Positions 1-64,000 of a stretch of DNA of 64,000 nt are shown here, one piece after another. Every line of letters starts with the position of its first letter. Position 1 is the stretch's first letter. Made by a program: the position numbers and the translations under genes. Where the stretch lies: the IMG/VR virus record IMGVR_UViG_3300044712_000786, positions 1 through 64,000 of that record; one strand, written 5' to 3'. The stretch is from a virus. Taxonomy: Duplodnaviria > Caudoviricetes. Below the pieces are notes generated by a model. It made no database searches, was not told the DNA's origin, and saw only the letters and a program-made list of their open reading frames with translations.

Positions 1-579
1 TTAAAAACGACTCTTAACGATAAGGGCAAGCCCATTATTAAAGAATCTCGCTATGAGACAATTAAGCGTCATTGCGAAAATTACGTTAAAATCTATAATC
101 AGAATAAGAAAGACGCTAAATTTGCTAATTGGTTCTATGAAAGATATCTATTGGGTTATAGCTATAATACGACCCTTAAAGAAGTGTTTTCCGACCAATT
201 CCCTCATATCGTAAGCATTAGGGACGTAGTAGAAGCCCCTGAGAATAAGAGAGTTTGCTTTGCGGGAGTTGTCGAGGAAACGGTTAATTCCGTATCCAAG
301 AACGAGAAAAAAACTAAATATTTCCGATTAAAGGTTGTGGACGAAACTGAGTCTATTAATACCCTTATATTCAACGATAAAATCGAGGACTGTAAATTAT
401 TAAATAAAGAATTACCCTCCGAAGATAATATTGTTTTAATTACTGGAACCCGTAAAAATGATGCCGTATTCGCGGATAAGATTGTAGTCCAAGATTATCG
501 GATATTCATGAAACTTAACCAGTTAAAATCTCAAGAAACTATTGACAAAAAAGTAAATAATGATGATAATAAGGTATGA
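1..579 (+). CDS. dnaE: DNA polymerase III alpha subunit (DnaE-type), C-terminal part; 5'-truncated by window edge
   Basis: Frame is open from base 1 (LKTTLNDKGK...WFYERYLLGYSY), matching the DnaE 'ExxxLGxY' segment. It is followed by an OB-fold pattern (RVCFAGVVEE...YFRLKVVDETESINTLIF). The ORF-track start at 151 is an internal TTG. Confidence 0.75.
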   Translation, partial: LKTTLNDKGKPIIKESRYETIKRHCENYVKIYNQNKKDAKFANWFYERYLLGYSYNTTLKEVFSDQFPHIVSIRDVVEAPENKRVCFAGVVEETVNSVSKNEKKTKYFRLKVVDETESINTLIFNDKIEDCKLLNKELPSEDNIVLITGTRKNDAVFADKIVVQDYRIFMKLNQLKSQETIDKKVNNDDNKV

Positions 580-1124
580 TTCAATTTTATAAACCTAATC
601 CTCGTGTTACTGGTTCGGCTTGCTCTTTTAGGGGCGACACGGTAGAAGGAAACGTATTTGTTAGTCTTTTGAAGCAGGCGTCTTGGGACGATAATGCAAA
701 AATTGGCTCCTTCAAAGCAAACAAAGATGATAAGAGTAAAGTCGCCAATATCAAGTTAAACTTTAATGAAGCGGCAGCTATCCTAGATTGCATTGAGCGA
801 AATAGGCCATTTAGCACGTATCATAAAACCGAAGCCCAAAAGGTAGGCATCAACTTTAAACCTTACATGAAGGAAGTGGAGGGGAAACAAACCCAAGTAG
901 GATTTAGTTTTTCTATGTCTAAAGAAGCTGGAGATACAAAAGAAAGTTTCCTGATTGGATTTACTTTTGCTGAAGCTCGCCATATTAGAGAATATCTGAT
1001 AGCCGTGATGCAGAACTATTATTCTAGACTGTTTATCTCAAACGAAAAGCGATTTAAGAAAACCGAGAAAGAGGAAGCCCCCGCCATTGAAGAAGCTCCC
1101 GTTGATGACACTTCTTTAGAATAA
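576..1124 (+). CDS. Putative ssDNA-binding protein, Whirly/PC4-like, with acidic tail
   Basis: IKLNFNEAAAIL...FSTYHK resembles the Whirly fold pattern. Acidic C-terminus EEAPAIEEAPVDDTSLE. Lies directly after dnaE. Confidence 0.5.
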   Translation: MIQFYKPNPRVTGSACSFRGDTVEGNVFVSLLKQASWDDNAKIGSFKANKDDKSKVANIKLNFNEAAAILDCIERNRPFSTYHKTEAQKVGINFKPYMKEVEGKQTQVGFSFSMSKEAGDTKESFLIGFTFAEARHIREYLIAVMQNYYSRLFISNEKRFKKTEKEEAPAIEEAPVDDTSLE

Positions 1125-1125
1125 T

Positions 1126-3072
1126 ATGAGGAAAAAGAAGGTCGTTTTTCATACAGATTACTCTAAGGCCAAAACTGGTTTTGGCCGTGCCATTAAAGCT
1201 CTTCTTAAAAAGCTTTATAAAACTGGCAAATATGAGATAGTTCATTATTGTATGAACTTGCCATATTCGGCTCCAGAGCTATCTGTTACGCCATGGAAGT
1301 CAGTTGGTTGTCTACCCAACGACCAAAACGAGACTAACAATTATTTGTCTCAATTACCTCCCGAGCAGCGAGACCCGCATTTTAGGCAAATGTGCTATGG
1401 CTCTTATTACTTGGACAGAATTATTGCCGAAGAAAAACCTGACGTTTATTTTGGGATACAAGATATCTGGGGAGTGGATTATGCGATTGGTAGGAAGTGG
1501 TTTGGTGATATTACTTCGGTAATATGGACTACTCTTGACTCTCTGCCTATTCTCCCTAATGCGGTAGAAAAAGCTCCATTAATTAAAAATTATTGGATTT
1601 GGAGCGATTTCGCTACCAAGGCTCTACACGAGCTTGGTCATAAGCATGTCAAAACGGTTCATGGGGCTATCGAGACTGAACATTTCTTTAGGATGTCCGA
1701 AGAAGACAGGGCTAAATTACGAGCGTTTCATGGGATTCCTCAGGATTTATTTATTGTCGGTTTCGTCTTTAGAAATCAGCTTAGAAAATCCGTTCCTAAC
1801 CTTCTTGAGGGTTTTAAGAAATTCCAAGAACAAAATCTATCTGCTAAAGCTAAGTTATTGCTACATACACATTTCGGTGAGGGATGGAACATCCATAAAT
1901 TGGCTGACGAATATAAGGTCAATAAAGATGATATCCTAACTACTTACGTTTGCAAGAACTGTAAAAATTACGAAGTAAAACCCTTTACTGGTCACGATAT
2001 CGCCTGTAAGCATTGTGGCTCTCCAAATTCTCAGGTAACTACTTGTATCTTTGATGGAGTTACCGAGGAACAATTGAATCATGTTTACAACCTGATGGAT
2101 GTTTATTGTCACCCATTTACCAGCGGTGGACAGGAAATTCCCATTGAAGAAGCTAAGCTTGCTGGGCTTATTACATTAGTTACTAACTATAGTTGTGGAG
2201 AAGAGCTTTGCTCGCCAGAGGCTAAATCCCTGCCCCTAGAGTGGACTGAATATAGAGAGCATGGCACAGAATTTAGGAAAGCTTCTACTTTGCCAGCTTC
2301 TATTGCTAAGCAATTAGCGGTAGTTTACAGAACGGGCAAACAGGAAAGAATTAAATGGGGACTAGCGGCGAGAGAGTGGACCCTTAAGAATTACTCCGCT
2401 GAAGCTATCGGAAAGATAGTAGAAGAGCTTATTGATACTGCTCCGTTCATTGAAGACCAAACCGTATTTGATGTTACTAAAGCGGAAGATGCCCCAGTCC
2501 CATTTGTCGAAGATAACTTGGCATGGATTAAGTCTCTTTATCGCATCATCTTAAAGATGGATGTTTTGGATTCTGATGATGGGGTTAAGCATTGGATGAA
2601 TCGTCTATCTCAGGGCGAACAAAGACAGAATATTGAAAGCTATTTCCGAAGTGTTGCTAAGAATGATAATCTTAAGGCTAAGGGTTTCGACCTGAATACT
2701 TGGTTAGACCCCAAGGATGGGAAGCGCGTCTTATTAGTTATGCCCGAAAGCATTGGCGACGTATTCATGATTACTAGCTTGCTTCCTTCTATCAAAAGAG
2801 TATACCCCGAGCACAGCCTTTATGTAGCTACTAAACAGGAGTATTTTAGTATCTTCGATTGTAATGAGCATGTCAAGGCAGTTATTCCATATATCCCGCA
2901 AATGGACTCTCTTCTTTGGTTAGAGGGACAATGGACGAATAAGGGCTTCTTCGATATCGCCTTTTTGCCTTTCGCTGGGACACAAAGATTCCTCGATTAT
3001 ATGCACAATGGCAAAGATAAAATCGAATTCGATATGAATACTCGTATGATGAAGTGGGACAGTGGAAAGTAA
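1126..3072 (+). CDS. Multidomain glycosyltransferase: GT-B (GT4-like) + Zn ribbon + DUF4214-like helical domain + GT9-like N-terminal half
   Basis: GT4 motifs TGFGR, FRNQLRKSVPNLL and DVYCHPFTSGGQEIPIEEAKLAG. CKNC/CKHC at 1951-2016. SLYRIILK...DGVKHW at about 2524-2646. VLLVMPESIGDV at about 2722. Confidence 0.8.
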   Translation: MRKKKVVFHTDYSKAKTGFGRAIKALLKKLYKTGKYEIVHYCMNLPYSAPELSVTPWKSVGCLPNDQNETNNYLSQLPPEQRDPHFRQMCYGSYYLDRIIAEEKPDVYFGIQDIWGVDYAIGRKWFGDITSVIWTTLDSLPILPNAVEKAPLIKNYWIWSDFATKALHELGHKHVKTVHGAIETEHFFRMSEEDRAKLRAFHGIPQDLFIVGFVFRNQLRKSVPNLLEGFKKFQEQNLSAKAKLLLHTHFGEGWNIHKLADEYKVNKDDILTTYVCKNCKNYEVKPFTGHDIACKHCGSPNSQVTTCIFDGVTEEQLNHVYNLMDVYCHPFTSGGQEIPIEEAKLAGLITLVTNYSCGEELCSPEAKSLPLEWTEYREHGTEFRKASTLPASIAKQLAVVYRTGKQERIKWGLAAREWTLKNYSAEAIGKIVEELIDTAPFIEDQTVFDVTKAEDAPVPFVEDNLAWIKSLYRIILKMDVLDSDDGVKHWMNRLSQGEQRQNIESYFRSVAKNDNLKAKGFDLNTWLDPKDGKRVLLVMPESIGDVFMITSLLPSIKRVYPEHSLYVATKQEYFSIFDCNEHVKAVIPYIPQMDSLLWLEGQWTNKGFFDIAFLPFAGTQRFLDYMHNGKDKIEFDMNTRMMKWDSGK

Positions 3073-3086
3073 TTAACTGAAAAATT

Positions 3087-4253
3087 ATGCATTTATTGGA
3101 ACGTTATGCCCTAGCTTGTGGCGTCAAGATAGATAAGCCATTTATCTACGAGAAGTATTTTCCCTTACTAGTGGATAAATATATCACTATCCATACTACT
3201 AGCAAGGACTCCAAAACATATTCTTATTGGCAAGAAGTAGTAGACATCTTAATCCCTATTCTGTCCAAGCATCAAATATCGATAGTCCAAGTTGGGGGAA
3301 AATCAGATAGGCCCCTAAATTTTGTCTATACTACCTTAGGACAAACGAACATTAATCAGGTTGCCTATATTGTTAATAATGGAATACTTCACCTAGGGAT
3401 AGATAGTTTTCCCGCTCACCTAGCTGGTTACTATGATAAACCTATTGTTGCATTATACTCGAATAATTTTGTCGAGTGCGTTAAACCGTATTGGGGCAAT
3501 CCAGAAAAGCAAATCCTGATGGAGCCCGAACATGGAGATTTGAAGCCCTCTTTTTCTTATAACGAAAATCCCAAAACGATTAATCGAATTAAGCCTGAGT
3601 CTATCGCTTGTTCAGTTTGCAAGCTACTCGATATTCCATTCACTTACGAATATGAGACGGTTTATATTGGCCCATTATTTGAAAATCGTATCTTGGAAAC
3701 CCTTCCAAATCAGGTAGTTAATCCCGCCCAGTTCAATGCTCAGAACATGGTAGTTAGAATGGACATGGAATTTAACGAGCAGAATCTAGCTAATCAAATT
3801 GCGGTAAGTAAGTGCATCATCATTACTAACAAGCCCATACATCCAGAGCTATTGTCTAAATTCAAACAAAATATCCAAGAAATTCATTATGAGCTAACGC
3901 CAGAACACAACATCAAATTCGTGGAGTATGCCCGTAATCTAGGAATAAAGGTAGACCTTTTTACTTATTTCAGTAATGAAAAATTGGAAGCTCTAAAAAT
4001 GGACTATTTTGATTTCGGGATGATTCACCCTCAGAATAAAGATGTCCCCGAAGAAATAACCAAGCTAGGAGATATTCCATTGTTTTATAAGTCGAGCAAG
4101 TTTACTTTAAGCTCTGGCAAAATCTTCGTTAGTCACGCTGGAATGCGTAATGGGCAATTAGTAAATAATCTATCTGACCATTTATTACCCGTTGTTAATA
4201 CGGAAGAATTTTGGAAAGAGAAACATCACTTTAGAATAGTTAAATATAAATAA
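3087..4253 (+). CDS. GT9 (heptosyltransferase-like) C-terminal half plus unknown C-terminal domain
   Basis: YITIHTTSKDSKTYSYW, IVQVGG and HLGIDSFPAHLA are typical GT9 C-domain motifs. Confidence 0.7.
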   Translation: MHLLERYALACGVKIDKPFIYEKYFPLLVDKYITIHTTSKDSKTYSYWQEVVDILIPILSKHQISIVQVGGKSDRPLNFVYTTLGQTNINQVAYIVNNGILHLGIDSFPAHLAGYYDKPIVALYSNNFVECVKPYWGNPEKQILMEPEHGDLKPSFSYNENPKTINRIKPESIACSVCKLLDIPFTYEYETVYIGPLFENRILETLPNQVVNPAQFNAQNMVVRMDMEFNEQNLANQIAVSKCIIITNKPIHPELLSKFKQNIQEIHYELTPEHNIKFVEYARNLGIKVDLFTYFSNEKLEALKMDYFDFGMIHPQNKDVPEEITKLGDIPLFYKSSKFTLSSGKIFVSHAGMRNGQLVNNLSDHLLPVVNTEEFWKEKHHFRIVKYK

Positions 4254-4255
4254 TT

Positions 4256-4951
4256 ATGTATCAAGACCCCCCATTCAAACTGTATAGAAACGACCTTGGG
4301 CTTATTAAAGACGGCTCAGTCACATATGTTTATAACGAAGATGGAACTATTAATTGGAGGAAGATGGTAAAGCCCCAATATCTTGTTCCCAATAAACAAC
4401 TTACAGATGAAACCGACATCACGAAACTTGATGATTCGAAGATTCTGATTACCCTAGCTGGTATTAGGGATTTGGCTAAAATCAGGGGCTATACTCGCGT
4501 AAGACATCATCCTACCGTAGGTGATAGCTATTTTGCTGACATGTGTACTATTTCGTGGTTGCCTAACTACGAGACTAGCGGTAACGAAATAGAATTCTCT
4601 GCGCTAGCTGATTCTTCGCCCGATAATACAAGAGGATTTTCTATGAATTATCTCGCAGCGATTGCCGAAAATCGCGCTTTTATTAGATGCGTGAGAAATT
4701 TTTTAAATATTAATATTGTTGGCGAAGAAGAAGTAGGAGCAGCCGCTCCCGCTCCCTCTACTGGGACAGACCTTCCTACCCCCATCAATATTCTTAAATC
4801 CCTAATGGACAAAAAGGGAATCGACTTTAATACCATCAAGGGAAAGCTTGTAGAAGAAAAATTTGAGAAAGCTTCTAGCCTTAAGAGTCTTGAAGACCTT
4901 AGTCAGGTAAAGATTTTCGAGCTAATAGAGCGGCTTAAAAAAGCTTCTTAG
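4256..4951 (+). CDS. Rad52/Sak-like single-strand annealing protein
   Basis: AIAENRAFIRCVRNFLNINIVGEEE resembles the Rad52-family helix motif. A Pro/Ala linker precedes a small C-terminal domain. Replication-gene context. Confidence 0.6.
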   Translation: MYQDPPFKLYRNDLGLIKDGSVTYVYNEDGTINWRKMVKPQYLVPNKQLTDETDITKLDDSKILITLAGIRDLAKIRGYTRVRHHPTVGDSYFADMCTISWLPNYETSGNEIEFSALADSSPDNTRGFSMNYLAAIAENRAFIRCVRNFLNINIVGEEEVGAAAPAPSTGTDLPTPINILKSLMDKKGIDFNTIKGKLVEEKFEKASSLKSLEDLSQVKIFELIERLKKAS

Positions 4952-7900
4952 CAGGCATAGACACAAGTCATTACAAATTTGTTGGTTCCGTTCGAGGGGT
5001 TGTTTCTAATATAAATAGATTCAACCCCTGTTATCATTCCAGTCATAAAACCCCCGTAATAGTAGTTAACTAGGAATTGATTATAATCTCCCATCCATGA
5101 ATTATCACTAATATGTAGGTTAATTCCCGTAACGCCTTGTAGGGCTCTAGTGCCATTAGGAATTAGCTTCAGGCCAGTGAAAGTTCCCCTGTTTGGGCGA
5201 AGCTCTATATCACAAACAAAAGCTGTATCGGTTCCTTCAGAAAACGTATACAACCCGTTATGACCTTCTAGAACTTCCGCTTTGTGATAAGTGTCTTGAG
5301 CTAGAATATAGACGTTAGAAATCTTTTGAGGCTCATAGAATTTGAATTCCCAGAAACCCGAAGCTACCCCAGCAGAATAACCGCTTAGAGTAACATAAGG
5401 CGTGGTAGATACCTTATCCAGCGTAAGTATTTGTTTTGGTTGTCCACCGATATTAACTACGTAATTCTTACCAAAAATTTTATTCCAATTAGACAAGTTT
5501 TCAGCTAAGCAGTTCTCTTTAGCGTGGGGGCGATAAGTATTTATATGATAAACATCTTGATTGGCCTCAGCAGTTAAAGTAGCCGCTATAGTGAGAATTT
5601 CATTAGAATTCCATATGTTAAAGTCATAAACATACTCTCCATAATTAAACATCCTAGTTTGATGGTCTAATGCCCCAGTAAACACATAACCTAACTGAGT
5701 GCGGATTTTATTATTAATATGACGTAGCTCGATAGGAATGAGGGTATGATTTAGAGTTACCCCATTACGTACCCCCAGATAATAAGTGTCAAATCCATAG
5801 TCAACAGTGTGGGTCATATCTGGCGTCCAAATTTGATTAAGGGCCATCTTTTTATGGAATGGGAATACCTCACGCCAAGTTAAAGGGCCATTAGGGGTAT
5901 TCTGCGTAGAGTAGTCCTCGCTCCAAAAAGTTCCACTTTCACTATCCATATCAGTAAATAATCCATAAATATACCAAGGATTATTATCTGAATCCATACC
6001 GCCCGACATAGAATGTCGAGAAAGGACTCCCCCAGTTATAGCTAAGCCAGTCATAACAATATCCAGTCTTGACCCAGCTATATCCATCGGAAGCGAAATT
6101 CGACCCGTAGGAATTACATAGCCAAACATATTAACTTCTGCATTCAATGCGGAAGCTGGATAATCGTAGTTTTCGTAACCAGCTTTATGAGATTGCCACT
6201 GACCCGTTAGATAAATCCTGTCAATTAAATCAAGGTTTTTACCCTTGAGGGTTAGAATATCCGCTCCTACATCCTCTAAGTATGTATAGAAGTATAGCGG
6301 GTTTTCAATTAGTATATCGTCAATAACAGTATTAAAGCTAATATCGATACTTACGTCATGGGGATTAGGAAACTCATTACCATTATAATCCAAGATTCTA
6401 ACCTTACCGTCAAAATCGCTTTCACTCTGTCCTAGGGTAACATTAGCGGTATAACCACTGAACCACATCGGCTGAGTCCAATTTTCATTCCCAAAGGTAT
6501 TAACTCTCTCGGCGGTAATTAGTTGATTGCCCATCCTCATTAAGAAATTTACTTTATTATTAGATTTTAAGCTAGAGTTGAGGATATAGTAATCTAGGTT
6601 ATAGGCTAGTCCTGAAAAGACTTCGTTCTCTAGGAACGTGGGATTAAATTGCATCGAAGCATTATACAGTCCACCAGAAACAAATGCGATGGGCCTTAAA
6701 GACGGAGTTTGGATATCTAAATGAGATAAGCCGCCATATGAGAAATCAATTTTTAGCGGTCCTTCGGTTCCGCTAGCTGGCATAACCACATTTATACCAG
6801 AAGAAGTCATGGATAATACTGAACCAGTATTATACTTGTTGTTTACATAATTGAAAAACTTAACGTTGGGAGAACACCAGAAGTTTGACCCTTTGATTTC
6901 GATTACGGAACCGGGAATTCCCGTTTTGGGAACAATATCTTCTATTTTAGCGTATGGAGCAAAATTTCTAGATGAAACCCCAGTTGCACTATAAGTATCT
7001 GATATTACATACAGCGGTGCCCCAGTGAACGAAGTCGAGTAATTGGGAGCCGTAAAAGTTAAATTATGCTCATCTATTACAGAAAATTGCGTGTCATAAC
7101 TCCCTAATTTAACGGAAGTTATCCCTAGGAAGTCCGAGCCATATACAGCGACTTGCTCACCCCTATCTATAATTCGGATACTAGAATCATCTATAGTAAT
7201 ACCGAAAGGCAATATAGTAAAATTCTGAGAAGAAGAAATAACGCTCTGTGATGGAGACCAAACTTCAGCGGATATAGGCCCCGTAAAACTATTAAAGGGA
7301 ACGGTAAATCGATAGAATTCTTCGTTCTTTTGCATTGGCGTTACCCAATCTCCCCCATTGCCAACCTTGGTCATCGTCACGGTATTAAGGTTATTACCAT
7401 AAACCGTTACGGATGTCCCATGTTTTCCTGAAGTTGGTATAAATGAATCAATACTAGGAGAAAACCTAGAAGCGAGTCTCATTAAGTCTAAGACTTCTGC
7501 ATGAGTAATAATATCATAGGAATTTTCTAATACCCCATCGGAACCGACGCTCAGAGACTTAGAAGCTAATAGTCCAGATATCAAGAAAATTTCTTCCAAA
7601 GAGCTATCAACTGGTCGATAAGCATTAATTCTCATGCCTATAAAATTTCCAGAACTAGAAAAATTCATATGTTCTGAATTGGTAAGTATGGAAGAAGTTA
7701 CTTGGCGCTGGCCAAAGAAAATCCTATCTGGGGAAATTTCACCAGTATAATTTGATTTCTGTTTGTAATCTGCTAATACGTCCGCTTGATATTTTAAAGA
7801 AAAGTCTTTTATTTCGTCTATTGTTTCGGTGGTTCCCGCCATGTCCTCTAGAGTAATAGAGTTAGCGTGAAGAGCTTCTTCAATATTTATAGACGAATTA

Positions 7901-8277
7901 TTAGAATAATTGGGAATGATAGAGCCCTTAATCGGTTCAAAAAACTTGATTACCCCGTCTATCCTAATGGAAGAATTAGCTTTGCACGAAACAGAATAAT
8001 CGCTTAGTAATCCACTATTGAAATAAAGTCCTCCAACATAACCGCTTATTTTAGCCGACTCTTCCCTTATGATATAATCCAATAGAAAGTCCGTTCCAGT
8101 GATAACATAGCTAAGAGATAAATTTCCTTGAATACCATCTGTATAGTTAAAATGGTTATTCATGGTCTGACCAACTACGTAATTGGGAACTAAGGAATTA
8201 CTTAATCCAATTTGAGCGTTTTGAACTTTAATCTCGCTACCATTCAGATAGACGTTTATGTTATCAAAAGAGTACAT
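4948..8277 (-). CDS. Tail structural protein: tail-tube-like N-terminus, three IPT/TIG Ig-like domains, unknown C-terminus
   Basis: N-terminus is paralogous to 8277..9191. Three TIG signatures: PSIDSFIPTSGKHGTSVTVYGNNL, DRGEQVAVYGSDF, IEDIVPKTGIPGSVIEIKGSNF. Confidence 0.6.
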   Translation of the reverse strand: MYSFDNINVYLNGSEIKVQNAQIGLSNSLVPNYVVGQTMNNHFNYTDGIQGNLSLSYVITGTDFLLDYIIREESAKISGYVGGLYFNSGLLSDYSVSCKANSSIRIDGVIKFFEPIKGSIIPNYSNNSSINIEEALHANSITLEDMAGTTETIDEIKDFSLKYQADVLADYKQKSNYTGEISPDRIFFGQRQVTSSILTNSEHMNFSSSGNFIGMRINAYRPVDSSLEEIFLISGLLASKSLSVGSDGVLENSYDIITHAEVLDLMRLASRFSPSIDSFIPTSGKHGTSVTVYGNNLNTVTMTKVGNGGDWVTPMQKNEEFYRFTVPFNSFTGPISAEVWSPSQSVISSSQNFTILPFGITIDDSSIRIIDRGEQVAVYGSDFLGITSVKLGSYDTQFSVIDEHNLTFTAPNYSTSFTGAPLYVISDTYSATGVSSRNFAPYAKIEDIVPKTGIPGSVIEIKGSNFWCSPNVKFFNYVNNKYNTGSVLSMTSSGINVVMPASGTEGPLKIDFSYGGLSHLDIQTPSLRPIAFVSGGLYNASMQFNPTFLENEVFSGLAYNLDYYILNSSLKSNNKVNFLMRMGNQLITAERVNTFGNENWTQPMWFSGYTANVTLGQSESDFDGKVRILDYNGNEFPNPHDVSIDISFNTVIDDILIENPLYFYTYLEDVGADILTLKGKNLDLIDRIYLTGQWQSHKAGYENYDYPASALNAEVNMFGYVIPTGRISLPMDIAGSRLDIVMTGLAITGGVLSRHSMSGGMDSDNNPWYIYGLFTDMDSESGTFWSEDYSTQNTPNGPLTWREVFPFHKKMALNQIWTPDMTHTVDYGFDTYYLGVRNGVTLNHTLIPIELRHINNKIRTQLGYVFTGALDHQTRMFNYGEYVYDFNIWNSNEILTIAATLTAEANQDVYHINTYRPHAKENCLAENLSNWNKIFGKNYVVNIGGQPKQILTLDKVSTTPYVTLSGYSAGVASGFWEFKFYEPQKISNVYILAQDTYHKAEVLEGHNGLYTFSEGTDTAFVCDIELRPNRGTFTGLKLIPNGTRALQGVTGINLHISDNSWMGDYNQFLVNYYYGGFMTGMITGVESIYIRNNPSNGTNKFVMTCVYAC

Positions 8278-9191
8278 TAATAAAACCTAACTATATTGGT
8301 AGAGACCTTCAAGACGCTTGAGCTTTGACTGTCTATACTATTTGATTTAACTAAACCATTCTTAATAGAGATAAATGGAACATTTTGACTTTTTACCGTG
8401 TTGTCAATAATAGCTTCGGAATATGGATACAACATTACTCCTAAGTCTACAATGGAATTTTTGCCGATATTCATGGATTTATTTAGATTACGGCTATTAT
8501 AAGTATTTGATGTAACGAAACTTATGGGGTCTTGTTTGGTCATTTCTAAATTTTTTAGATACTCATGGCTTATTTCTATGCTCTCTTGGGCTTCCAAAAG
8601 CTTTACGTATTTTGGATACCTCATTCCTACATATGTCATTGGAGCCCAATTAGTAGAAAACGAATATGAAAGATTATTTAAATTAATGCTTTCTTCCCAT
8701 ACTTGATTTGTTCTCGATAAATTATCATATTTAGAGATAACAGCAGAAGAGAAATAATGAGCTAGCCCCTCTGCATTATCTTCATTATAGGTAATAGAGC
8801 CATTAGATTCTACTAAAGTCCCAGAAGTAGGGGCAAAGCAAATAAATTCAGCCGAAGCTTTAACGATGTCATTTGTTGCAACGTTGATATTATAGGTTTT
8901 GAGATATCCTTGTCCTGTTATACCGCCGATAATTATAGGGATAGCTGGAAAAGTAATAGCATTAAATTGTTTGATTTGATTGACTAAGCTATAAATAGGT
9001 TCATTGTTTGGCTCTAGGAAATATGAAATACGTATATCAGATTGAAAAGCCCCCTCAAAGGAATTCGTATAAGCCCCCCTTTGCCCTAGTATTCCGATTT
9101 TTTCAATAGGATTACTACTTGAGATAGAGGCTGAGTCAGCCATTATCCCAGTTCCGTTAACCGTTACGTCACATTTTTCAAAAGAAATCAT
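8277..9191 (-). CDS. Tail-tube-fold paralogue (distal tail/tube initiator-like)
   Basis: GQGYLKTYNINV...VKASAEF aligns with GNGYLSSYSVDA...PRASVRF of the major tail protein. Confidence 0.5.
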   Translation of the reverse strand: MISFEKCDVTVNGTGIMADSASISSSNPIEKIGILGQRGAYTNSFEGAFQSDIRISYFLEPNNEPIYSLVNQIKQFNAITFPAIPIIIGGITGQGYLKTYNINVATNDIVKASAEFICFAPTSGTLVESNGSITYNEDNAEGLAHYFSSAVISKYDNLSRTNQVWEESINLNNLSYSFSTNWAPMTYVGMRYPKYVKLLEAQESIEISHEYLKNLEMTKQDPISFVTSNTYNSRNLNKSMNIGKNSIVDLGVMLYPYSEAIIDNTVKSQNVPFISIKNGLVKSNSIDSQSSSVLKVSTNIVRFY

Positions 9192-9210
9192 TCCTTATAC
9201 CTAACAAAAA

Positions 9211-9216
9211 TTACAC
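9211..9216 (-). promoter_or_regulatory. GTGTAA putative late promoter
   Basis: 20 nt upstream of the ATG at 9191; its TAA is also the stop of the upstream gene. Confidence 0.6.
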
Positions 9217-10086
9217 TTGGCTCTTAAACTGAAGGCTTACGATTACATTATTTTGCGTAGACCCGATTTGTTCTTGAGATATTAACTGCATATCCTGATA
9301 GCTAAACGAAGCTATAGAAGAAAAATCCCGATAATCAGACAGCGAAATATTGATATCCTTAACTAGATTATTCTCAACGACTTGCGACAAATTTTTGAAT
9401 TGATAATCCCCTAATTCTAATCGAAAGCCTATGGTTATTTCCGCTGGGGGCATTACGTCTACCCTATATGGTATAACCTTTCCCATAGAATATTGCGGGG
9501 TAACATTGGCGGTATAACTAAGGTCTATGCCAAGCACCCGATTAGTTGTAAATTCACTTAAGCTTACGCTGACCGAATTACGAGCGGGTATTTTTAAATT
9601 GTAATTGGGGTCAGAAGTGGGGATAACCGAGTTACTATTTAGTATGTTGGCGTCATCTGTAGTTACCCATCCTATGTTAGAAAACGTAACGAAGGAAGCG
9701 GTAGAAGTTGGAATTTCCCCATCGTTATACCTAAAAGAATAATTCGTTAAATAACCATTCCCAATCATCATTCCCAATAAGCTATTACTAGGGGTTCTCG
9801 AACTTAAGCAGTATCCAGTTATGGGGGCGCTTCCCGTATAATTAAACAATTGCTCCGAATTAACAAGCAGCCTGTCTACGTCCATCGTCCCTACTAGCTG
9901 TCCACGAACTAAAGATGGGTTTTTTGTCATCCCAAGGTAAACGGGGGACGAAAATGGAGAGTTAGAGGAAAATCTAACCGATTGCACGCCGACTATTTCA
10001 GAATTATTCAAGAATAATCTTTGGTTTTCTTTGGCTACCCGATAATTAGCGAATGAATTTTTGAAAAGTATTTCGTTTAGCGCCAT
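9211..10086 (-). CDS. Tail-tube-fold paralogue (distal tail/tube initiator-like)
   Basis: GNGYLTNYSFRYNDGEIPTSTASF aligns with the major tail protein 42997..44121. Confidence 0.55.
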   Translation of the reverse strand: MALNEILFKNSFANYRVAKENQRLFLNNSEIVGVQSVRFSSNSPFSSPVYLGMTKNPSLVRGQLVGTMDVDRLLVNSEQLFNYTGSAPITGYCLSSRTPSNSLLGMMIGNGYLTNYSFRYNDGEIPTSTASFVTFSNIGWVTTDDANILNSNSVIPTSDPNYNLKIPARNSVSVSLSEFTTNRVLGIDLSYTANVTPQYSMGKVIPYRVDVMPPAEITIGFRLELGDYQFKNLSQVVENNLVKDINISLSDYRDFSSIASFSYQDMQLISQEQIGSTQNNVIVSLQFKSQV

Positions 10087-10098
10087 AATCTATTATAA

Positions 10099-10119
10099 TT
10101 ACACCGCTTTCAAGTGTAA
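10099..10119. promoter_or_regulatory. Divergent pair of GTGTAA putative late promoters
   Basis: TTACAC at 10099-10104 faces the gene at 10086; GTGTAA at 10114-10119 faces the gene at 10140. Confidence 0.7.
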
Positions 10120-10139
10120 ATTATTAAAAGGCAAAAGGT

Positions 10140-10664
10140 ATGTCGTTATACAATGTAGCTACTTGGTCAAGCGCAATAGATTATCCAGAGCATTCTATTG
10201 TTTGGGGCGGAAGCTCGTTCCCATATTATTACTATGCCCTAGTATCACATACCTCAACGGCCTCGCTAGAGAATGATATTAATAATGGCAAATGGGGTGG
10301 TATTGCTAAATTCCGAAGTCAGAGTAGAGCTAACTTTATCTGGAAACCGTCTTATAACCCTAATATTCGGACAGAACCCACCATTAAAGTAATTAAATTT
10401 GGTGATGGTTACGAGCAAAGAGCGCCAGATGGCATATCTAATGATTTGCTGCAAATAGACTACGTATTCGAAAACCGTAATCTAGCCGAAGCTACAGCTA
10501 TAGCCCACTTTTTGAGAACTAGGGGGGCTTGGGAATCATTTCTGCATACTCCACCAGCGCCTTACGATGAATCCAAACTCTTTGTATGCAGGGCTTGGGA
10601 CTTTGTCCCCGTCTTTATTGATAACTTTAGGATAACGGCTAAATTTGAGGAACAGGTTGTATAA
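10140..10664 (+). CDS. Minor tail protein, lambda gpM-like, with N-terminal aromatic CBM5/12-like module
   Basis: VIKFGDGYEQRAPDGI...HFLRTRGAWESFLHTPP...ITAKFEEQV is the gpM pattern. First gene of an M-L-K-I-J run. Confidence 0.85.
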   Translation: MSLYNVATWSSAIDYPEHSIVWGGSSFPYYYYALVSHTSTASLENDINNGKWGGIAKFRSQSRANFIWKPSYNPNIRTEPTIKVIKFGDGYEQRAPDGISNDLLQIDYVFENRNLAEATAIAHFLRTRGAWESFLHTPPAPYDESKLFVCRAWDFVPVFIDNFRITAKFEEQVV

Positions 10665-11650
10665 TGGATAAGGAAACAGCACAAGGTAGTATAAAAGAGC
10701 TAAATTCGGAGTTAATTAAATTAACGCCAACGGCAATCATTTCTTTATTCGAAATAGATTTTACTGACATTGCTATTGACTTAGGCGTCAATCTGTTTTC
10801 TACTGGCACTGTATTTCGATTTCATAATACTAAATCTTTACTAAGCACTACTATTACTTGGAGGGGTCTTAGGTATGTTGGAGCACCAATTCAAGCGGAA
10901 GGATTTGAGCTTAGTTACTCTGGTAGTCCCCCTACGCCTACTATCTCTATTACTTCATCTGAGGAAGGTATTCCAGCTATTGCACAAATCAAAGATTCAA
11001 TTCGTTCTATAGGAGATTTGATAGGAGCTAAAGTAACTAGGTATAGAACGATGGCTAAGTTTCTTTTGGAGAAAGACGAAACAGTAGAATTTCCGCCAGA
11101 TATCTATTTCGTGTCTAGAAAATCAAAAGAAAATAAGTTCATATTGGAATACGAACTAGCCTCTATTTTAGATATAGATGACATAGTATTACCAAGGAGG
11201 ATAGTAAGCATAAAGCGATGTCCATTCAGATATAGAGGTATTGGCTGTTTTTACGATTGTAAAAAGAACCTTAAAAATGACGCAGACTTTTACGCCAGCG
11301 AAGAATGTTCCCCCAACGACTGGAAAGAGGATACTCAGTTAGTAAAACCTGTAGCCACAATTAATGATGTATTAATAACAGATGTTATCAGTGATGTAAC
11401 CCTAAAACCCAGAGACGCTTATGACTTAAATGCCCAATACAGCAGGGGCGACTATTTCTATATCAATAAAGATAATGTCAATTACTATTACGTAGTGCTT
11501 AAATCAGCGTTAGGGGTTCCCCCTCCTAATGACGAATATTACATACCCGACCAATGCTCTAAAAGTGTTTTTGGGTGTTCGTTGCGATGGGGCAACTCAG
11601 AATCAATCCCATTCGGAGGCTTTCCTTCTGTAAAAAGTAGATATGAATAA
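10664..11650 (+). CDS. Minor tail protein, lambda gpL-like
   Basis: ISLFEIDF, YVGAPIQAEGFE, GAKVTRYRT, LEYELAS, and four C-terminal Cys (CPFRYRGIGC; QCSKSVFGC..RWG...PFGGFP) corresponding to the gpL Fe-S ligands. Confidence 0.9.
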   Translation: MDKETAQGSIKELNSELIKLTPTAIISLFEIDFTDIAIDLGVNLFSTGTVFRFHNTKSLLSTTITWRGLRYVGAPIQAEGFELSYSGSPPTPTISITSSEEGIPAIAQIKDSIRSIGDLIGAKVTRYRTMAKFLLEKDETVEFPPDIYFVSRKSKENKFILEYELASILDIDDIVLPRRIVSIKRCPFRYRGIGCFYDCKKNLKNDADFYASEECSPNDWKEDTQLVKPVATINDVLITDVISDVTLKPRDAYDLNAQYSRGDYFYINKDNVNYYYVVLKSALGVPPPNDEYYIPDQCSKSVFGCSLRWGNSESIPFGGFPSVKSRYE

Positions 11651-12353
11651 CTTAAGAGATAGTCATTTAAGCCTAATTAGGGAACATGCTGAAAAAGTAT
11701 ATCCAGAGGAATGCTGTGGTTTAATTATTTCTGTTTCAGATGCTTTCGTAATTCTGGAATGCAAAAACACGGCAGAAGATAAGAACCATTTCTTTTCATT
11801 GTCTCCAACCGACTATATTCGCGGGGGGCAGATAGGGAAAATAGTTGGTTACTATCATTCCGAAAATATACCAGTGGATGGGCGAGTGTTTTCAGAGTTA
11901 GATATTATTAATTTTAAAATTCATGGTTTATGGTCAGTGATTTATAATAACATATCTAAACAGTTCTATTGTTTATCGGGTCAGGAGGAACTTAAATACT
12001 TGGGCAGAAATTTCAGCATTGGTAATAGCGATTGCTTTTCTCTCGTGAGGGATTACTTGAAAAACGAACTTGGAATTAACGTAAGGGACTATAAAAGAGA
12101 TTCCAAATGGTTCCTTAAATCACCAAGACTATGGCTAGATAATTACTCATCTGAAGGTTTTCGTCCGACAAATGTAGCTCAAAAAAACGATATTATCCTT
12201 TTCGGAGAATTCGATTTACCTACGCACGCTGGCGTCTATATGGGTAATAACCTCATATTACATCATCCTAGAAATCAATGGTCTACAATTGAACCTATTA
12301 ATGAGAATCTTAGACAACAAATCAAACTTATTTTAAGATATGAACCTAGTTAA
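11643..12353 (+). CDS. Tail assembly protein, lambda gpK-like (JAB/MPN + NlpC/P60)
   Basis: PEECCGLI and YHSE...FSELD (JAB); SDCFSLVRDY, HAGVYMG and ILHH (NlpC/P60). Confidence 0.9.
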   Translation: MNNLRDSHLSLIREHAEKVYPEECCGLIISVSDAFVILECKNTAEDKNHFFSLSPTDYIRGGQIGKIVGYYHSENIPVDGRVFSELDIINFKIHGLWSVIYNNISKQFYCLSGQEELKYLGRNFSIGNSDCFSLVRDYLKNELGINVRDYKRDSKWFLKSPRLWLDNYSSEGFRPTNVAQKNDIILFGEFDLPTHAGVYMGNNLILHHPRNQWSTIEPINENLRQQIKLILRYEPS

Positions 12354-12975
12354 TATTAAATTGCACGGTCATTTAGGAGAAAAAATAGGCTCAGAATGGA
12401 ATCTCGCCGTTTCCAGCATTAGGGAAGCGTTGCACGCAATTAATACTTTAACCAAGGGCAAACTGAATCGATATTTAGCTAAGACAGAACAAGGACACGC
12501 AAAATATAGATTTCTTATTAATGAAGAAAATGTGAAGCATAGCGTTCCCATAATAGACGAATCTAATAAAGAAGAAGTATCTAAAACAGAACTCTATACA
12601 GAAAGAAGTGACTTGCGTTCAATAGATATCGTCCCAGTCATTGAGGGTAGCGAATTAAATCAAATCCTTGGGGCGGTTTTACTAGTCATAGGTATAGTCT
12701 TGATGTTTATTCCCGGTCTCCAGCCCGTGGGATTCATGTTAGCTCTAGCGGGTATTGGAATGTTGCTCAGCAAGCCACCAGAGAAAGAAGACTTCAGAGA
12801 TATACAGGGCGCTGGCGAAACATCTTATTACTTTTCGGGTGGTCAAAATATAGTAGGCGAGGGGGGACCCGTTCCCCTAGGTTATGGGGAGTGCGTAGTT
12901 GGAAGCCAAACTATCAGCGTCAAAAATGGTATAGTTATGAGAGACTATATGGGAAAGGTAATTACTTTATTATAA
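12340..12975 (+). CDS. Tail assembly protein, lambda gpI-like
   Basis: IKLHGHLGEKIG...SIREALHAI, IDIVPVIEG, a hydrophobic Gly-rich segment, and SYYFSG...GGPVPLGYGECVVGS. Confidence 0.9.
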   Translation: MNLVNIKLHGHLGEKIGSEWNLAVSSIREALHAINTLTKGKLNRYLAKTEQGHAKYRFLINEENVKHSVPIIDESNKEEVSKTELYTERSDLRSIDIVPVIEGSELNQILGAVLLVIGIVLMFIPGLQPVGFMLALAGIGMLLSKPPEKEDFRDIQGAGETSYYFSGGQNIVGEGGPVPLGYGECVVGSQTISVKNGIVMRDYMGKVITLL

Positions 12976-12976
12976 T

Positions 12977-15900
12977 ATGCAAGAAGCAGTAGAAGGTCTA
13001 TATGTTCCTGTAACTGGCGTGGCGTTTACCTTTTGGGACCCATTTGGCCCTGAGTATACTTTTGGCCCTTTTAGCAGGACTGTCAATGATACTACTTACA
13101 CTAAATGTAAGTCTATCCAGACCATTGACGTTTTAGACCTAGTATCTGAAGGGGAAATCTTCGGCTTTCCTCAGTATGATTATCATTTAGAGAATTATGG
13201 AACTGGGGGGCATGTAGGATATCAAAATTATCCCACAGATAATAGCGCACGAACTAATATTAGCCCTACTTCTAATGTCTACTATAATGATGTTCCTATT
13301 CAGAACGAACAGGGGCAATATAATTTCTCGTTTTTCGATTATGATATTTCATTAGGAAATTCTCAGGGGACTACTTCCGAAGGGAATATTTTTTCGTCTA
13401 CAGAGTCTAAATATCTTTCTCGAACTATAGGAACTAGACTATATGCCTCTACAATGGAAAATGCTAGTCATCCAGCTATTAAACCATTAGTCAATCCCCC
13501 TCCTTATCAGGATATGATGGGGGTAAATAGTTACGCGAATGATGAGGATACTTCTAATTTTGTTCATTATACTGTAATGTATGAAGGAAAATGGTTTACC
13601 GCTAGTGATGTTTCAGAAGCTCACCCATATTTACAGCCTTTAACTACTGAATTTAAATCAATATTAGGGTCTAGGATTGACGAACCCTTCGGTGCCGCTA
13701 GAACCATGCACGAAATTGGGGAAGCTGGTGGTAATATGGCTTGGCCGAAAGACTTACCTATAGGCGGCGAACCTCCTGATTATCCACATGCTAACGCACA
13801 AGTATTCAGAATATCTAATAGAGAATGCGCGGGAGTAGTTATTATTTTCCGAATTGGTGGATTACTATTTCAAGTTTTACAGGGTTATGATGATTTAGCG
13901 GACCAAGGAGATACCCTTAATAATACTATTTACGCCCATGCTACTTATAGGCCCGTTTTTAAAGACCCTAAAAGTCCACTCTCGGTTTGGAAAAAGACCC
14001 CGCTCTATCCTAAGACGGTCACAATGACTGGGAAGATTACTTCTCAGACATTCTATTCAATGGCCGTTGACTTTGACCCTTATGATATAGAATATTTCAA
14101 AAACTATCCCGACCTAATAGGATGGGAAATAATGATATACAGAAGCACGGCAGATTCTATACATTCTTATAATCGTTCTGACCTATTCATTGACAGCATT
14201 CTTGAAAAGTATTTTTATCCATTAAAATATCCTTATTCGGCTATTGTAAGGTCTTCTTTCAGCGCAGAATTCTTTAGCAGCATCCCTACGCGCTCTTATA
14301 ATTTATTACTTAAGAAGGTGAGGGTTCCCGAAGGATATGACACAATTACTAGGACTTATCCAGACATATGGAATGGAGTATTTAGCTCGGAAAAGAAATG
14401 GAGCAATAATCCAGTATGGTGCTATTATGATTTAATGACAAACAGGAGATATGGTTTGGGAGACTATATCAAACCAAGTCAAATAGATAAATGGACGCTA
14501 TATCAGATTGCTCAATATTGCGATACTTTAGTAGAGGACGGTTACGGGGGGCTAGAACCCCGCTTTACATTTAATTGGTGGTTTACTTCTAGGGAAGAAG
14601 CCTACAAGATAATGCAAGACATGTCTAGCGTTTTTAACTCCATGATTTATTATAATTGTGGGGCTATTTCCACAATTCAGGATTCGCCTAAAGAGCCAGT
14701 ATACCTATTTACTAACGCTAATGTCGAAGATGGCGACTTCCAATACAGTTCTTCCGCTAAAAGGGATAGGCATTCGGTAGCAATAGTAAGGTATAACGAC
14801 AAATTTAATTTGTATAAACCAGCTATTGAGTATGTAGAAGATATAGACGCCATTAGAAAATACGGAATTAGGGAGAAAGAATTAACGGCCTTTGGGTGCT
14901 CAAGTAGGGGACAAGCTATCCGCTTGGGACGTTGGATACTACTCAGCGAAACTTTAGAAACTGAAATTATTAATTTCACTGCGGGTCAGGAAGCTTCGAT
15001 TCTAAGACCGGGGGACGTATTTGGTGTTTTTGATGCTCATCGGCAAGTTAGGAAATACGCTGGTAGAACCATGGCTATAACTGGTTTGGGCGCTGGTCTT
15101 GGAACAAAATTTGTTCTAGATAGAACAGTGGGGGAATTAGACCCACAAACAACTTATAGTTTTAAATTACTTACGCCGACTTATAACTATGATAATACTG
15201 AAATAACGGATTTAGACTCAAGTGATATAGCAGATATTCGTAGAAGCCATATTCAGAGCTTTAATTTTAGCGGGTTGAATATGACAACTGGCAACGGTTA
15301 TTCATACTTAACCGTCACTGGCGATATAAATACTTCTGGTTATAACATTACCGACAGTTCCATCTGGACAATAGATTTGGCGAATGGAGCTAATTACAAC
15401 AATGAAGTTTTCGAAAAATATCATACCAATTATTACAGGGTAGTAAAAATTACCGAAAAAGAAGGTAATAAATATGACGTTGGCGGATTACAGTATTCTC
15501 CTGAAAAATTCTCATTGGCAGAAAGTGGCGTTGCCTTTTCTACGGGGCATATGGTTAACATAGAACCAAAAGTTCCCCTATCTCCATTAAAAATAAAAGA
15601 TACATGGTTTTGGTATAATTTGGGTGACCATCATGTCTATTACGATTATGGTCTATATGGCGGTCTATCTTTTGGGCTAACTCCAAGTTCCCCATCGTTG
15701 GAGTCTCAAAATGTTGATACTATTCTAGTCTATGCAACGGGACAGCAAGCATCCGTTGGCAATCCTAACGGTTATCCAGCATATGTAGAATCACCAATGT
15801 TCCAACAAAACACGATGGTTCCTCCCCTAGGTAACTTAGTCTATATAAGGAACGGTCCTCAAAATTCTATTGAGCAGGAAACGAATATTCCATTTTTAAC

Positions 15901-17080
15901 TAGGATGGATAATTATGCTTTCAACTCTCTGGTTAAGTTTAAGGTATTCACCCGCAATAATGCAACTAATACCTATTGTCTTACTCCTTTTATTACAGGT
16001 ATCCTATTACCTAAGTTATATTATTATGGACCTAACGTATTACCTTCAAGTAAGATAGGCGGATTAAGATATAGTGAAACCAGCGAAAAAGGAAGAAAAA
16101 TTATATCCAATTCTTATAATCCAACATTTACTTGGCAATTGGCGTTTACTGGAGTGCCATTGGATACAGAGCCCCGTTTTAGAGCGACTATTCGTCCCCC
16201 TACATATACGGACGCTACGCCAATTTATCAGACTGGATATTACGAAACCACTGGTATTGGAACATCGTTTACTTTTGATTTCGACACTAACAAAGGTTTG
16301 ATAGGGGGACCGTATAGAGATTATGACGTTGTTATTGAATACGTAGACTCGCAAGGAAACACTTCCACAAATAGCACGATGGGTTCCTTTACGGGTGACT
16401 TTTCCAGACCCTTCTCTTATGACGTAATTACCTTGGTCAATCCTAGGCAGACGGGAATAGAGCTTTCGACTAGTATTCCTACTGCGCCTTACAGCGGGGC
16501 GGCAAAAGCTGCTCACTCAGGAAGTCATATATCCTCCCAATGGATTGGACCCAACGGAGATATTTCGATTCATTTCCATAGTGGCCTTTTCAATGAAGAC
16601 TTAGTAGGTGGTTATATTTATGTCAGTTCAGGGGAGTTCCCCAAGAGGGAAGCCGTCTTAGCGAATACTGGAGACTTTAGATACACTACGGGCAACCTAT
16701 GTGTTTATAGATATAAGTTCTCTGATTTCAGTAAAACTAATCCTTATATTTACCATCCTTATGCCGCTCAACATATCAAGGGTCTTCCGACTGGATATAT
16801 TTCAGTAAGCTTTACTGATTGGGTAGATGATTTCAGAATACAAACTCGACCCATAAGCCAGCATATAGAAAGTATCACTGGCCTATATGTCTCTGATAAT
16901 GCCCTAATACTTAATAAGGCGGAAGTTGGGACTCTTACTTTTTCTGAAACGTTGGAGATTAAGAGGATGAATAACGAATCAGTCGGCTCAATCAAGTTAG
17001 TCAATGATGGTGGTGTAACTAGATTAGTAACCGTAGATAAGAATGGCGATGAGACTATAATGTCATCTAGCTTAACATGA
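12977..17080 (+). CDS. Tail tip/central fibre protein, lambda gpJ-like
   Basis: DVLDLVSEGEI, SAEFFSSIPTRSY, WSNNPVWCYYDLMTNRRYGLG, EPRFTFN, GCSSRGQAIRLGRW, LRPGDVF. Confidence 0.9.
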   Translation: MQEAVEGLYVPVTGVAFTFWDPFGPEYTFGPFSRTVNDTTYTKCKSIQTIDVLDLVSEGEIFGFPQYDYHLENYGTGGHVGYQNYPTDNSARTNISPTSNVYYNDVPIQNEQGQYNFSFFDYDISLGNSQGTTSEGNIFSSTESKYLSRTIGTRLYASTMENASHPAIKPLVNPPPYQDMMGVNSYANDEDTSNFVHYTVMYEGKWFTASDVSEAHPYLQPLTTEFKSILGSRIDEPFGAARTMHEIGEAGGNMAWPKDLPIGGEPPDYPHANAQVFRISNRECAGVVIIFRIGGLLFQVLQGYDDLADQGDTLNNTIYAHATYRPVFKDPKSPLSVWKKTPLYPKTVTMTGKITSQTFYSMAVDFDPYDIEYFKNYPDLIGWEIMIYRSTADSIHSYNRSDLFIDSILEKYFYPLKYPYSAIVRSSFSAEFFSSIPTRSYNLLLKKVRVPEGYDTITRTYPDIWNGVFSSEKKWSNNPVWCYYDLMTNRRYGLGDYIKPSQIDKWTLYQIAQYCDTLVEDGYGGLEPRFTFNWWFTSREEAYKIMQDMSSVFNSMIYYNCGAISTIQDSPKEPVYLFTNANVEDGDFQYSSSAKRDRHSVAIVRYNDKFNLYKPAIEYVEDIDAIRKYGIREKELTAFGCSSRGQAIRLGRWILLSETLETEIINFTAGQEASILRPGDVFGVFDAHRQVRKYAGRTMAITGLGAGLGTKFVLDRTVGELDPQTTYSFKLLTPTYNYDNTEITDLDSSDIADIRRSHIQSFNFSGLNMTTGNGYSYLTVTGDINTSGYNITDSSIWTIDLANGANYNNEVFEKYHTNYYRVVKITEKEGNKYDVGGLQYSPEKFSLAESGVAFSTGHMVNIEPKVPLSPLKIKDTWFWYNLGDHHVYYDYGLYGGLSFGLTPSSPSLESQNVDTILVYATGQQASVGNPNGYPAYVESPMFQQNTMVPPLGNLVYIRNGPQNSIEQETNIPFLTRMDNYAFNSLVKFKVFTRNNATNTYCLTPFITGILLPKLYYYGPNVLPSSKIGGLRYSETSEKGRKIISNSYNPTFTWQLAFTGVPLDTEPRFRATIRPPTYTDATPIYQTGYYETTGIGTSFTFDFDTNKGLIGGPYRDYDVVIEYVDSQGNTSTNSTMGSFTGDFSRPFSYDVITLVNPRQTGIELSTSIPTAPYSGAAKAAHSGSHISSQWIGPNGDISIHFHSGLFNEDLVGGYIYVSSGEFPKREAVLANTGDFRYTTGNLCVYRYKFSDFSKTNPYIYHPYAAQHIKGLPTGYISVSFTDWVDDFRIQTRPISQHIESITGLYVSDNALILNKAEVGTLTFSETLEIKRMNNESVGSIKLVNDGGVTRLVTVDKNGDETIMSSSLT

Positions 17081-18036
17081 TAACTAAATACATAGGCGAT
17101 AGATATGTTGGTTTGTCTTCGGACACTAAACCAGCTAATCTAAAAGACGGAGGACAGTTCGAAGAAATCGATACTGGTAAAAGGTATACGTTCATCAGTG
17201 GCGGCTGGATTTGGAATACCCAAAGGGAAATTCAGGACATTTTACCTGATGGCGTTAATATAACAGGGGGAAATTACGACTATGGATATAACACTTCGGG
17301 ATTTGATACATTCGATGTTTCAGGGGCCTTAGGTTTTATTTACGAGACTGGCAAACATCAACTGGAAGTAGTGGTTGACGGAGTTAGATTGGTTCCTAAT
17401 TTAGATTATGAAGAAACAAGTACGTCTATTATTACATTTAAGTATCTGCTTCCTTCGTATAGCGATATTTATGTAAAGGCTATCTATCCTAGTGCTACTG
17501 CGGGTGCTCCCGACCAGACCATTACTTACGAAGTAACTGGAGACTCCACATTCCTAATGGTTACTGGGGCTCAAGACGTATCTGGCGTTAAAACATTTAA
17601 AGTTCCAGCATTTTTTGAAAGTGGCCTTTATATTTCTGGAAAAGCGGCTACAACGGGCGGTCCATATTATCCCCTTAGTGCAAACCCTAATGGTTATTTA
17701 ACAAGTTCCACGGTGGGGGGCGTGAATTACTTGAGCGTGACAGGGAAAAATATCTCTGGCACTGTCGGAATTTCTGGCAAAGGTTCAATCTATGTAACGA
17801 CTGGAAACAACAACACAATCCTAATTAGCGGCTCCAATTCTACCTTAGTAGACGATGGAACGTTTGTAAGAACTAGTGGAGACCAAATCATTTCAGGAAA
17901 TAAGTCTTTTAAAAATAACGTTTATATTAGTGGGATAGCCGAACTTTCTGGAATATCAGTTAGGGCTAGCGATGGGACTACCCATCCTCTTACTATGATA
18001 AAAACAGGCAGTCTTTACATTTTTCAGATAGATTAA
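17077..18036 (+). CDS. Tail fibre-associated protein
   Basis: SG/TG-rich. LEVVVDGVRLVPNLDYEE motif. Shares the GGPYYPLS.NP.GYLT / YLSVTGK module with the next gene. Confidence 0.55.
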   Translation: MITKYIGDRYVGLSSDTKPANLKDGGQFEEIDTGKRYTFISGGWIWNTQREIQDILPDGVNITGGNYDYGYNTSGFDTFDVSGALGFIYETGKHQLEVVVDGVRLVPNLDYEETSTSIITFKYLLPSYSDIYVKAIYPSATAGAPDQTITYEVTGDSTFLMVTGAQDVSGVKTFKVPAFFESGLYISGKAATTGGPYYPLSANPNGYLTSSTVGGVNYLSVTGKNISGTVGISGKGSIYVTTGNNNTILISGSNSTLVDDGTFVRTSGDQIISGNKSFKNNVYISGIAELSGISVRASDGTTHPLTMIKTGSLYIFQID

Positions 18037-18037
18037 T

Positions 18038-21000
18038 ATGGGAACAAGATTAAGAATAGCAGACGGAGGCAGTTTAGAAATATTTTCTTCGGATAATAGC
18101 TATAGGCATATATTATCTGGTACTGCCCAAGGATTTTTGTCCATAGGGAGCAACGGCTATGGAATTAAGTTACAGACTACTACACCGGGAGGATTCGAAG
18201 CGGGGCAGCTATCATTCGATGGGAATGATTTCTATGTAACTACTTATGATGGAGCTAATTTAAACTATGTCAAGGTAGCTACGGGCAACGGTGTAGGAGG
18301 GGGCTCTACTATTAATAACTATTACCAAGGGGTTAATTATCTCTCGGTAACTGGTAAGCAAGTTTCTGGCAACATTCTTTTATCTGGAAGAGGTAATGTA
18401 TTCTTAACAACTGGCTCGAATGGGACAATCTTTATTAGCGGCTCTGGAAGCAATTCCGTATTAGTAGATGACGGAACGTATGTCAGGACAACGGGAAATC
18501 AGTTAATCCAAGGTCTTAAAGTTTTTACTGGATTTTATATTAGCGGAACTGGCATTAATAAAGGTTTATCTAGTCTAACACAAACTTTCGATACTGCAAA
18601 TGGAGCAGTAGAGGCTCTATACGTAGAACCTCCCGCTAGCGTTGGACAACCAAGGAGGGTATTTATAGGTTCAACAAATAAACCCGCCTATAGCCTTAAT
18701 TTAGTTAATTGTCAAGCGGGGATAGAATCATTAAGTAACTTGGTAGCGTCGAATAGCATTGGCCATGTTTTTGATAAATGGAAAGGTGGAGACACTAATC
18801 AGCAAAGCCAATATGGTGCCGCTTACACCATCTGCTTGAAACCGTGGATGTTTGGGGATTATGACCAAGCTTATTCCAGTGTAGATAATTTCGATGATTA
18901 TGGAGTTATAATAGCTTGTCAAACTGGCACCAAGCCTCAATTAGTAATTAAGGCTCCCACTGGTCATAATCTTACAGCAGACTTTACGCAGTGGATGACT
19001 GGTAGCGGAACCAACAAATATATTGTTGCTAAAGTTACTAATGACGGAATATTTTCTGGCAAAAATTTCTACGTAGGGACAATTCCTGTTGTTACTGGAA
19101 ATTCTACCCTAGTTAGAACCTACGGAGACTGGCAACTAGACGGAGAAATTACCTTCACGAATAAGATTCATGCTGATTCGATAATTGGGGGGTCTAATGG
19201 AGCGCTTAGAAATGGGCTGGACGCTGGTCTCCCAATGTCGGTTGATTGGATGAACGGGAAGCTTTATGAAGCTCTTTCTTCTGAAACCCTGAGGCTAGAT
19301 TGGCATAATAGAGTATTGACGGGGGGAATTTGGAATGCTCAAGGATTAAAAGTTTCTGGGGTCTCCGTGTCTACTGGATACGCTTTCGATTCCGATAAAT
19401 TAGATGGTCAACAGGGGAGTTATTATTTAAACGCCGGTAATTTGAACGCTGGTACTTTGCCTAACGCTCGATTATCTTCAAATTCCGCTTACTATTCTAT
19501 AGACCCATTAATTCCTAAATCTAATTTGCCTTATGCAAGTTTGGGTCAGGCGACAATGCTCCAAGCGTCAGTCGTTAAGGGCCTAATGACTAATAAACTT
19601 CAATTTACTCCCCCTGCGTTCATAGATTATACGATAGATTGGTCAACTTGGTCACCATATCCTACTGGTGTGACTGACCCTGTTATTGAGGATGTCTTTT
19701 TAGGAAGATTCGGTAATGGTAATATTAAAGTTTTGTCTATTCCCAATGGCAATTGGTCGGGCCTTAGAATGGTATTTGACGCGGCTTTGTTAGGAGGAAA
19801 TCAATACGTCTATCTAGATGTGCTTCATATGTATGTATCTACTGTTGGTTTGAGTATCAATGTCCAAGTAGAGAAAAGTTGGGGAATGGAAACGGGAGTC
19901 ACGGGATGGATAAACGTAGCGAGTGGCAGTTTTGCTGGATGGCCATGTCATATGACTTTGCCTCATACGGTTATTCCTTGGAGGGCTAATCCAACTACGG
20001 GCACTCACTCAAGATATGTAAGGTTGACTATTGGACAACCAGCTTGGCGTACAGATTCTTATAGTGGTCAGAATATTGAAATTTATAACGTGGATTGGTA
20101 TGGAACTTATCCTAATTCTAATTATCCTGACTCAGTATATTATTGGGACTTTGACAAAAACGTTTATTTCTTTTCTGGTGTTCAGGGTTATAAATGGACA
20201 TCGACCGCCCCTATCGGAGTGGCTCCTTTTACGGTAACCTCTTCTACATTAGTATCTAATCTTAACGCAGACATGTTAGATAGTCAGCATAGTTCCTATT
20301 ATGCCTCTACTGGTTTTGGAGTTCGCAATCTTTCTGTTACTGGTAAATCTATTTCAGGAGCAATTAATTTATCTGGTGCTGGAAATATTTCTATCTTTAC
20401 GGGGGTAAATAACACCATTATTATCAGTGGATTGGGAAGCGTGGGTGGCGCGGGAACGGGAAGTCAAACCCCTTGGACGGGAAACGTAGATGGAAATACA
20501 AAAACACTTACTAATGTAAGTAACATAACCGCTGGTACTATTACAGCTTCTACCAGTATGGCTACGCCAATTATTTATAAGTATTCAGCGGGAAGCAATG
20601 GGAATACTTATATTAATATGGAAACGGCCCAGCTTTATGTAGACCTAATAGGAACTACAGTTGATTGGAGTGGTCGAGTTCTTTCTGGAGATTGGACGGC
20701 TAGTAGTTTATTTATTAGCGGAAAACCAGTCACCACAGGGGGGCCTTACTATCCTTTGAGTTCTAATCCCGCTGGTTATCTGACAACAGCTTATGGAGTT
20801 AGCTATCTCAGCGTTACTGGCAGAAATGTATCAGGAAATATCATTCTTTCTGGACAGGGTGGAATTACCATTTATACTGGTATTAATAATACCATTTTAA
20901 TTAGTGGGTCAAATTCTTCTTTCGTAAGTGATGCGACATATGTTAGAACCACTGGTATTCAGCTTATTCAGGGGATAAAGACGTTTACTGGATTCTATAC

Positions 21001-21919
21001 TAGTGGAACGGGCATTAATAAGGGTTTAGGTAGCTTGACACAAACATTTGATACATCGAATGGAGCCGTAGAAGCCCTGTATATTGAGCCTCCTTCTACT
21101 GGCCCCGGCGATTATAAAAATGTATTTATTGGCTCAGCTAGCAAGCCTGTTTGGACTCTTCAGATGGGAAACGTTAATCAGGGGATAGCTGGATTAAATA
21201 AACTAACCGTTGGTGTTGACGGGTTGGGTCATCCGTTTGACAGATGGAAGGGCGGGGACACCAATCAACAGTCCCAACATGGAGCCGCTTATACTATTAC
21301 TTTAAAACCTTGGATGTTTGGAGCTTACGACCAACCTTATTCCAGCGTTGATGGGTTCTCGGATTATGGGGTTTTGATAGCCTGCCAAACTGGAAATGTT
21401 CCCCAGTTAACCATTAAAGCTCCTACTGGTCAAGCGCTTACTTCTGACTTTACTCAATGGATAACGGGCACGGGGATTTATAGAGAAACTCTGGCAAAGG
21501 TAACCAACGATGGAATCTTCTCTGGTAAAAATTTCTATATCGGGAATACTAGAGTAGCTAGAATAGATGAAATACCAACTTCTACTATTGTTGCTTATTC
21601 TGGGCTACCTACCCCTAACGCTAATCAGACAATTACTATCGATTTTTCGGGGACTCAAAATCAGCTAATATATTTAACTGGCCAATTCACATATACTTTT
21701 ACTGGAAGTAACTATCCAGATAGTGGTAAAATAAGTGATATTTATCTTAATATTTTTTATACCAATAATAACACGGCTCCTACAATCTTTCCTTCTGGTT
21801 GGAAAAATTTAGGTGGTGGCTGGCCTACTGGATTGTATAGTGGAAGAGCAGCAATGCTTTGGGCTAGGGCTATAGATAATACAGGTTTAGTAGTCGGAAC
21901 TTTTAACGCAGAATTATGA
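18038..21919 (+). CDS. Tail fibre protein with internal duplication
   Basis: Fibre motifs DSDKLDGQQGSYY and NLNADMLDSQHSSYY; duplicated ~250-aa module; follows the gpJ-like gene. Confidence 0.7.
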   Translation: MGTRLRIADGGSLEIFSSDNSYRHILSGTAQGFLSIGSNGYGIKLQTTTPGGFEAGQLSFDGNDFYVTTYDGANLNYVKVATGNGVGGGSTINNYYQGVNYLSVTGKQVSGNILLSGRGNVFLTTGSNGTIFISGSGSNSVLVDDGTYVRTTGNQLIQGLKVFTGFYISGTGINKGLSSLTQTFDTANGAVEALYVEPPASVGQPRRVFIGSTNKPAYSLNLVNCQAGIESLSNLVASNSIGHVFDKWKGGDTNQQSQYGAAYTICLKPWMFGDYDQAYSSVDNFDDYGVIIACQTGTKPQLVIKAPTGHNLTADFTQWMTGSGTNKYIVAKVTNDGIFSGKNFYVGTIPVVTGNSTLVRTYGDWQLDGEITFTNKIHADSIIGGSNGALRNGLDAGLPMSVDWMNGKLYEALSSETLRLDWHNRVLTGGIWNAQGLKVSGVSVSTGYAFDSDKLDGQQGSYYLNAGNLNAGTLPNARLSSNSAYYSIDPLIPKSNLPYASLGQATMLQASVVKGLMTNKLQFTPPAFIDYTIDWSTWSPYPTGVTDPVIEDVFLGRFGNGNIKVLSIPNGNWSGLRMVFDAALLGGNQYVYLDVLHMYVSTVGLSINVQVEKSWGMETGVTGWINVASGSFAGWPCHMTLPHTVIPWRANPTTGTHSRYVRLTIGQPAWRTDSYSGQNIEIYNVDWYGTYPNSNYPDSVYYWDFDKNVYFFSGVQGYKWTSTAPIGVAPFTVTSSTLVSNLNADMLDSQHSSYYASTGFGVRNLSVTGKSISGAINLSGAGNISIFTGVNNTIIISGLGSVGGAGTGSQTPWTGNVDGNTKTLTNVSNITAGTITASTSMATPIIYKYSAGSNGNTYINMETAQLYVDLIGTTVDWSGRVLSGDWTASSLFISGKPVTTGGPYYPLSSNPAGYLTTAYGVSYLSVTGRNVSGNIILSGQGGITIYTGINNTILISGSNSSFVSDATYVRTTGIQLIQGIKTFTGFYTSGTGINKGLGSLTQTFDTSNGAVEALYIEPPSTGPGDYKNVFIGSASKPVWTLQMGNVNQGIAGLNKLTVGVDGLGHPFDRWKGGDTNQQSQHGAAYTITLKPWMFGAYDQPYSSVDGFSDYGVLIACQTGNVPQLTIKAPTGQALTSDFTQWITGTGIYRETLAKVTNDGIFSGKNFYIGNTRVARIDEIPTSTIVAYSGLPTPNANQTITIDFSGTQNQLIYLTGQFTYTFTGSNYPDSGKISDIYLNIFYTNNNTAPTIFPSGWKNLGGGWPTGLYSGRAAMLWARAIDNTGLVVGTFNAEL
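18329..21543 (+). repeat. Two diverged copies of a ~750-nt module (about 18329-19078 and 20795-21543)
   Basis: Both copies read YLSVTG..SGN...TYVRTTG.QLIQG...LTQTFDT.NGAVEALY...WKGGDTNQQSQ.GAAYTI.LKPWMFG...GIFSGKNFY. Differences are mostly synonymous. Confidence 0.9.
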
Positions 21920-22758
21920 ATGTAAATAACGCACTATTAGGGGAGCAAATTCATCCAGTAGTCAGGGAGTGGGCGTTTAGAGTCAGCAAAAACGGGGGGG
22001 GTGTTCCATTGAGGCGCACAGTCGTAGCTATTAATAAGTTTTATAAATCCTTAAGACAAACATCTTTTTTTGGCAAAATAAGGGTTGTTAACTGTTTTGC
22101 TACTGATAATTTAGTCTCTTGCCTGACCCCATTAATAAGGGGCAACGGCGCAGAAATCTGGACGAATACTAATTTCATTTCCACAGATATTAATGCGGAC
22201 GGACTTAAAGGGAATACTACTTCTAAATCTTTAGCCACTGGGATTAATCCTTCTACTCTTTTTGCAAGCTTAACTAGCGTAGGAGCAACGATTTATAATA
22301 CGGATGCGGGAGCTTCTTCTGGACATATGTGGGGTTGTGCTGATAGCGGAGCATATACGAATGACTTTGTAGGCACCCATTCTTTGGGAGCTACAGGAGT
22401 CCACTTTGATTCATTCAATACTGGAACGGGACGCATTTTAAAAACGACTGGCGGTTTTTATACTGGGTTTACTTCTTATAGCCGCCTATCGGCTACGGAT
22501 ACTAGGATTTTTTATAGAAAGACGGGTATTAGCGTAACCGAGGCTGGAAGTATAGCTACCAGTGGTGGGACTTGTCCTAATACGAGTAATTTCTATGTAT
22601 TCGCTAGTTATAACGGAAGTGCTGCGGCGTTTTGGACTAGCGCCCGATGTTCATTTATAGCTTGGCACGATGGGTTAACCATAGGAGAAACAACTATCTT
22701 TTGTGAGTTAATCGAAGCAATGAGAAGAGAAATGGGGGGCGGAGCGGTAGCTCCTTAA
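21916..22758 (+). CDS. Putative virion lectin-like (ConA/jelly-roll) protein
   Basis: Beta-rich S/T/G composition; located in the fibre cluster. Confidence 0.35.
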   Translation: MNVNNALLGEQIHPVVREWAFRVSKNGGGVPLRRTVVAINKFYKSLRQTSFFGKIRVVNCFATDNLVSCLTPLIRGNGAEIWTNTNFISTDINADGLKGNTTSKSLATGINPSTLFASLTSVGATIYNTDAGASSGHMWGCADSGAYTNDFVGTHSLGATGVHFDSFNTGTGRILKTTGGFYTGFTSYSRLSATDTRIFYRKTGISVTEAGSIATSGGTCPNTSNFYVFASYNGSAAAFWTSARCSFIAWHDGLTIGETTIFCELIEAMRREMGGGAVAP

Positions 22759-22762
22759 TATT

Positions 22763-23011
22763 ATGCTAATTACAGGATACCTATTGAGTAAACCCGAGTT
22801 TAATAAATTCGAGAATTTTAACGACTCTAAGATAAGCGAGAATAAAAGGATTTCCTGCGTTAATGATGGAAATACTCATATTCTAGAAAAGGATATCGTT
22901 GATGGCTGTTTAGCTGACCCATATTGGGCTAATTGGTCTGGAGCCATCATAGAGCAAAGAGATAGTCATTCCCTTACTGTAATCGATATAAATTTTCAGA
23001 CATTTATCTAA
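22763..23011 (+). CDS. Hypothetical protein
   Basis: 82-aa ORF tiling between neighbouring genes. Confidence 0.5.
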   Translation: MLITGYLLSKPEFNKFENFNDSKISENKRISCVNDGNTHILEKDIVDGCLADPYWANWSGAIIEQRDSHSLTVIDINFQTFI

Positions 23012-23016
23012 AAATT

Positions 23017-23022
23017 GTGTAA
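23017..23022 (+). promoter_or_regulatory. GTGTAA putative late promoter (head operon)
   Basis: 11 nt before the ATG at 23034. Confidence 0.65.
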
Positions 23023-23033
23023 TTTTTGAAAAG

Positions 23034-23372
23034 ATGTCTAATTATTCTCGTAACAATATTGATATATCAAATAAGATAGTCCAATATCTTTATGGAAAAC
23101 ATAGGGAGGGGTTTTTCCCTAGTATTAGCTTTAATAAACTAATAGATATATTTTTAAGCGAGGATACGCTGGAAAAGAGCATGGCGAACGTTTTAGTTTA
23201 CGAGTCTAAAGCTAAACATACCATGACTATTAATATAACTGAGCCCCTAGAAGAAGCTCGGGGGGTTTTAGCTGCATTAGGAATTGAGAATATGCCTACT
23301 TCAGACATCTATTTAGAAAGTCCTAGAAACTCATCTAAAGAACGACTTACTTATATTTTAGGAGATTTATGA
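23034..23372 (+). CDS. Hypothetical protein (head operon)
   Basis: Preceded by a GTGTAA motif; overlaps the next gene by 4 nt. Confidence 0.6.
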   Translation: MSNYSRNNIDISNKIVQYLYGKHREGFFPSISFNKLIDIFLSEDTLEKSMANVLVYESKAKHTMTINITEPLEEARGVLAALGIENMPTSDIYLESPRNSSKERLTYILGDL

Positions 23373-23746
23373 ACGAAGAAAGCAAGAAACTTAGAGAATC
23401 ATTAGCTACTATTACTAAGAGCCTAGAGAAGATAAAGGCTGACATGGGAGACATGGAAGACGGGGATAAGATGGAAGAAATGCGGACTCAAATGATGAAC
23501 GAAATGTATAGCGCATTTAGTTCTATTATGAAATATGTCTATTCTGTAGAAGACCAACTTTGGAGTTATCAATCCCAACATGCCAAAGGCCACTTACCCC
23601 CTATTAAGGGAGCTTCTCAGATGCAAAGCGTTCTAGAAACCCTAGGCATGGATGGTGATTATGAAGTTTATAAGCCAGTAATAAGTGTAGCTAGCACGAA
23701 AAAGGGCACTACATTTACCTTGGATATCGGGGGTAAAGATGAGTAA
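23369..23746 (+). CDS. Hypothetical protein (head operon), Met/Glu-rich helical
   Basis: AGGAG Shine-Dalgarno upstream; overlaps the next gene. Confidence 0.6.
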   Translation: MNEESKKLRESLATITKSLEKIKADMGDMEDGDKMEEMRTQMMNEMYSAFSSIMKYVYSVEDQLWSYQSQHAKGHLPPIKGASQMQSVLETLGMDGDYEVYKPVISVASTKKGTTFTLDIGGKDE

Positions 23747-25211
23747 ATCATCTAAGGAGCTTCTTAAATTATCTTTTTCCTCAGTAGTTAAACCAATAGT
23801 TTCTGCTGAGAAAGATAAGTACTTGTCACTAGCTTCTTTAGAAGATTTGAGAGCCTTTATACCTAAGGTTGACCTAGAGAAGAATATCGACGTAGTTCCC
23901 GTAGCTTTTAATGCATGTGTCGTAAATAGAGCTAATAAGAATGGGGACGCTATTCTAACTGATACGGCTTTAGAAATACTTGGCGGGTTTATTCATAAAC
24001 CTATTAATCTTGAGCACGATAGGAAGAAGGTTATAGGAACAATTGTCAGCGCCTCTTTTTCTGCATTTGGTTCAGACGAACCCCTGACGGAAGAAGAAGT
24101 AAAAGGAACTAAGAAGCCATTTAACATAACTTTGGGTGGTTACATTTGGAGGACAGTTAGCGAAGATGTTGCTGATTTTGTTGAGGAATGTAACGACCCT
24201 TCTTCTAAACATTATCTGCAAGTATCTGCCAGTTGGGAACTTGGGTTTTTTGATTGGGTTATTGCTGAAACTGAACTTGACGAGTCTAACTTGGAAAATG
24301 CCCGATTTATCGAAGATGAGAAAGAGATATCTGAATTAGAGGGTAATTTACGAGCAGCCAAAGGTAATGGGCGTAATAAAGATGGCACTAAGTCAATTTG
24401 TAGGGTAGCCGTTGGCAAGGTAATACCGTTTGGGGTTGGATTTACTGAAAATCCCGCCGCCGATGTAAAAGGGGTAGCTGTCCCTGAAGAATTAGCTCAA
24501 ACCGAAGTAGAAGCTACCGCTAAGGGAGAAAATAAAGAAAATGGGGATAAATTTTCACAAACAGCAGAAACAAATGTAAACAAAGTTAGTTCAATTATGA
24601 AGATAAATGATTTGAAGGATATTACAGACGAGTCTCTTAAGTCAATCGCCGCCTCTGAAATTACTGAGTTTATCTCTAATCAGCTTAAACAGGCTGAAGA
24701 GAAATATCTCCAAGAGCAGAATGCGAGTAAAGAAGCTGCCGAAAAGAGTAAGCTTGAACTTGAAACTCTTAAAGCAGAAAACGAAACTAATAAGACTAAG
24801 CTTAACGAAGTCAATGAAAAGCTAGAGAAATTAGCCTCCGAAGCTAAGGCTAAGGAAGAGCAAGATAAGTTCAGCGCTCGAATGACTGCTTTGAATGACA
24901 AATATAACCTTGATGAAGAGATTAGTAAGGTTCTTGCTAGCGACCTTCAGGGTATGTCTGATGAAGCCTTCGAAAAGTATCAAAAGAATTTAAGTGTTAT
25001 GCTGAAGGGTAAGGAAAAGAAACCCGCTACCTCTACTGCATCCACTACTGCTCCCGCTCCTGAGAACGTGCTCGAAGCTGCGGTAGAAGCTGGTAAGAAA
25101 GAAGTTCCGTCTGTTCCCGCTACCCCTGCCGCTAGCAAGAGTCCTTACGATGAGTATAAGGAAGCTTTTGGCGAAGATGGTTGGGAAATTTCGACAAGAC
25201 GCAAAAAGTAA
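23739..25211 (+). CDS. Prohead maturation protease fused to coiled-coil scaffold
   Basis: KPINLEHDRKKVIGTI (His), SASWELGF (Ser), GVGFTENPAA. E/K-rich coiled coil from about aa 287. Lies upstream of the decoration and capsid genes. Confidence 0.75.
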   Translation: MSKSSKELLKLSFSSVVKPIVSAEKDKYLSLASLEDLRAFIPKVDLEKNIDVVPVAFNACVVNRANKNGDAILTDTALEILGGFIHKPINLEHDRKKVIGTIVSASFSAFGSDEPLTEEEVKGTKKPFNITLGGYIWRTVSEDVADFVEECNDPSSKHYLQVSASWELGFFDWVIAETELDESNLENARFIEDEKEISELEGNLRAAKGNGRNKDGTKSICRVAVGKVIPFGVGFTENPAADVKGVAVPEELAQTEVEATAKGENKENGDKFSQTAETNVNKVSSIMKINDLKDITDESLKSIAASEITEFISNQLKQAEEKYLQEQNASKEAAEKSKLELETLKAENETNKTKLNEVNEKLEKLASEAKAKEEQDKFSARMTALNDKYNLDEEISKVLASDLQGMSDEAFEKYQKNLSVMLKGKEKKPATSTASTTAPAPENVLEAAVEAGKKEVPSVPATPAASKSPYDEYKEAFGEDGWEISTRRKK

Positions 25212-25234
25212 ACAATTTTTTAAGGAGATAAATT

Positions 25235-25783
25235 ATGCCAAATATTCAACCATTTCGTACTTTAAATGAATACGATATCGTTAACTTATACGCTTACTCC
25301 GGTTCTCTTCCTGTAACTAAAGGAACCGTTGTTCGCATCGTAGGTAGCGGTTGGGATACGACTCAGGAAATTCAGGAACTCGGCTCTGTAGGAGCTAGTT
25401 ATTCTAATACTGTGTCCCTTCGCTACGGAGTTGCTTCTAAAGTAGCTCAACATTCCGCCACTGGAACCGCTTGCTTCGGCATTCTTTTGAATGACGTTCG
25501 AGAATTTGATGAAAACGGCGAAAAGCTGATTTTCAATCCTCGTAAAGCTGCGGAAATGCAAGTTGCTGTTTCTGGTCAGGCCGTACCTATCGCTGTCCGT
25601 GGTATGTTCTTATACTCGGGTATCGCTGGTGCTCCTACTCCCGGTGCAACTGCTTATGCTACTGGTGACGGTGGGCTTTCGACAACTGCTTCGGCAACTG
25701 TCCACGCCTCTACAGAAACCGTTGGTAAGTTCCTTGGCGTGAAGAACGCTCAAGGCCATGCCCTTGTTTTCCTTGATTTCTAA
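25235..25783 (+). CDS. Head decoration/cement protein
   Basis: Positioned between scaffold and MCP; GILLNDV...GQAVPIAVRG...VGKFLG beta-tulip-like pattern; strong SD (AAGGAG). Confidence 0.65.
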   Translation: MPNIQPFRTLNEYDIVNLYAYSGSLPVTKGTVVRIVGSGWDTTQEIQELGSVGASYSNTVSLRYGVASKVAQHSATGTACFGILLNDVREFDENGEKLIFNPRKAAEMQVAVSGQAVPIAVRGMFLYSGIAGAPTPGATAYATGDGGLSTTASATVHASTETVGKFLGVKNAQGHALVFLDF

Positions 25784-25807
25784 TTTTAACAAAAAGGAAT
25801 TTTTTAT

Positions 25808-26929
25808 ATGAAGATTAAACTAAAAGCAAATGAAAAGCAGTTAGAGCTTATTAAGGCTATCGGGGGTAAAGACCTCGTTAAGTCCCGCGAAGCTCTTGAA
25901 ATGCTTGCTGGTTTTATTGCTGGTGTTATTAAGAAGGTTATGCTTCAAGCTAGCACTACTGGAGCCATTTTCAGTGACTTAAACTATAACGAAGACGATG
26001 ACCCGTCCATTCCTTTGGACCTGTTCTATGACCAGAATAATACCCAATGGGTAACTGTTTGGTCTCAGAATATGGCGGGTGGTCTTCCTACTAGCCAAGT
26101 TGAAGGCGTTGCGGAAATGAAGGTTAGCACCTATCGTTTGGATAGTGCTGTTTCTTTCGCTAAGAAGTATGCTCGTAAGAGTCGCCTCGACGTAATTAGT
26201 AAGGCTGTTGAGCGCCTTGCACAGGAAATCCTGATTAAGCAAGACCGTAACAACTGGGCTGTTATTCTTCGCGCCCTTGGCGAAGCTACCACTGCTGGTG
26301 CCGACCATATTATTACCTCTACGACTGCTGATGTCCTTCAGGTTGATGACTTTAGCCGTTTGATGACGCTTATTCGCCGCATGAATACCTCGTGGGCGGG
26401 TGGCACTCCCACAGTTCTGGATAGCATCGGTCTTACCGACCTGTATGTTTCCCCCGAAATGAAGGAGCAAATCCGTGGTTGGGCTTATAACCCCATGAAT
26501 ACCCGCGCTCTTGCTGCTGGTACTCCTAGCAACGTTTATGGTCCCGCTGTAGCGCTTCCCGATAACGTTCGCGAAGAAATCTATCGCTCCGCTGGTAGCT
26601 CCGAAATTTTCGGAATTAACATCGTGGACTTGAACGAACTTGGCATTAGCCAGAAGTATAATACGCTGTTTGCTACTTTCGCCCCTGCTGGCGTAGCTCA
26701 TAGCTCAGCTAACTTCGCTACTGCCTCGCACGAAATTCTTGTCGGCTTCGACCTTAGCAAGGAAGCTTTTATTAGCCCAATTGCTCAGAATGCTGATAGT
26801 GGTTCTACCGTTAGCGTTCAGCCTGATGACCAGTGGGTTATTAGGTCCGACAAAGCGGGTTACTATGCTAGTGTTGAGCGTGGTGCCGTTTGTATTGACG
26901 CCACGGCGGTTTGCGGTCTTATTTGCTAA
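25808..26929 (+). CDS. Major capsid protein (HK97 fold)
   Basis: 373 aa with strong codon bias; follows protease and decoration genes; followed by a strong terminator; motifs LDVISKAVERLAQEIL and TDLYVSPE. Confidence 0.8.
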   Translation: MKIKLKANEKQLELIKAIGGKDLVKSREALEMLAGFIAGVIKKVMLQASTTGAIFSDLNYNEDDDPSIPLDLFYDQNNTQWVTVWSQNMAGGLPTSQVEGVAEMKVSTYRLDSAVSFAKKYARKSRLDVISKAVERLAQEILIKQDRNNWAVILRALGEATTAGADHIITSTTADVLQVDDFSRLMTLIRRMNTSWAGGTPTVLDSIGLTDLYVSPEMKEQIRGWAYNPMNTRALAAGTPSNVYGPAVALPDNVREEIYRSAGSSEIFGINIVDLNELGISQKYNTLFATFAPAGVAHSSANFATASHEILVGFDLSKEAFISPIAQNADSGSTVSVQPDDQWVIRSDKAGYYASVERGAVCIDATAVCGLIC

Positions 26930-26939
26930 TTAATTCATT

Positions 26940-26971
26940 AAACCGAACTTTTTTAAGTTCGGTTTATTTTT
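26940..26971 (+). terminator. Intrinsic terminator after MCP
   Basis: AAACCGAACTT-TTTT-AAGTTCGGTTT perfect 11-bp stem followed by ATTTTT. Confidence 0.8.
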
Positions 26972-27010
26972 ACTAGAAAACTTCTTCTATAGTATACATA
27001 ATAGTATAGT

Positions 27011-27892
27011 ATGATTAATTATAAAATTTGGACTCTAGAAGAAGAAAAAGAGCTTGAGAGGCTATTGAACGAAGGATTATCTCATAGTGCAATTGGAATT
27101 AAATTAGATAGAACTCCCGTTTCTTGTAAATCTCATTCCAGCAAGCTGAAAATTAAATGTAAGTATCTAAGCGGCAAGAAGTATACTCAAGATGAAGATT
27201 TTTGGGCAATTCCTAATTTGATTAATTCTTATTGGGCGGGTTTCAGTGCGGCAGATGCGTCAATACAGGTAAGAAATAAAAAAAATTTTACATATAAACT
27301 AGAAATTCAACAATCAGATATGGAGCATTTACAAAAGCTAGCTTCAGATTCTAAATTTATGGGTAAAATCCTCTTATCGAAAAGACCAGAGCGAAATAGT
27401 ACGACCGTAAGAATTTGTGTAAACAGTACTAAATGGGCGGAAGACCTTAAAAACAACTTCAATATCATTCCTAATAAAACCAGAAGACTAGAACCGCCGA
27501 ACGACTTATCTAAGGAAAATCTACTAAGTTGGTTAATTGGTTATATCGATGGAGATGGAACCATTCACTATAATAAGACAACGAATCAAATAAATATCAA
27601 TTTTGTTAGTTCGAGCGAAAATCTGATTAAATTCATTCATTATTTTATTAATTCTAACTTTCCTCAACGATTGATAAATAAAGACAACAATTATTATAAA
27701 AATAAGAAATATAACTGTTGGTACATAAGCCTGAGTGGTATTAAAGTCTGTGTTATTATTGACTACCTCCGCTCCTTCCCAGTCCCTAAATTAGCTCGTA
27801 AGTGGGAAAACCCCCAAGTCCTCTCCTACATTTCCCAAAAAAAGCAAGAATTTCCCCATTTATTTCTTCCCCCTTATCCTAATTTGGTGTAA
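27011..27892 (+). mobile_element. Free-standing two-motif LAGLIDADG homing endonuclease with N-terminal HTH-like domain
   Basis: YWAGFSAADAS and WLIGYIDGDG motifs; N-terminal WTLEEEKEL...HSAIGIKLDRT; composition distinct from flanking structural genes. Confidence 0.85.
27887..27892 (+). promoter_or_regulatory. GTGTAA putative late promoter
   Basis: Doubles as the last codon and stop of the LAGLIDADG ORF. Confidence 0.6.
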
Positions 27893-27917
27893 GTGACTTT
27901 GGAAAAAGGAAAATTAT

Positions 27918-28253
27918 ATGCCTAGAATGAAAAAACTTACTCAGGTTGACGGAAAACAAGAAACCTATCAACCCACTACATTAGACCAGATTTGGGGTGA
28001 CTCAGGTCTTGGACTTTATAAAACATTAGACGCCAGCGATTACCAATCACAGCTTAACGAAATGTCCAAAGCTGACTTACAAGCTCATTCAATTCAAATA
28101 GGGATTATTCCCGTAGACAATAGGGATGTTCTTATTAAGAAACTAATGAAGGAATTCAATCGACATGTAGCTAGTTATCGCCGCCCCGCCGCCCATCAAA
28201 AACCCAAGCTTCCTTCAAAAGAAGCTATGAAAATTTTGTCTGAGGGAAGATAA
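27918..28253 (+). CDS. Hypothetical protein (probably virion/assembly)
   Basis: Preceded by GTGTAA and an AAAGGA SD. Confidence 0.6.
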   Translation: MPRMKKLTQVDGKQETYQPTTLDQIWGDSGLGLYKTLDASDYQSQLNEMSKADLQAHSIQIGIIPVDNRDVLIKKLMKEFNRHVASYRRPAAHQKPKLPSKEAMKILSEGR

Positions 28254-28256
28254 TCG

Positions 28257-28262
28257 GTGTAA
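28257..28262 (+). promoter_or_regulatory. GTGTAA putative late promoter
   Basis: GTGTAATAAAAGTATATG, identical over 18 nt to the site at 40556. Confidence 0.7.
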
Positions 28263-28271
28263 TAAAAGTAT

Positions 28272-28802
28272 ATGGCAAGTCTATTTTCATTTGGACAAGA
28301 TAATGGCGCAAGCGCTGGCAATCCCGCCAAAGGAACTTCTCGAAATTTCGGCGTTACTGGCCTTTATTGGAAGAACGCAGATACTTTTAGTTATACTGAC
28401 TGGACTAGTAATCCCATAACCGCTGGAAACAATAGCTATACCGTTTACTCTTTCGGAGTATTTACGGGCAGCTTTAACCAGATTTCTAACGTTAAGTATG
28501 GAAGAGTAACGGGTTTAATTACTGATACTGGAGTAAGCATTTTCTACAGTGGCACAACTGGATATGCTACGCCAGCTACAACGACTTTGAACGGCATTAA
28601 CGTGACCATTCCTAGCGGACTAGCGGCAAGCTCCCAGACCCTTACCTTGGGTCAAGCTGGACCCGAACAAGCTGGTGCTGCAACGCTAAGCACTACTGGA
28701 TATACCTGTTATACTGTAACGCAAATTAGGACAACCGCTGGCGCTCAAGCTGGTAACCTCGCTAATTATCTACAGTTTTCTATTCAGTACGATGAGAGTT
28801 AG
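28272..28802 (+). CDS. Putative virion structural protein (beta-rich)
   Basis: T/G/S-rich; preceded by GTGTAA; followed by a terminator. Confidence 0.55.
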   Translation: MASLFSFGQDNGASAGNPAKGTSRNFGVTGLYWKNADTFSYTDWTSNPITAGNNSYTVYSFGVFTGSFNQISNVKYGRVTGLITDTGVSIFYSGTTGYATPATTTLNGINVTIPSGLAASSQTLTLGQAGPEQAGAATLSTTGYTCYTVTQIRTTAGAQAGNLANYLQFSIQYDES

Positions 28803-28830
28803 TAATTACTAATCAATAGTTTATGTGACT

Positions 28831-28864
28831 TCCCCATAATTTTTTAATTGTGGGGATTTCTTTT
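28831..28864 (+). terminator. Intrinsic terminator
   Basis: TCCCCATAATT-TTTT-AATTGTGGGGA 11-bp stem (one G-U) followed by TTTCTTTT. Confidence 0.75.
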
Positions 28865-28892
28865 GGAAATTTTTTCAACTATCCGCTATAAT
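28863..28892 (+). promoter_or_regulatory. Possible sigma70-type promoter for a leaderless gene
   Basis: TTGGAA-18 nt-TATAAT, ending 5 nt before the ATG at 28898. Confidence 0.4.
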
Positions 28893-28897
28893 AAATT

Positions 28898-29287
28898 ATG
28901 ACCTATTTCTTTAAATGTCTTCTTAATACGGGCGAATTTATTACTCAAGGCCCCGAAGACCTGAGTAAAACCGACCCCACTCGCAATGCTTTTTATGATG
29001 TATTACAGAATCTAGACAAGGTTCGAGCCTTTGCTCTTTACTCTGAAGATGGTAAAAACGAATGGTTAGTAGATTTGGAAGATGGGCATTTCGAGCACAA
29101 CATGGAAAAGTTCTCTCTTTGTGATGAAGAGGTTACTAACCGCCGACTAATCTATTTTAAGAGAAATACATTAAACTTCGCAATTGGAAGCCCAGTCCCC
29201 ACAGATAAGAAAACTAAGTATTATTTTGGCTTTCAATGCAATACTTCTTCGGGCGAAAATCGAAAATTCATTCTTTCGGTCTCCTAA
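28898..29287 (+). CDS. Hypothetical protein (moron-like insert)
   Basis: 129-aa ORF between a terminator and the next GTGTAA motif. Confidence 0.6.
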   Translation: MTYFFKCLLNTGEFITQGPEDLSKTDPTRNAFYDVLQNLDKVRAFALYSEDGKNEWLVDLEDGHFEHNMEKFSLCDEEVTNRRLIYFKRNTLNFAIGSPVPTDKKTKYYFGFQCNTSSGENRKFILSVS

Positions 29288-29291
29288 TTTA

Positions 29292-29297
29292 GTGTAA
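29292..29297 (+). promoter_or_regulatory. GTGTAA putative late promoter
   Basis: Intergenic, at the head of the structured leader. Confidence 0.6.
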
Positions 29298-29298
29298 A

Positions 29299-29367
29299 TA
29301 TTGGAGAGTAATCCAATACTTAGCGCTAATACAAGAAGCCAGAGTATCATTACTCTGGTTTTTTTTT
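29299..29367 (+). promoter_or_regulatory. Structured leader: hairpin plus intrinsic terminator with alternative pairing (candidate attenuator or small RNA)
   Basis: TATTGGA-GAGTAA-TCCAATA hairpin, then an AAGCCAGAGTA-TCAT-TACTCTGGTTT stem and T9 tract. AGAGTAAT (29305-29312) is complementary to ATTACTCT (29349-29356). Confidence 0.55.
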
Positions 29368-29384
29368 ATTTATAGGAGACAAAT

Positions 29385-29807
29385 ATGGCAGAACTTTTAT
29401 GCAAAGCTGTTTCAGCGAGCCACTCTGACCCAGTCAAAGACCAACGTGGTTGTTACAAAATCGGTATGATTGTAGAAATCAGGCCCGATGGATGCATTTA
29501 TGGAACCTCAGAAGGGCTACCTACCTTCTTTAAGATTAAGATACCCTTAGTCCCAGTTGACCACCCCTTGCTTCTTAAGCTGATGGATATGCAAAAATCT
29601 GGGGAAACCATTACAAGGCGGCGTAAGTGCTGGCTGCAACACGCCAACATCCCCCTAGCTGCTCGCAATAAGCTTCGCGATACTGGCGAGCTAATCATTA
29701 AGGCTAGCGCGGCTTATAGTGGACCGTTTGATTATTCTTGGACCCAAATCAAGAACTATCTATGGGACGATGACGCACAAGCTAACTTTACTGATGACAT
29801 TAGCTAA
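29385..29807 (+). CDS. Hypothetical protein
   Basis: Strong SD (TAGGAG); stop/start overlap TAATG with the next gene. Confidence 0.65.
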   Translation: MAELLCKAVSASHSDPVKDQRGCYKIGMIVEIRPDGCIYGTSEGLPTFFKIKIPLVPVDHPLLLKLMDMQKSGETITRRRKCWLQHANIPLAARNKLRDTGELIIKASAAYSGPFDYSWTQIKNYLWDDDAQANFTDDIS

Positions 29808-32800
29808 TGGCAACCACAGTTATCAAGACAATTGCTCCCTCGGGTCAAAGTGGAGATTATCTTTCCCTTAATGCGTGGGAAGCGGGAGAACAGAATGACT
29901 TAACTACTGGCGACCTAATATCTTTAGGTGTTATTAGTGGTAATTGGAGTGGTGTCTATGATACCGCGTCTCCTGTTAGTATTGATGGTTGGACAACGAG
30001 CGCTACTAACTATGTAGGTGTTATTACTACTGGGAGTGCTCGCCATTGTGGTGTTTGGGACGCTTCTAAATATATTTTCAACATCCATCCTAATCATGGC
30101 CTTAACATCTATGAAGAGTATACTAAGGTAGATGGATTACAGGTTTGGGGGACGGGTTTACCGTTTCGTCAAGCTATCAATAACAAATGTAATAGTGCAA
30201 ACGCAGATATCTACATTACCAATAATATCATTAGGGGCGATGGACTTCTTATCGGTATCGCGGATGATGTAAGCACTTATCAGTCTGGTAGATTCGTTAA
30301 CATTTATAACAATCTTATCTATGGAATAACTGGTGATAATACTTATTCAATCCTCTTACAAACTAGCGCTAATCGAGTCTTCAATAATACTATTAGCACA
30401 GTGGGGGGGTATGGAATACTACAAAGTACGGCGGGTAATGAGACAGGATTCAGCTACCTAAGAAACAACATAGTTATTGGTGCATCTGTCTCTGATTATG
30501 GACAAGCTGACCATATGTCTGGTGGAGATTATAATATCTCTTATGATAGCACCGCCGATGATTTCGTCTTTGGGAACGGTAATATTAATAGTCGTTTACC
30601 ATTATTCATTAATTCTGGCGCGGGAGACTACCGCTTGTCCCCTTACGATACTGGAGCTATTTTACAGGGAACTGGATTATCTTCTATTTTCACAACCGAC
30701 ATAGCGCAGACTTCTCGCGGAACAGGAAATACATGGGATATTGGAGCTTACCATAGCCCTAGTTATATTCGCACGATTAAAAACACCAGCGGTCACTATA
30801 ATTCAGTAGCCGCATGGGAAGCAGCCGAACAGCAAGATTTAACATTAGTCAATAAAGCTTCTATTGCCGAATTCGGAGTTACTGGAGACTGGTATTATAC
30901 CTACATAAATGGGTGGACTACTAGCCCAACTAACTACATCCATATCAGCGGCTCATCCTTAAATAGTCACTCGGGTTATCTCGATTTGACCAAAAACTAC
31001 TTCATTGATAAGAGATTGACGTTCTATGAACAATACTTGCGGCTTGAAAAACTGCAATGGTTCATGCGAGCAACAGCCGAAGGAAACGAGCCTTGCCTGA
31101 ATAATCAAAATCCTGTAGATGATGCTGCCACTCTGACAGTTGATGACTGTATCTTTACTACTATTAACCCATCGGGCCAAAAAGCCGTTTACTTCTGGAA
31201 CAATGATAACGGAAGCGGCAACTACAGATTTACTAATTGTGTGTTCGACAATTTTTCAGGTAGTAATGGCGCGGCGATAGTTCTTAATGAATATGGCGCG
31301 GGTCGTCCTACCACTTTAGTCTTGAATAATTGTTCGATGCGTAATTGTGCTAGGGGTATGTCATTATACATATCCAATGGGTCTATTGTCAGTGGCTATA
31401 ACAATTTGTTTTGTAACTTGCAATATGATATCGAATCTAATATCAAGAGTCTATCCTATAGTGCAACTTCTTTGACTACGGGAGTTAATGGCCTCAACAC
31501 AGGGAACAATAATACTTTCAATCAAACCTTTACCTTTTTAAGCACGGGGTTAGGAGATGTTCGCTTATCTCCCTATGACACTGGAGCGATTCTGAAAGGA
31601 ACTGGCCTTTCTCATCTATTTACTAAAGATGTGGCGGGGACTTTTAGAGGGACGGGAACAACTTGGGACATCGGCGCTTATCACGCGCCTGAAATGATTC
31701 GCACAATAAAACCCGCTGGGCAAAGCGGAAGCTACAATTCTTTAAGTGCGTGGGAAGCGGGGCAACAGAGAGACTTAACTTTGGTGAATAAGGTAGCAAA
31801 GGGAGAGATAGGGGGAAATTGGAGTGGAGCCGACAGTAATGCATTAGTGGTTGATGGATGGATAACTAGTGCTGATAATTATGTCGAAATTTATACTACG
31901 GGTAACGCTCGCCATAATGGTAGTTGGAACCCAAGTTATCACTATCTTCAGCAAAGCGGGAGCGTGAACACAATTTACATCAATGAAGATTTTACAAAAT
32001 TAAAATGGCTACAAGCTACGAACCTCACGAGTAGCATAGGTAATGGTATTCGAATATTGGGCATTAGTGGAGAAGTCGATGGCTGTATAGTGAAAGGATA
32101 TGATACTACGCAACATAGCGCGGGAATCATGAGTAATACTGATGGCGTCTTAGTGCGTAATTGTGTGGTATCTGATTATCGTTCTACAGGGGGCGTACTC
32201 CATTATGGATTTGAATTTACTGAAGTAGTGAATAGGAAGCTTTATAATAACACTTGTGTTAATTGTGATTATAGCTTCGTAACAAATAGCTCTGTAGACA
32301 TGATGAATTGTTTATCTAACAATTGTCCGCAAGGATTTCATGGGGGAGCATCTGCTGCAAGTTCAAATAACCTTTCAAACTTAGCTAGTGATGCTCCCGG
32401 CCTTAATCCTCGAACTGGCGCAGCTTTGTTCATGGATTCAGGTAACGGAGACTTTCGCCTATCCCCTTACGATACGGGCGCGATGCTGCGAGGAACAGGG
32501 TTATCCCATATCTTTACTACGGATATCGTAGGAACTAGCCGTGGGACTGGCACCGTTTGGGACATCGGGGCACATCATAGCACTGAGATTATCAAAACAG
32601 TAAAGCCATCAGGACAAAGCGGAAATTATAATAGCCTCTCCGCTTGGGAAGCGGGAGAACAAAGAGACTTAACTATCATTAACAAGATAGAAATAGCAGA
32701 AATTGACGGTAACTGGACTGAGGTAGACCCGAATCAATTAGACATTAATGGCTACACAACCGATATAGATAACTATTTAGTCATAAGAGCCGTAGGCTCA

Positions 32801-33913
32801 GCACGACATGCAGGAAAATGGGATAATACGAAATATATCTTAAGTCCAACAGTCAGCCCCACCACGAGAACCTATGAAAACTATACTCGTTATGAGGGTC
32901 TGCAAATGACTACTCAAGTAACGGGTGCTTCAATCATTGTTCATTTCGGGTTTTCTTTTTACAATACTATTGACTCATGTTTAGTGGTTGCTAACGGGCC
33001 TCGCGCCGATTCGGGAATATGTTATGGTATTATCGCTGAAACAAGCGGAAGTTTAGTTAAAAATTGCGTAGTAACTAATGCCAAATCAGCAGACGCGAGT
33101 AGCGCAGAAGGGTTCTCAATACAATATAATAGCGTTGCTTTAAATTGCACGGCCTATAACTGTGGCAGAGGATTTAGGGCATATCCTAATGATGTTGCTA
33201 CGGTTATCAACTGCTTAGCCCAGAATTGCAATGATGGATTCTTCACGGCGTCTAACTGGCATACGGGTTCTTCTAATAACTGCTCAGACTTATCGAGCGA
33301 TACTCCCGGCGCTAACCCTCATACGGGCACCGTCCAATTTGTCAACGCTGCCAACGGCGACTTTAGACTTAGCAGTGAAGACACAGTAGCGAAAGGTCAG
33401 GGAGTTAATCTTTCTTCTCTTTTTACTACAGACGTTGGCGGCAATACTAGAACTGAGCCTTGGGACATCGGCGCTAGTATTTGGTTTGATGTTTCTGTCT
33501 CGGGTGCAAATGTTCAGATAAGTAGTCCAATTTCTGATGTCTCCACGGGCTTTTGGTCGATAGCCCCGCTATACGAGAAGATAGATGAAATTTCTCCGAG
33601 CGATTCGGATTATATCTACTCTTCAACTAATCCTAGCAACGATACTTGCGAAGTATTGTTAACTGGAGCAATTAATCCAAATGTTCATACTGGGCATTAT
33701 TTAACTTATAGATATCAAAAAGAACTGGATAATTCAAATCAAATTAATCTAGTAGTCGGGCTATATGAAGGAACGACTTTGATTTCTCAGCAAACCCACA
33801 ATGACATTCCTTATGGCTGGATAACTACTGGATTCTATTTAACTTCGGGCGAAGCGGCTACTATCACAAACTATAACAATATTAGGGTAAGATTGACGGC
33901 AAATAAGGTCTAA
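29807..33913 (+). CDS. Virion-associated protein with four tandem parallel beta-helix (pectin-lyase-like) modules
   Basis: Four units, each starting TIK...Y.SL.AWEA.EQ.DLT and ending GD.RLS...T.A...G..LS..FT.D.....R....WDIGA. Interiors are rich in N/C ladders (NNTCVNC, NCTAYNC). Confidence 0.7.
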   Translation: MATTVIKTIAPSGQSGDYLSLNAWEAGEQNDLTTGDLISLGVISGNWSGVYDTASPVSIDGWTTSATNYVGVITTGSARHCGVWDASKYIFNIHPNHGLNIYEEYTKVDGLQVWGTGLPFRQAINNKCNSANADIYITNNIIRGDGLLIGIADDVSTYQSGRFVNIYNNLIYGITGDNTYSILLQTSANRVFNNTISTVGGYGILQSTAGNETGFSYLRNNIVIGASVSDYGQADHMSGGDYNISYDSTADDFVFGNGNINSRLPLFINSGAGDYRLSPYDTGAILQGTGLSSIFTTDIAQTSRGTGNTWDIGAYHSPSYIRTIKNTSGHYNSVAAWEAAEQQDLTLVNKASIAEFGVTGDWYYTYINGWTTSPTNYIHISGSSLNSHSGYLDLTKNYFIDKRLTFYEQYLRLEKLQWFMRATAEGNEPCLNNQNPVDDAATLTVDDCIFTTINPSGQKAVYFWNNDNGSGNYRFTNCVFDNFSGSNGAAIVLNEYGAGRPTTLVLNNCSMRNCARGMSLYISNGSIVSGYNNLFCNLQYDIESNIKSLSYSATSLTTGVNGLNTGNNNTFNQTFTFLSTGLGDVRLSPYDTGAILKGTGLSHLFTKDVAGTFRGTGTTWDIGAYHAPEMIRTIKPAGQSGSYNSLSAWEAGQQRDLTLVNKVAKGEIGGNWSGADSNALVVDGWITSADNYVEIYTTGNARHNGSWNPSYHYLQQSGSVNTIYINEDFTKLKWLQATNLTSSIGNGIRILGISGEVDGCIVKGYDTTQHSAGIMSNTDGVLVRNCVVSDYRSTGGVLHYGFEFTEVVNRKLYNNTCVNCDYSFVTNSSVDMMNCLSNNCPQGFHGGASAASSNNLSNLASDAPGLNPRTGAALFMDSGNGDFRLSPYDTGAMLRGTGLSHIFTTDIVGTSRGTGTVWDIGAHHSTEIIKTVKPSGQSGNYNSLSAWEAGEQRDLTIINKIEIAEIDGNWTEVDPNQLDINGYTTDIDNYLVIRAVGSARHAGKWDNTKYILSPTVSPTTRTYENYTRYEGLQMTTQVTGASIIVHFGFSFYNTIDSCLVVANGPRADSGICYGIIAETSGSLVKNCVVTNAKSADASSAEGFSIQYNSVALNCTAYNCGRGFRAYPNDVATVINCLAQNCNDGFFTASNWHTGSSNNCSDLSSDTPGANPHTGTVQFVNAANGDFRLSSEDTVAKGQGVNLSSLFTTDVGGNTRTEPWDIGASIWFDVSVSGANVQISSPISDVSTGFWSIAPLYEKIDEISPSDSDYIYSSTNPSNDTCEVLLTGAINPNVHTGHYLTYRYQKELDNSNQINLVVGLYEGTTLISQQTHNDIPYGWITTGFYLTSGEAATITNYNNIRVRLTANKV

Positions 33914-36900
33914 TGCCTTACGATGTATTAACAAGTTCGAATGCTGCATGGCCATGGCCAAGCGGAGTAACGGGTTTGTACGTTGAAGGTATTGGTGGTG
34001 GTGGCGCTGGTGGTTATGGTGCTGCTAACCCCGCTTATTGCGGCGGTGGTAAAGGCGGTACTTATGTAAAGAAATTTATTACTAAAGGTGTTGAAAGCAC
34101 GTTAAATATTACTGTTGGCGCGGGTGGCTTGGGAAATAATACTGCGGCTCAAAACGGTTCAGCTTCTTATGTCATACAAAATGGCACGGCGGTTTTCTCC
34201 GCTCCCGGTGGTGCGGGAGTAGCTACTAATGGGACAGTGGGAGCAACGGCTCTTATAGGGGCCATCACTGGTACTACTTTTTATCACGGAGGCAATGGAG
34301 CTAGCTCAACGAGCACTTTTGGTGGTGGTGGTGGCGGTGCAGGTGGACCTACTAGTAGCGGAGTCAATTGTACGGCAGGAGCTTCGGCGGGTCTATTTGG
34401 AGCAGCAGGCAACGGGACTTTTCTTAATGGTTTGACTTATCAGGGTGGGGGTGGAGCCAGCGTAGCCGTTCGTACTGTTGGTAATACTGGTATAGCCTAC
34501 GGTGGTGGTGGTGCTGGCGGAAGCACTAACCAAGTTTCTGACAAAGCGGGTGGTAACGGCGGTCAAGGTATAATTGTTTTATCTTACTCAGTTATTAACA
34601 CTAACTCCATTAATGGTTTAGCGGCAATTACAGCAGGTTCGACTACTTATACTTATACCATTGACGGTCTAGCTAACATACAAAAGACTTTATCTAGTGA
34701 TTTATTGGGCCTAGCTCGAATTTTAGTTACTAATTTCAACTCAATAGATGGTTTATCTAGAATTTCTAAAAGTAGCGCTTCTGAGATAAGCGGTTTGACT
34801 AGAATTCAAAATAGTAGCACAGAAACGGCAAAAGGTAGCGCTCGTATTCAAGTTTCTAGCGCTTATAATCTAAATGGTTTAAGTAGAATCCAAGCAGTCG
34901 AATCTTTTAGCGTATATGGCTTAGCACGCATTCAATCCGCCCAATCCTATAGCGTTTTGGGTTGTGCGAGTATTGTTGCAACAGCGGGTAACTCTGCCCA
35001 AGTTTCTTGGGTTCAGTTTCAAGTTCCCCTAGTTCAGGGCGCGGCACCAACTACATATACAGAGACCATCAATGGCCTAGCTAGGATACTAAATACTTCT
35101 AGTTCTAATTTACTTGGCTTAGCTCGAATTCAATCGACGCTTATCAACAATATAGTTGGTCTAGCGAGAATTAGCAAATCTAGTTCATTTACGATTAGTG
35201 GCTTATCTAGAATACAATCTTCGTATTCTAATTCAATAAATGGTTTAGCCCGAATTCAAGTAACTAATTTAAGTTCTATATCGGGTCTTGCAAGAATCCT
35301 GAATTCAGCAAGTTACGCAATTTTAGGCTTAGCTAGAGTAAAAAATACCCTATATGGTAGTATCTCTGGCTTAAGCAGAATACAAAGCGCTTATTCTTTC
35401 TCGGTTCTTGGCTTAGCTAGACTTAAAATAACGAACGCTAATACCGTTCAAGGTTTAGCTCGAATTACCGCTTCTTCTAGTAGTTCAATTATCGGTTTAG
35501 CGAGAATAAGGGCTTCTCTATCTAATACTATTTCTGGTTTAGCTAGAATTTTAAATAGTTCTTCTGCCTCTGTTAGTGGTTTAGCTCGAATTTCTAGCTC
35601 GGCTAATTATAGTATTAATGGCTTAGCTCGAATTTTTGCGACAACTCAGTATTCGATTAGCGGCACAGCACTTATTCAGGGGTTATTCGAAAAGAGCCAT
35701 TCTATTTATGGTTTAGCTAGAATATTTAATACCTCTTCCGCTAATATTAGCGGTTTAGCTAAAATATCGATTACTTATTCTAATAGTCTTTCGGGCTCTG
35801 CTCGTATTACTTCTCCAGTTTCAAGCTATTTAATCGGCTCAGCTAGAATTCAAAAGACTTCTGGAAGCCAGATAAACGGTAACGCTAGGATACTAGTTCC
35901 CCTTACTTATAATATTCAGGGTCTTGCGAGAATTCTCAAGACGGTCTCTAGTGATATCCAAGGTTTAGCAAGGATTCAAAATAGCTCGGTTAATACGATT
36001 TCTGGTCTAGCCCGTATCTCTAAAACAGCCCTTTACAGCGCATCGGGCTTGGCGAGAATTCAGAAAGCTAGCTCGTTCACCATTTCTGGCCTTGCGAAAA
36101 TTGCCGTTAACTACAACTATTCAATTAACGGTCTAGCTAGAATATATGCAACTTCGACTAATAGCATATTTGGTCAAGCCTATATCGCAAGTTTAGTAGG
36201 TAAAACTAATAGTATCATTGGTCTAGCTCGAATCTTCAATACTAGCCGCTCTCAGTTATTCGGCCTAGCGAGAATTTCCAAGAGTTTCTCTAGTAACGTT
36301 TCGGGCCAAGCTCGAATACAAAAATCTCTATCTAGCAGTATTAATGGTCTAGCGCGAATTCAGGCGGCTCAAGTTTATACTGTTAATGGCTTAGCTAGAA
36401 TTCAGAATGCGTTTAGTTCATTTGTCTTGGGCTCAGCTAGGGTAAGTAAATCTTTAGTTAGTGCAATTTCTGGTCAAGCTAGGATTTCTAAGAGCTTGGA
36501 AAGCTCTATCTCTGGACTTTCGAGGATTAAGACTTCTTCTGTTTATTCCCAATTGGGGCTAGCACAGATTAAGAGCACGTTAAGTTATTCTATATCGGGA
36601 ACAGCTAACATAGTTCAAACGAGCAGTCAGGTTAAGACTATTTCTGGCTTAGTCCGAATTTATAACACCTACTCATCTTCCATTAATGGTTCCGCTAGAA
36701 TCTTAAGGCACATATCTACGGATATCGTTGGTTTAGCTCGAATCAAAGCCTCCAGTAGCCAGAATATCAGCGGATTAGGAAGAATTGAAAAGAGCTTTTC
36801 TAATACTGTTTCTGGCTTAGCTAGGGTGATGTTGGTTCAAAGTGGAGAAATCAGCGGCTCTGCTAGAATCTTCAATACTTACTCTTACGGTATCCAAGGA

Positions 36901-37110
36901 CAAGTTTTAATCATTGGAATTACCATAGGATTTGGAATAGACATTACTTTAAATACTTCCAAGCCCAATAATTCGGCTATTACAACTAAGCCTAATAATT
37001 ACGCTAATACAACTCAACCCGACAACAATATAACCACAACTAAGCCCAGTCACCAGCTTATAACGACTAAACCTTCATTTTCTATAGAAACTCAACGTCC
37101 TAATACCTAA
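33913..37110 (+). CDS. Fibre-like protein: Gly-rich N-terminal domain + ~53 x 14-aa GLARI repeats + TKP tail
   Basis: GGGGAGG blocks at about 33988-34570; repeats at 34615-36912; T(K/Q)P ~9-aa repeats at the C-terminus. Confidence 0.7.
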   Translation: MPYDVLTSSNAAWPWPSGVTGLYVEGIGGGGAGGYGAANPAYCGGGKGGTYVKKFITKGVESTLNITVGAGGLGNNTAAQNGSASYVIQNGTAVFSAPGGAGVATNGTVGATALIGAITGTTFYHGGNGASSTSTFGGGGGGAGGPTSSGVNCTAGASAGLFGAAGNGTFLNGLTYQGGGGASVAVRTVGNTGIAYGGGGAGGSTNQVSDKAGGNGGQGIIVLSYSVINTNSINGLAAITAGSTTYTYTIDGLANIQKTLSSDLLGLARILVTNFNSIDGLSRISKSSASEISGLTRIQNSSTETAKGSARIQVSSAYNLNGLSRIQAVESFSVYGLARIQSAQSYSVLGCASIVATAGNSAQVSWVQFQVPLVQGAAPTTYTETINGLARILNTSSSNLLGLARIQSTLINNIVGLARISKSSSFTISGLSRIQSSYSNSINGLARIQVTNLSSISGLARILNSASYAILGLARVKNTLYGSISGLSRIQSAYSFSVLGLARLKITNANTVQGLARITASSSSSIIGLARIRASLSNTISGLARILNSSSASVSGLARISSSANYSINGLARIFATTQYSISGTALIQGLFEKSHSIYGLARIFNTSSANISGLAKISITYSNSLSGSARITSPVSSYLIGSARIQKTSGSQINGNARILVPLTYNIQGLARILKTVSSDIQGLARIQNSSVNTISGLARISKTALYSASGLARIQKASSFTISGLAKIAVNYNYSINGLARIYATSTNSIFGQAYIASLVGKTNSIIGLARIFNTSRSQLFGLARISKSFSSNVSGQARIQKSLSSSINGLARIQAAQVYTVNGLARIQNAFSSFVLGSARVSKSLVSAISGQARISKSLESSISGLSRIKTSSVYSQLGLAQIKSTLSYSISGTANIVQTSSQVKTISGLVRIYNTYSSSINGSARILRHISTDIVGLARIKASSSQNISGLGRIEKSFSNTVSGLARVMLVQSGEISGSARIFNTYSYGIQGQVLIIGITIGFGIDITLNTSKPNNSAITTKPNNYANTTQPDNNITTTKPSHQLITTKPSFSIETQRPNT
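34615..36912 (+). repeat. 42-nt (14-aa) coding tandem repeat, consensus S-I-x-G-L-A-R-I
   Basis: About 53 units counted by eye; interrupted once near 34985-35070. Confidence 0.9.
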
Positions 37111-37117
37111 AATACAA

Positions 37118-37123
37118 GTGTAA
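37118..37123 (+). promoter_or_regulatory. GTGTAA putative late promoter
   Basis: 8 nt before the ATG at 37132. Confidence 0.65.
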
Positions 37124-37131
37124 TTAATAAC

Positions 37132-37470
37132 ATGGCAGTCGAGACATCAAATTTTTCGATAAGGCAAGGCGACACAGTTAATATCAGGATTTACGCTAAG
37201 GATTCTGAAGGCAATTATCTTGATTTAACTAATTATTCGGTAACAGGGTCGGTAAGAGAAAGGTTTTCAAGCACTACAGCTTTATTCCCTTTAAGTCCGA
37301 CAATCCATCCCTCGTTAGTCAGCGGAATAGTGGATATAACCATTAGTAGCTCCGATACGGAGTCTATTCCTGTTAACCGATATGTCTATGATATAGAGGT
37401 TTACGACTTTTCTTCAACTTATAAAGTCGCCAATGGTTATTTATCTATTCAGCCTGAAGTAACGAGATGA
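37132..37470 (+). CDS. BppU-like Ig-fold adaptor protein
   Basis: IRQGDT...DLTNYSVTGSVR...GIVDITISSSDT...YVYDIEV. Confidence 0.65.
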   Translation: MAVETSNFSIRQGDTVNIRIYAKDSEGNYLDLTNYSVTGSVRERFSSTTALFPLSPTIHPSLVSGIVDITISSSDTESIPVNRYVYDIEVYDFSSTYKVANGYLSIQPEVTR

Positions 37471-40400
37471 CTACTAGAATTCCTGTAACAGACATATCGG
37501 GTAAGATGGTTTGGCCATCTGCCATATCTAACTATCAGACGGTAGTAGATTCCATGGCCGCTTTAAGGGCTTTTGACGTAGGACCAGTAGTAGATGGACA
37601 AACGGTTTTCGTCAAAGGGTATTATGCCGTAGGCGACTTAGGAGGGGGAAATTTTCGTTGGGACGCTACTTCTACCGCTACTGACGATAGCGGCATGTAT
37701 ATTGTTCCCGATTCTAATCCCGCTGCTGGACGATGGATTCGGTTTCTTAATGGGGAAGCGTTTAACGTCAAAATGTGGGGCGCGAAAAGCGATATGGTGT
37801 TTTCAGACCCAGACCATTGGGTAGATGGAGCGGGAACAGATAATGCCCCCATGTTTAATAGGGCTATTCAGTCAATTGCTGGCCAGCAAGTTTTTAACCA
37901 TTCTCGGGAATTAATATTTCCTCATGGAGCCTATTTAGTTAAAGATACTATTTATCTTTGGGCTAATATGAAATATTCTACAGACGGTGCATTAAATAGC
38001 ACGTTTGTATGGATGTCAAGCGGAGTTAATAAAGACATCTTTGTTTCTAGAAATGCTTCTGGAGCTATAGATAGGATGAATCGCCCCCCTCCCGCCGCTT
38101 CTGGAACAGTCCCAGATGGATATTATCAAACAGTGGGAGATGACCATGCGCTGAAATTTGATGGAATGGTTATCGCTTACTGCGGGTTTAATGATGCACA
38201 ACCCCCTGATGCTGGAATAGTTAGTTATACCTCCCAGACTGGATATAGCTGCTTTGTTTGGTGTCATCCCGGTGAAGGTTCAGAACTTAACAACCTTTAT
38301 ACTTGGGGTGGTAAATATGGTATTAGAACAATAGGCGGGGGCGCTCCCGGTCCTTACGTTAGAAGAGTTTCGGCTTGGCACCCAGCTAAAGCGGGTTTCG
38401 GTTACGAAGCTATTAAAAATTGGTTCAGGGTAGATGGCTCTTGGGTTCTCAAAAAAGATGGCGCTGGGAATATCTTTAGTTTAGACAATCCCTCCTGTGA
38501 TTATAGGGCTTGGAATTGGTCTGGCGGTATGGTTCATATTCAAGATAACGCTGGAAGCGTTTATCTCAAGGGGCCTAAATTCGAAGGAATTGCTAGGAAT
38601 GGGGTAGTATGCGTAGAATACGGTCCAGACGATTGGACAATAGGACAAATCGATATTCAGGGGGGAACATTCAACTGTGGTATTCTGGGAGCCGTTGCAG
38701 ATTATAATAATGTTTGGTCTAGCGCCGTTACATTTAATAAGATTCAAGATACTGGCACTTATGGGGCGGCTATCTATTCTGGGAATTATGACATGCCTAC
38801 TGTTACTATTGACAAAGTCAATATGTATCAAGTCAAATACCTTGTGGAGGATAGAGTAAACGATTATCGATGGGGAATCAGGAGTCTCGGTTTAGACCAA
38901 GGTAGATGTAATAGAAGATTTACTTACAATGGAAGAAGAACTCTTGCTTCTGGGGTAGCTCATTCATCTTATTTCAAGCCATTCGTATCGACGGAAGATA
39001 CGTCTGTAATTCAATTCAGGCCCGACAAAACGGGTTGGTGGAGAATTGCTACGGCAACTAATTATAATTTCGGCGGGACTTTCGAAATTAACGGTGTCTA
39101 TTCTGACTCTACTTCTTTTAACGTAAGTTGTCCTACTTGGTTAGAGAGTGGTTCGGCTAGAGAAGTCGAACTTTCATTAAATAGGTCACCCAACGTAAAA
39201 TCTAAAACAAGCACCTATAACCAAAAACATGTTACTAAAGCTCGTGCGTATTTAGCTTATGGACCGAAGGGGGCTAATTATGAATCTGGTTATACTTGCT
39301 ATTTAGATGTTTATGTAGATAAACCCTTATGGACAAACCCAGCTTGGACGGGCGTAAATTCGGAAGAGTCTTTTATTTATGATTTTCTTTATATAACCTC
39401 TAGAACAGAAAATCGTTATGCGGACTCTAGGGACGAATCCTCATTTATTAAACCAATTTTCTTAGGAACTGGTAAAATAGACTATAGCGGGTTCAATCCA
39501 AATGACCCCAACCTTTATTCATTCGGACAGTTGGATTTCGAAAATCAGGGATTTGTTTGCAACGATGGTTCGCCCGTGGGCGCTCACTTAAAAATGGGCG
39601 ATGAGCATATCTTTGTAGATAATAACGGTGTTCTGAAAAGATATAATCAGGGCGCTCAAGTTATCATAGTAGATAATCAGAACGCTCAAACTTATACAGA
39701 TTATAGAGCCTTCTTTACTTCTGGTGGTGGTGGAGTTGAATATATTTTAAGAAGTCATACGGGGAACCTGAGGGATGCGATTACTACTCCTAGAGTATTT
39801 GTTTCCCCATACGAGACGGGAAATGGTATAGGCGCGTTGTTTTCAGCTACCCCATTCTATCTAACTGGTATTACCGTAGTCAATGCGGGTTCTGGCTATA
39901 ATAAGAATCCCTCTATGACAGATGGCCATAAAATCTTATTTGAAGAAGATTATGGCAACGAAATAATGGCGAGTCGCAGGTTATACGCTAATGACGTATT
40001 CTATATTACTAATCCCAGCGCTAATTCTAGAATTATCTCGGGCTCTGGATTTTATACCAGTCTATTCGTAGGAGACAGACTAGTAGGACCCAACAACTCG
40101 AACTATTTAATTGATTACGTAGTAGACGATAAAGTTGCTATTATAAGCCCTTTTTATCCAGCAGCCGTAACCAATGGTATGTTCAGGAGAGCTGGATATA
40201 GTTTAGTTAAACAGGAAACTGGTTTTTATCATGCCGTAACTGATGTAAAAATTTCGTTATTACATGATACGCCTTGGCATTCTGGCAGCGGATTTACTAA
40301 ACTTGTGGTGCGCTCTACTAATGGGGCAACGGTAGCCGAAATAGCAAGGACGGGTATGTCTGGTGTTCTTCAACCCCCAATTAGCTTTTATTGGCCTGTT

Positions 40401-40556
40401 ATCGGAACGGGTGGATTTGGCGGGGCATTAGAAAATAACGCTGGTCTTGAGGCTGTTTTTGTTAATAATAGTAATGTTATTACCCCTCCCACAGGTTCGG
40501 GGATTGCTAGAATCACCGTTTATTCAGTTAAAAATAAAGTCGGCATAGCATACTAG
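37467..40556 (+). CDS. Tailspike/depolymerase (pectate-lyase-3-like beta-helix)
   Basis: N-terminal VDSMAALR...VKGYYAVGDLGGGNFRWD...GRWIR module, then FNVKMWGAKSD...DNAPMFNRAI...LIFPHGAYLV. Confidence 0.75.
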   Translation: MTTRIPVTDISGKMVWPSAISNYQTVVDSMAALRAFDVGPVVDGQTVFVKGYYAVGDLGGGNFRWDATSTATDDSGMYIVPDSNPAAGRWIRFLNGEAFNVKMWGAKSDMVFSDPDHWVDGAGTDNAPMFNRAIQSIAGQQVFNHSRELIFPHGAYLVKDTIYLWANMKYSTDGALNSTFVWMSSGVNKDIFVSRNASGAIDRMNRPPPAASGTVPDGYYQTVGDDHALKFDGMVIAYCGFNDAQPPDAGIVSYTSQTGYSCFVWCHPGEGSELNNLYTWGGKYGIRTIGGGAPGPYVRRVSAWHPAKAGFGYEAIKNWFRVDGSWVLKKDGAGNIFSLDNPSCDYRAWNWSGGMVHIQDNAGSVYLKGPKFEGIARNGVVCVEYGPDDWTIGQIDIQGGTFNCGILGAVADYNNVWSSAVTFNKIQDTGTYGAAIYSGNYDMPTVTIDKVNMYQVKYLVEDRVNDYRWGIRSLGLDQGRCNRRFTYNGRRTLASGVAHSSYFKPFVSTEDTSVIQFRPDKTGWWRIATATNYNFGGTFEINGVYSDSTSFNVSCPTWLESGSAREVELSLNRSPNVKSKTSTYNQKHVTKARAYLAYGPKGANYESGYTCYLDVYVDKPLWTNPAWTGVNSEESFIYDFLYITSRTENRYADSRDESSFIKPIFLGTGKIDYSGFNPNDPNLYSFGQLDFENQGFVCNDGSPVGAHLKMGDEHIFVDNNGVLKRYNQGAQVIIVDNQNAQTYTDYRAFFTSGGGGVEYILRSHTGNLRDAITTPRVFVSPYETGNGIGALFSATPFYLTGITVVNAGSGYNKNPSMTDGHKILFEEDYGNEIMASRRLYANDVFYITNPSANSRIISGSGFYTSLFVGDRLVGPNNSNYLIDYVVDDKVAIISPFYPAAVTNGMFRRAGYSLVKQETGFYHAVTDVKISLLHDTPWHSGSGFTKLVVRSTNGATVAEIARTGMSGVLQPPISFYWPVIGTGGFGGALENNAGLEAVFVNNSNVITPPTGSGIARITVYSVKNKVGIAY

Positions 40557-40561
40557 TGTAA
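40556..40561 (+). promoter_or_regulatory. GTGTAA putative late promoter (neck genes)
   Basis: GTGTAATAAAAGTATATG. Confidence 0.7.
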
Positions 40562-40570
40562 TAAAAGTAT

Positions 40571-41059
40571 ATGCTAGTTGTAGACATCGCAGATTCTCTC
40601 TATGAGGACTTGGGACAACCAAGTTCGACAAGTATTGCTTCTATTGCGTTTTGGTTAAGAAACCACATAGGACACTTAAATACTTTAATTGGAACATCTT
40701 ACGTCTTAGACGAAGACCAAGAAATTATGTCGGGAGACAACGAGATTGGAACTTCTGAAGCCGACATTCTTAAACAATTGTATATGGTTTATTGGGCGAA
40801 GCTCCAAGTTAAGAATTATTTGGGCGCTTCTGGCACCGAATCCGTTCTAACTATAGAAGATGATGGGGCGAAAGTAACCAAAATAAATAAAACAACTCTA
40901 GCATCTGAATATAGGAATTTAGCGAAAGATGAGCAATTAGCCTTAGACCAAATGGTTAATTCCTATAAGAGGCATGGCTCTTTGCCAGTTCAGGTTACTG
41001 GAGACGATACAGTTGCAGCAGTTTATCAAGTAGTTGACCCAAGGACAAGATATGTCTAG
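40571..41059 (+). CDS. Putative head-tail connector/adaptor
   Basis: Helical protein; first gene of the cluster preceding the tail tube; preceded by GTGTAA. Confidence 0.5.
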   Translation: MLVVDIADSLYEDLGQPSSTSIASIAFWLRNHIGHLNTLIGTSYVLDEDQEIMSGDNEIGTSEADILKQLYMVYWAKLQVKNYLGASGTESVLTIEDDGAKVTKINKTTLASEYRNLAKDEQLALDQMVNSYKRHGSLPVQVTGDDTVAAVYQVVDPRTRYV

Positions 41060-41486
41060 TTTAATAGGCGCAGCCGCTCAAGCGGAATTTACTGGTCAAT
41101 TAATAGACCATTTTGATACTTTTAAAAAGCCTCTAATAGTCTTTAAAGAGCCTATACAGACGGTCAATACGGACGCTAATGTTTACGTTGGTTATAACGA
41201 AATACAAGGAGAAACCGTTACTTATGCTCCCGTAAGCGGAGCGTTTTACGCTTTAAAAGTAGCTAATAATAAAGTAGCCGTCAACTATGTCCCCCGAACA
41301 GATAACGTTGTTTATTCAAGCATTATCAGAATTAAAGTCCTTCCCGAAACTCATAAATTTATAAGCGAGGGAAAAACTGAGTCGGTTTTATTCAACGATA
41401 TGACTTATAACGTAATTAGCTCCCCTATCCCCAAAGACATATTTGGGCTAAGGTTTTATTATTACGATTTAGCACAGTCCTTCTAA
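41034..41486 (+). CDS. Putative head-closure (stopper) protein
   Basis: Synteny and beta-rich size class. Confidence 0.45.
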   Translation: MTQGQDMSSLIGAAAQAEFTGQLIDHFDTFKKPLIVFKEPIQTVNTDANVYVGYNEIQGETVTYAPVSGAFYALKVANNKVAVNYVPRTDNVVYSSIIRIKVLPETHKFISEGKTESVLFNDMTYNVISSPIPKDIFGLRFYYYDLAQSF

Positions 41487-42094
41487 TGAAAAACATTGTT
41501 TTAAATATTAACTCTATCAATGAAAGGGTAATTAAAAACGCCCCGAGTATGAAGGGTTTTATGAACAATGCGGCTAGAGCAAAGCTTGTATCTAGAAAAA
41601 ACGCGCTAATTAAAGCGTTTGACGCGCATTCAGTAACCCGAGAAATAGAAAAGGGACCAGATTCTACCTCTAATTCTAGTTCTACTTTAGGCGGAAAACC
41701 CAACTTATTCAGTTTTATTGGATTCGAAAGCGGGAGTAACCCCACATCGGAACTTAGGCAGTTCCTAATGAGTTATATTGATTTGTATAAAACTCCCCCT
41801 AAGATAAAGGGAAATAGTAGAGAAGTCTTCTTCGAATATCAAGTTAAAATCCCTAGCAAAGCTGAAATTGGCGCAGTTACGCCATTACCATTTAAAACAA
41901 GGTCTTCTAATAAAAGCTGGGCGCTTAGTATCGAAAGTGGCCTTTGGGGACTCTCCCATTACCTCTTTGGACTTTTTGCTTCTTCTCGTTCAGGCACGGG
42001 CTTAGAGTCTAAGTATAAAGTAAGGGATACCGAATTTGCCCCCGTTCCGTATTTGACTAAATTGTTATACGATTTTCAGGAATCATTATTTTAA
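41486..42094 (+). CDS. Putative neck/tail-completion protein
   Basis: Basic protein; synteny within the neck cluster. Confidence 0.4.
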   Translation: MKNIVLNINSINERVIKNAPSMKGFMNNAARAKLVSRKNALIKAFDAHSVTREIEKGPDSTSNSSSTLGGKPNLFSFIGFESGSNPTSELRQFLMSYIDLYKTPPKIKGNSREVFFEYQVKIPSKAEIGAVTPLPFKTRSSNKSWALSIESGLWGLSHYLFGLFASSRSGTGLESKYKVRDTEFAPVPYLTKLLYDFQESLF

Positions 42095-42942
42095 TGAAGG
42101 CGCAATATAAAAATAAGTTATTGTCGAGTTTTACGTTATGGTTTAACCATCAGTTACTATCTGAAGGGGAAGCTTTCAAAAATCATGGTTCGTATTTTTA
42201 TCCTACTAATCAGATTTTTAATGGATTCCATACATATGCCTGCCCTTTTAATCAATTGGTCTCTGATTCTTCTATAAGTGGGGCACAGGTTCCCACTGGG
42301 CTTTATGTTAATAATGTCTTTGTTACTTCTGGCGTAAGTGGTTTCCATGGAATAGATTACGAGAGAGGCAGAGCTTATTTTACCTCTCCTTTACCTAGCA
42401 CCGCTAAAGTTTCTGGCAACTACGCATATAAAGAAGTTAATGTTGTCTTAAGTAACGAGCCAGAAGAAAAATTATTGTTCGAAACTAAGTATTCCCCTCG
42501 TTCTCCCATAGGTAAGACACCAACTGGACTCTTCTCTAACGAACTTACGTATCCCGTTGTTTTTATTAAATATTTTAAAAATACAAATACCCCCTTTGCT
42601 TTAGGTGGAGACGATAACTCAACCAGTCAAATCTCAGCTATTGTTTTAGCTGATTCAGACTTTACTCTTGATGCTATTACTTCGATTTTCGAAGATAAGG
42701 CTAGGACTATAGTACCCCTATTTAGCCCTAACGAATATCCATATAACTATTATGGTGAACTTAGAAGCGGATTTAACTATACCGCAGCTTCCGAGAATAA
42801 AGATTATGCCTTTATAGATGACTCTAGCTCAACATATTTCAGCCCTAACTTCCAAAATAGGATAAGAGAAGTTAACCCTAATCTATTCTTAGGTGTAATA
42901 GATTTTGTTGTGACTAAAGTCCGTGCCCCTCGAACAGATTAA
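42094..42942 (+). CDS. Putative tail terminator protein
   Basis: Immediately upstream of the tail tube gene; LTYPVVFIKY...PFALGG pattern. Confidence 0.45.
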   Translation: MKAQYKNKLLSSFTLWFNHQLLSEGEAFKNHGSYFYPTNQIFNGFHTYACPFNQLVSDSSISGAQVPTGLYVNNVFVTSGVSGFHGIDYERGRAYFTSPLPSTAKVSGNYAYKEVNVVLSNEPEEKLLFETKYSPRSPIGKTPTGLFSNELTYPVVFIKYFKNTNTPFALGGDDNSTSQISAIVLADSDFTLDAITSIFEDKARTIVPLFSPNEYPYNYYGELRSGFNYTAASENKDYAFIDDSSSTYFSPNFQNRIREVNPNLFLGVIDFVVTKVRAPRTD

Positions 42943-42996
42943 TTTTCACAAAAAAACAAAAATAATGTAATACTCATTAACAATAGGATTTAAATT

Positions 42997-44121
42997 ATGG
43001 CAAGAAATCGTGTTATTTACCAGTCTGAAGGCGTGTTCGTTGGTCAAAAGACCCCTTGCACTGGCGACCACTACCCCGCAGATATCAAAGAAATTTATCG
43101 TGTACAAAGCGCGAACTACTCTTTCAACCTTAATAAGCGTGACGTTAACCAGTTTGGTGAACTAGCCGCTATTGATAGAGTCGTTCTCGACCCTCCCACT
43201 GTTTCCCTTGACGCTACTTATTTGCTCGCAAACGCTTATAATGAGAACGCTTTGGGAATGAACGTTGCCGTTGCTGGAACTGCTACTTGGAGCAATGCTC
43301 TAACTGGTATTCTTGGCGGCACCACTGACCAAAAATGTATTTGGGTGAAGACAGTTGCTTATGGCTCCGACCTTCATAACCTTAATACTACTGGCGCTTC
43401 AGTAACTCCTTTCGGCGTTATTGGCTTTGGTAATGGTTATTTAAGCTCATATTCTGTTGATGCTTCGGTTGGTGATTTTCCTCGCGCTAGCGTTCGTTTC
43501 GACGCATCAAACGTTAAGTTCGATAACTTTACTGGCGGTGGATTTACTAACTATGCAACCCAAGCTTTAGTAAGCCCCGCTATTTCGATTACGGACGGCA
43601 CGCTTATTAACTCTAAGTATTGGTTGCCTTCTGGTGTTTCGACTACCGACGCTACGGATAAGACTACTGTGTTACGTCCCGGTGACCTTGTGTTTGATTG
43701 GGCTAGCGCAACTGGCTTCATGGGAGCTAACCTTGCTGACGCTAAAATTCAGAGCTTCTCGATGTCTGCTGACGTTGCTAGAACCCCGCTGAATCGTCTT
43801 GGCACTAAGTTCCCATTCTCATACGAAATTAATTTCCCTATTAATGCTACGTTGAGAGTGTCGGCTAACGTTGGTGATATGAATACTGGCTCGCTTACTG
43901 CCCTAGTTAGCGATACTGGTAGCTTCGACCTGACCGTTAAGATTAATAAGCCGGGTACTACTACCGTTGCTTATGCTGCCGCTCTTAAGGGCGCTCAGCT
44001 TGACTCTCAGGAATATAGCTCGTCCATCGGTGATAACAAATCCGTTAACTGGAGCTTCTCGGTTCCTATCGGTGGCGTTAACGATGTTACTAAGGGCTTG
44101 TTCATCAGTGGTTTGCTGTAA
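42997..44121 (+). CDS. Major tail tube protein
   Basis: Highly expressed codon bias like MCP; RVQSANYSF...VNQFGELAAIDR; followed by a terminator; lies upstream of chaperones and TMP. Confidence 0.75.
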   Translation: MARNRVIYQSEGVFVGQKTPCTGDHYPADIKEIYRVQSANYSFNLNKRDVNQFGELAAIDRVVLDPPTVSLDATYLLANAYNENALGMNVAVAGTATWSNALTGILGGTTDQKCIWVKTVAYGSDLHNLNTTGASVTPFGVIGFGNGYLSSYSVDASVGDFPRASVRFDASNVKFDNFTGGGFTNYATQALVSPAISITDGTLINSKYWLPSGVSTTDATDKTTVLRPGDLVFDWASATGFMGANLADAKIQSFSMSADVARTPLNRLGTKFPFSYEINFPINATLRVSANVGDMNTGSLTALVSDTGSFDLTVKINKPGTTTVAYAAALKGAQLDSQEYSSSIGDNKSVNWSFSVPIGGVNDVTKGLFISGLL

Positions 44122-44142
44122 TTAATCTAAGTTAATCAAAAG

Positions 44143-44177
44143 TAAGCTCGATTTTCCAAAATCGGGCTTATTTTTTT
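44143..44177 (+). terminator. Intrinsic terminator after tail tube gene
   Basis: TAAGCTCGATTT-TCCA-AAATCGGGCTTA 12-bp stem (one G-U) followed by T7. Confidence 0.8.
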
Positions 44178-44194
44178 CCCCTTTATCTAAAACA

Positions 44195-44200
44195 GTGTAA
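44195..44200 (+). promoter_or_regulatory. GTGTAA putative late promoter
   Basis: Directly after the tail-tube terminator. Confidence 0.65.
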
Positions 44201-44224
44201 ATCTGATTGGTAAAAGGTCTATCT

Positions 44225-44527
44225 ATGGATACGGATGAAACTCGTTTAAAGGAATACGCATTATTCCATATAAATCGAAAAGTTGTTAATCTCTACAAAC
44301 AATTACTATTTGTTTTAGAGGACGTTCGAGACGAAAAGTATAACATACAAGATGATAGAATCTATCAAATTACCAGAAAGCGAATATTAGATTTGGGGAA
44401 TGACACTATTAGAGAAATAGAAGAGCACTTTAAATTTTTAGAGCTAAATGTCAAAAATGAATATAGAGAATGTCATCAGACAAAGATTAAACCTTCAGAG
44501 CACGCAAAGGGCGCTGGAGGAATTTAA
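44225..44527 (+). CDS. Hypothetical protein
   Basis: ATG at 44225 after AAAAGGT is a likelier start than the TTG at 44207; GTGTAA upstream. Confidence 0.55.
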   Translation: MDTDETRLKEYALFHINRKVVNLYKQLLFVLEDVRDEKYNIQDDRIYQITRKRILDLGNDTIREIEEHFKFLELNVKNEYRECHQTKIKPSEHAKGAGGI

Positions 44528-44672
44528 CGTTTCCCCTAAAATAGACTTTATAAAGTCGAGCACTTTCGCTATAATTTATAGAACATGGACCGTAGAAAAA
44601 CAGAAAAAGTTTTTAATCAAATTGGGCGGTCATGTTAATTTAAAAGAAACGGAATCATTTATAAACAGGTAA
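44457..44672 (+). CDS. Small hypothetical protein overlapping the previous gene
   Basis: Fills the gap before 44678 with a protein-like sequence; start uncertain (44448 or 44457). Confidence 0.4.
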   Translation: MNIENVIRQRLNLQSTQRALEEFNVSPKIDFIKSSTFAIIYRTWTVEKQKKFLIKLGGHVNLKETESFINR

Positions 44673-44677
44673 AAGGC

Positions 44678-45424
44678 ATGAAAAAACTACATGAATTCAC
44701 AGTAAACAAAGAACAAGAAGTTGACGAAGCTATTGTTAGCAAAGACGAAAAGGGTCAGGAAATTACCACTATTACTAAGGTAAAGAAGCCCGTTCCCCAA
44801 AAGTTTTTCCTAGCTAAGCCAACTCGTTCCTTATATGACGAAGCGGACCTATTCTACGCCGTAAAGCTATCTGAAGGCATTAAGGCGGGGCTGCTAACTA
44901 AACCCCTGCTGGCTAAGCGTTATGCTAACGATGGCGGCTCCATGAGCGAACCAGAAAAGCAAACCTACGCTAACTTATATGTTAATCTGTTTGAAAAGCA
45001 GAGCGAATATCAGAAATTTATTTCCGAGAAGCCTGAGACAGAGCGCACGGCAGAAGATAAAGCTAAGATTAGCGAGATTCTTAAGGATTTAACTAATCTT
45101 CGTCAGCAAATTCAAGAATTTGAGCTATCTCAATCTAGTTTGTTCGACCAAACCGCCGAAAGCAGAGCTAGGAATAAGACTATCCTTTGGTGGGTTCTTT
45201 TCCTTTGTCACAAGGTAGAAGGGGATAAAGAGCTTCCCTATTTCGGTGAAGGGGACTATGACTCTAGGCTAGCTAAATATGACGAGATAGAAGAAATAGA
45301 AGACCAGTTCGTTACTGATACTGTGTCCAAGTTCCTTTACTACGTAAGTTTCTGGTATATGGGTAAAGCGTCCAATCCCGAAGATTTTGCCATGTTAGAT
45401 AAGCTCCAAGAAGAAAATAAATAG
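44678..45424 (+). CDS. Putative tail assembly chaperone
   Basis: Acidic helical protein between tail tube and TMP. Confidence 0.5.
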   Translation: MKKLHEFTVNKEQEVDEAIVSKDEKGQEITTITKVKKPVPQKFFLAKPTRSLYDEADLFYAVKLSEGIKAGLLTKPLLAKRYANDGGSMSEPEKQTYANLYVNLFEKQSEYQKFISEKPETERTAEDKAKISEILKDLTNLRQQIQEFELSQSSLFDQTAESRARNKTILWWVLFLCHKVEGDKELPYFGEGDYDSRLAKYDEIEEIEDQFVTDTVSKFLYYVSFWYMGKASNPEDFAMLDKLQEENK

Positions 45425-45429
45425 TCCTA

Positions 45430-46434
45430 ATGTTCGATAAGTTTCAAGAAGTTAAATTAAAAATAGCTCTCTTTGAAATTATTCGGGGGTTTACAGTAAT
45501 TGACGTAGGTAGGCATAAGTCTATCTACGTCAAACACTTTACATTCATCGATACTGCCAGTATTGATTTAAAATATGCCGAAGCTTACAAATTCGCTATA
45601 GGTAAAGGCTTGCCCCTTATAGACGAACAGATAAAAACCGCTATTGGCAATAATACATGGACGGAAAAACAGGAAAAAAGATATTCGGAAATTCCCGCCG
45701 AAATCAATACTCTTAAACTAACTAAATCTAAGCTATTTTTAAAAAGGGAACTAGACTCTATTAACTCCGAAATAGAGACGCTGGAAAAAGAGCTTCTTCG
45801 CTTGGAGTATGAGCGTTCTGAGGTAGTAGGTTATACAGCGGAAATATTTGCTACTAAAAAAGCAAATGAACATGCTATTTATTACTCATTCAGGGGTAAG
45901 AACTTAGATACATTTTACTTCTCGGAAGAAGAATACGAAACCTTCTCCAACGAAGAAATTAGCAATCTTATCGTGGGACACGCAGGTTATGTAGCCAAAT
46001 TTACTCCGAAAGAAATGAAGCGTATAGCTATTTCTACGGCTTTCATGAATATGATATATCTAGCTGGAGAAGATATCATGTCATTCTTCGGGAAACCCGT
46101 CTTAGAGCTAACTAATAGACAGATGGAAGTCTATAATTTAGGGCGTTATTTCAAAAATCTAATGGCTGAATATAAGGGAACTATTACGGATGATTTACTA
46201 GCGGACCCAGATAAGTTTATCGAAGCGGCAGAAAATACCAAAACAGCCCAAAATTTCGCAGATAAATTAGATAATAAAGAATCTTCTGGAACAGCTATTG
46301 TAGGCGCTACTAAAGAAGATATCGAAAAACTAGGACTTACTAAAGAAGCTGGAACCATCAGTTTGGCAGACGAAGCCTCTAAAAAGGGCGGCAGCTTGAG
46401 TATGGAAGAGTTAATGAAACTCCACGGATATTAA
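45430..46434 (+). CDS. Putative tail assembly chaperone (second)
   Basis: Immediately before TMP; coiled-coil segment. Confidence 0.45.
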   Translation: MFDKFQEVKLKIALFEIIRGFTVIDVGRHKSIYVKHFTFIDTASIDLKYAEAYKFAIGKGLPLIDEQIKTAIGNNTWTEKQEKRYSEIPAEINTLKLTKSKLFLKRELDSINSEIETLEKELLRLEYERSEVVGYTAEIFATKKANEHAIYYSFRGKNLDTFYFSEEEYETFSNEEISNLIVGHAGYVAKFTPKEMKRIAISTAFMNMIYLAGEDIMSFFGKPVLELTNRQMEVYNLGRYFKNLMAEYKGTITDDLLADPDKFIEAAENTKTAQNFADKLDNKESSGTAIVGATKEDIEKLGLTKEAGTISLADEASKKGGSLSMEELMKLHGY

Positions 46435-46452
46435 TCATTTGCCTTATCCTAA

Positions 46453-46458
46453 GTGTAA
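46453..46458 (+). promoter_or_regulatory. GTGTAA putative late promoter (TMP)
   Basis: 20 nt before the ATG at 46479. Confidence 0.65.
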
Positions 46459-46478
46459 TATTAAAAGGATAAAGGCAT

Positions 46479-49400
46479 ATGAACTTAGACGGAAAATTAG
46501 TAATTGGTGCGGACGTAACCCCAGCCCTTAATGAGATAGTAAGGATGGCGGGTAAGCTGCCCCCCTTCAAAATTAGAGTAGACACCCGAAATTTCCCATT
46601 AGGCTCAATGGCGAAATCGGCTGACCAGTTTGCTCAATCCATTCAGGCCGCTAATCAACGTGTGTTAGCTTTCGGAGCTTCGGCGGGAACCATTTACGCA
46701 ATAGAAAAAGCTTTTAGATTCCTAGTATCTTCTACTATCGAAGTAGAAAAGAGACTTACTGAAATCAATGTAATTTTGGGGGCTTCTAGCTCGAACTTAA
46801 AACAATTCAGTAATGAATTATTTAACATTGCCAAAACGACTGGTCAAAGCTTTGATGAAGTATCTAAAGCAGCCCTAGAATTCAGCCGTCAAGGTTTGGG
46901 AGTAACTGAAACTTTAAAAAGAACTCGTGACGCCCTTATCCTGACCCGTCAAACTGGTATTGATGTTGGCGAGGCGGTTAGCGCCATCACCGCTACTTTA
47001 AACAGTTTTACTAAAGCTGCTTATGATTCTACTACGGTAATTAATAAGTTAGCTAAAGTTGACCAAAACTTTGCTGTTAGTGCAGGCGACTTAGTCGAAG
47101 CTATTAAGCGCGTAGGTAGCTCCGCTGAAGACGCGGGAGTTTCCTTGGATGAACTTATCGCTATGGTAACCTCTGCTCAACAGATTACCGCTCGTGGAGG
47201 TTCTGTTATTGGTAACGCCTATAAGACTATCTTTACTAGGTTACAACGTCCTGAAGTATTGAACCAGTTAGAGGAAATTGGTGTAGCCGTTAGAGATAAC
47301 AGTAACGCTATTCTTCCCGCTATTAAAATACTGGAGAACTTCTCTAAGTCCTATGATAACCTTAATCAGTCTCAGAAATCCGCCGCTACTGAATTAGTCG
47401 GTAGCGTTTATCAGATTAACGTTTTAAAAGCTGGATTGAAAGACTTGGGGAGTAGCTATTCTTTCTACGAAAGAGCTTTAAATGACTCCGCTTCCGCTAC
47501 TGATGAAGCTATCCTTCGTAACGAGAAGATGAATAAGTCTATCGCTGCAATGGTGAACTCTACTAAGGAAAGTTGGAAACAACTTTCTGCTGATATTGGC
47601 GAGCAAGCTATTGGCCCAGCTATTAAAAGGGCTTTGGGGGCTTTTGATTTTGCTGCTGGTGGATTAAGCGAACTCTTTTCCAAAAACAAGGGCTCTGGAG
47701 AACAATCAGTTAATATTGGTAAAGACATCGGTCAAGGAATTCTAAAGGGACTTTCTCAATTTATAGAAGGACCGGGATTAGCTTTGGTTGGCTTAGTAAT
47801 GTTTCGCTTCGCTAAAACATTTACTAAATTTGCGATTGATTCTGCTAAAGTAGTTGGCGAACTTAATAAAAATATAGAAAATCGGGCTATCTTGGAAAGC
47901 GAAATTGCGACTGTTTTAGCTCAACAACCTAAAATCTACGAAAGACTTCTAAGCGGAGAGATTACCCGAGAACAAGCGGAAAGGGAAGTTCTTACTATTA
48001 TTAGAAATCAAAATGCCGCCTTAGATATCCAAAAGGGTATTATTACTAGCATGGGAACTTCTATTTCTACTCGTGGAGCAGCGGCAGTTACAAGAGATAA
48101 AAAGGTTGTTGTGGCTGCTTCTAGAGGATACATCCCAAACTTCGCAAACCCCGTTCTTACTGAAAGGGCGGGGGCTTACAAAGCTGGTTACGTGCCGGGA
48201 AAAGTTAAACTTTTCGAAAATAAAGTCATTAATGATGCGGAAAGAGTTATTCCTCCTTCTAATCTAAAAAATCTGGGCTCGACAGCTAATACTTCTGCCA
48301 TCGTCCCTCCTTTAGCTAGCCCCGCTGGACAGGTTTATAAAGCTGCTTTTAAGACTATGTCGGGAGTAGATTTAGCTACTGGACAAAAGGGTTTCATGTA
48401 TGGAAGAAATTACTTTCAACGCGAATGGATTAAAAGCACGGCTAAAAATAGAAAGCTGAGCGTTAATGACCCCGATGTTATTATGACTTTGGGGAAGGAA
48501 TTCGCGAATAAATATGGAACTAAACAGGGGTTCCTTGCTGTAAATAAAGGTTTTGTACCTAATTTCGCGCAGTACCAGTATCCTACCATTGCTGCTATAA
48601 GGAAGCAGCGTCCTCAATTAGGGGATATCTTGAAAAATGCTCCTACAGTTTGGGGGCAGGCTACTGGACAGAGATTCCTTAATCATGATTTGACAGGCGA
48701 TAAAATCCCCATCAGCTATAGAGATAATATTAACTTAGGGGATATGATGAATAACATCCTAGCGAAAGGTAAATTCAGGGCTAGTGAGGGATTCGTTCCT
48801 AGTTTCGCTTCCTTTAAAGAATATAAGGGTATCGGTCTAACCGCCAGAGTCCCCGATAGCGAAATCCTTGACCCCGAAGCTGCTTCAAAATTTGCTCAAA
48901 AACTTTCCTTAGATGGAAACGTATCTACTTTGCTGAAAGTTATTCGTAAAGTTGCACCTAAAAGCCCCGCGCTCGAAGATAATTCTTTGAAATTTGAAGT
49001 AAACTCGGGACTTAGATTTGGTAACGATTTTAAAGCTAGTGGCTTATATCAGTCTGATAATGATACAATATCTATATCCTCTTCTGCTAGAAGCCAGACC
49101 CTAGCTCATGAAATGGGGCATATGGTAGATATATCTTCATTCAGTGATTTTTATAAACAGTCGGGTTTTTCAAGAAAAAAACTTATCAACGCATTAAGAA
49201 GGGACCAAATAAAGTTTAAATCTCGACCTTATTTAATGACTGGAGCTTTTGACGGAGACATGGTTAGAGACATGCTAATGATGTATAGAAGCCCAGATAA
49301 AAGAAATAAGGAAGCTATTGCTGATATTTTTGCGGATTCTGGAAGGATATTCAATCCCAAAATGGAGGATTATAGTCATAAAAAGTATCTAACTACTGGT

Positions 49401-52400
49401 GAAGCGCCGAAAATGATTCGCAAAGGGATTAAGAAAATATTAGGATTAAAATCTAGCGGATTTATTCCTAACTTTGGACCCATCAAAGACCCCTATAAGG
49501 TAAATCCTATTTATCATGTACTAGAGACGATTAGAAAATCAAGTGGCAGCGATTATCAAAATAATTGGGGTGAGCCCATAAACTACGATGAGAGACAAGA
49601 AGAGAATAAAAGACTAATAGCTTCTGTAAAATCTATCGGTTTTGCAGGCTACGGAATCAAAAGTGATAATAAAGATTACCAAATTGGTTCTATGTTTGCC
49701 CCTTATGCTATAACTACTGGATATGAAGAAAAGGAGGTGGCTAAATACATCCCCATGGATAAACTGAAGGCGGCTGGGCTATCCGAAAGACGTATTTATA
49801 AAATGCTCTTTAAAGGAGATAGACTGAGTTCTCGTTTCCAGCAGTATAACGACCCCTTTTCTATCGAATCCTCTCAGGCAAAAATACGCAGAGCCAAAGA
49901 GGGTATCGCCGTTAAAAAAGCCTCTGGAAATACTATAAACCTAAATGCTGCAACATATCTAGCTAGCCGAATGAAGGAAAATAGTCAAGATAAGTGGGCT
50001 CAGCAAAACGCTATTAGCGAAGCTCTTAACACTATAGTTCCTTATCCAGAGCTACAATCTGAGAAACAGGAAGGAAAGGTAGTTAAACAATATCTTAGTT
50101 CAGGCGACAATAAATATAAGCGCGGTTCCCTTAAGGAAACCAAAGAAAAGCTTATGCAATATTTTGGAATCAAAGTAAACAAAACAGACGCCGCAGGAAT
50201 GTTATCTGAGAAACGTCTACTAAGAAGTTTAGGTTTGGCTTCTCGTGGAAGCCCAACTTTAGCAGAGGACAGGGGGCTAGAGCTTAATGACTATAAAAAT
50301 AATCAACAAAGACGTATAACGGTCTCTTCTAAAATAGGTCAATATAGAAAAGAGTTAGAAATAGCTTCTTTAGTTGATAATCCTATATCTCCCGCGATGT
50401 CTTTAGATGACTATAGGCGTTATATTTTAACGCACGGCGCTACTCCAACTACCCCATTTTCGAGGGTAATTACTCAGTTACAAAGGGCGTCTGCTAAGGA
50501 GGACAAGGGGGATAGAAAAACTAATCTAGAATATGCATTACGAAGTATAGCGGGGGGAAGTGTATCATCCACTGCCACAATTAGAAATTTGCCGCGCCTA
50601 AATAAAATATTTCCAGAATTGAAATTGACAAATAAAGAAATTATTAGAGCTTTCAAAAATTCCACTTATGGAAAAATATTCCGACCCGCAGAACAAAAAC
50701 CGTCTATTTTAGGTCAAACGATGGAGTCCCTTAAGGCATTTAAAGGCTTTAGGTCAACTCAAGCAAAGGCTAGATTAGGTAGAGGGGAAGTAAAAGGCGT
50801 TACTCAAGATATGTTCAATTCGGATATAACCCCTTATGCATCATTCTCTATTATTCAAAGGGAAACCCCTAAAAATATACAAGATATCTTATTTAATCTA
50901 GAAAAATCATTTGCCGACAGAGTCAGTCAATCCAAGCTGCTATTTAGAGGCTCTAGTATAATTGAGCCAATGCTAGTTAATCTATTAGGTTCATTTACTT
51001 CTCTAGGAGGTAGGACAGACGAAAAAAGAATAAGGTCTTATCTTACTTCTTCTATTGTAAAATCCGCTAGTTACGGACTTAGCTCTCCGATAGGGGATAA
51101 AAAAGGCGTAGTAAGCATTTATTCTCGACCAATATTGGAAAATTTAGGACTGCTTCAATCTGGTTTAGTTCCTAGTAATGAACAAGCTAATTCTGTTGTT
51201 GCAGAAAGGCTACATAGAAAAGCTTTAATGGGGGTATTAAATCTAGAGAATGGCAGACTGCTTAAGCCAAAAGACTTCATGTCTTCAGTAAGAGATATAG
51301 AAATACCAGAAGAACTGATTCAATTTAATAGGGGACTAAACGAGTTAGCTTCTGGCTCTATTATAAATCGAGCAAGTCCTAAAATAACCTCCACTCCGAT
51401 GGGCGGGGTTATGAACCTATATCGAAAAGTAGAAACAAGTGGAATGACGCCAAGACAAAAAGATTTTAGAGGGCCTAAAACACCGCTGCCTTTCGAAGAT
51501 ATAAAGGGCTGGGATAGCGAGCGAATGGTTAAATACCTACGAAGTTCTCTAGGTGATACTGAAAGGGGAGTAGCTCCATTTGGTTCAGAACATTCTTCTT
51601 ATTTCGATTTAAGATACATGTCTTTTACTGATAGGAAGATGAGAAAAGATATTGCAGAAGGTAGAGTTAGTCTTCAAGATTACTCTTCTATTATTTTCCA
51701 AAGAAAAGTTCCCGTTCAGGAACTTGTAACCCCAGAAAACTTGGGCGATATAATGACTTCTGGGGAAGCTACTAAAAAGAAAATATTTGATAGGGGCGTG
51801 TTTTTTGACCTTCCTCGGTTTAGAGATAAGTTCGGAATTAGTGAACATACTTCAGAACGCGAATATCCATTTTTAACAACTGCTCCCGCTGGAAAAGTAT
51901 CTAACTTCGGTAAAATTTTCGGGCTTTCGAGAAGTAAGGGATATGTTCCTAATTTTGCCTATATTCCCGGCATAAGTCAATTAGCTGGAAGACTACTTAC
52001 TAATATAACTCATACCGAAAGCTATGGGTTAAAAGAAAGAATGGATTCCATCAAACAATTAAAACTTAAAGACTATATTGGGGCTCTGGTAAAAGATATA
52101 CCTACCCCCGCTGCATCCCCTAAAGGAGAGGTATGGAATACTTACGATAGGGATATCCTATTCCGTTCGGTCTTTAAATTGCCACATAGAGTTCTAATGC
52201 CCGAAAATCAAGACTTTCTTAAGTCTAGAAAATTAGTTAAAACTTCTGATAGTACATATAGGTTGACTAACAAAGGACGCATACTAAGTAATGCTTTACA
52301 AAGTCTATCTCAAGGCAAGTATGCTCCACAACCTAATAACCCCAACGAGCTTTATATTCTAGGCCAAAATAAAACTATGGGGGGTTTTGACTTTACGATT

Positions 52401-55400
52401 AACAAAGACCAAAATAAGGTCGGCTATCATGACCTTTGGGATTTCGCCAAAAACCCTTGGGAAAAATTCGATTTCAAAGGCGCGCTAAGTTTTGCTGGCC
52501 AATATGCTAAAAGCGTAGTTAAGAATCGTTCTTTTGGAATGACTGACGAATTAAGGTCTCACCCCTTTGTAGCGGAAGATAACTCGATGTATCGCCAAAG
52601 CCCAGCTTCTATGTTGGCTAGAATGGCAATTAGTCCGTTTGCTAGACCTGTTCGAGTTCAAGACTCTTTCTCCCCTCTAAGTAAAGAGAAAGTAGAAAGA
52701 CTGCAAAAACTCAAGTCCTCTTCTTCATATGGAAGCAAGAGACATAAAGTTTATAATCAAGCTCTAACAGATGATAGCCTAGTAAAGCAACTGCTAGAAC
52801 TAGCAAAAAATCCCCCTCCTTCTGTAGGCATAATGAATAAAGGCTTTGTTCCTAATTTCGTTCTACCCAACAAGGGTTTCTTGGGCTCTCCATTCCCGTT
52901 TGAAGACTTCAGAAAGCTTAAAACGCTTGAAGAGCAATATAAGTTCATTAAAAGCGAGTTTCCTAAAGTGGGGCTAGCTAACCATCCTATTGGCGAGGGC
53001 TCTTCTCGCGCCGTTTATGGTATCGGCGGTAATATGGTATTAAAAATGGTTAAAGATACCAAGCATATTATCGATGGATATAAAAGCCACCCTCTAAACG
53101 AAGCTATTAGACAGAAAGTTTTACTAAAAGGATTTGCTCAAAATCAAACAGAGGGAAGTCAAATGTTTGCTGGCTTCCGAGACATTGTTCCTTATAACTA
53201 TGAAGTAGACGATAGATTCAAATACATCATAGCCGAAAGAGCAGCGGCAATGACCCAAGCAAATGCGGTTAAATTCGGTTATCCATCTGTTTCCGATGCT
53301 CTATATGAGCCCCGCTTCCGTAGGAGACTTACTTCTCTTTATAAAACGGGAGTAATTCCAGATGAAGGTTCTAAAAACTTTGGATTTATAAGGAGAGGGG
53401 GAGAAAATAGACCCGCGTTAATCGACTATGGATTAGACACTCAAACAGCTAAAAATCTATATGGTTTTACTGGGCAGGATTTTATTTCTAAGGGTTTAAT
53501 CCCGAATTTTGCTATAGAGTTTAAGGATAGAAAGCGCATCTATAAGACAGGCTTTGGTGGAGATACAGAGTTTCTAGAAAAGGTTCTATCTAAAATTAGC
53601 CCCGATACATCCTTACTGCAAGCTACTATTCATGGTAGTAGAGACGAATTATTGCAGCGAGTTACCCCAGCGGAATTAGAAGAAATTCTCGCGCTTAAGA
53701 ATATACCTATTAATAAAGACACTATTGCTCATATTAATATAGTAAAAACCCGTTTCGGTAATCTTCCTCATACCTTTGGTATTCAGCAGAAACTTTCTGG
53801 AAGCACGGCCCCCCTTGTGGTTGTTCCTTCGTTCCCAGACCCAGTAATTAACGCTGAAACTGGATTAGGCACTAAAGAAGGTAGGGGAACACTTATTAAT
53901 ACTATCCTAACGAGAAATCCTCGCGGAGAAGGAATAGTTCGCCCATCAGTAGATAGATTTGGACAGATAATGAAGATTCTCCAAGATAAATGGGGTAATA
54001 CTACAGAAGTTATTGGACTAGAAAGAGCTAGGCAGATGTTCGGCCTAAACGCAAAAAGGAAGGCTAGTGGATTCATTCCTAACTTTGCTGACCCGCTTAA
54101 ACTTGCTATAGCTCGCGAAATAGCCGCTGGTGTTCCAGCTAGCTTAATTAAAGTAGAAAATCACGCAAGTCTTAAGAGCGCAAATAATCCATTGGGATTA
54201 GCGGTTACCAATAAAAGAGACGAGCCCAACGGAGTATCCCAAGGTATTTCCCGCGCTATACGCGAGGGAGCTAACCCTAAAACTTATGGTAGCGGTAGGG
54301 TTCCCAACTTTGCTGACCAACCCCGAATTCTAACTGGCTTAAAGGGAATTTTACAGTCTAATCCCGCAACCGATGCTAACTTCAATCAGGGAGTTAGAGA
54401 CGAAATACTAGAAAAAGCTAAGACCCTAGTATTAAAAATGAAAGATAGTCAGGTTCCTATTGGGGAACTCGGGGTTCAAGCAGATAAGGCAGTTAAACAG
54501 TTTACCAAAATGGTAGCTGGTTTGACTAAGTCTCAGGAAATGATTGACTCATTTTCTAAGTCAATTAGTTATTGGAAGAGAGAAAATCAGAAGAACCGCC
54601 CTTCTACTCCGCTGAAGAATCAAGCGGATATTGGGGCTGGATTAGCTGCCCAAAATGCTTTAGAAGCCGAACTTCAAGCAAAAAGACAAGCTCAAGAAGA
54701 AAGAACTCAAAAGAGAAGATTAGATGCTCAAAGTTTCAAAGAAAAGACAATTACATCTACAGTAGGGCGCATTAATCAAGGCGAATTTATTCCTAATATA
54801 AGAAAGCCTATTTTGGCAGATGAAAGAGTAAGCGGAGCCCTGAAAAATCAAGCGATTTCCGTTGTCTCTGATGGAGGATTTGTATTAAGTGGGGATAGGA
54901 AGAAATACTATGACTGGTTAGCGAAGAACGATAAACAAGCCTTCAGGGGCGCTAAACAAATGAGAAACGCTAATCTCCAAAACAGAGCCTTTGGAGTAAG
55001 TTTCGGGGCTTCTATGGTTGGTGGACTAGCTAGCCAATTTATTGGTGACGCTACTCAAGAAAGAAGAGGATATAGTAAAGCTGTCGAAGGTGGGGCTAAC
55101 ACTCTAGCTATGGGAGCATTAGGCTTTCAGGTAGCTGGGCCAGCAGGAGCATTAGCTTTGGGTGCTGTATCGGGATGGGGTGCTGTTACGGATACTATTA
55201 AAGCCTTTAATGACACTCTTCCTGATTTACAAAAGAATCTGGAAGCTGTAACCGAAAGGTCTACAAGGACTTCAGACGCATTTAGTAAGTTCATACAGAC
55301 TAGCGAACAAATCAATAGTATTTTACTAAGTCCTAAACCGGGAGCAGCTAGAGAGTTACAACGCTTACGCACTCAACAATCTTCGGCGCTCGCAGATATT

Positions 55401-58400
55401 CCAGATAGAGACTCATTTGGTAAGTCTGCACGACAAGACCTATTAGACGCATTTAAAACTGGCGACGTAAACAAACAAATCGAAATCTCCGAAAGAGTAG
55501 CTAAGAGAATAGGAACAGAGAAAACCGCTGCCGAATTAGAAACTGGCTTTGCCGAATATCTTGACAAAAATAAGAAGATAAACAGCGAGGGATTTAGCCG
55601 AATTGACAGCTTTGAAAGGACTCTAAGGAGTTCTGTTAATAAGCAGGGATTAACCTTTGACCAATTCTTAGCTACTAATCCCGGCTCCTTAGACTATATT
55701 AAAAGCTCTGGAAGCGCCGAACAAATGGATTCTCGCCTAAGGGAATTAATTAATAAATTCGACCCTAGCTTTAATACTTCGTTTTCTGGAGCATTAAATA
55801 AACTATTTACAGAAGAAGGACCGCTTAAGCAGAACGCATATAAGAGAGTATTTAGCGGAGCTACTAACGAACAATTGGATAGCGAGCGAAAAGCCCTTGA
55901 ATTAATGAATAGAAATCAAGTAGAAAGCGCTAAATATATCGAATCCTTCGGTAATCAAGTTTTCTTAACTAAGGAAAAATTCCGCTCATTTACTGATGAT
56001 ATCGTCGCCTCGATGGAGAGGTTTAATGCTAATCTGCAAGCCGCAAATGAAAGAATAGATATATTCGGTAAGGGTCTAATTGATTTAAATGAACCTTCCT
56101 TGCGCCCCGAGGGACAACTAAATATTAGTCAGGGATTTAGAGATATACAGACAAAAGCGCAAGCCCAATCTCAATTTTCTCTAATTCAGAAACAGTTTGA
56201 ATCTGCTATGAGCGCTGCCCTAACTAAGGCGGAAACCCAAAGGTTCGACGCATTTGAAAAGTTAATGGGCGAAAAAGCTGGTGTTCTAAGTGGCGCTCAA
56301 CAAGTATCTAACGCCGCTTATACCAACGTTCTTTCTGGCGGTGACTTACTACAAAAACTAAACAATATTAATAATAGGACCGAAGTAACGGGTGGATTAT
56401 CTGAGATTAACAAAATTAATCAAGAATCTATCAGAAACACTTTAGAGGAATTTAACAAGATTGCCCGAGAAAAAGATAGCTCTATTACTGCTTTAATAGA
56501 TACTACCGCTAATAAGTTAGCCGCTCTTGATTTAACCAAGACTTTGGAAACTAGCCGCCTTAACTTGAATCAAAAGTTGAATTACGGGGGCGGGTTATCC
56601 GAAATACTAAATGGTAATATCAAAGCCCAGATGGTTCAGCTAGGAACCTCCGCTAATGTAGCTAATACTCTTAGAAACAGCACTGCTCCCGGTGAAGTAG
56701 CTTATCAAAGGGCTGAAATTCTTAAGAAATTCAACGTAGAAGTTCCCGAAAGCCTTAGGAAAGAACTATTTACAGAAAGTAAAAAGAATTTAACTCAAGC
56801 TGGTTTTTCGATTCCCGATGAGGTAATTCAAAAACAAATAGATTCTACATTCCCTAAATCTGACCCAGAGCGAGAAGCTAAAATAATTAAAGCTATGGAG
56901 GAAATGGCTAAACTAAGCCTCGCTGCTGTAAATGAAGAGTCATTAATCAAGCAAACCGAGCTAAGTATTGCTACTCAAACCCAGATTAACACTAAGAATA
57001 TATCTGATGGAATAGCACAAATATTAAAAGATGGATTGAAGGTAAGCGAATCTAAGAACACTAAAGATAGTCCCGCTCCTAGCTCATTTGAAATGCCAAT
57101 GTCTTGGGACATGCCTGCTAATCCGATGCTAAAGTATGATATTGGCTCAGTTTCTAAATCTATTAAATCTAAGGAAGAAGAATTTAAGAAAATAGAAGAT
57201 AATCCTGTAATGACTGTAATGCAGCGCGAAGGATGGTCTCCGTTTGCCGAAGCTAAACCTAAAAAACTTTATACTTTTTCTGATTTAAGGGAGATGGAAA
57301 GACTACAGGGAGAAATTGATAAAGATAAAACGACTCTTGCTAAAATCAAATTAGACGCCGCCAGAAATCAAATCTCTATTCCGTTTGGAATGTCACAAGA
57401 CTGGGAAGATAGCAAACCTAGCAAAATTACCCCTAATATAGGAACAACGAAAGCTAACTTAGGTTATTACGGAGGGATGGCTTATGATTTACCGATGCCG
57501 ATGACCCCTTCTCTGCCAGTCTATAATAACAAGAATATTATTACTCTAGCGGAAATTAAAGCTAAACAAATTAACGCAGCTAACGAAAAGAACTTCGGGG
57601 ATGTTATAAGGGAAGGACCGTTGCCTATTTCAACTACGGACCCAACTGCTCGACCACAAGCTAAAAATACTAGATACGCGGCAGAATTAAGACAGAGAAT
57701 AGAATTAGACGCCGCTACTAAAGATTATATAGCTAGCACGAAAGAATTAACAGAAGCTATGTATGGTGCCGTTGGAGGTTTTACTACCTTTAATGATACC
57801 ATTATCTCTACTCAAAAAACTCTAATTGACTTTGCGGGGTCAGTAAAAGAAGGTTTCCATGACTTAATTGGCTTAGCTATAAGAGGAACGGGCGATATTG
57901 AGGAAAGATTCCGCGAAATGTTCGAGGAAATACTTAATAAAGCCGCAACAAATATGGCTTCTAGCGGACTTGACTTTGTATTTAGCCAAGTTACTAAGGG
58001 TATTGGAGTTGAAAGCCTATTCAAGAATAAGGGCGGTTATATTCCTCGATTCTCTGAGGGTGGAGTAGTAAGAGGGGGTTCGGGAACTAAAGACGATGTT
58101 CTAGCTCAGCTTAGCGGCGGCGAATACGTTATCAATAGGTCCGCTGCTGAAAAAATTGGTTATAAAAACCTAGAAGCAATTAATAAAGGAGGTTCTTCGG
58201 GCGGTCCTTCTAACTGGGACGCTTTTGGGGCTGCTGGTGGAGCCGATTCATTTATTAATCAGCGCTCTAGCGGGATTACCGCTCATTTACAGAATGCTTA
58301 TCGATATAATGACCCTCGTCAGCCAACTGCTGGAGAGGTTGTAGTTGACCCTAGGTTGTCTATCCAAGCTCTAACTGACATGGATAATCCTCAAAGCAGG

Positions 58401-59213
58401 ATTAGAATGGAAAGGGAAGAGAATCTATTAAACTACATAACAGATAAACAAGATTTTCAAAAAGCCCAAGACAAGGCTCAGAAACAGTATAAGGAAGGTC
58501 TATGGTGGAGCTTTGGAACATCTTTAGCTGGCGCTGCTGGCAATACTTGGGCAGCGGGAGCTAAACCTAATACTTTAGGTGGCAAAGACTTTAAGGGAGC
58601 TTATGATACCTCTACTTCGGCTGAAGGCGCTGATTGGTCTAATCCCGGCTTTGAATACGAAAGATTCCAGTGGGATAGTAGTGTATCTCGCAGACCCCTA
58701 ACCCGTAATTCGGGAGGTTCTATCAATTCTAAGACAGCTTTATTAACTGGGGGCGAATATGTTATGTCGCCTGCTACTGTAAGCCGCCTAGGGGTGTCTA
58801 GAATGAATACCTTGAACGCTGGACACGTTCCCACTTTCGCTCTAGGAGGGCTTATGGGCTCTTCTAACGCTGGAAGCTCTCCAGACTCACTTAAGGAGTC
58901 TATAGACAAGCTAGTAGCCGTTTCCCAAGAGATACGGGGCACCCTAGAGGGTAAGGATACTAAAACGGGTAATAAAGATTCGGCACCCGCTATATCCAAT
59001 AACGTTAATATAACTATTTCTGTTACTCAGACTGGAAAAGTCAACTCAGACACTCAAGTTTCGTCTGGTGCAGGGGCTTCCGAGAAGGAAGACAAGAATA
59101 AGAAGCAGGACGAATACAAGAAACTTGGTATGATGATTGAAAACAAGGTCTTGGAAGTTATTGTTCAGGAGCAGAGACCGGGGGGTCTGCTTTATGATTC
59201 CGAATCTCGTTAA
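46479..59213 (+). CDS. Giant tape measure protein (TP901-type N-terminus) carrying a polyvalent effector-like cassette array
   Basis: N-terminal TP901-family pattern (FNIAKTTGQSFDEVSKAALEFSRQG...GGSVIGNAYKTIFTRL); C-terminal GG..G.G...D...A.L..GEYV motifs; internal motif-delimited domains. Confidence 0.9.
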   Translation: MNLDGKLVIGADVTPALNEIVRMAGKLPPFKIRVDTRNFPLGSMAKSADQFAQSIQAANQRVLAFGASAGTIYAIEKAFRFLVSSTIEVEKRLTEINVILGASSSNLKQFSNELFNIAKTTGQSFDEVSKAALEFSRQGLGVTETLKRTRDALILTRQTGIDVGEAVSAITATLNSFTKAAYDSTTVINKLAKVDQNFAVSAGDLVEAIKRVGSSAEDAGVSLDELIAMVTSAQQITARGGSVIGNAYKTIFTRLQRPEVLNQLEEIGVAVRDNSNAILPAIKILENFSKSYDNLNQSQKSAATELVGSVYQINVLKAGLKDLGSSYSFYERALNDSASATDEAILRNEKMNKSIAAMVNSTKESWKQLSADIGEQAIGPAIKRALGAFDFAAGGLSELFSKNKGSGEQSVNIGKDIGQGILKGLSQFIEGPGLALVGLVMFRFAKTFTKFAIDSAKVVGELNKNIENRAILESEIATVLAQQPKIYERLLSGEITREQAEREVLTIIRNQNAALDIQKGIITSMGTSISTRGAAAVTRDKKVVVAASRGYIPNFANPVLTERAGAYKAGYVPGKVKLFENKVINDAERVIPPSNLKNLGSTANTSAIVPPLASPAGQVYKAAFKTMSGVDLATGQKGFMYGRNYFQREWIKSTAKNRKLSVNDPDVIMTLGKEFANKYGTKQGFLAVNKGFVPNFAQYQYPTIAAIRKQRPQLGDILKNAPTVWGQATGQRFLNHDLTGDKIPISYRDNINLGDMMNNILAKGKFRASEGFVPSFASFKEYKGIGLTARVPDSEILDPEAASKFAQKLSLDGNVSTLLKVIRKVAPKSPALEDNSLKFEVNSGLRFGNDFKASGLYQSDNDTISISSSARSQTLAHEMGHMVDISSFSDFYKQSGFSRKKLINALRRDQIKFKSRPYLMTGAFDGDMVRDMLMMYRSPDKRNKEAIADIFADSGRIFNPKMEDYSHKKYLTTGEAPKMIRKGIKKILGLKSSGFIPNFGPIKDPYKVNPIYHVLETIRKSSGSDYQNNWGEPINYDERQEENKRLIASVKSIGFAGYGIKSDNKDYQIGSMFAPYAITTGYEEKEVAKYIPMDKLKAAGLSERRIYKMLFKGDRLSSRFQQYNDPFSIESSQAKIRRAKEGIAVKKASGNTINLNAATYLASRMKENSQDKWAQQNAISEALNTIVPYPELQSEKQEGKVVKQYLSSGDNKYKRGSLKETKEKLMQYFGIKVNKTDAAGMLSEKRLLRSLGLASRGSPTLAEDRGLELNDYKNNQQRRITVSSKIGQYRKELEIASLVDNPISPAMSLDDYRRYILTHGATPTTPFSRVITQLQRASAKEDKGDRKTNLEYALRSIAGGSVSSTATIRNLPRLNKIFPELKLTNKEIIRAFKNSTYGKIFRPAEQKPSILGQTMESLKAFKGFRSTQAKARLGRGEVKGVTQDMFNSDITPYASFSIIQRETPKNIQDILFNLEKSFADRVSQSKLLFRGSSIIEPMLVNLLGSFTSLGGRTDEKRIRSYLTSSIVKSASYGLSSPIGDKKGVVSIYSRPILENLGLLQSGLVPSNEQANSVVAERLHRKALMGVLNLENGRLLKPKDFMSSVRDIEIPEELIQFNRGLNELASGSIINRASPKITSTPMGGVMNLYRKVETSGMTPRQKDFRGPKTPLPFEDIKGWDSERMVKYLRSSLGDTERGVAPFGSEHSSYFDLRYMSFTDRKMRKDIAEGRVSLQDYSSIIFQRKVPVQELVTPENLGDIMTSGEATKKKIFDRGVFFDLPRFRDKFGISEHTSEREYPFLTTAPAGKVSNFGKIFGLSRSKGYVPNFAYIPGISQLAGRLLTNITHTESYGLKERMDSIKQLKLKDYIGALVKDIPTPAASPKGEVWNTYDRDILFRSVFKLPHRVLMPENQDFLKSRKLVKTSDSTYRLTNKGRILSNALQSLSQGKYAPQPNNPNELYILGQNKTMGGFDFTINKDQNKVGYHDLWDFAKNPWEKFDFKGALSFAGQYAKSVVKNRSFGMTDELRSHPFVAEDNSMYRQSPASMLARMAISPFARPVRVQDSFSPLSKEKVERLQKLKSSSSYGSKRHKVYNQALTDDSLVKQLLELAKNPPPSVGIMNKGFVPNFVLPNKGFLGSPFPFEDFRKLKTLEEQYKFIKSEFPKVGLANHPIGEGSSRAVYGIGGNMVLKMVKDTKHIIDGYKSHPLNEAIRQKVLLKGFAQNQTEGSQMFAGFRDIVPYNYEVDDRFKYIIAERAAAMTQANAVKFGYPSVSDALYEPRFRRRLTSLYKTGVIPDEGSKNFGFIRRGGENRPALIDYGLDTQTAKNLYGFTGQDFISKGLIPNFAIEFKDRKRIYKTGFGGDTEFLEKVLSKISPDTSLLQATIHGSRDELLQRVTPAELEEILALKNIPINKDTIAHINIVKTRFGNLPHTFGIQQKLSGSTAPLVVVPSFPDPVINAETGLGTKEGRGTLINTILTRNPRGEGIVRPSVDRFGQIMKILQDKWGNTTEVIGLERARQMFGLNAKRKASGFIPNFADPLKLAIAREIAAGVPASLIKVENHASLKSANNPLGLAVTNKRDEPNGVSQGISRAIREGANPKTYGSGRVPNFADQPRILTGLKGILQSNPATDANFNQGVRDEILEKAKTLVLKMKDSQVPIGELGVQADKAVKQFTKMVAGLTKSQEMIDSFSKSISYWKRENQKNRPSTPLKNQADIGAGLAAQNALEAELQAKRQAQEERTQKRRLDAQSFKEKTITSTVGRINQGEFIPNIRKPILADERVSGALKNQAISVVSDGGFVLSGDRKKYYDWLAKNDKQAFRGAKQMRNANLQNRAFGVSFGASMVGGLASQFIGDATQERRGYSKAVEGGANTLAMGALGFQVAGPAGALALGAVSGWGAVTDTIKAFNDTLPDLQKNLEAVTERSTRTSDAFSKFIQTSEQINSILLSPKPGAARELQRLRTQQSSALADIPDRDSFGKSARQDLLDAFKTGDVNKQIEISERVAKRIGTEKTAAELETGFAEYLDKNKKINSEGFSRIDSFERTLRSSVNKQGLTFDQFLATNPGSLDYIKSSGSAEQMDSRLRELINKFDPSFNTSFSGALNKLFTEEGPLKQNAYKRVFSGATNEQLDSERKALELMNRNQVESAKYIESFGNQVFLTKEKFRSFTDDIVASMERFNANLQAANERIDIFGKGLIDLNEPSLRPEGQLNISQGFRDIQTKAQAQSQFSLIQKQFESAMSAALTKAETQRFDAFEKLMGEKAGVLSGAQQVSNAAYTNVLSGGDLLQKLNNINNRTEVTGGLSEINKINQESIRNTLEEFNKIAREKDSSITALIDTTANKLAALDLTKTLETSRLNLNQKLNYGGGLSEILNGNIKAQMVQLGTSANVANTLRNSTAPGEVAYQRAEILKKFNVEVPESLRKELFTESKKNLTQAGFSIPDEVIQKQIDSTFPKSDPEREAKIIKAMEEMAKLSLAAVNEESLIKQTELSIATQTQINTKNISDGIAQILKDGLKVSESKNTKDSPAPSSFEMPMSWDMPANPMLKYDIGSVSKSIKSKEEEFKKIEDNPVMTVMQREGWSPFAEAKPKKLYTFSDLREMERLQGEIDKDKTTLAKIKLDAARNQISIPFGMSQDWEDSKPSKITPNIGTTKANLGYYGGMAYDLPMPMTPSLPVYNNKNIITLAEIKAKQINAANEKNFGDVIREGPLPISTTDPTARPQAKNTRYAAELRQRIELDAATKDYIASTKELTEAMYGAVGGFTTFNDTIISTQKTLIDFAGSVKEGFHDLIGLAIRGTGDIEERFREMFEEILNKAATNMASSGLDFVFSQVTKGIGVESLFKNKGGYIPRFSEGGVVRGGSGTKDDVLAQLSGGEYVINRSAAEKIGYKNLEAINKGGSSGGPSNWDAFGAAGGADSFINQRSSGITAHLQNAYRYNDPRQPTAGEVVVDPRLSIQALTDMDNPQSRIRMEREENLLNYITDKQDFQKAQDKAQKQYKEGLWWSFGTSLAGAAGNTWAAGAKPNTLGGKDFKGAYDTSTSAEGADWSNPGFEYERFQWDSSVSRRPLTRNSGGSINSKTALLTGGEYVMSPATVSRLGVSRMNTLNAGHVPTFALGGLMGSSNAGSSPDSLKESIDKLVAVSQEIRGTLEGKDTKTGNKDSAPAISNNVNITISVTQTGKVNSDTQVSSGAGASEKEDKNKKQDEYKKLGMMIENKVLEVIVQEQRPGGLLYDSESR
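48126..54311 (+). repeat. Nine dispersed G-[FYLR]-[IV]-P-[NS]-F linker motifs within TMP
   Basis: Motifs start at 48126, 48549, 48789, 49458, 51939, 52842, 53493, 54069 and 54294. Related copies at 58035 (GYIPRF) and 58821 (GHVPTF). Confidence 0.9.
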
Positions 59214-60072
59214 TCTGTTCTCTTAAGCTGATAATCTCACGCTCAAGCATGTTAATAGCCTGATTATAAACAACATCTATAGTCAGGCTGTTTTGCATCA
59301 TCATAGGAAGCTCTAAAACGGGGGTAAAATCTCTCGAAATTGAATAGGGAGCCCTATTTACTAAATTTGGGTATAGCGTATTAAGAACAAGCTTCCATTT
59401 TTTAACAGATAGCTTGCCCGAAGATAGCCCTTCTTGGATAGGGTTACTTACTATAATAGTAGAAGTGTTATCCTGAGAGCTTAAGGAGGATACTTCGCGC
59501 TCTAATACGAGGGCTTCATCTAAAACGCTAAAGCTAATATCGAATACAGCCCCCTCTCCAGAGCCCCCCTTCATTTTACATTCTCCTTCAGGCGCTTTAA
59601 TATACAAACCTCTATTCTTTACCCCTATACGAGATATTACCCCACCTTCTTTGATGTTGGTAACGATTATCTTAGTAGAAAGATACTCCCCCTCTTTTAC
59701 GTCAAGGGAGGGTATGCCAGCATCTACGCTCAAAATATCCCCTACTTTATATCCAGAACCATTGTTAAGAATAGCGGTAACTATGTCCATTTCATACTGC
59801 GGGAAACTTAGAAAAATAGAATCCCCATATTGAAGCTTTGGAATGACATCTTCAGCTATGGAAATACATTTAGAATCTACTACCTTGAAATCCCAAGCTA
59901 ACTCTTCCTTTGAAGCGAAGTTAATGACATAGAAAGCATTCTCTTTATTGACCCGTAAATAGCTGCCTTCTCTGACCTTAGATAGGTCATCTAGGGTACA
60001 ACAATACGCTTCATTAGTATTGTTTTTAATCGAAAGAGAACTTCCGTTAAACAAACTTCGTGGATTAATCAT
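59158..60072 (-). CDS. Virion structural protein (baseplate/tail-associated)
   Basis: NNGSGYKVGDILSV...GGSGEGAVFD motif common in phage structural proteins; C-terminal coiled coil. Confidence 0.45.
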   Translation of the reverse strand: MINPRSLFNGSSLSIKNNTNEAYCCTLDDLSKVREGSYLRVNKENAFYVINFASKEELAWDFKVVDSKCISIAEDVIPKLQYGDSIFLSFPQYEMDIVTAILNNGSGYKVGDILSVDAGIPSLDVKEGEYLSTKIIVTNIKEGGVISRIGVKNRGLYIKAPEGECKMKGGSGEGAVFDISFSVLDEALVLEREVSSLSSQDNTSTIIVSNPIQEGLSSGKLSVKKWKLVLNTLYPNLVNRAPYSISRDFTPVLELPMMMQNSLTIDVVYNQAINMLEREIISLREQINEIRNHKADPPVSAPEQ

Positions 60073-60074
60073 TT

Positions 60075-62612
60075 TTAGCTATAAACGATAGGAATTAAAG
60101 GAACGTAAGTCCAAGCGGGAACGTTATTGTCTAGTCCCCCGCCTACGCCCGTAGAAGTATAACCCGTGCATACAAACAAATGAACGATAGAACCAGTCAT
60201 ACCCATGTCTGGATTACCAGTGCCTACGGTTACCATACCGGGGTATCCCGGTCTATAACCACGAGCCTTACTAGGGGTATACATGTTATTCTGAAGAACT
60301 AAAGCCCCACTTCTAACCCATACGTTTCCAGAAGCAAAGAAATTGACCGAGTTATCCCAAGTAGGAGACTTGGCATAAGTAGAAGCGTCTGCGATAACAC
60401 TCGCCCCGCTCTTAGTAGTAATGTTATGACCAAAAGCCAAGGAAGAATTAGCAGCCGTATTTTTTGTTCCACCTAGGACTAATCCGTAATCGCTAGAAAC
60501 AGTGTTGCCAGTTCCATTAAGAACTGTTCCATAATTAGCTGCGGAGACGGTATTGCCTCGACCATTACCGATGAATGAAAATGTAGAGCTAGAACTTACC
60601 GTTTGTCTTGTTCCATGAACAATAACCGAATACTGGGCGGAAGTAATTTGATTTAGCTTACCGTTTAAGATGACATCCATATGGTCACCAACGGGAGTAT
60701 CAATAGAGTTTCCAGAGCCATTACCTATCAACGAAAAATTACTATAGCAGAAATTAGTAACACCATTGCCAATGGTAGCATAATTAGCAGCGGTTGCTCC
60801 GCAATTAACGCCATTTGCTTCAGTATAATTACATTGAAGAATAACTACTCCAGAACCAAAAGACTGACAAAATGAGCCATCGCTTGTGCTGTTTTCCGCG
60901 CCTCCTAAAATCGTAGAATAATTATTTGAACTAATGGAGTTACTATAACCTCCAGCGGAAGAATAATCGCTGCTCGTAACATGGTTATCGAATCCAAAAA
61001 TAATAGAGCTATAGCTACTATCAACCGTATTACTATAACCTCCTAAAATTGTGCTGTATAGCTTCAAGGTTTTAATAGTATTACTACGTCCCCCGAGAAT
61101 TCCCCCGTAAGCTCCAGAATTAGTATTGCTGCGCCCACCAGCTATAACGCCATAAGTCGCGTCTAGATTATTATCGTTTCCTCCCCCGATAAAACTAGCT
61201 GATGAATTTATCTTGTTAGTATCTCCACCAGCAATAACGGAATTAGTAGCCTTTAGTAAATTAGCTTGCCCCCCACCCACAACCGAATATGTTCCGCTAC
61301 AAATGTTATTCAATCCCCCCAGCAGAGAAGAGAATCCTAGCAAACAAGAATTGCCTAATCCTCCACCAATAGTAACATACAAATCGGCGGCTGTTCTTCC
61401 AGCTACATTAGTAGCTCCACCCACAATACAGCTATAAGTGCTAGCAATAGTATTGCTTTCCCCACCTAAAGAGCAAGATTTAGCTCCACTTATTCTATTG
61501 GATAAGCCACCTACAATACATGAATCGGTAGCACCCGCTACGATAATGTTACTGGTTCCCCCCGCAATAACGCTAGAATCGCTCAGAACAGAGTTTTTAA
61601 ATCCCCCACCAATAGAAGCTCCGTCTGCATTTTGAAGTAAATTACCAGTTCCACCTACGCAAGAGCTATAATCAGAACCGCTGATAGTATTTGTAAATCC
61701 AGCTAAGCTAGCTACATATTTGCTTAACTTAACTGAGTTAGAGCTTCCCCCTAATATTAATGCTCCAGTAGCTCTATTAACATCTGAGTTCGTAGAAGAT
61801 ACAATAGAAGAATTAATTGCAGAAATTAAGTCGGAGTTATCTGAACCTATGACAGTAGAATAATTAGTTCCAGATACCATTGTATTAGTGCTGCCCACTA
61901 GAGAACATCCAGCCCCGCCAGTAACAGAATTATAATTACCTCCCAAAATTGAGCTATTAAGCGAGTCGGTAATCTGACTATAACCGCCCATAATAGTGCT
62001 CTGGTCCGAATTAACAATGGTGTTGCTATAACCTCCAATAAGAATTGAGTAGTCTCCAGAAGTTATTGAGCTTGCTTCGTTGGCTATAATAGAGGCATTA
62101 GTAGAAGCATGAATATTAGCGCTGCGAGACGAAATAACGGATGATAAAGTCGAATTTCCAGTAATATTACCCTGTCTGCTTCCTCCAATTATAGAATTAG
62201 AACCATAAATCGTATTGGTAAAGCCGCCTAGAACAATATTATTATTTCCAGAAATCGCCTGTTGATTTCCTCCTATAATATTACTGTATTGCCCAGTAAT
62301 CTTATTAGACCTAACCTGACCCACTACAAGACTTTCGAATAAACCAGTAGTATCAGCGGCACTAAAAACCGTGCCAGCCCCAGTCACCATTAAATTGCCG
62401 CTAAATATCCTCAGGGCTCCGTATCTCTCGCCAAAAAGACCATTCATCCCAACGGAGTTATTTAAAGAAATAAATAATCCAGAATGCAGGGCGCTCAAGA
62501 AGACGCTAGTCAAATCTACGCCATAACTAACCCCGCCCTTGTTAACGAATATTGTATCCGCTAAAGCTGGATTAGTAACCGTTGTCAATTGTGATACTTT
62601 TTTATCTGCCAT
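60075..62612 (-). CDS. Trimeric fibre/adhesin with ~15-aa GGxxN beta-roll repeats
   Basis: N-terminal MADKKVSQL fibre anchor; long run of S.I.GG..N repeats (about 60440-62300), YadA-head-like. Confidence 0.65.
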   Translation of the reverse strand: MADKKVSQLTTVTNPALADTIFVNKGGVSYGVDLTSVFLSALHSGLFISLNNSVGMNGLFGERYGALRIFSGNLMVTGAGTVFSAADTTGLFESLVVGQVRSNKITGQYSNIIGGNQQAISGNNNIVLGGFTNTIYGSNSIIGGSRQGNITGNSTLSSVISSRSANIHASTNASIIANEASSITSGDYSILIGGYSNTIVNSDQSTIMGGYSQITDSLNSSILGGNYNSVTGGAGCSLVGSTNTMVSGTNYSTVIGSDNSDLISAINSSIVSSTNSDVNRATGALILGGSSNSVKLSKYVASLAGFTNTISGSDYSSCVGGTGNLLQNADGASIGGGFKNSVLSDSSVIAGGTSNIIVAGATDSCIVGGLSNRISGAKSCSLGGESNTIASTYSCIVGGATNVAGRTAADLYVTIGGGLGNSCLLGFSSLLGGLNNICSGTYSVVGGGQANLLKATNSVIAGGDTNKINSSASFIGGGNDNNLDATYGVIAGGRSNTNSGAYGGILGGRSNTIKTLKLYSTILGGYSNTVDSSYSSIIFGFDNHVTSSDYSSAGGYSNSISSNNYSTILGGAENSTSDGSFCQSFGSGVVILQCNYTEANGVNCGATAANYATIGNGVTNFCYSNFSLIGNGSGNSIDTPVGDHMDVILNGKLNQITSAQYSVIVHGTRQTVSSSSTFSFIGNGRGNTVSAANYGTVLNGTGNTVSSDYGLVLGGTKNTAANSSLAFGHNITTKSGASVIADASTYAKSPTWDNSVNFFASGNVWVRSGALVLQNNMYTPSKARGYRPGYPGMVTVGTGNPDMGMTGSIVHLFVCTGYTSTGVGGGLDNNVPAWTYVPLIPIVYS

Positions 62613-62627
62613 ATACCTTAAAGTAGT

Positions 62628-62633
62628 TTACAC
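62628..62633 (-). promoter_or_regulatory. GTGTAA putative late promoter
   Basis: TTACAC on the + strand, 15 nt upstream of the ATG at 62612; overlaps the TAG of the upstream gene. Confidence 0.6.
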
Positions 62634-63943
62634 TAATAAATGAATCGTCGGGCGCTCTCTAATAGAATTCTATCCCCGTTTTCAAACAATAAATAGCCTG
62701 TTTCTGCTAATGCATCGAATTGTAGCAAATTAACATAAGCTGAAGAATTGAGTCCCAAAACACCGCTAATAAATAACCCCTTGGATAAGTCTTGAGGGTC
62801 TATTTCTGTTTCAAAATCGAATCTAGCTGTTTTATTAGCTCCGATTCCGTCTCTAAATGACACGCTATTTAATTTCGACTTTCTAAAAGCATAAACTACC
62901 TTTAAACTGTTCCTGTTACTACCACTTATGTCTATATTAAAATGATTATCATTGGCAAAAAACGAACCAATGGAGCCAGTTACTACATCATTTATCATCG
63001 CCTCAAAAGACAGGTTGACAAACACTGGTAAATTAATAACCCTATCCATGGGAGCCGTATACCCTAAATTAGTCAACGGTAACCTATTTAAGTCCATAGA
63101 CCATTCATAGGATTGTAATGACATAGAGCTAGAAGTAGTACCCAAATAACTATCTAATCCCGAGATATTTACCTTAATGTCTCCCGGTAATATAACGCTG
63201 GCGTAATTTCCAGAATCGAACATCGAAGGCAGAGAAAATCTTTGTTGAGCCCCTGAATAAGTTCTAGGGTCAATAGCGGGGACCATAATATTATCTGCCC
63301 CGCTGTTATAAGACATGTGTTCAGCTATATAAGAAACGGTGGTTTGAGGAAAAGCCCCCACCGAAGCAGAAGTTCTATAGGAAGTAAGATAACAATTACC
63401 AAAACCCAATGTATCGACATCACTTCTTCCGCTCACTCCATAAACATCCGTATTTAAATCTTGATTATCGCGAGCAATGCCCACAAAAATATTCCTACAA
63501 TCTCTATATCTCTTAGGCCAGCCCAGAGAACTATCAGAGCCGTCTTGTCTAGTTAGAAAACCAGATATAAGACATACGTTGTAATTATCTGGAAACGCCT
63601 GTCCACTATCATAATGGTTAATATAAAATCCCATCCTAACTTCATTAATAGGGTTGAAGTTAAGATAAGAGAAGCTAAGGCTAACACTGGGCGGCTCTAT
63701 CATTACGTTAGCAGCCGTTCCCATTTTTCCTAAAGAATAAACCTTTGTCCTTGCGGCGGAAATACTATAATCAAATGAGTTAATCCTATGTAATGGAAAG
63801 ACTAAGTTCTGATAATCTCCGCTAAGTAAACCATTATTACCAGTGCAAAACACCCCATAGTTATCCATGATATGGTAACCAGTGGCAGGAGCAGGGCCTA
63901 TAAAGACGCCCTGAACATTATAAATGATTCTATTCCTTGGCAT
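62633..63943 (-). CDS. Paralogue of the major tail tube protein
   Basis: MPRNRIIYNVQGVFIG vs MARNRVIYQSEGVFVG; GFGNCYLTSY vs GFGNGYLSSY; KGLFISG shared. Confidence 0.75.
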   Translation of the reverse strand: MPRNRIIYNVQGVFIGPAPATGYHIMDNYGVFCTGNNGLLSGDYQNLVFPLHRINSFDYSISAARTKVYSLGKMGTAANVMIEPPSVSLSFSYLNFNPINEVRMGFYINHYDSGQAFPDNYNVCLISGFLTRQDGSDSSLGWPKRYRDCRNIFVGIARDNQDLNTDVYGVSGRSDVDTLGFGNCYLTSYRTSASVGAFPQTTVSYIAEHMSYNSGADNIMVPAIDPRTYSGAQQRFSLPSMFDSGNYASVILPGDIKVNISGLDSYLGTTSSSMSLQSYEWSMDLNRLPLTNLGYTAPMDRVINLPVFVNLSFEAMINDVVTGSIGSFFANDNHFNIDISGSNRNSLKVVYAFRKSKLNSVSFRDGIGANKTARFDFETEIDPQDLSKGLFISGVLGLNSSAYVNLLQFDALAETGYLLFENGDRILLESARRFIY

Positions 63944-63998
63944 CTATTTGACTTGCAAAAAGAATAGATGCTAGATACCCATCTAATTGATGTTCTTC
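63930..63998 (-). CDS. Possible 3' end of an upstream gene (partial)
   Basis: Open frame EEHQLDGYLASILFASQIDAKE* from the window edge, overlapping the ATG at 63943. Confidence 0.3.
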   Translation of the reverse strand, partial: EEHQLDGYLASILFASQIDAKE

Positions 63999-64000
63999 GG

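Follow-up and report, generated by a model that had tools for sequence, protein, structure and literature searches.

Results

Tape measure gene and its surroundings

The window analysed here comprises 64,000 nucleotides, positions 1 to 64,000 of the IMG/VR record IMGVR_UViG_3300044712_000786. It belongs to a complete phage genome of 202.7 kb with direct terminal repeats, from rhizosphere metagenomes. The tail-tip genes are like those of phage lambda, a Phage-tail_3 gene lies in the window at 12977–17080, and no sheath gene was detected in the phage. The tape measure protein (TMP) gene is located at 46479–59213 on the + strand, as are all features described below, and encodes a protein of 4244 aa, designated P0001. 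The initial annotation described an ORF with normal TMP ends, and this is borne out by PF10145 (PhageMin_Tail) at aa 118–305, with 101.8 bits (cut-off, 33.2), and by PHROG TMP profiles matching both ends.

The N-terminal module A (aa 1–549; 46479–48125) is 36–45% identical across 18 of 18 first-round relatives and contains a Gly/Ala-rich, moderately hydrophobic segment at aa 424–446 (47748–47816). The C-terminal part (aa 2612–4244; 54312–59213) was delimited by composition, hydropathy and PHROG TMP matches at aa 3853–3907 and about 4081–4126. It is rich in A, E, K, Q, L and R, low in Pro and nearly devoid of His, and carries Gly/Ala-rich hydrophobic segments at aa 2837–2905 (54987–55193). In the hydropathy scan, the array between the two ends is bracketed by hydrophobic segments. 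Cysteine is absent from all 4244 residues, as compared with 1.38% in the other ORFs of the genome; across the TMP family it occurs 11 times in 278,500 aa, and 84 of the 90 proteins have none.

Two conserved ORFs of 248 and 334 aa (44678–46434) lie immediately upstream of the TMP gene. They have no family match, and their position suggests that they encode putative tail assembly chaperones. Of four relatives examined, three have ORFs of similar size immediately ahead of the TMP gene; in the fourth, L008, the upstream genes differ. The ORFs are 26–42% identical to those of two relatives for which DNA is available. Shortly downstream of the TMP gene in relative L007 are genes with the Pfam families Phage_min_tail, Phage_tail_L, NLPC_P60 and Phage-tail_3, which we take to be the families of lambda gpM, gpL, gpK and gpJ.

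A short motif divides the middle of the protein

The pattern G.[IV]P.F was searched in P0001. The nine near-identical motifs reported earlier between 48126 and 54311 were all found, each of the form G-x-[IV]-P-[NS]-F: GYIPNF (aa 550; 48126–48143), GFVPNF (aa 691; 48549–48566), GFVPSF (aa 771; 48789–48806), GFIPNF (aa 994; 49458–49475), GYVPNF (aa 1821; 51939–51956), GFVPNF (aa 2122; 52842–52859), GLIPNF (aa 2339; 53493–53510), GFIPNF (aa 2531; 54069–54086) and GRVPNF (aa 2606; 54294–54311). Two degenerate copies, GYIPRF (aa 3853; 58035–58052) and GHVPTF (aa 4115; 58821–58838), are within the TMP-profile region of the C-terminus. By chance, 2000 shuffles of the protein gave a mean of 0.06 copies and a maximum of 2, versus the nine observed. 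When all six frames of the 202.7-kb genome were scanned, the motif was found in a long open frame in the TMP gene alone.

The motif is equally strict among relatives. The first 19 proteins hold 107 copies, where composition predicts 0.008, and when one position was freed at a time G was retained in 97 of 98 copies, P in 97 of 97 and N in 97 of 101. The 90 family proteins contain 529 copies, and every cassette starts with the consensus [AS]-x-G-[FLY]-[IV]-P-N-[FY]-A, preceded by a polar linker rich in K, S, G and N. The motif is predicted to be unstructured: the copy at aa 1821 has a pLDDT under 50 in the AF2 model, as in a linker, and neither copy flanking cassette B forms regular secondary structure in the model of that cassette. 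Neither a partner nor a protease for the motif came to light.

The array of P0001 consists of eight cassettes: one with an ADP-ribosyltransferase (ART)-fold domain, one kinase-like, one with HExxH, cassette B, and four others. The stretches between motifs, which the initial annotation gave as mutually unrelated segments of about 70–820 aa, are 69–821 aa long, and BLASTP finds no similarity among them at E 1e-4. They had also been claimed not to be helical TMP repeats, and the modelled cassettes (AF2; aa 1360–2130 and cassette B) are indeed alpha/beta domains. No cassette of P0001 reaches the Pfam threshold. The first ~80 aa of s1 (aa 556–690; 48144–48548) fall into a 'first cassette' family that recurs, with 31 members, while s2 (aa 697–770; 48567–48788) and s7 (aa 2345–2530; 53511–54068) were found in P0001 alone, the latter without a Pfam, PHROG or Atlas lead. 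Cassette s5 (aa 1827–2121; 51957–52841) is modelled as an alpha/beta domain with confident sheets and has no fold match above Z 4.5; it is 48% identical to aa 1156–1463 of P0002, and its further homologues are confined to giant TMPs or their fragments. The array closes with cassette B (aa 2537–2605; 54087–54293), a small alpha-beta-beta-alpha domain in the AF2 model (pLDDT 81–91) with no sequence or fold match.

Enzyme-like cassettes

Three cassettes resemble enzymes, as judged from one AF2 model built on a shallow 12-row alignment, from motifs and from feature-based leads. Cassette s4 (aa 1000–1820; 49476–51938) is multi-domain and is also present in P0002, P0020 and P0021. Its N-terminal part, before about aa 1360, has no family match. 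Within it, aa 1481–1599 (50919–51275) are modelled with an ART fold at pLDDT mostly 80–95. The domain aligns with Tpt1 (8tg6) at a VIA-align Z of 10.9 and an rmsd of 2.0 Å over 96 aa; the top matches of an exhaustive PDB search were almost all ARTs, and the AFDB clusters agree. The candidate catalytic residues are R1490 in F-R-G, T-S-S at 1522–1524 and E1567. In an alignment of six sequences F-R-G is kept in all six, and T-S-S and N-E in five, among homologues only 26–39% identical. Since the nearest structure is Tpt1/KptA, either a nucleic acid or a protein could be targeted.

Cassette s6 (aa 2128–2338; 52860–53492) is protein-kinase-like. It contains GEGSSRAV at 2172, VLKMVK at 2187, D-x4-N at 2294 and IDYG at 2314, has Atlas feature scores of 0.92–0.94 to SteC, Kinase-PolyVal and T7-kinase clusters, and matches PHROG 4301 at E 8.4e-5. 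The HSP covering aa 2171–2612, from s6 through s7 and B, is 28% identical to aa 1215–1618 of P0006; about aa 1251–1360 of that protein, within the matched stretch, give a sub-threshold Pfam match to ABC1 kinase. Cassette s3 (aa 777–993; 48807–49457) is a candidate zincin metallopeptidase with HEMGH at aa 877–881 (49107–49121). Its weak matches are DUF6782 (E 0.077), PHROG 4728 (E 7.9e-4) and the PHROG 87 metallo-protease (E 0.029), its Atlas features score 0.89–0.93 to peptidase clusters, and no stand-alone homologue was found. HExxH, R-S-ExE and kinase motifs had been proposed earlier. The first and the last are present and the ART fold has structural support; if 'ExE' referred to SEREY (E-R-E at aa 1793–1795), it falls in a low-confidence stretch outside the fold, and the catalytic Glu is more likely E1567.

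Cassettes are exchanged at the motif

The TMP family comprises at least 90 members, from metagenomes only. Their shared layout is module A, 0–13 cassettes that each begin with the motif, a 77-aa cassette B, and a long C-terminal ruler. The 439 cassettes of the 90 proteins fall into 126 families, of which 83 occur once. Cassette B is 50–71% identical across relatives, with invariant residues, and occupies the last internal position in 78 of the 90, a universality partly built in because the second relative search was seeded on B. Other cassettes carried by relatives include SNase domains (P0010 and P0013) and a GNAT domain, all above the Pfam cut-off, as well as P-loop and peptidoglycan-hydrolase domains. 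Precomputed Pfam matches in relatives are PF02557, PF01464 and PF00182, presumably VanY, SLT and GH19.

The cassettes change places among these proteins. P0011 and P0012 share a module A of 99.5% identity and three cassettes of 99–100%, with unrelated cassettes between them, and the identity breaks within the motif. P0004 and P0007, 97.6% identical in A, have two and four cassettes before B, respectively. The s4 and s5 homologues are arranged the other way round in P0002 than in P0001, and a recurrent family can have as many as 9 different cassettes to its left, counted over 16 members. Within the arrays, BLAST alignments end ≤10 aa from a motif in 68–79% of cases, versus 11% for random points. 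The middle region is thus not collinear among relatives. Cassettes are gained, lost, replaced and reordered exactly at the motif between conserved flanks, as the initial annotation had anticipated, and its view of the motif as the standard joint of a plug-in array agrees with near-identical TMPs that differ at this point.

TMPs tolerate large insertions and deletions. The array might be filler that alters only tail length, with the motif as a recombination hot spot in the DNA and the domains hitch-hiking or decaying. The breakpoints within the motif and the many cassettes seen once (83 of 126 families), without recognisable family, are compatible with this. However, motif codons vary synonymously at the usage of the gene background, so it is the peptide that is under selection; copies share only about 14 of their 18 nucleotides, and a repeat in the DNA that could drive recombination is therefore lacking. 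Moreover, reading frames stay open over 2,000–4,600 aa, and the candidate catalytic residues persist at the low identities given above. Cysteine is excluded from the cassettes as well, which points to selection on the cassettes. We regard the filler explanation as very improbable. A TMP of modular layout, with exchangeable globular cassettes delimited by the motif, can be stated with high confidence.

Discussion

TMPs fill the tail tube and exit ahead of the DNA; the cassettes would therefore sit in the lumen and be ejected. We suggest that the array is cargo, kept in the tube lumen and then released into the host envelope and cytoplasm. The reading as a whole, delivery of the cassettes included, is rather probable. 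A point against it is that several chains, each with about 2,000 non-helical residues, have to be accommodated in a narrow lumen; that they could be is suggested only by a rough volume argument of our own. The near-absence of Cys would suit a chain that is kept extended or refoldable and crosses the oxidising periplasm. ARTs, kinases and acetyltransferases require NAD+, ATP and acetyl-CoA, and hence the cassettes of these types must act in a cytoplasm. There they would serve as enzymes of early takeover or counter-defence, a role that the initial annotation also proposed and that is comparable to that of the polyvalent proteins other phages inject. SNase and cell-wall hydrolase cassettes could act outside the cytoplasm.

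Alternatively, all cassettes may form a toolkit for envelope penetration and tail assembly, whose site of action would be the periplasm, the cell wall or the producing cell alone. The TMPs of mycobacteriophage TM4 and many siphophages bear muralytic motifs, some relatives here have VanY, SLT or GH19 domains, SNase is of the secreted Ca2+-dependent nuclease type, and Cys avoidance suits periplasmic exposure. Yet the ART-fold, kinase-like and GNAT cassettes need cofactors of the cytoplasm, no P0001 cassette matches a cell-wall hydrolase family in Pfam or PHROG, and rapid turnover with 83 single-occurrence families resembles an arms race more than a conserved penetration task. A toolkit of this kind is unlikely. 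Known enzyme-bearing TMPs, such as that of TM4 and those of other siphophages, contain peptidoglycan-hydrolase motifs, and share with P0001 an enzymatic module placed inside the TMP and delivered upon tail ejection, a release that is inferred for the cargo here. TMPs of this kind are alluded to in PMC13277306. Those TMPs have one or two muralytic modules without a repeated delimiter or combinatorial array, whereas arrays in the P0001 family reach 13 cassettes, drawn from at least 126 families, and include enzymes with cytoplasmic cofactors.

The most speculative step concerns the motif itself, which would be a recognition site for one conserved partner. We favour, tentatively, a processing site that frees the cassettes in the manner of a polyprotein. 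As a side effect, it would provide an in-frame junction at which exchanges keep the domains whole. HExxH cassettes occur in only 10 of the 90 proteins, so a peptidase cassette cannot be what processes the family as a whole. An analogy, and no more, is offered by viral polyproteins in which protease sites recur: they also hold unrelated units in one frame with a short conserved peptide between them, whereas in the P0001 family both cleavage and protease are hypothetical.

The motif may instead be a docking site for assembly or loading, with the TMP remaining one chain after ejection; this too is a tentative proposal. Candidate partners are the two putative chaperones encoded upstream, the tube lumen or cassette B, and through docking the cassettes would stay soluble, aligned between TMP chains and threaded one after another into the tube. 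Lambda gpG and gpGT reportedly bind the TMP at many points. In agreement with docking, the motif is short, linear and hydrophobic-aromatic within a flexible lysine-rich linker, similar-sized ORFs precede most of the TMP genes examined, and by our own size argument the median cassette of 180 aa (about 20 kDa) is roughly admissible to a lumen of ~4 nm. The copy number of the motif varies per chain, which fits docking and means that the motif is not a length ruler. On the other hand, no partner was found, the upstream ORFs lack a family match, and docking alone leaves the near-invariant G, P and N across 126 unrelated cassette families unexplained. Docking is compatible with the cargo reading, from which it differs solely in the role of the motif.

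Returning to the array as cargo, one of the closest precedents is the group of polyvalent proteins found in phages and conjugative elements (Iyer, Burroughs, Anand, de Souza and Aravind 2017, PMC5512222), giant chains of unrelated effector-type domains, among them ART, kinase, metallopeptidase, nuclease, acetyltransferase and lysozyme. Entry into the host with the DNA and processing into separate units were proposed for them. As in the P0001 family, unrelated effector-type domains are joined in one giant chain and are extensively shuffled. That paper, however, mentions neither tape measure proteins nor a linker, and the phage cases it describes are associated with head or virion proteins, while the carrier here is a TMP with a single short, strict motif between its domains. 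P0001 has no match to the -PolyVal Pfam families, and peptidase-like cassettes are rare in its family, unlike in polyvalent proteins.

Sle1, a TMP-related cargo of actinobacterial contractile injection systems, likewise joins a TMP-like carrier to an exchangeable functional domain, which is proposed to adapt its shape to the tube lumen and fold after ejection, as a 'reconfigurable platform' (Nagakubo et al. 2026, PMC13277306). In Sle1, a short coiled coil carries a single module at its C-terminus, the particle is a phage-tail-like one made by the producer, and no delimiting motif is reported. P0001 is a true phage TMP with an internal multi-cassette array and such a motif.

Our analysis raises the possibility that this phage uses its tail to bring an interchangeable collection of proteins into the host.

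Results

A tape measure protein with a segmented middle

Judged by its family matches, the open reading frame at 46479–59213 (+) encodes a tape measure protein (TMP) whose two ends are ordinary, because PF10145 (PhageMin_Tail) matches aa 118–305 with 101.8 bits against a Pfam cut-off of 33.2, TMP PHROGs match the N-terminus with E values down to 7e-49, and eleven TMP PHROGs match the C-terminal 445 aa (3800–4244; best phrog_3547, E 5.8e-15). The frame and these matches agree with the initial annotation, which had described a 4244-aa frame with normal TMP ends. Nine copies of a hexapeptide had also been reported in the middle of this protein (P0001), and the pattern G.[IV]P.F retrieves all of them, at aa 550, 691, 771, 994, 1821, 2122, 2339, 2531 and 2606; from sequence shuffles of P0001, 0.06 copies are expected. 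Two further degenerate copies, GYIPRF (aa 3853) and GHVPTF (aa 4115), lie inside the C-terminal region matched by TMP profiles. When the complete 202,704-bp genome was read in six frames, the motif was found in a long open frame only within the TMP gene. The eight stretches between motifs, here called cassettes s1–s7 and B, are 69–821 aa long and are without BLASTP similarity to each other, as had been claimed. Compared with the flanks of P0001 they contain more Pro, aromatics and His. The histidine of the whole protein is nearly confined to them.

The protein family and its layout

A word search seeded on the array returned 18 giant TMPs of 2432–4604 aa, every one of them metagenomic, and tblastn of the array against 50,697 GenBank phage records gave no match. 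A further search, for which the last cassette, B (aa 2537–2605 in P0001), served as the seed, enlarged the family to 90 proteins. A common plan is followed by all members, consisting of module A (aa 1–549 in P0001), the cassette array, B, a final motif and a C-terminal part of about 1,000–2,100 aa. Module A is about 540–690 aa long in relatives and 36–45% identical to that of the window's protein. Cassette B (77 aa) exceeds module A in conservation, with 50–71% identity among relatives. It closes the row of internal cassettes in 78 of the 90 proteins, a figure partly built in by the seeding of the second search on B, and it is also found in 18 of 18 proteins of the first, array-seeded search. 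Its model is a small alpha-beta-beta-alpha domain (pLDDT 81–91), for which no relative was found by sequence in a B-profile search of the PDB or by fold in searches of the PDB and Atlas with the model. The invariant residues of B are R-E ... N..DEP.G..QGI.RA. Three relatives, P0003, P0006 and P0024, carry B in duplicate.

Moderately hydrophobic Gly/Ala-rich segments flank the array in P0001, at aa 424–446 before it and at aa 2837–2905 after it (230–300 aa beyond the array), and TM-like segments occupy similar places in most of the relatives checked. The protein contains no Cys in 4244 aa, whereas the remaining ORFs of the genome, counted from 150 aa upwards, have a mean of 1.38%. The same holds across the family, where 11 Cys occur in 278,500 residues and 84 of the 90 proteins are without any; the exclusion extends to the cassettes.

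Cassettes are exchanged at the motif

A plug-in array with the motif as its joint had been proposed in the initial annotation, and alignment of relatives, the test suggested there, bears this out. The flanks are kept and the cassettes change exactly at the motif, and a fixed collinear middle region is not seen among the relatives. The proteins were cut at the motif and the pieces clustered with at least 60% coverage of both partners. By this procedure the 439 internal cassettes of the 90 proteins, with a median length of 180 aa, fall into 126 families, 83 of them seen once. Recurrent families occur at varied ordinal positions and beside many different neighbours; for instance, family 7 has nine distinct left neighbours among its 16 members, and B has 41. 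The ends of whole-protein BLAST alignments within the arrays provide a test that is independent of the cutting. Alignment starts lie 10 aa or less from a motif in 68% of cases and alignment ends in 79%, as compared with 11% for random points.

Pairs of close relatives display the exchanges individually. P0011 and P0012 share 99.5% identity in A and 99–100% in three cassettes, yet P0012 carries an additional 195-aa cassette after A. Two of the shared cassettes are separated by two others (330 and 189 aa) in P0011 and by a single, unrelated one (279 aa) in P0012. At these junctions identity begins or stops inside the motif itself. Similarly, P0004 and P0007 share 97.6% identity in A and 96% in B, with two cassettes before B in the former and four in the latter. 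Cassettes s4 (aa 1000–1820) and s5 (aa 1827–2121) of P0001 are shared with P0002 at 30–48% identity, in reversed order. Contigs from four rhizosphere runs hold the same phage as the window, with no differences and no cassette variants.

The joint is selected as a peptide

The 107 joint copies in the first 19 proteins give the consensus x-A-[AS]-[KSG]-G-[FLY]-[IV]-P-N-[FY]-A, which follows a stretch of 10–15 residues in which K, S, G and N are frequent. When one position was freed at a time in these proteins, G was recovered in 97 of 98 cases, P in 97 of 97 and N in 97 of 101, and the last position of the motif was F in 97 cases and Y in 17; the number of copies predicted from composition is 0.008. 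Across the 90 proteins 529 copies were counted; the median protein has five, and none has more than 14. In distant members, P0022 for one, the second position is not constrained, which leaves the constant core G-x-[IV]-P-N-F-A. The joint relaxes to x-[IV]-P-N-F-A in the distant members P0022 (5468 aa) and P0024 (3063 aa); the motif Gly is often absent in P0024, and P0022 has 14 strict copies together with three HExxH cassettes.

A short sequence recurring at every junction could also be a DNA repeat or recombination signal. This reading was dropped on the evidence of the codons. The nine copies in the window use differing synonymous codons, and among 32 copies at four loci codon use is that of the genes' background and two copies share on average only about 14 of 18 nucleotides. 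The constraint is therefore on the peptide and not on the DNA. In an AF2 model of aa 1360–2130 the motif at aa 1821–1826 lies in a stretch of pLDDT below 50 that joins two folded parts, and neither of the motifs beside B takes up regular secondary structure in the model of that cassette. The joint, unstructured in these models, thus behaves like a short linear motif that opens each cassette after a flexible linker.

Two more specific readings of the motif were considered and dropped. Cleavage after Gly, exposing F, L or Y as an N-degron, conflicts with the free second position in distant members such as P0022. The likeness of [IV]-P-x-F to the C-terminal tails of FtsZ or SSB is too short a match to weigh. 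A literature search for the motif strings returned no relevant paper.

An ADP-ribosyltransferase-like domain in cassette s4

Exhaustive HMMER with s4 and s5 against 1.84 billion representatives returned 11 proteins, the query itself included. Nine of the ten non-query matches are giant motif-bearing TMPs or TMP fragments, and s4 and s5 were thus not found as free genes among these representatives. The AF2 model of aa 1360–2130 was built with those homologues from a shallow alignment of 12 rows. Its mean pLDDT is 67, rising to mostly 80–95 over model residues 50–270, and it contains a domain of predicted ART fold at model residues 122–240 (aa 1481–1599; pLDDT mostly 80–95). This domain superposes on Tpt1 (8tg6) with Z 10.9 and an rmsd of 2.0 Å over 96 aa. 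Heat-labile enterotoxin A (LT-A) and the Rhs toxin TreX match at Z 7.7, pertussis toxin S1 at 7.5 and cholera toxin A1 at 7.2, and Scabin and DarT rank next. An exhaustive search of 48,161 chains, independent of Foldseek, placed KptA first (Z 9.8) with almost all top matches of ART fold, and the AFDB clusters concur.

An R-S-ExE active site had been read from the sequence. Among six homologues (26–39% identity) F-R-G (R1490) is kept in all six, and by alignment T-S-S (1522–1524), on a strand that a helix follows, and N-E (1566–1567) are each kept in five. The likely source of the 'ExE', SEREY at 1793, was rejected, since its position is beyond the ART core, where the model has low confidence. 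The catalytic set of Tpt1/KptA, the best structural match, differs from the R-S-E triad. From one model with a shallow alignment, aa 1481–1599 is a probable active ART, whose target may be protein or nucleic acid.

Other cassettes

No cassette of P0001 reaches a Pfam threshold, s1, s2 and s7 are without an assignment, and a PDB sequence search with the array returned nothing meaningful. The kinase that had been claimed is best placed in s6 (aa 2128–2338), where a Gly-rich loop GEGSSRAV, VLK (the beta-3 Lys), D-x4-N and DYG occur in order. The family matches in support are weak. PHROG 4301, of unknown function, matches at E 8.4e-5; the Atlas language-model features lie at 0.92–0.94 to clusters named SteC effector kinase (0.94), Kinase-PolyVal and T7 kinase, the Kinase-PolyVal lead being at rank 33 in a cluster 80% so annotated. 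An alignment of aa 2171–2612, from s6 through s7 and B, to aa 1215–1618 of P0006 has 28% identity, and part of that P0006 stretch has a Pfam ABC1 kinase hit of 19.8 bits, below the cut-off of 22.9. From these motifs and weak matches, s6 may be called kinase-like with moderate confidence.

The HExxH claimed earlier is present as HEMGH in s3 (aa 777–993), a candidate zincin metallopeptidase, where the family matches stay below significance (DUF6782, E 0.077; PHROG 87, E 0.029), the peptidase leads from Atlas features are weak, and the word-based search found no stand-alone homologue. HExxH cassettes make up 13 of the 439 cassettes and occur in 10 of the 90 proteins. Cassette s5 has an alpha/beta fold in the AF2 model with no fold match above Z 4.5, and the Atlas search gave no lead for s7 (aa 2345–2530).

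Cassettes of relatives add further activities. SNase cassettes exceed the Pfam cut-off in P0010 and P0013 and belong to a family of 12 members, a GNAT acetyltransferase cassette scores 23.7 bits against a cut-off of 20.7 and has seven members, and a weak P-loop cassette is recurrent. Precomputed Pfam hits of the relatives include PF02557, PF01464 and PF00182 (VanY, SLT and GH19), all cell-wall hydrolases. The cassettes are globular and several are enzyme-like. The modelled domains do not fold as helical TMP repeats, in keeping with the initial annotation.

The phage and the neighbourhood of the gene

The genome comes from a virus record with direct terminal repeats that is rated 100% complete. 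The Pfam sheath family PF04984 matches nothing in it, which fits a siphovirus, and a divergent sheath could still be encoded. The phage is found in metagenomes of the rhizosphere. In three runs 77% or more of the sampled words are present, and the window's DNA may itself come from two of these runs. None of the sequencing runs listed as containing the stretch is recorded as RNA.

In the relative L007 the TMP is followed at a short distance by genes that match the Pfam families Phage_min_tail, Phage_tail_L, NLPC_P60 and Phage-tail_3. The tail-tip genes of the window (10140–21919) are instead about 29 kb upstream of its TMP. They include a gene at 12977–17080, apart from the TMP, with a Pfam match to Phage-tail_3 (the lambda gpJ family), and, at 18038–21919, a gene whose 1293-aa product matches BppL_N. 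The genes right after the window's TMP are on the opposite strand. Directly upstream of the TMP, ORFs similar in size to the window's (about 250–280 and 330–350 aa) are found in three of four relatives examined; those of the two relatives compared are 26–42% identical to the window's, which have no family match. These ORFs may encode tail chaperones. On the P0002 contig a 447-aa gene on the opposite strand, two genes past the TMP, matches Mtd_N (major tropism determinant, the target of diversity-generating retroelements).

Two large ORFs of the window may encode fibre or receptor-binding proteins: one of 1368 aa (29807–33913), with 23 Cys (1.68%) and no family match, and one of 1065 aa (33913–37110), with a Gly_rich_2 match and an EndoS-type LRR below the cut-off. 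A 1109-aa protein with an IPT/TIG domain is encoded at 4948–8277 (-), and a 648-aa protein with a sub-threshold glycosyltransferase-1 match at 1126–3072 (+).

The MAGs into which contigs carrying B had been binned belong to several phyla; three of the nine are from Flavobacteriales/Flavobacteriaceae. The MAG labels of these contigs (L010–L018) are Flavobacterium, Flavobacteriales, Flavobacteriaceae, Halobacteriovorax, Cellvibrionales, Saccharibacteria, Marinimicrobia and Verrucomicrobiales. The contigs are probably phage DNA swept into the bins, and the binning gives a weak hint of Bacteroidota hosts.

Discussion

The TMPs of this family carry globular domains, some of them enzyme-like, in combinatorial arrays, and a motif selected as a peptide marks where the domains are joined. 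TMPs bearing one or two muralytic motifs are known. A TMP-related cargo of contractile injection systems, described in 2026, has one exchangeable C-terminal module (PMC13277306). The closest concept is that of the polyvalent proteins (PMC5512222), since P0001 likewise joins unrelated ART-fold, kinase-like and HExxH segments. However, that account makes no mention of tape measure proteins, and the polyvalent-protein Pfam families (MPTase-, ART- and Kinase-PolyVal) match none of the P0001 cassettes at E values up to 1. A metallopeptidase for self-processing is the hallmark of polyvalent proteins, whereas in the TMP family it is rare, with HExxH in 10 of 90 proteins; general self-processing by a cassette metallopeptidase was dropped on this count. 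In the literature no description was found of a phage TMP with an array of several cassettes set off by a motif, nor of the motif itself.

TMPs fill the tail tube, exit before the DNA does and become inserted in the envelope (PMC7824862, PMC13277306). The array would then be cargo, carried with the TMP, stored in the tube and ejected first. At least the ART, kinase and GNAT cassettes would act in a cytoplasm, because their chemistry needs NAD+, ATP and acetyl-CoA, and the simplest choice is the cell that has just been infected; the same logic has been proposed for injected polyvalent proteins (PMC5512222). The hydrophobic segments on either side would keep the array, looped, on a single side of the membrane, and the lack of Cys would prevent cross-links in a chain that has to unfold or refold while crossing a periplasm. 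By our own rough volume estimate, three chains with about 2,000 such residues each could fit in about 100 nm of tube if its lumen is about 4 nm across, and the median cassette of 180 aa would be, again roughly, near the size that such a lumen admits.

The motif would be read by a single conserved partner. It may be a processing site at which cassettes are freed, a reading rated first though well below even odds. Docking for assembly or loading, in which the reader would bind the joint, is rated about as high, and a purely structural joint is rated below both. Whatever its reader, the motif also offers a junction at which exchanges preserve the frame and whole domains, which explains the breakpoints inside the motif in P0011 and P0012. 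The processing reading can be extended to a bolder and rather unlikely form. The TMP would be a true polyprotein and cargo magazine, with G-x-[IV]-P-N-F-A as a release signal for a conserved phage or host protease or for Asn-mediated self-cleavage. Up to eight or more separate enzymes would come from one ejected chain, cassettes would be exchanged in frame as in a protein-level integron, and the universally conserved B would read or organise the joints.

The array raises a physical question, namely how a tail tube stores globular protein that amounts to some 2,000 residues in each chain. The near-absence of Cys is a simple sequence signature that may help to find other tail-delivered cargo, and the strict joint motif flags natural domain boundaries and could guide the engineered loading of cargo into phage tails. 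The cassettes, in at least 126 families, most of them without known fold or function, are a large pool of candidate counter-defence activities. The TMP is usually viewed as a ruler and channel former. If the cassettes are delivered, it would also be a high-capacity, rapidly reconfigurable carrier of enzymes for host takeover or anti-defence in the first minutes of infection.

Follow-up and report, generated by a model that had tools for sequence, protein, structure and literature searches.

A phage tape measure protein with eight unrelated inserted domains, each bounded by a common ten-residue seam

The tape measure protein (TMP) encoded in the window, a 64,000-nucleotide stretch of IMG/VR virus record IMGVR_UViG_3300044712_000786 from an uncultured soil phage, holds eight unrelated inserted domains, each bounded by one common ten-residue seam. 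Crossovers inside the 18 bases that code for the seam core add, remove, duplicate and exchange these domains, here called cassettes. Hence, the seam is very probably an exchange junction between cargo cassettes. The features of the TMP gene are listed below, with their coordinates in the window, strand and description; seams and their relatives are given with their weight-matrix scores.

46479..59213, + strand: TMP gene (P0001), 4244 codons, from the ORF list and translation
46479..48125, + strand: constant N-terminal TMP domain, aa 1-549, from the PhageMin_Tail and PHROG matches
48126..48143, + strand: seam 1, GYIPNF, aa 550, 30.5 bits
48144..48548, + strand: cassette 1, 135 aa, no family
48549..48566, + strand: seam 2, GFVPNF, aa 691, 23.3 bits
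48567..48788, + strand: cassette 2, 74 aa, no family
48789..48806, + strand: seam 3, GFVPSF (Ser variant), aa 771, 25.8 bits
48807..49457, + strand: cassette 3, 217 aa, zincin-like, HEMGH at aa 877, from the HExxH word and Atlas feature matches
49458..49475, + strand: seam 4, GFIPNF, aa 994, 23.9 bits
49476..51938, + strand: cassette 4, 821 aa, bounded by seams 4 and 5
51939..51956, + strand: seam 5, GYVPNF, aa 1821, 25.7 bits
51957..52841, + strand: cassette 5, 295 aa, no family
52842..52859, + strand: seam 6, GFVPNF, aa 2122, 25.0 bits
52860..53492, + strand: cassette 6, 211 aa, kinase-like, from Atlas feature matches
53493..53510, + strand: seam 7, GLIPNF, aa 2339, 20.8 bits
53511..54068, + strand: cassette 7, 186 aa, no family
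54069..54086, + strand: seam 8, GFIPNF, aa 2531, 32.1 bits
54087..54293, + strand: closing module, 69 aa, N-P-x-G-L ... R-D-E-P, the family hallmark, from family alignments
54294..54311, + strand: seam 9, GRVPNF, aa 2606, 20.7 bits
54312..59210, + strand: C-terminal TMP body, 1633 aa; aa 2876-2894 form a hydrophobic segment; from translation and family layout
58035..58052, + strand: C-terminal relative GYIPRF, with SEGG and a GG..G..DD..A.L..GEYV unit after it, 4.4 bits
58821..58838, + strand: C-terminal relative GHVPTF, with a GGEYV unit before it and ALGG after it, 129 aa from the C-terminus, 8.8 bits

The N-terminal domain of P0001 was matched by Pfam PhageMin_Tail (PF10145) at aa 118-305 (E 6e-29; 101.8 bits, with a gathering cut-off of 33.2), and also by fourteen PHROG TMP families. 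In tblastn searches against cultured phages, the matches of P0001 were TMPs with 22-27% identity; aa 400-2700 and the closing module had no match there, and no PDB sequence matched aa 556-2616. Because contigs from four rhizosphere runs (two of them possibly the source itself) contained the gene unbroken and without a single letter changed, it is not an assembly artefact. Upstream of the TMP lies a gene set conserved in 54-80 of 80 related loci; the two ORFs immediately upstream encode helical, acidic proteins without a family match.

Nine in-frame words of the form G-x-[IV]-P-[NS]-F were found in the TMP. The stricter pattern G.[IV]PNF was observed 8 times, while 0.004 occurrences were expected from composition and none of 20,000 shuffles contained more than one. 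Its back-translation matched the whole 202,704-bp genome 8 times, always in frame in the TMP ORF (0 matches for the reversed control), and a six-frame scan of the genome likewise placed 8 of 8 matches within the TMP. A weight matrix trained on the family gave the nine seam words 20.7-32.1 bits and the two C-terminal relatives 8.8 and 4.4 bits, with everything else below 0. The sequence details described in the earlier note were confirmed. The small or basic patch preceding the word is present (the residues before Gly are SR, NK, SE, SS, SK, NK, SK, AS and GS), Ala follows seven of the nine words, the two relatives GYIPRF at 58035 and GHVPTF at 58821 both exist, and the DNA of the words varies at synonymous sites.

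The word is the core of a full seam of ten residues, A-[AS]-x-G-[FLY]-[IV]-P-N-[FY]-A, which is confined to the TMP and shared by a large family of uncultured phages. Across 80 related loci, 409 seams occurred in 237,649 aa of TMP versus 0 in 239,844 aa of neighbouring ORFs, and 100 of 120 IMG/VR stretches with a back-translated GFIPNFA word carried it in ORFs with at least two seams. We defined the family by a closing module between two seams, a region for which P0001 scored 153.8 bits (aa 2527-2615; E 1.5e-40). The closing-module profile recovered 1012 cluster representatives (clusters at 50% identity), none of which came from cultured phages, and the module was also found in more than 147 IMG/VR loci; the family inhabits soil, freshwater and marine viromes. 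The 227 TMPs examined contained 1205 seams and 981 cassettes of 185 families, with 2-18 seams in 221 of the 227. The constant N-terminal part has an almost fixed length (median 629 aa). In P0001, the first seam follows this part directly at aa 550 (family range 530-652), and the cassette zone spans 2062 aa (family range 298-2277). A trade-off between the lengths of cassette zone and C-terminal body was sought and not found (Spearman rho +0.38). Two candidates for a natural gene fission at a seam were rejected: P0099 is cut by the end of its contig, and the split TMP of locus L090 results from a frameshift inside a cassette, beside homopolymer runs.

Over 1036 distinct instances, the information in the seam logo was confined to positions -3 to +6, and residue identity was near absolute at five positions. 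Asn was conserved in 97% and the preceding Pro was invariant; the Ser variant of seam 3 accounts for 3% of family seams. In an AF2 model of the closing module with both its seams, overall pLDDT was 74. The module core reached 83-86, and both seams were predicted as coil, in blocks averaging 50-70. The seam is thus a short linear motif beside many unrelated cassettes, and by this prediction it lies outside the one flanking fold that was modelled. The fold of the closing module had no match (best Foldseek hit in the PDB E 1.6; best VIA-align Z 3.0).

Most of the 185 cassette families match no known family, while the common ones in relatives include matches to SNase, GNAT and P-loop domains. None of the cassettes of P0001 had a Pfam domain match at E <= 0.1, and no homologue in a giant protein was found for cassettes 1-7. 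Cassette 3, which likewise lacks a Pfam match, had Atlas feature matches at 0.91-0.95 that include ATLF, Peptidase_M90 and DUF7211 clusters; AF2 prediction from the single sequence of this cassette with both seams gave a mean pLDDT of 35 and an unusable fold. The Atlas matches of cassette 6 (0.94-0.95) were clusters of SteC-type effector kinases and a cluster with PF18762 Kinase-PolyVal in 80% of its members. Free-standing homologues of the kinase-like and zincin-like cassettes were sought in searches limited by length, and none were found. Cassette 4 contains possible decayed seams at aa 1562 and 1805, with weak matrix scores of -4.1 and -2.4.

The earlier note had proposed the motif as a recombination anchor, and this is what the near-identical phages reveal: whole cassettes are replaced, inserted or deleted, and sequence identity breaks in or beside the 18-nt seam word. 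For instance, L060 and L062 are 99.7-99.9% identical on either side of one replaced cassette, with the breaks at the seams, and the same pattern was found in the pairs L053/L054, L027/L029, L036/L039 and L038/L039. Internal ends of protein HSPs fell within 3 aa of a seam in 53% of cases, versus 4% of random positions. At the DNA level, 52% of the internal ends of high-identity HSPs lay inside the 18-nt seam word (8% of random positions), and 92% lay in it or within 9 nt of it (14% of random positions). It is this clustering of DNA breakpoints in near-identical pairs that demonstrates the anchor. Since the crossovers lie inside the 18 coding bases of the seam, any recombinant keeps every cassette whole and in frame. 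Cassette order is shuffled accordingly, as positions and neighbours vary among the 981 cassettes. A search of the TMP gene for cassette deletions within the population of this phage found no deletion joints among contigs, which hide rare variants. Literature searches joining IPNF or VPNF with tape measure found nothing, nor did searches on TMP cargo arrays. What is new here is the exchange of whole cassettes between near-identical phages, with breakpoints at the seam word.

These crossovers, and the dominance of a few 12-nt words (the top eight make up 157 of 327 instances), might suggest that the seam is a recombination signal in the DNA alone, with a functionless peptide. We consider this very improbable. 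All synonymous codons of the seam occur at close to background frequency, and the 327 instances comprise 66 different 12-nt words; selection therefore acts on the peptide, as the earlier note had argued from the synonymous variation. Within P0001, moreover, the seams share a median of only 13 of 18 nt, with a median longest exact run of 6 nt, and the near-absolute amino-acid identity at five positions over the 1036 instances also speaks against a signal at the DNA level alone. Seams of one gene were no more diverged at synonymous sites than seams of different genes, as they would be if divergence served to avoid deletions (on average 14.87 of 18 nt shared within versus 14.92 of 18 between genes; p = 0.52).

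Because the same ten-residue word stands at every boundary, whatever its neighbours, a single common factor probably reads it. Our preferred reading, held tentatively, is that the seams that serve as exchange junctions would also be cut after ejection, by the logic of a polyprotein. From its place between the constant N-terminal domain and the C-terminal body, the cassette array would be packaged in the virion and injected, as expected of part of a TMP, and would ride into the host with the ejected protein. The seams might then be cut by a protease other than the prohead protease. Candidates would be an enzyme of the host, an activity of the constant TMP parts that has escaped recognition, or the zincin cassette (in a minority of phages, such as the one carrying P0001). 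Cutting would set free enzymes such as the kinase-like and zincin-like domains of P0001; in relatives, the products would include nuclease, acetyltransferase and P-loop domains. As cutting all seams severs the N-terminal domain from the body of the ruler, it would be possible only after tail assembly. A search for a family-wide protease found none: only 16 of 191 TMPs have an HExxH word in their cassette zone, and the conserved neighbours of the TMP had no protease match. Against cleavage, furthermore, a host protease would need the same ten-residue specificity in all the hosts that the soil, freshwater and marine phages infect. A fuller version, which we regard as doubtful, is that the seam would be a plug-and-play connector, with enzymes carried ahead of the DNA, cut on arrival by a host enzyme or by the seam's own Asn, and traded within 18 bases. 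The TMP would then carry up to eight different enzymes here, and up to about 17 in relatives.

The earlier note had suggested that the phage prohead protease, which it assigned to the ORF at 23739-25211, or another protease could release each cassette; for the prohead protease this was not supported. Weak feature-space leads (0.92-0.93) connect that ORF with YonD_N, Peptidase_S77 and DUF2213 clusters, but it has no protease match in Pfam, PHROG or NCBIfam. The usual substrates of a prohead protease are capsid, scaffold or portal proteins that contain its site. The six-frame scan of the whole genome found the seam in no other ORF, head genes included, just as it is missing from the neighbouring ORFs of the 80 loci. 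Tails of long-tailed phages also assemble independently of proheads, and we find this explanation extremely unlikely. Self-cleavage of the seam at its Asn, with assembly or ejection as the trigger of a succinimide attack on the N-[FY] bond, would fit the conserved Asn, the invariant Pro before it, the flexible stretch and the failure to find a protease. Asn-dependent maturation cuts occur in the entry proteins of noda-, tetra- and reoviruses. However, the Asn cuts described so far depend on a folded catalytic environment, and nothing of that kind is conserved beside the seam; with a Ser variant present as well, at seam 3, we judge self-cleavage highly unlikely. Sortase, prepilin-peptidase, signal-peptidase, double-glycine and legumain sites were dropped as their key residues do not fit. 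The seam may instead be an uncut docking or register motif, in which two aromatic anchors around [IV]-P-N bind an assembly partner of the phage. Such a partner could be the tail assembly chaperone, the lumen of the tube or the other chains of the TMP trimer; the cassettes would be kept ordered and soluble during tube polymerisation, and would form a tethered string after ejection. Chaperone binding of TMP segments is established in other phages (PMC5099701). No family-wide protease was found, no complete gene is split at a seam in loci L009-L088, and the one split inspected (L090) lies inside a cassette. The evidence on the origin of the seam bears on docking as well. The earlier note had derived it from a TMP motif of the P-x-F-A-x-GG type, and 52 of 159 members indeed have words of the form [IV]P.[FY][AS].GG immediately ahead of the first seam; this does not extend to the other end of the array, since such words follow the last seam in only 10 of 159. 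A structural origin is favoured because related [IV]P.[FY]A.GG words occur in constant TMP parts, where there is nothing to release. Their presence before the first seam, and near the C-terminus in P0001, suggests an assembly role that predates the role as seam. Even so, a spacer or docking site need not occupy every boundary, no partner has been found, and a tethered string would confine the enzymes to the entry site. Docking without cutting seems rather unlikely. A predicted complex of the two chaperone-like upstream proteins with the closing module and its seams (score 0.20; mark 0.32) gave no evidence either way.

A docking partner could also be sought in the host. The seam might bind a periplasmic chaperone or prolyl isomerase of the SurA/FkpA type in a diderm host, which would bind the still unfolded string of cassettes on its way out of the tail. 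The heptapeptide WEYIPNV binds the P1 domain of SurA with a Kd of 1-14 uM (PMC7195389), and has four consecutive residues in common with the Y-I-P-N-F variant. Genome injection by HK97 requires its TMP and the periplasmic chaperone FkpA (Cumby et al. 2015, cited in PMC5099701), and the three genome bins in which the closing module was found (two Bacteroidota, one gammaproteobacterial) are all diderm. However, the likeness was noticed post hoc and involves a single chosen peptide. The SurA pattern, aromatic-polar-aromatic-nonpolar-Pro, begins with an aromatic-polar pair; at that place the seam has small residues and Gly, followed by [FLY]-[IV]-P-N-[FY]. Host assignment through prophages gave only these three bins, and the GNAT, kinase-like and P-loop cassettes need cytoplasmic cofactors. 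We regard binding of such a chaperone as improbable.

The examples known to us of how tailed phages deliver proteins ahead of their DNA are few, among them T4 Alt, the N4 polymerase and the P1 Dar proteins. In about a thousand protein clusters of the present family, the carrier would be the tail ruler, with one fixed connector between cargo units. Searching for the seam is an easy way to locate candidate early effectors or anti-defence domains by the hundred, and the seam provides a natural case of exchange at fixed in-frame junctions inside a structural gene. Should it turn out to work as a standard connector, through cleavage or docking, it could be taken over directly into designs that load foreign proteins into phage tails or tailocins.

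The seam-cassette TMP is a variant of polyvalent proteins and of the junction motifs of polymorphic toxins. Polyvalent proteins (Iyer, Burroughs, Anand, de Souza, Aravind 2017; PMC5512222) are likewise giant, virion-associated strings of unrelated enzyme domains for delivery to the host. Their kinase, GNAT, nuclease and zincin peptidase domains are shuffled from one relative to the next, and embedded metallopeptidases are predicted to split the proteins into units, which is a precedent for the cleavage proposed here. Similar features here are the eight non-homologous cassettes of P0001 and the SNase, GNAT and P-loop domains of its relatives, while for PF18762 Kinase-PolyVal and the zincin MPTase P0001 offers only Atlas feature-space leads (0.91-0.95). 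In contrast, polyvalent proteins have no uniform seam, and the metallopeptidase credited with their processing compares with an HExxH word in only 16 of 191 TMPs here. The paper on polyvalent proteins contains 0 occurrences of tape measure protein (PMC5512222). In the present family the carrier is the tail ruler itself, whose N-terminal part, C-terminal part and closing module are all fixed.

TMPs with embedded enzymatic motifs, such as the peptidoglycan-hydrolase motif of mycobacteriophage TM4 (Piuri and Hatfull 2006, cited in PMC5099701), resemble the present family in carrying an extra functional segment used at infection. They differ in that the segment is a single short motif, and they are not known to have a cassette array, a seam or exchange between relatives. 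Viral polyproteins also have one repeated short word between functionally unrelated units of a single translation product. Their protease and cuts are known, whereas in this TMP family both are putative.

The VENN junction of CdiA and the PxxxxDPxGL junction of Rhs proteins (PMC3150448) resemble the seam in that a short peptide bounds variable modules, DNA identity drops at the bases of the motif, and strains exchange the modules. Each protein of those systems has only one junction, with a single C-terminal toxin, an immunity gene and bacterial secretion. No immunity gene follows the cassettes of P0001, all of which are internal to one ORF. In contrast to the VENN and PxxxxDPxGL systems, the present family places up to 18 serial junctions, with an unrelated motif, in a structural protein of a phage.

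The tape measure protein (TMP) gene of the window belongs to a phage record of 202,704 bp with direct terminal repeats, of which the window covers the first 64 kb. Judged by sequence comparison, the N-terminal part of the protein is a genuine tape measure domain: PhageMin_Tail matches at residues 118-305 (101.8 bits; Pfam cut-off 33.2), 14 PHROG TMP families match this part, and the protein shares 22-27% identity with TMPs of cultured Bacillus, Lactococcus and Staphylococcus phages. The gene is unbroken and letter-identical in contigs of four rhizosphere metagenome runs, two of which are possibly the source. The repeated joint motif that the earlier note had described in this protein is real, and consists of nine words and two C-terminal relatives. 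We call the ten-residue unit around each word a seam, and the segments between successive seams cassettes.

46479-59213, + strand: TMP gene, 4244 residues encoded
TMP aa 550, 691, 771, 994, 1821, 2122, 2339, 2531 and 2606: nine words G-x-[IV]-P-[NS]-F
TMP aa 3853 and 4115: two looser C-terminal relatives of the word, adjoining GG...GEYV units
aa 1562, nt 51162: weak seam-like word SGLVPSNEQ, in an 821-aa cassette
aa 1805, nt 51891: weak seam-like word AGKVSNFGK, in the same cassette

From the composition of the TMP, 0.004 copies of G.[IV]PNF are expected, and each of 20,000 shuffles gave at most one. The back-translated pattern matched the genome eight times, always in the TMP ORF and in frame (reversed control, 0), and a six-frame scan likewise confined the seam words to this ORF. 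A weight matrix trained on relatives scored the nine words at 20.7-32.1 bits, the C-terminal relatives at 8.8 and 4.4, and all else below 0. The two weak words in the 821-aa cassette (aa 1000-1820; window 49476-51938) may be decayed seams of a segment that was once subdivided.

A first search retrieved four metagenomic giant TMPs with three to seven copies of the word each, separating mostly unrelated segments; in all four, the variable zone closes with a conserved module of ~85 residues between two copies. Searched against 1.84 billion proteins, a profile of this closing module matched 1012 representatives of 50%-identity clusters, of which 883 scored E <= 1e-10; it also matched at least 147 IMG/VR loci. 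Among cultured phages (50,697 records) it had no match, and among 185,579 species genomes it occurred in only three metagenome bins. The exact back-translated GFIPNFA word was present in 120 IMG/VR stretches, in 100 of them within ORFs with at least two such words. Members of the family share one architecture: first an N-terminal domain whose length is fixed (median 629 aa), then a word-bounded cassette zone of 298-2277 aa, the closing module and last a C-terminal body (median 1485 aa). The cassette zone of the window's TMP, at 2062 aa, is among the longest of the sample. The closing module, the hallmark of the family, lies at 54087-54293 (aa 2537-2605) and carries invariant R-E, N-P-x-G, N and D-E-P residues.

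The main new result is that crossovers map into the seam. The TMPs of two related loci, L060 and L062, have flanks that are 99.7% and 99.9% identical around a single, wholly different cassette (272 vs 342 aa). The identical block stops where a seam ends (aa 1322) and restarts at the first residue of the next; in the DNA, the match breaks off four bases into the left seam word and is regained at the seventh base of the right word. In other pairs of loci, a nuclease cassette was replaced by an unrelated one (L053 vs L054), or the difference amounted to one whole cassette (L027 vs L029) or two (L036 vs L039). In protein alignments of at least 85% identity, the internal C-terminal ends were no more than 3 residues away from a seam end in 53% of cases and no more than 10 in 75% (random positions, 4% and 14%). 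Megablast alignments (>=93% identity and >=300 nt) of 28 gene pairs gave 50 internal ends, of which 52% fell inside the 18-nt word and 92% inside it or no more than 9 nt away (random positions, 8% and 14%), although not all alignment ends in these counts are independent events. Crossovers may be favoured there by microhomology, or such recombinants alone may survive selection. Whichever cause holds, the seam is an exchange junction, as the earlier note had suggested in proposing a recombination anchor.

The 981 cassettes of 227 TMPs fell into 185 families with varying positions and neighbours; they are exchangeable cargo. A staphylococcal-nuclease domain, a GNAT acetyltransferase and P-loop domains are among the common families, most of which have no Pfam family. 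For cassettes 1-7 of the window no relatives were detected. As leads rather than assignments, the HEMGH-bearing aa 777-993 resemble zincin peptidase clusters in feature space, and aa 2128-2338 resemble SteC-type effector kinases and PF18762 Kinase-PolyVal. What looks like an empty slot left by cassette deletion, with only ten residues between one full seam and the next, occurs in L060 (aa 1595-1616) and in L062 (aa 1665-1686); in all, 21 cassettes of the 981 measure less than 50 aa. The L060 TMP also holds one cassette family as a tandem duplicate (aa 662-824 and 831-993), and duplication therefore occurs at seams as well. In locus L090 (71-7139), the TMP is spread over two overlapping ORFs by a frameshift within a cassette, adjoining T7 and A6 runs and not at a seam; this probably reflects either a sequencing error or recent pseudogene formation.

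The logo of 1036 distinct seams reads A-[AS]-x-G-[FLY]-[IV]-P-N-[FY]-A, with information essentially confined to positions -3 to +6. Seams are not part of the cassette folds, since they border 185 different families. Codons for Gly, Pro, Asn and Phe are near background usage, [IV]-P-N-F is encoded by 66 different 12-nt words in 327 instances, and seams within the window's TMP gene agree at a median of 13 of 18 nt, with a median longest exact run of 6 nt. Selection therefore acts on the peptide, in agreement with the earlier note. By sequence, the seam is exclusive to the TMP: 80 loci held 409 seams in 237,649 TMP residues, and none in 239,844 residues of neighbouring ORFs.

Other features of the window are as follows.

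42997-44121, + strand: 374-aa paralogue, KGLFISG at or near the C-terminus
62633-63943, - strand: 436-aa paralogue, KGLFISG at or near the C-terminus
44122-44206: GC-rich inverted repeat, then a T run, immediately downstream of the putative major tail gene (374 aa)
23739-25211, + strand: 490-aa ORF, Atlas feature neighbours YonD_N, Peptidase_S77 and DUF2213 clusters (0.92-0.93)
60075-62612, - strand: 845-aa protein, almost all short Gly/Ser/Asn-rich repeats of the GG.SN.I.G type
12977-17080, + strand: lambda J-like central tail fibre protein (PHROG 31, E 7e-139)

The two paralogues have similar N-termini and no Pfam or PHROG match; their family occurs in all 80 related loci, usually as two copies on either side of the TMP, and they are probably major tail proteins. 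Judged by its sequence, the inverted repeat looks like an intrinsic terminator ahead of chaperone-like genes and the TMP gene. The 845-aa protein, encoded convergently to the TMP, looks like a beta-helical fibre or spike. The central tail fibre gene is 30 kb farther upstream than the TMP gene, from which head genes separate it; in related loci, tail-tip genes directly follow the TMP, and the tail module has therefore been rearranged in this genome.

The ten-residue word stands at all boundaries whatever the flanks, a sequence pattern that argues for one common reader. We tentatively prefer the reading that the seam would be a cleavage site, in the fashion of viral polyproteins, and the processing site proposed in the earlier note is reasonable, though less likely than not. 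Polyvalent proteins are likewise predicted to be split into units (PMC5512222). Cutting would have to come after tail assembly, because the N-terminal domain would otherwise be severed from the ruler body. If cut before either aromatic position, the predicted new N-termini are F, L or Y. Under the bacterial N-end rule, N-terminal F, L and Y are ClpS degrons. Against cleavage count the absence of any family-wide protease match among the conserved neighbours of the TMP, the presence of an HExxH cassette in only 16 of 191 members, and the related [IV]P.[FY]A.GG words within constant TMP parts in one third of members. These last words fit an older structural role and favour a rival account of the seam as an uncut docking or register motif, which is somewhat less likely than cleavage.

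The protease that the earlier note named, that of the prohead, is a very improbable agent: no head gene contains a seam, ORF 23739-25211 (a possible prohead protease or scaffold fusion) had no profile match and offers weak protease leads only, and tails are assembled separately from proheads. That the seam is a dock for a host chaperone is improbable too. The Y-I-P-N-F variant shares four consecutive residues with WEYIPNV, a binder of the SurA P1 domain (PMC7195389), a likeness that was, however, spotted after the fact; in HK97, the TMP and the periplasmic chaperone FkpA are both required for injection, according to work cited in PMC5099701. The closing module could itself be a candidate reader of seams. 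In an AF2 model of seam, module and seam (100 sequences), its core is predicted as a small alpha/beta fold (pLDDT 83-86) with no PDB match by Foldseek or VIA-align, and both seams are coil, within blocks averaging pLDDT 50-70; in this model the module does not dock its own seams.

Our literature search found no paper on the seam or on TMP cargo arrays. In function, polyvalent proteins are similar to the cassette array; unlike the array here, the class was described without a TMP carrier and without a uniform seam (PMC5512222). The VENN and DPxGL junctions of CdiA/Rhs toxins are similar in evolution, as identity also drops at the motif-coding bases (PMC3150448). Their motifs are unrelated in sequence to the seam, and these toxins, in contrast to the TMP arrays, carry one C-terminal junction each and come with immunity genes.

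Follow-up and report, generated by a model that had tools for sequence, protein, structure and literature searches.

ADP-ribosyltransferases (ARTs) carried by phages are known to reprogramme host cells as soon as infection begins, and the phage ART carriers described to our knowledge are head-internal or head-associated proteins. ARTs occur in about 30% of myoviruses versus only 3% of siphoviruses and podoviruses (PMC9503650), and T4 Alt is the example of a virion-packaged, injected ART (PMC9503650). ARTs are also the commonest macromolecule-modifying enzymes of the polyvalent proteins, giant virion-associated strings of effector-type domains for which an HExxH peptidase has been proposed to separate the domains (PMC5512222); these proteins are head-packaged (MuF-, portal- or DarB-linked) and are described without mention of tape measure proteins (TMPs) (PMC5512222). 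An enzyme fused to a giant TMP is known from Thermus phage P23-45, whose gp96 is a 5002-aa TMP with a virion RNA polymerase that acts in the cytoplasm and is proposed to enter with the TMP (PMC10770324). No description of a TMP-embedded ART was found in the literature.

Here, we analyzed a window of 64,000 nucleotides (positions 1 to 64,000 of IMG/VR record IMGVR_UViG_3300044712_000786) from the genome of a 203-kb soil phage, whose giant TMP contains a conserved insert of two predicted, toxin-like ART folds. According to our analysis, aa 1440-1826 of this protein form a conserved module of two ART folds which is probably a host-modifying enzyme delivered with the tail contents, a reading to which we assign a probability of roughly 0.55. 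The module would be alike in concept to T4 Alt, an in-particle phage ART that reaches its host protein targets before any phage gene is expressed (PMC9503650), whereas Alt is a separate head-internal protein that uses a capsid-targeting route and the module sits inside the TMP. Like the polyvalent proteins, the TMP appears to string many domains on one virion polypeptide, here with an HExxH motif at aa 877 and with a cassette order that varies; unlike theirs, its cassettes are set off by a specific G-x-[IV]-P-N-F peptide, and none of the Pfam families from PMC5512222 (ART-PolyVal, MPTase-PolyVal, LPD) matches here. The likeness to gp96 lies in the placement of a putatively cytoplasm-acting enzyme on a giant TMP, but gp96 has one N-terminal polymerase and no joint motif, whereas here an internal array of swappable cassettes includes the ART module.

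The TMP gene spans 46479..59213 on the plus strand and encodes 4244 aa, as read from the open reading frame list and its translation. A first-pass annotation of this DNA had taken the protein for a TMP, and this identity is confirmed: its N terminus matches PF10145 at aa 118-305 (Pfam, E 6e-29) and phrog_4211 (E 7e-49), 13 PHROG TMP families match in all, and the protein combines a PhageMin_Tail/TMP core with great length and a place in the tail gene block. This core is the sole family that Pfam and PHROGs matched in the segment and in all homologues, and the tail-sheath model PF04984 found no match anywhere in the genome. In its layout, the N-terminal TMP core is followed by inserted cassettes that together take up about 2060 aa (aa 550-2610) and then by a long ruler and the C-terminal TMP part, with a single strongly hydrophobic segment, aa 2876-2895, downstream of the cassette zone. 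Only eight relatives were found, all of them giant TMPs carrying PF10145, and the two ART-fold blocks, hereafter A and B, co-occur in the same order in 8/8 full-length homologues. On the contig encoding one of these relatives, P0002, the neighbor genes are closely alike in size and order. No match was returned by tblastn against 50,697 phage records, a word-indexed protein search retrieved the query protein itself only, degenerate-pattern scans of IMG/VR and JGI metagenomes yielded no relatives, and profile searches for stand-alone copies of block A or block B found none; since these wider searches found nothing, the alignments used below hold 8 or 9 sequences only.

The first-pass annotation had proposed an R-S-E class ART domain at positions 51400-51900, based on three motifs. 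All three are present in frame in the ORF 46479-59213(+): NLYRKV begins at aa 1646 and has Arg1649 at nt 51423-51425, RYMSFTD begins at aa 1712 and has Ser1715 at nt 51621-51623, and TSEREYPF begins at aa 1791 and has Glu1793-x-Glu1795 at nt 51855-51863. The proposed extent does hold one ART-fold block, block B (aa 1638-1823; 51390..51947, plus strand), which we delimited by an AF2 model, structural matches, and invariant residues, but this block is merely the second half of an obligate module of two ART folds. A loose pattern [YF]R..S.[ST]..ExE has 4 starts in the TMP, compared with 2.3 +/- 1.6 in 200 shuffles, so that the R..S..ExE motif by itself is not above chance. The 8-sequence alignment of block B (22-42% identity) is more informative: 8/193 positions are invariant, among them L1647, R1649, G1697, L1755, E1793, E1795, and G1811, and three of the four named residues coincide with invariant positions (chance, ~2e-4), which places the conservation of these residues above chance as judged from the aligned sequences. 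In all 8 sequences, strand 1 carries R1649 behind an aromatic residue, within L-x-L-[YF]-R, and E1793-[RK]-E1795-[YF], with both glutamates invariant in 8/8, supplies the [QE]-x-E element that R-S-E ARTs have at the start of strand 5. The combination of an invariant strand-1 Arg with Glu-x-Glu typifies the R-S-E clade, in which the members with ExE act mostly on arginine residues of proteins.

The serine of the proposed R-S-E triad is not conserved. At Ser1715 the aligned sequences have, in order, S,R,R,S,N,T,R,A, and in the block B model this variable residue lies on a 2-residue strand that is followed by a helix. At Asp1718, S or T occurs in 4/8 sequences and D or N in 3/8, and Ser1706 is present in 7/8; neither the 8-sequence alignment nor the model allows an S-T-S element to be recognized in block B. 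The R-S-E assignment is thus borne out for the fold, at low Z, and for the invariant Arg and ExE, while its named serine is variable.

Structure prediction had been suggested as a check on the domain, and the model obtained for block B matches almost exclusively ART-superfamily structures. The model (AF2 m3d97baff90ae, aa 1634-1826) was built on 8 sequences only and has a pLDDT of 78.6 and a pTM of 0.76, with the five AF2 models ranging from pLDDT 61 to 79. In it, Arg1649 sits on strand 1, Glu1793-Arg-Glu1795 precedes a late strand, and the last strand is formed by a conserved N-[IF]-G-x-[IL] stretch. When the model was compared with 48,161 solved chains in a VIA wide search, 50 chains reached Z>=2, the best at 5.2, where Z values under 8 can reflect a common arrangement. 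At least 46 of the 50 belong to the ART superfamily, as assigned from entry titles, and the highest values were obtained for TreX (5.2), TccC3 (5.0), EcPltA (4.5), Scabin (4.3), pierisin (4.2), and heat-labile toxin (4.2), with the top alignments covering model residues 5-190. In a second look with VIA at 716 mixed chains ranked by Foldseek, all those with Z>=2 among the matches listed were of ART type. [quoted passage not shown] Toxins of the RES, ParT, MbcT, and NatT types, together with RES and DUF2971 clusters, were also among the structural matches.

The position of the catalytic residues in these toxins agrees with the conserved residues of block B. Cholera toxin residue 1 aligns with model residue 10, heat-labile toxin residue 4 with 13, and pertussis toxin residue 1 with 8; by these alignment range offsets, from which alone the residue-to-residue mapping onto both blocks was derived, the catalytic arginines (R7 of cholera and heat-labile toxins, R9 of pertussis toxin) all map to model residue 16, that is, Arg1649. 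E129 of pertussis toxin corresponds to about model residue 163 when counted back from the end of the alignment, and Glu1795 is residue 162; overall, Glu1793-x-Glu1795 lies within about 1-4 residues of the site that the offsets of the pertussis and cholera toxins predict, and roughly at the catalytic Glu of the cholera, heat-labile, and pertussis toxins. From Arg to ExE, block B counts 144 residues, with long helical insertions, versus about 105 in cholera toxin. An ART-superfamily fold for block B is therefore predicted with moderate confidence, given the low Z values. That block B is not an ART at all, its motifs being coincidental and its fold an artefact of a shallow alignment, would agree with a pattern at chance level, a Z of at most 5.2, Foldseek E-values of 0.02 or weaker, a set of 8 sequences only, and the missing link at the sequence level, but it is at odds with an unbiased structure search that gave almost only ART structures, with the invariance of three of the four named residues, and with three differently numbered toxins that place their catalytic Arg on Arg1649; we deem it highly improbable.

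The sequence-based comparisons gave no such agreement. In Pfam scans of the segment and of 8/8 alignment members and in a six-frame search of the genome, the Alt/VIP2-type model PF03496 (ADPrib_exo_Tox) was unmatched at E<=10, and neither ART-PolyVal (PF18760) nor FRG (PF08867) matched at this threshold. Searches of PDB sequences with phmmer and with a profile returned nothing but a His-tag artefact, and an Atlas feature search of aa 1600-1830 gave no usable family lead. With Foldseek alone, block B had no significant match in PDB, AFDB, or BFVD, only weak mixed rows with E 0.02 or weaker. The VIP2, C3, and iota families are absent from all the structural lists, which does not exclude those families. 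Hence, of the likeness to Alt and VIP2 that had been anticipated, membership in the ART superfamily is retained at the level of the predicted fold, whereas PF03496 is unmatched and no VIP2 or C3 chain appears among the structures listed. None of these sequence methods ties either block to a known ART, and the module is not a demonstrable member of the Alt/VIP2 group; among the matches listed, the modeled fold of block B appears nearest to the cholera/pertussis/TreX/TccC3/pierisin type and not to VIP2/C3.

Upstream of the positions given in the first-pass annotation lies block A (aa 1481-1599; 50919..51275, plus strand), which was recognized from its AF2 model, Foldseek, VIA, and conservation, and which is, as modeled, the structurally clearer ART fold of the two. 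Its strand 1 carries Arg1490-Gly1491 (LFRG, nt 50946-50951), its strand 2 carries Thr1507-Ser1508 (FTS, nt 50997-51002), and an N-E-x-x-N-S motif stands before strand 5 (Glu1568, nt 51180-51182; Asn1571, nt 51189-51191). The R, G, T, and S are invariant across 9 sequences, with R1490 of the F-R-G stretch found in 9/9. Of the 9 sequences, 7 have the motif N-E-x-x-N-[ST] and the remaining two an acidic residue close by, and block A has no strict ExE. In the model (AF2 medd7f107916d), block means over block A range from 56 to 96 pLDDT and are mostly 80-96. The top Foldseek matches are Tpt1/KptA (probability, 0.96-1.0), and VIA aligned block A with Tpt1 at Z 9.5 (rmsd, 2.0 A over 96 aa), with chain residues 88-183 alone being aligned; among the toxins, heat-labile toxin reached Z 6.7, pertussis toxin and TreX reached Z 6.4, and cholera toxin fell within Z 6-6.7. 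AFDB matches comprise an enterotoxin, KptA, pierisin-like proteins, and DUF952, and the DUF952 and PTS_2-RNA clusters match as well. By the same offsets, R7 of cholera and heat-labile toxins and R9 of pertussis toxin map to model residue 51, Arg1490.

Block A thus superposes on the NAD lobe of Tpt1/KptA and is matched also by the minimal ART folds of DUF952. It differs from Tpt1 in having Arg on strand 1 where Tpt1 has His, in its Thr-Ser on strand 2, and in possessing no RNA lobe, and Pfam PTS_2-RNA does not match it. The predicted folds of both blocks are alike to those of the cholera, heat-labile, and pertussis toxins and of the TreX, TccC3, pierisin, and Scabin ARTs. With the R-S-E toxins, the module shares the strand-1 Arg at the R7/R9 position, the Glu-x-Glu of block B near the catalytic Glu, and the invariant Thr-Ser on strand 2 of block A; it is unlike them in showing no detectable sequence similarity, in the unclear S-T-S of block B, and in being a tandem of folds embedded in a phage tail protein where the toxins are secreted or Rhs-delivered. 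A profile-profile comparison of blocks A and B detected no similarity, and therefore a recent duplication is not supported. A co-fold of block A, block B, and NAD+ scored 0.00, which speaks neither for nor against.

The absence of a recognizable S-T-S in block B and of a strict ExE in block A raises the question of whether either ART fold, or both, has lost catalysis and plays a structural, adaptor, or receptor-binding role in the TMP, as the inactive N-terminal ART-like domains of binary toxins do. Tandem ART folds with one inactive copy are established for VIP2, iota, and C2I, and the family sequence models of active ARTs are all unmatched here. Still, the few invariant residues of each block, R-G and T-S of block A and R and ExE of block B among them, include those that bind NAD+ or are catalytic in active ARTs, and such invariance is hard to explain by a purely structural role, which makes loss of catalysis distinctly unlikely in our judgment.

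The structural neighbors also bear on what the module would modify. R-S-E transferases acting on proteins (arginine) are characterized by an invariant ExE combined with an aromatic-Arg strand, and the structures ranked highest for block B are toxins that modify proteins or DNA; both argue against an NAD+-consuming enzyme (an NADase, or a maker or breaker of small molecules derived from ADP-ribose) that would counter NAD+-based host immunity instead of modifying proteins. In favor of such an enzyme, the nearest matches of block A, Tpt1/KptA and DUF952, do not act as protein transferases, the RES, ParT, MbcT, and NatT-type toxins and the RES and DUF2971 clusters recur among the matches, and FRG, the best Atlas match of block B, is treated as a probable NADase or signal-generating ART clade (PMC9503650). 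NADase-type ARTs are, however, under-represented in phages (PMC9503650), and we regard this alternative as unlikely. A further possibility is that the module ADP-ribosylates nucleic acid, at DNA or RNA ends or bases, in the way of pierisin, Scabin, DarT, and Tpt1, given that Pierisin-1, Scabin, MTX, DarT, and Tpt1/KptA are among the matches of the two blocks, that the best match of block A is the NAD lobe of an RNA 2'-phosphotransferase (the Z 9.5 alignment above), and that the TMP enters the cell along with the phage DNA. Since guanine-specific ARTs have Q-x-E and not E-x-E, and since the catalytic Arg-His-Arg-Arg tetrad of Tpt1 lies mostly in the other lobe, which has no counterpart here, a nucleic acid target seems very unlikely. 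We return to the reading of the module as a host-modifying enzyme, in which block B is most likely an NAD+-dependent mono-ADP-ribosyltransferase, a predicted activity that we base on the R-S-E signature of its invariant strand-1 Arg and Glu-x-Glu, and which would be directed at arginine on proteins. The first-pass annotation drew an analogy with T4 Alt, which modifies RNA polymerase, and this polymerase would be a putative target. Block A, compact and Tpt1/DUF952-like, may be a second NAD+-using site or else a partner or adaptor domain of block B.

The module occupies the last ~390 aa, after the first ~440 aa, of an 821-aa cassette (aa 1000-1820; 49476..51938, plus strand) enclosed between joints at aa 994 and aa 1821. 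For aa 1000-1440 of this cassette, no lead came from Pfam, PDB sequences, or the Atlas, and the N-terminal part of the cassette is common only to the relatives P0003 and, partly, P0002. The closing joint G-Y-V-P-N-F (aa 1821-1826; 51939..51956, plus strand) is one of 12 matches of G-x-[IVL]-P-x-F in the TMP, versus 0.11 expected from 500 shuffles. The joint copies use differing codons, which indicates conservation at the peptide level and not a DNA repeat. The TMP comprises about nine joint-fenced cassettes, the order of which is shuffled among the relatives, and in 7/8 of them a G-x-[IV]-P-N-F joint closes the ART module, P0006 being without a joint there. Another cassette, bounded by joints at aa 771 and aa 994, holds an HExxH motif, HEMGH (aa 877-881; 49107..49121, plus strand), which marks a candidate zincin peptidase that could process the joints, a role drawn by analogy from the peptidases of polyvalent proteins (PMC5512222); Pfam gave no match here. 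The joints are probably processing or hinge sites through which the module would be freed or exposed.

Being part of the TMP, the module should be located in the tail and would exit the virion ahead of the DNA. Ejection of the TMP into the cell envelope and cytoplasm would carry it in, the G-x-[IV]-P-N-F joints flanking each cassette would probably free or expose it, and it would then modify a host target early in infection. We know of no folded enzyme this large that fits the lumen of a tail tube. As a broader and tentative proposal, which we consider possible, the TMP of this phage group may be a general injection vehicle whose middle section bears a swappable array of host-directed enzymes set apart by a G-x-[IV]-P-N-F processing peptide, with the two-ART module as the only cassette kept by all members; the module would represent a new, sequence-orphan ART family with two cooperating sites of NAD+ type, delivered from the tail and not from the head.

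Current sequence models detect neither of the two ART folds, and inventories of phage ARTs built on such models will therefore miss both. The findings raise the questions of how a folded enzyme travels in or with a protein of the tail tube and what the role of the joint peptides is. If the reading is true, an ART in the tail tape measure would constitute a second, undescribed delivery route for phage ARTs, and a TMP-borne ART would extend the precedent of the P23-45 virion RNA polymerase, the single documented cytoplasmic enzyme on a TMP.

The phage record whose first 64 kb form the window, IMGVR_UViG_3300044712_000786, is complete (202,704 bp, direct terminal repeats), and the region 51400 to 51900, in which the first-pass annotation had read an R-S-E class ADP-ribosyltransferase (ART) domain, lies inside one open reading frame (ORF), 46479 to 59213 on the plus strand, which encodes 4244 aa. 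Its N terminus is the core of a tape measure protein (TMP), with PF10145 at aa 118 to 305 (E value of 6e-29) and phrog_4211 (E value of 7e-49), and on this sequence basis the carrier of the two ART folds described here is deemed a bona fide TMP. A 79-aa antisense ORF, 51609 to 51848, lies entirely within the TMP gene and was taken as spurious. Nearly all genes around the TMP gene (37467 to 46434) are without a PHROG family, the exceptions being a tail-fibre-like N terminus (37467 to 40556) and a weak head-decoration match (59158 to 60072), and a tail-sheath model had no match anywhere in the genome. The sole strongly hydrophobic segment of the TMP, aa 2876 to 2895 (55104 to 55163), is glycine/alanine-rich and a candidate membrane-inserting part.

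The three motifs of the first-pass annotation, NLYRKV (Arg1649, nucleotide 51423), RYMSFTD (Ser1715, 51621), and TSEREYPF (Glu1793-x-Glu1795, 51855 to 51863), are present on the plus strand, in frame within the TMP ORF. The loose pattern [YF]R..S.[ST]..ExE has four starts in the TMP versus 2.3 ± 1.6 in shuffles; the motif pattern alone is no more than chance, whereas conservation lifts the case above it. With aa 1400 to 1830 as the query, HMMER was run exhaustively over 1.84 billion representative proteins and returned ten: the query itself, eight giant TMPs (1518 to 5468 aa, all with PF10145), and P0007, an unrelated repeat protein. In the alignment of the annotated stretch, block B (aa 1634 to 1826; n = 8, 22 to 42% identity), 8 of 193 positions are invariant, and Arg1649, Glu1793, and Glu1795 are among them, so that three of the four named residues fall on invariant columns (hypergeometric probability of ~2e-4). 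The named Ser1715, instead, occupies a variable column (S, R, R, S, N, T, R, A). Seven of the eight sequences keep Ser1706, and at the Asp1718 column seven of eight have S, T, D, or N.

Neither Pfam nor PDB sequence and profile searches linked block B to a family. The Alt/VIP2-type model PF03496 did not match it, nor did PF18760 (ART-PolyVal) and PF08867 (FRG), and since these sequence models fail, we assign block B to none of the three families. An AlphaFold2 model was built on the eight-sequence alignment (pLDDT of 78.6, pTM of 0.76; the five models range from 61 to 79 in pLDDT), and we considered that the ART fold could be an artefact of such modeling. Foldseek gave weak, mixed rows only. 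When the model was compared with 48,161 representative solved chains by VIA-align, which is independent of Foldseek, just 50 chains reached a Z of ≥2, at least 46 of them belonging to the ART superfamily as judged from entry titles. Block B thus matches almost exclusively ART-superfamily chains, at low Z values (best, 5.2), and since the tool cautions that values below 8 may reflect an arrangement shared by many folds, the ART call rests on the exclusivity of the match list. The highest rows are TreX (Z of 5.2, 102 aa), TccC3 (5.0, 130 aa), EcPltA (4.5), Scabin (4.3), and pierisin-1 and heat-labile enterotoxin (both 4.2), followed by pertussis S1, MTX, ParT, RES, CARDS, PARPs, diphtheria toxin, DarT, NarE, HopU1, and Tpt1; the matches cover model residues 5 to 190. 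In a further comparison with 716 mixed chains taken in Foldseek order, 41 among the matches listed were at a Z of ≥2, all ART-type.

Residue 1 of cholera toxin aligns with model residue 10, residue 4 of heat-labile toxin with 13, and residue 1 of pertussis S1 with 8. These offsets, from three toxins that are numbered differently, agree in placing the catalytic Arg (R7, R7, and R9, respectively) on model residue 16, which is Arg1649. Counted back from the alignment ends, pertussis E129 lands near model residue 163 and cholera E112 near 166, Glu1795 being residue 162. The R-S-E reading is partly supported, for the predicted fold, the Arg, and the ExE but not for the named Ser or the Alt/VIP2 sequence model, and block B resembles cholera/pertussis/TreX-type R-S-E ARTs at the level of fold and motif. 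[quoted passage not shown] A weak match (Z of 2.8) was to PDB 9k3a chain B residues 1418 to 1614, from the cyanophage A4 pre-ejectosome; given that the rest of the list consists almost wholly of ARTs, an ART-like domain may be present in this ejection protein.

A model of aa 1440 to 1826 (pLDDT of 74 overall; block means of 56 to 96, mostly 80 to 96 at residues 10 to 190) had all its matches within model residues 42 to 160. This is block A (aa 1481 to 1599, 50919 to 51275, plus strand), upstream of the region annotated at first pass and predicted to be a second, clearer ART fold. It matches Tpt1/KptA (Z of 9.5, root mean square deviation of 2.0 Å, 96 aa), heat-labile toxin (6.7), pertussis toxin and TreX (both 6.4), and Scabin (5.2), as well as AFDB clusters of enterotoxin, KptA, pierisin-like, and DUF952 proteins and Atlas clusters of small phage proteins, DUF952, and PTS_2-RNA. 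Arg1490-Gly1491 (LFRG, strand 1) and Thr1507-Ser1508 (FTS, strand 2) are invariant, the toxin offsets put both R7 and R9 on Arg1490, and seven of nine sequences have, ahead of strand 5, the motif N-E-x-x-N-[ST] (Glu1568). The two blocks have no mutual sequence similarity. What the analysis shows is a pair of predicted ART folds that always occur together inside a TMP and conserve residues of the NAD+-site type.

As for their activity, we considered a dead structural fold; a NADase or small-molecule enzyme, a role favored by the likeness to FRG, RES, and Tpt1; and action on nucleic acid, favored by the likeness to pierisin, Scabin, DarT, and Tpt1. We prefer to regard block B as a putative NAD+-dependent mono-ART, probably arginine-directed, since arginine is the usual target of ExE members in the R-S-E clade; block A may supply a second site or act as a partner domain.

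The TMP contains 12 G-x-[IVL]-P-x-F peptides, or joints, versus 0.11 expected, and their codons vary from copy to copy, so the signal is at the peptide level and is not a DNA repeat. Joints at aa 550, 691, 771, 994, 1821, 2122, 2339, 2531, and 2606 (48126 to 54311) fence about nine cassettes from aa 550 to aa 2610, just past which lies the hydrophobic segment; C-terminal copies at 58035 and 58821 run on into F-[AS]-x-G-G, which we take to be the usual TMP C-terminal motif. The ART module (aa 1440 to 1826) is the end of the cassette closed by the joint at aa 1821 to 1826; a joint of this kind also ends the module in seven of the eight relatives but is missing there in P0006. According to a local BLASTP map, aa ~1440 to 1826 is the only cassette common to all eight, with P0010, whose sequence is cut off at its end, spanning block A only. 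The surrounding order differs in the relatives P0002, P0008, and P0009: the cassette aa 1819 to 2207 follows the module here but precedes it in P0002 and P0009, and the kinase-like cassette aa 2117 to 2344 lies ahead of it in P0008. The latter (52860 to 53492) has a glycine-rich loop and then a Lys-containing strand, and Pfam found nothing in it. A HEMGH (HExxH) motif occurs at aa 877 (49107 to 49121), in a cassette that runs from the joint at aa 771 to the one at aa 994 and has no Pfam match; the cassette zone of P0009 has weak reprolysin-type HExxH matches and a weak sigma-70 region 4 match. On the P0002 contig, the genes neighboring the TMP come in nearly the same order and at nearly the same sizes as here. 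The second gene downstream of the TMP on that contig, on the opposite strand (447 aa), has PF18454 Mtd_N; Mtd is the major tropism determinant of phages with diversity-generating retroelements, and this family covers its N-terminal domain. In the window, a 436-aa ORF (62633 to 63943, minus strand) is third rather than second downstream.

By analogy with what has been proposed for polyvalent proteins (PMC5512222), the joints may be processing or hinge sites, perhaps cleaved by the HExxH cassette. As a concept, delivery by the virion of a phage ART that is part of a multi-effector protein is already known. The paper on polyvalent proteins never mentions tape measures, and a survey of NAD-ADPr systems discusses head association alone (PMC9503650). 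Literature searches that paired tape measures with ADP-ribosylation or with polyvalent proteins found no relevant paper, and the literature searched describes neither the TMP as carrier nor the tandem ART-fold unit nor the joint peptide. Precedents are T4 Alt, invoked in the first-pass annotation, which is injected (PMC9503650), and the P23-45 virion RNA polymerase fused to the TMP, which its authors called a previously unsuspected association (PMC10770324). In the mechanism proposed, the ART module would travel out of the virion together with the TMP before the DNA does and would then modify a host target.
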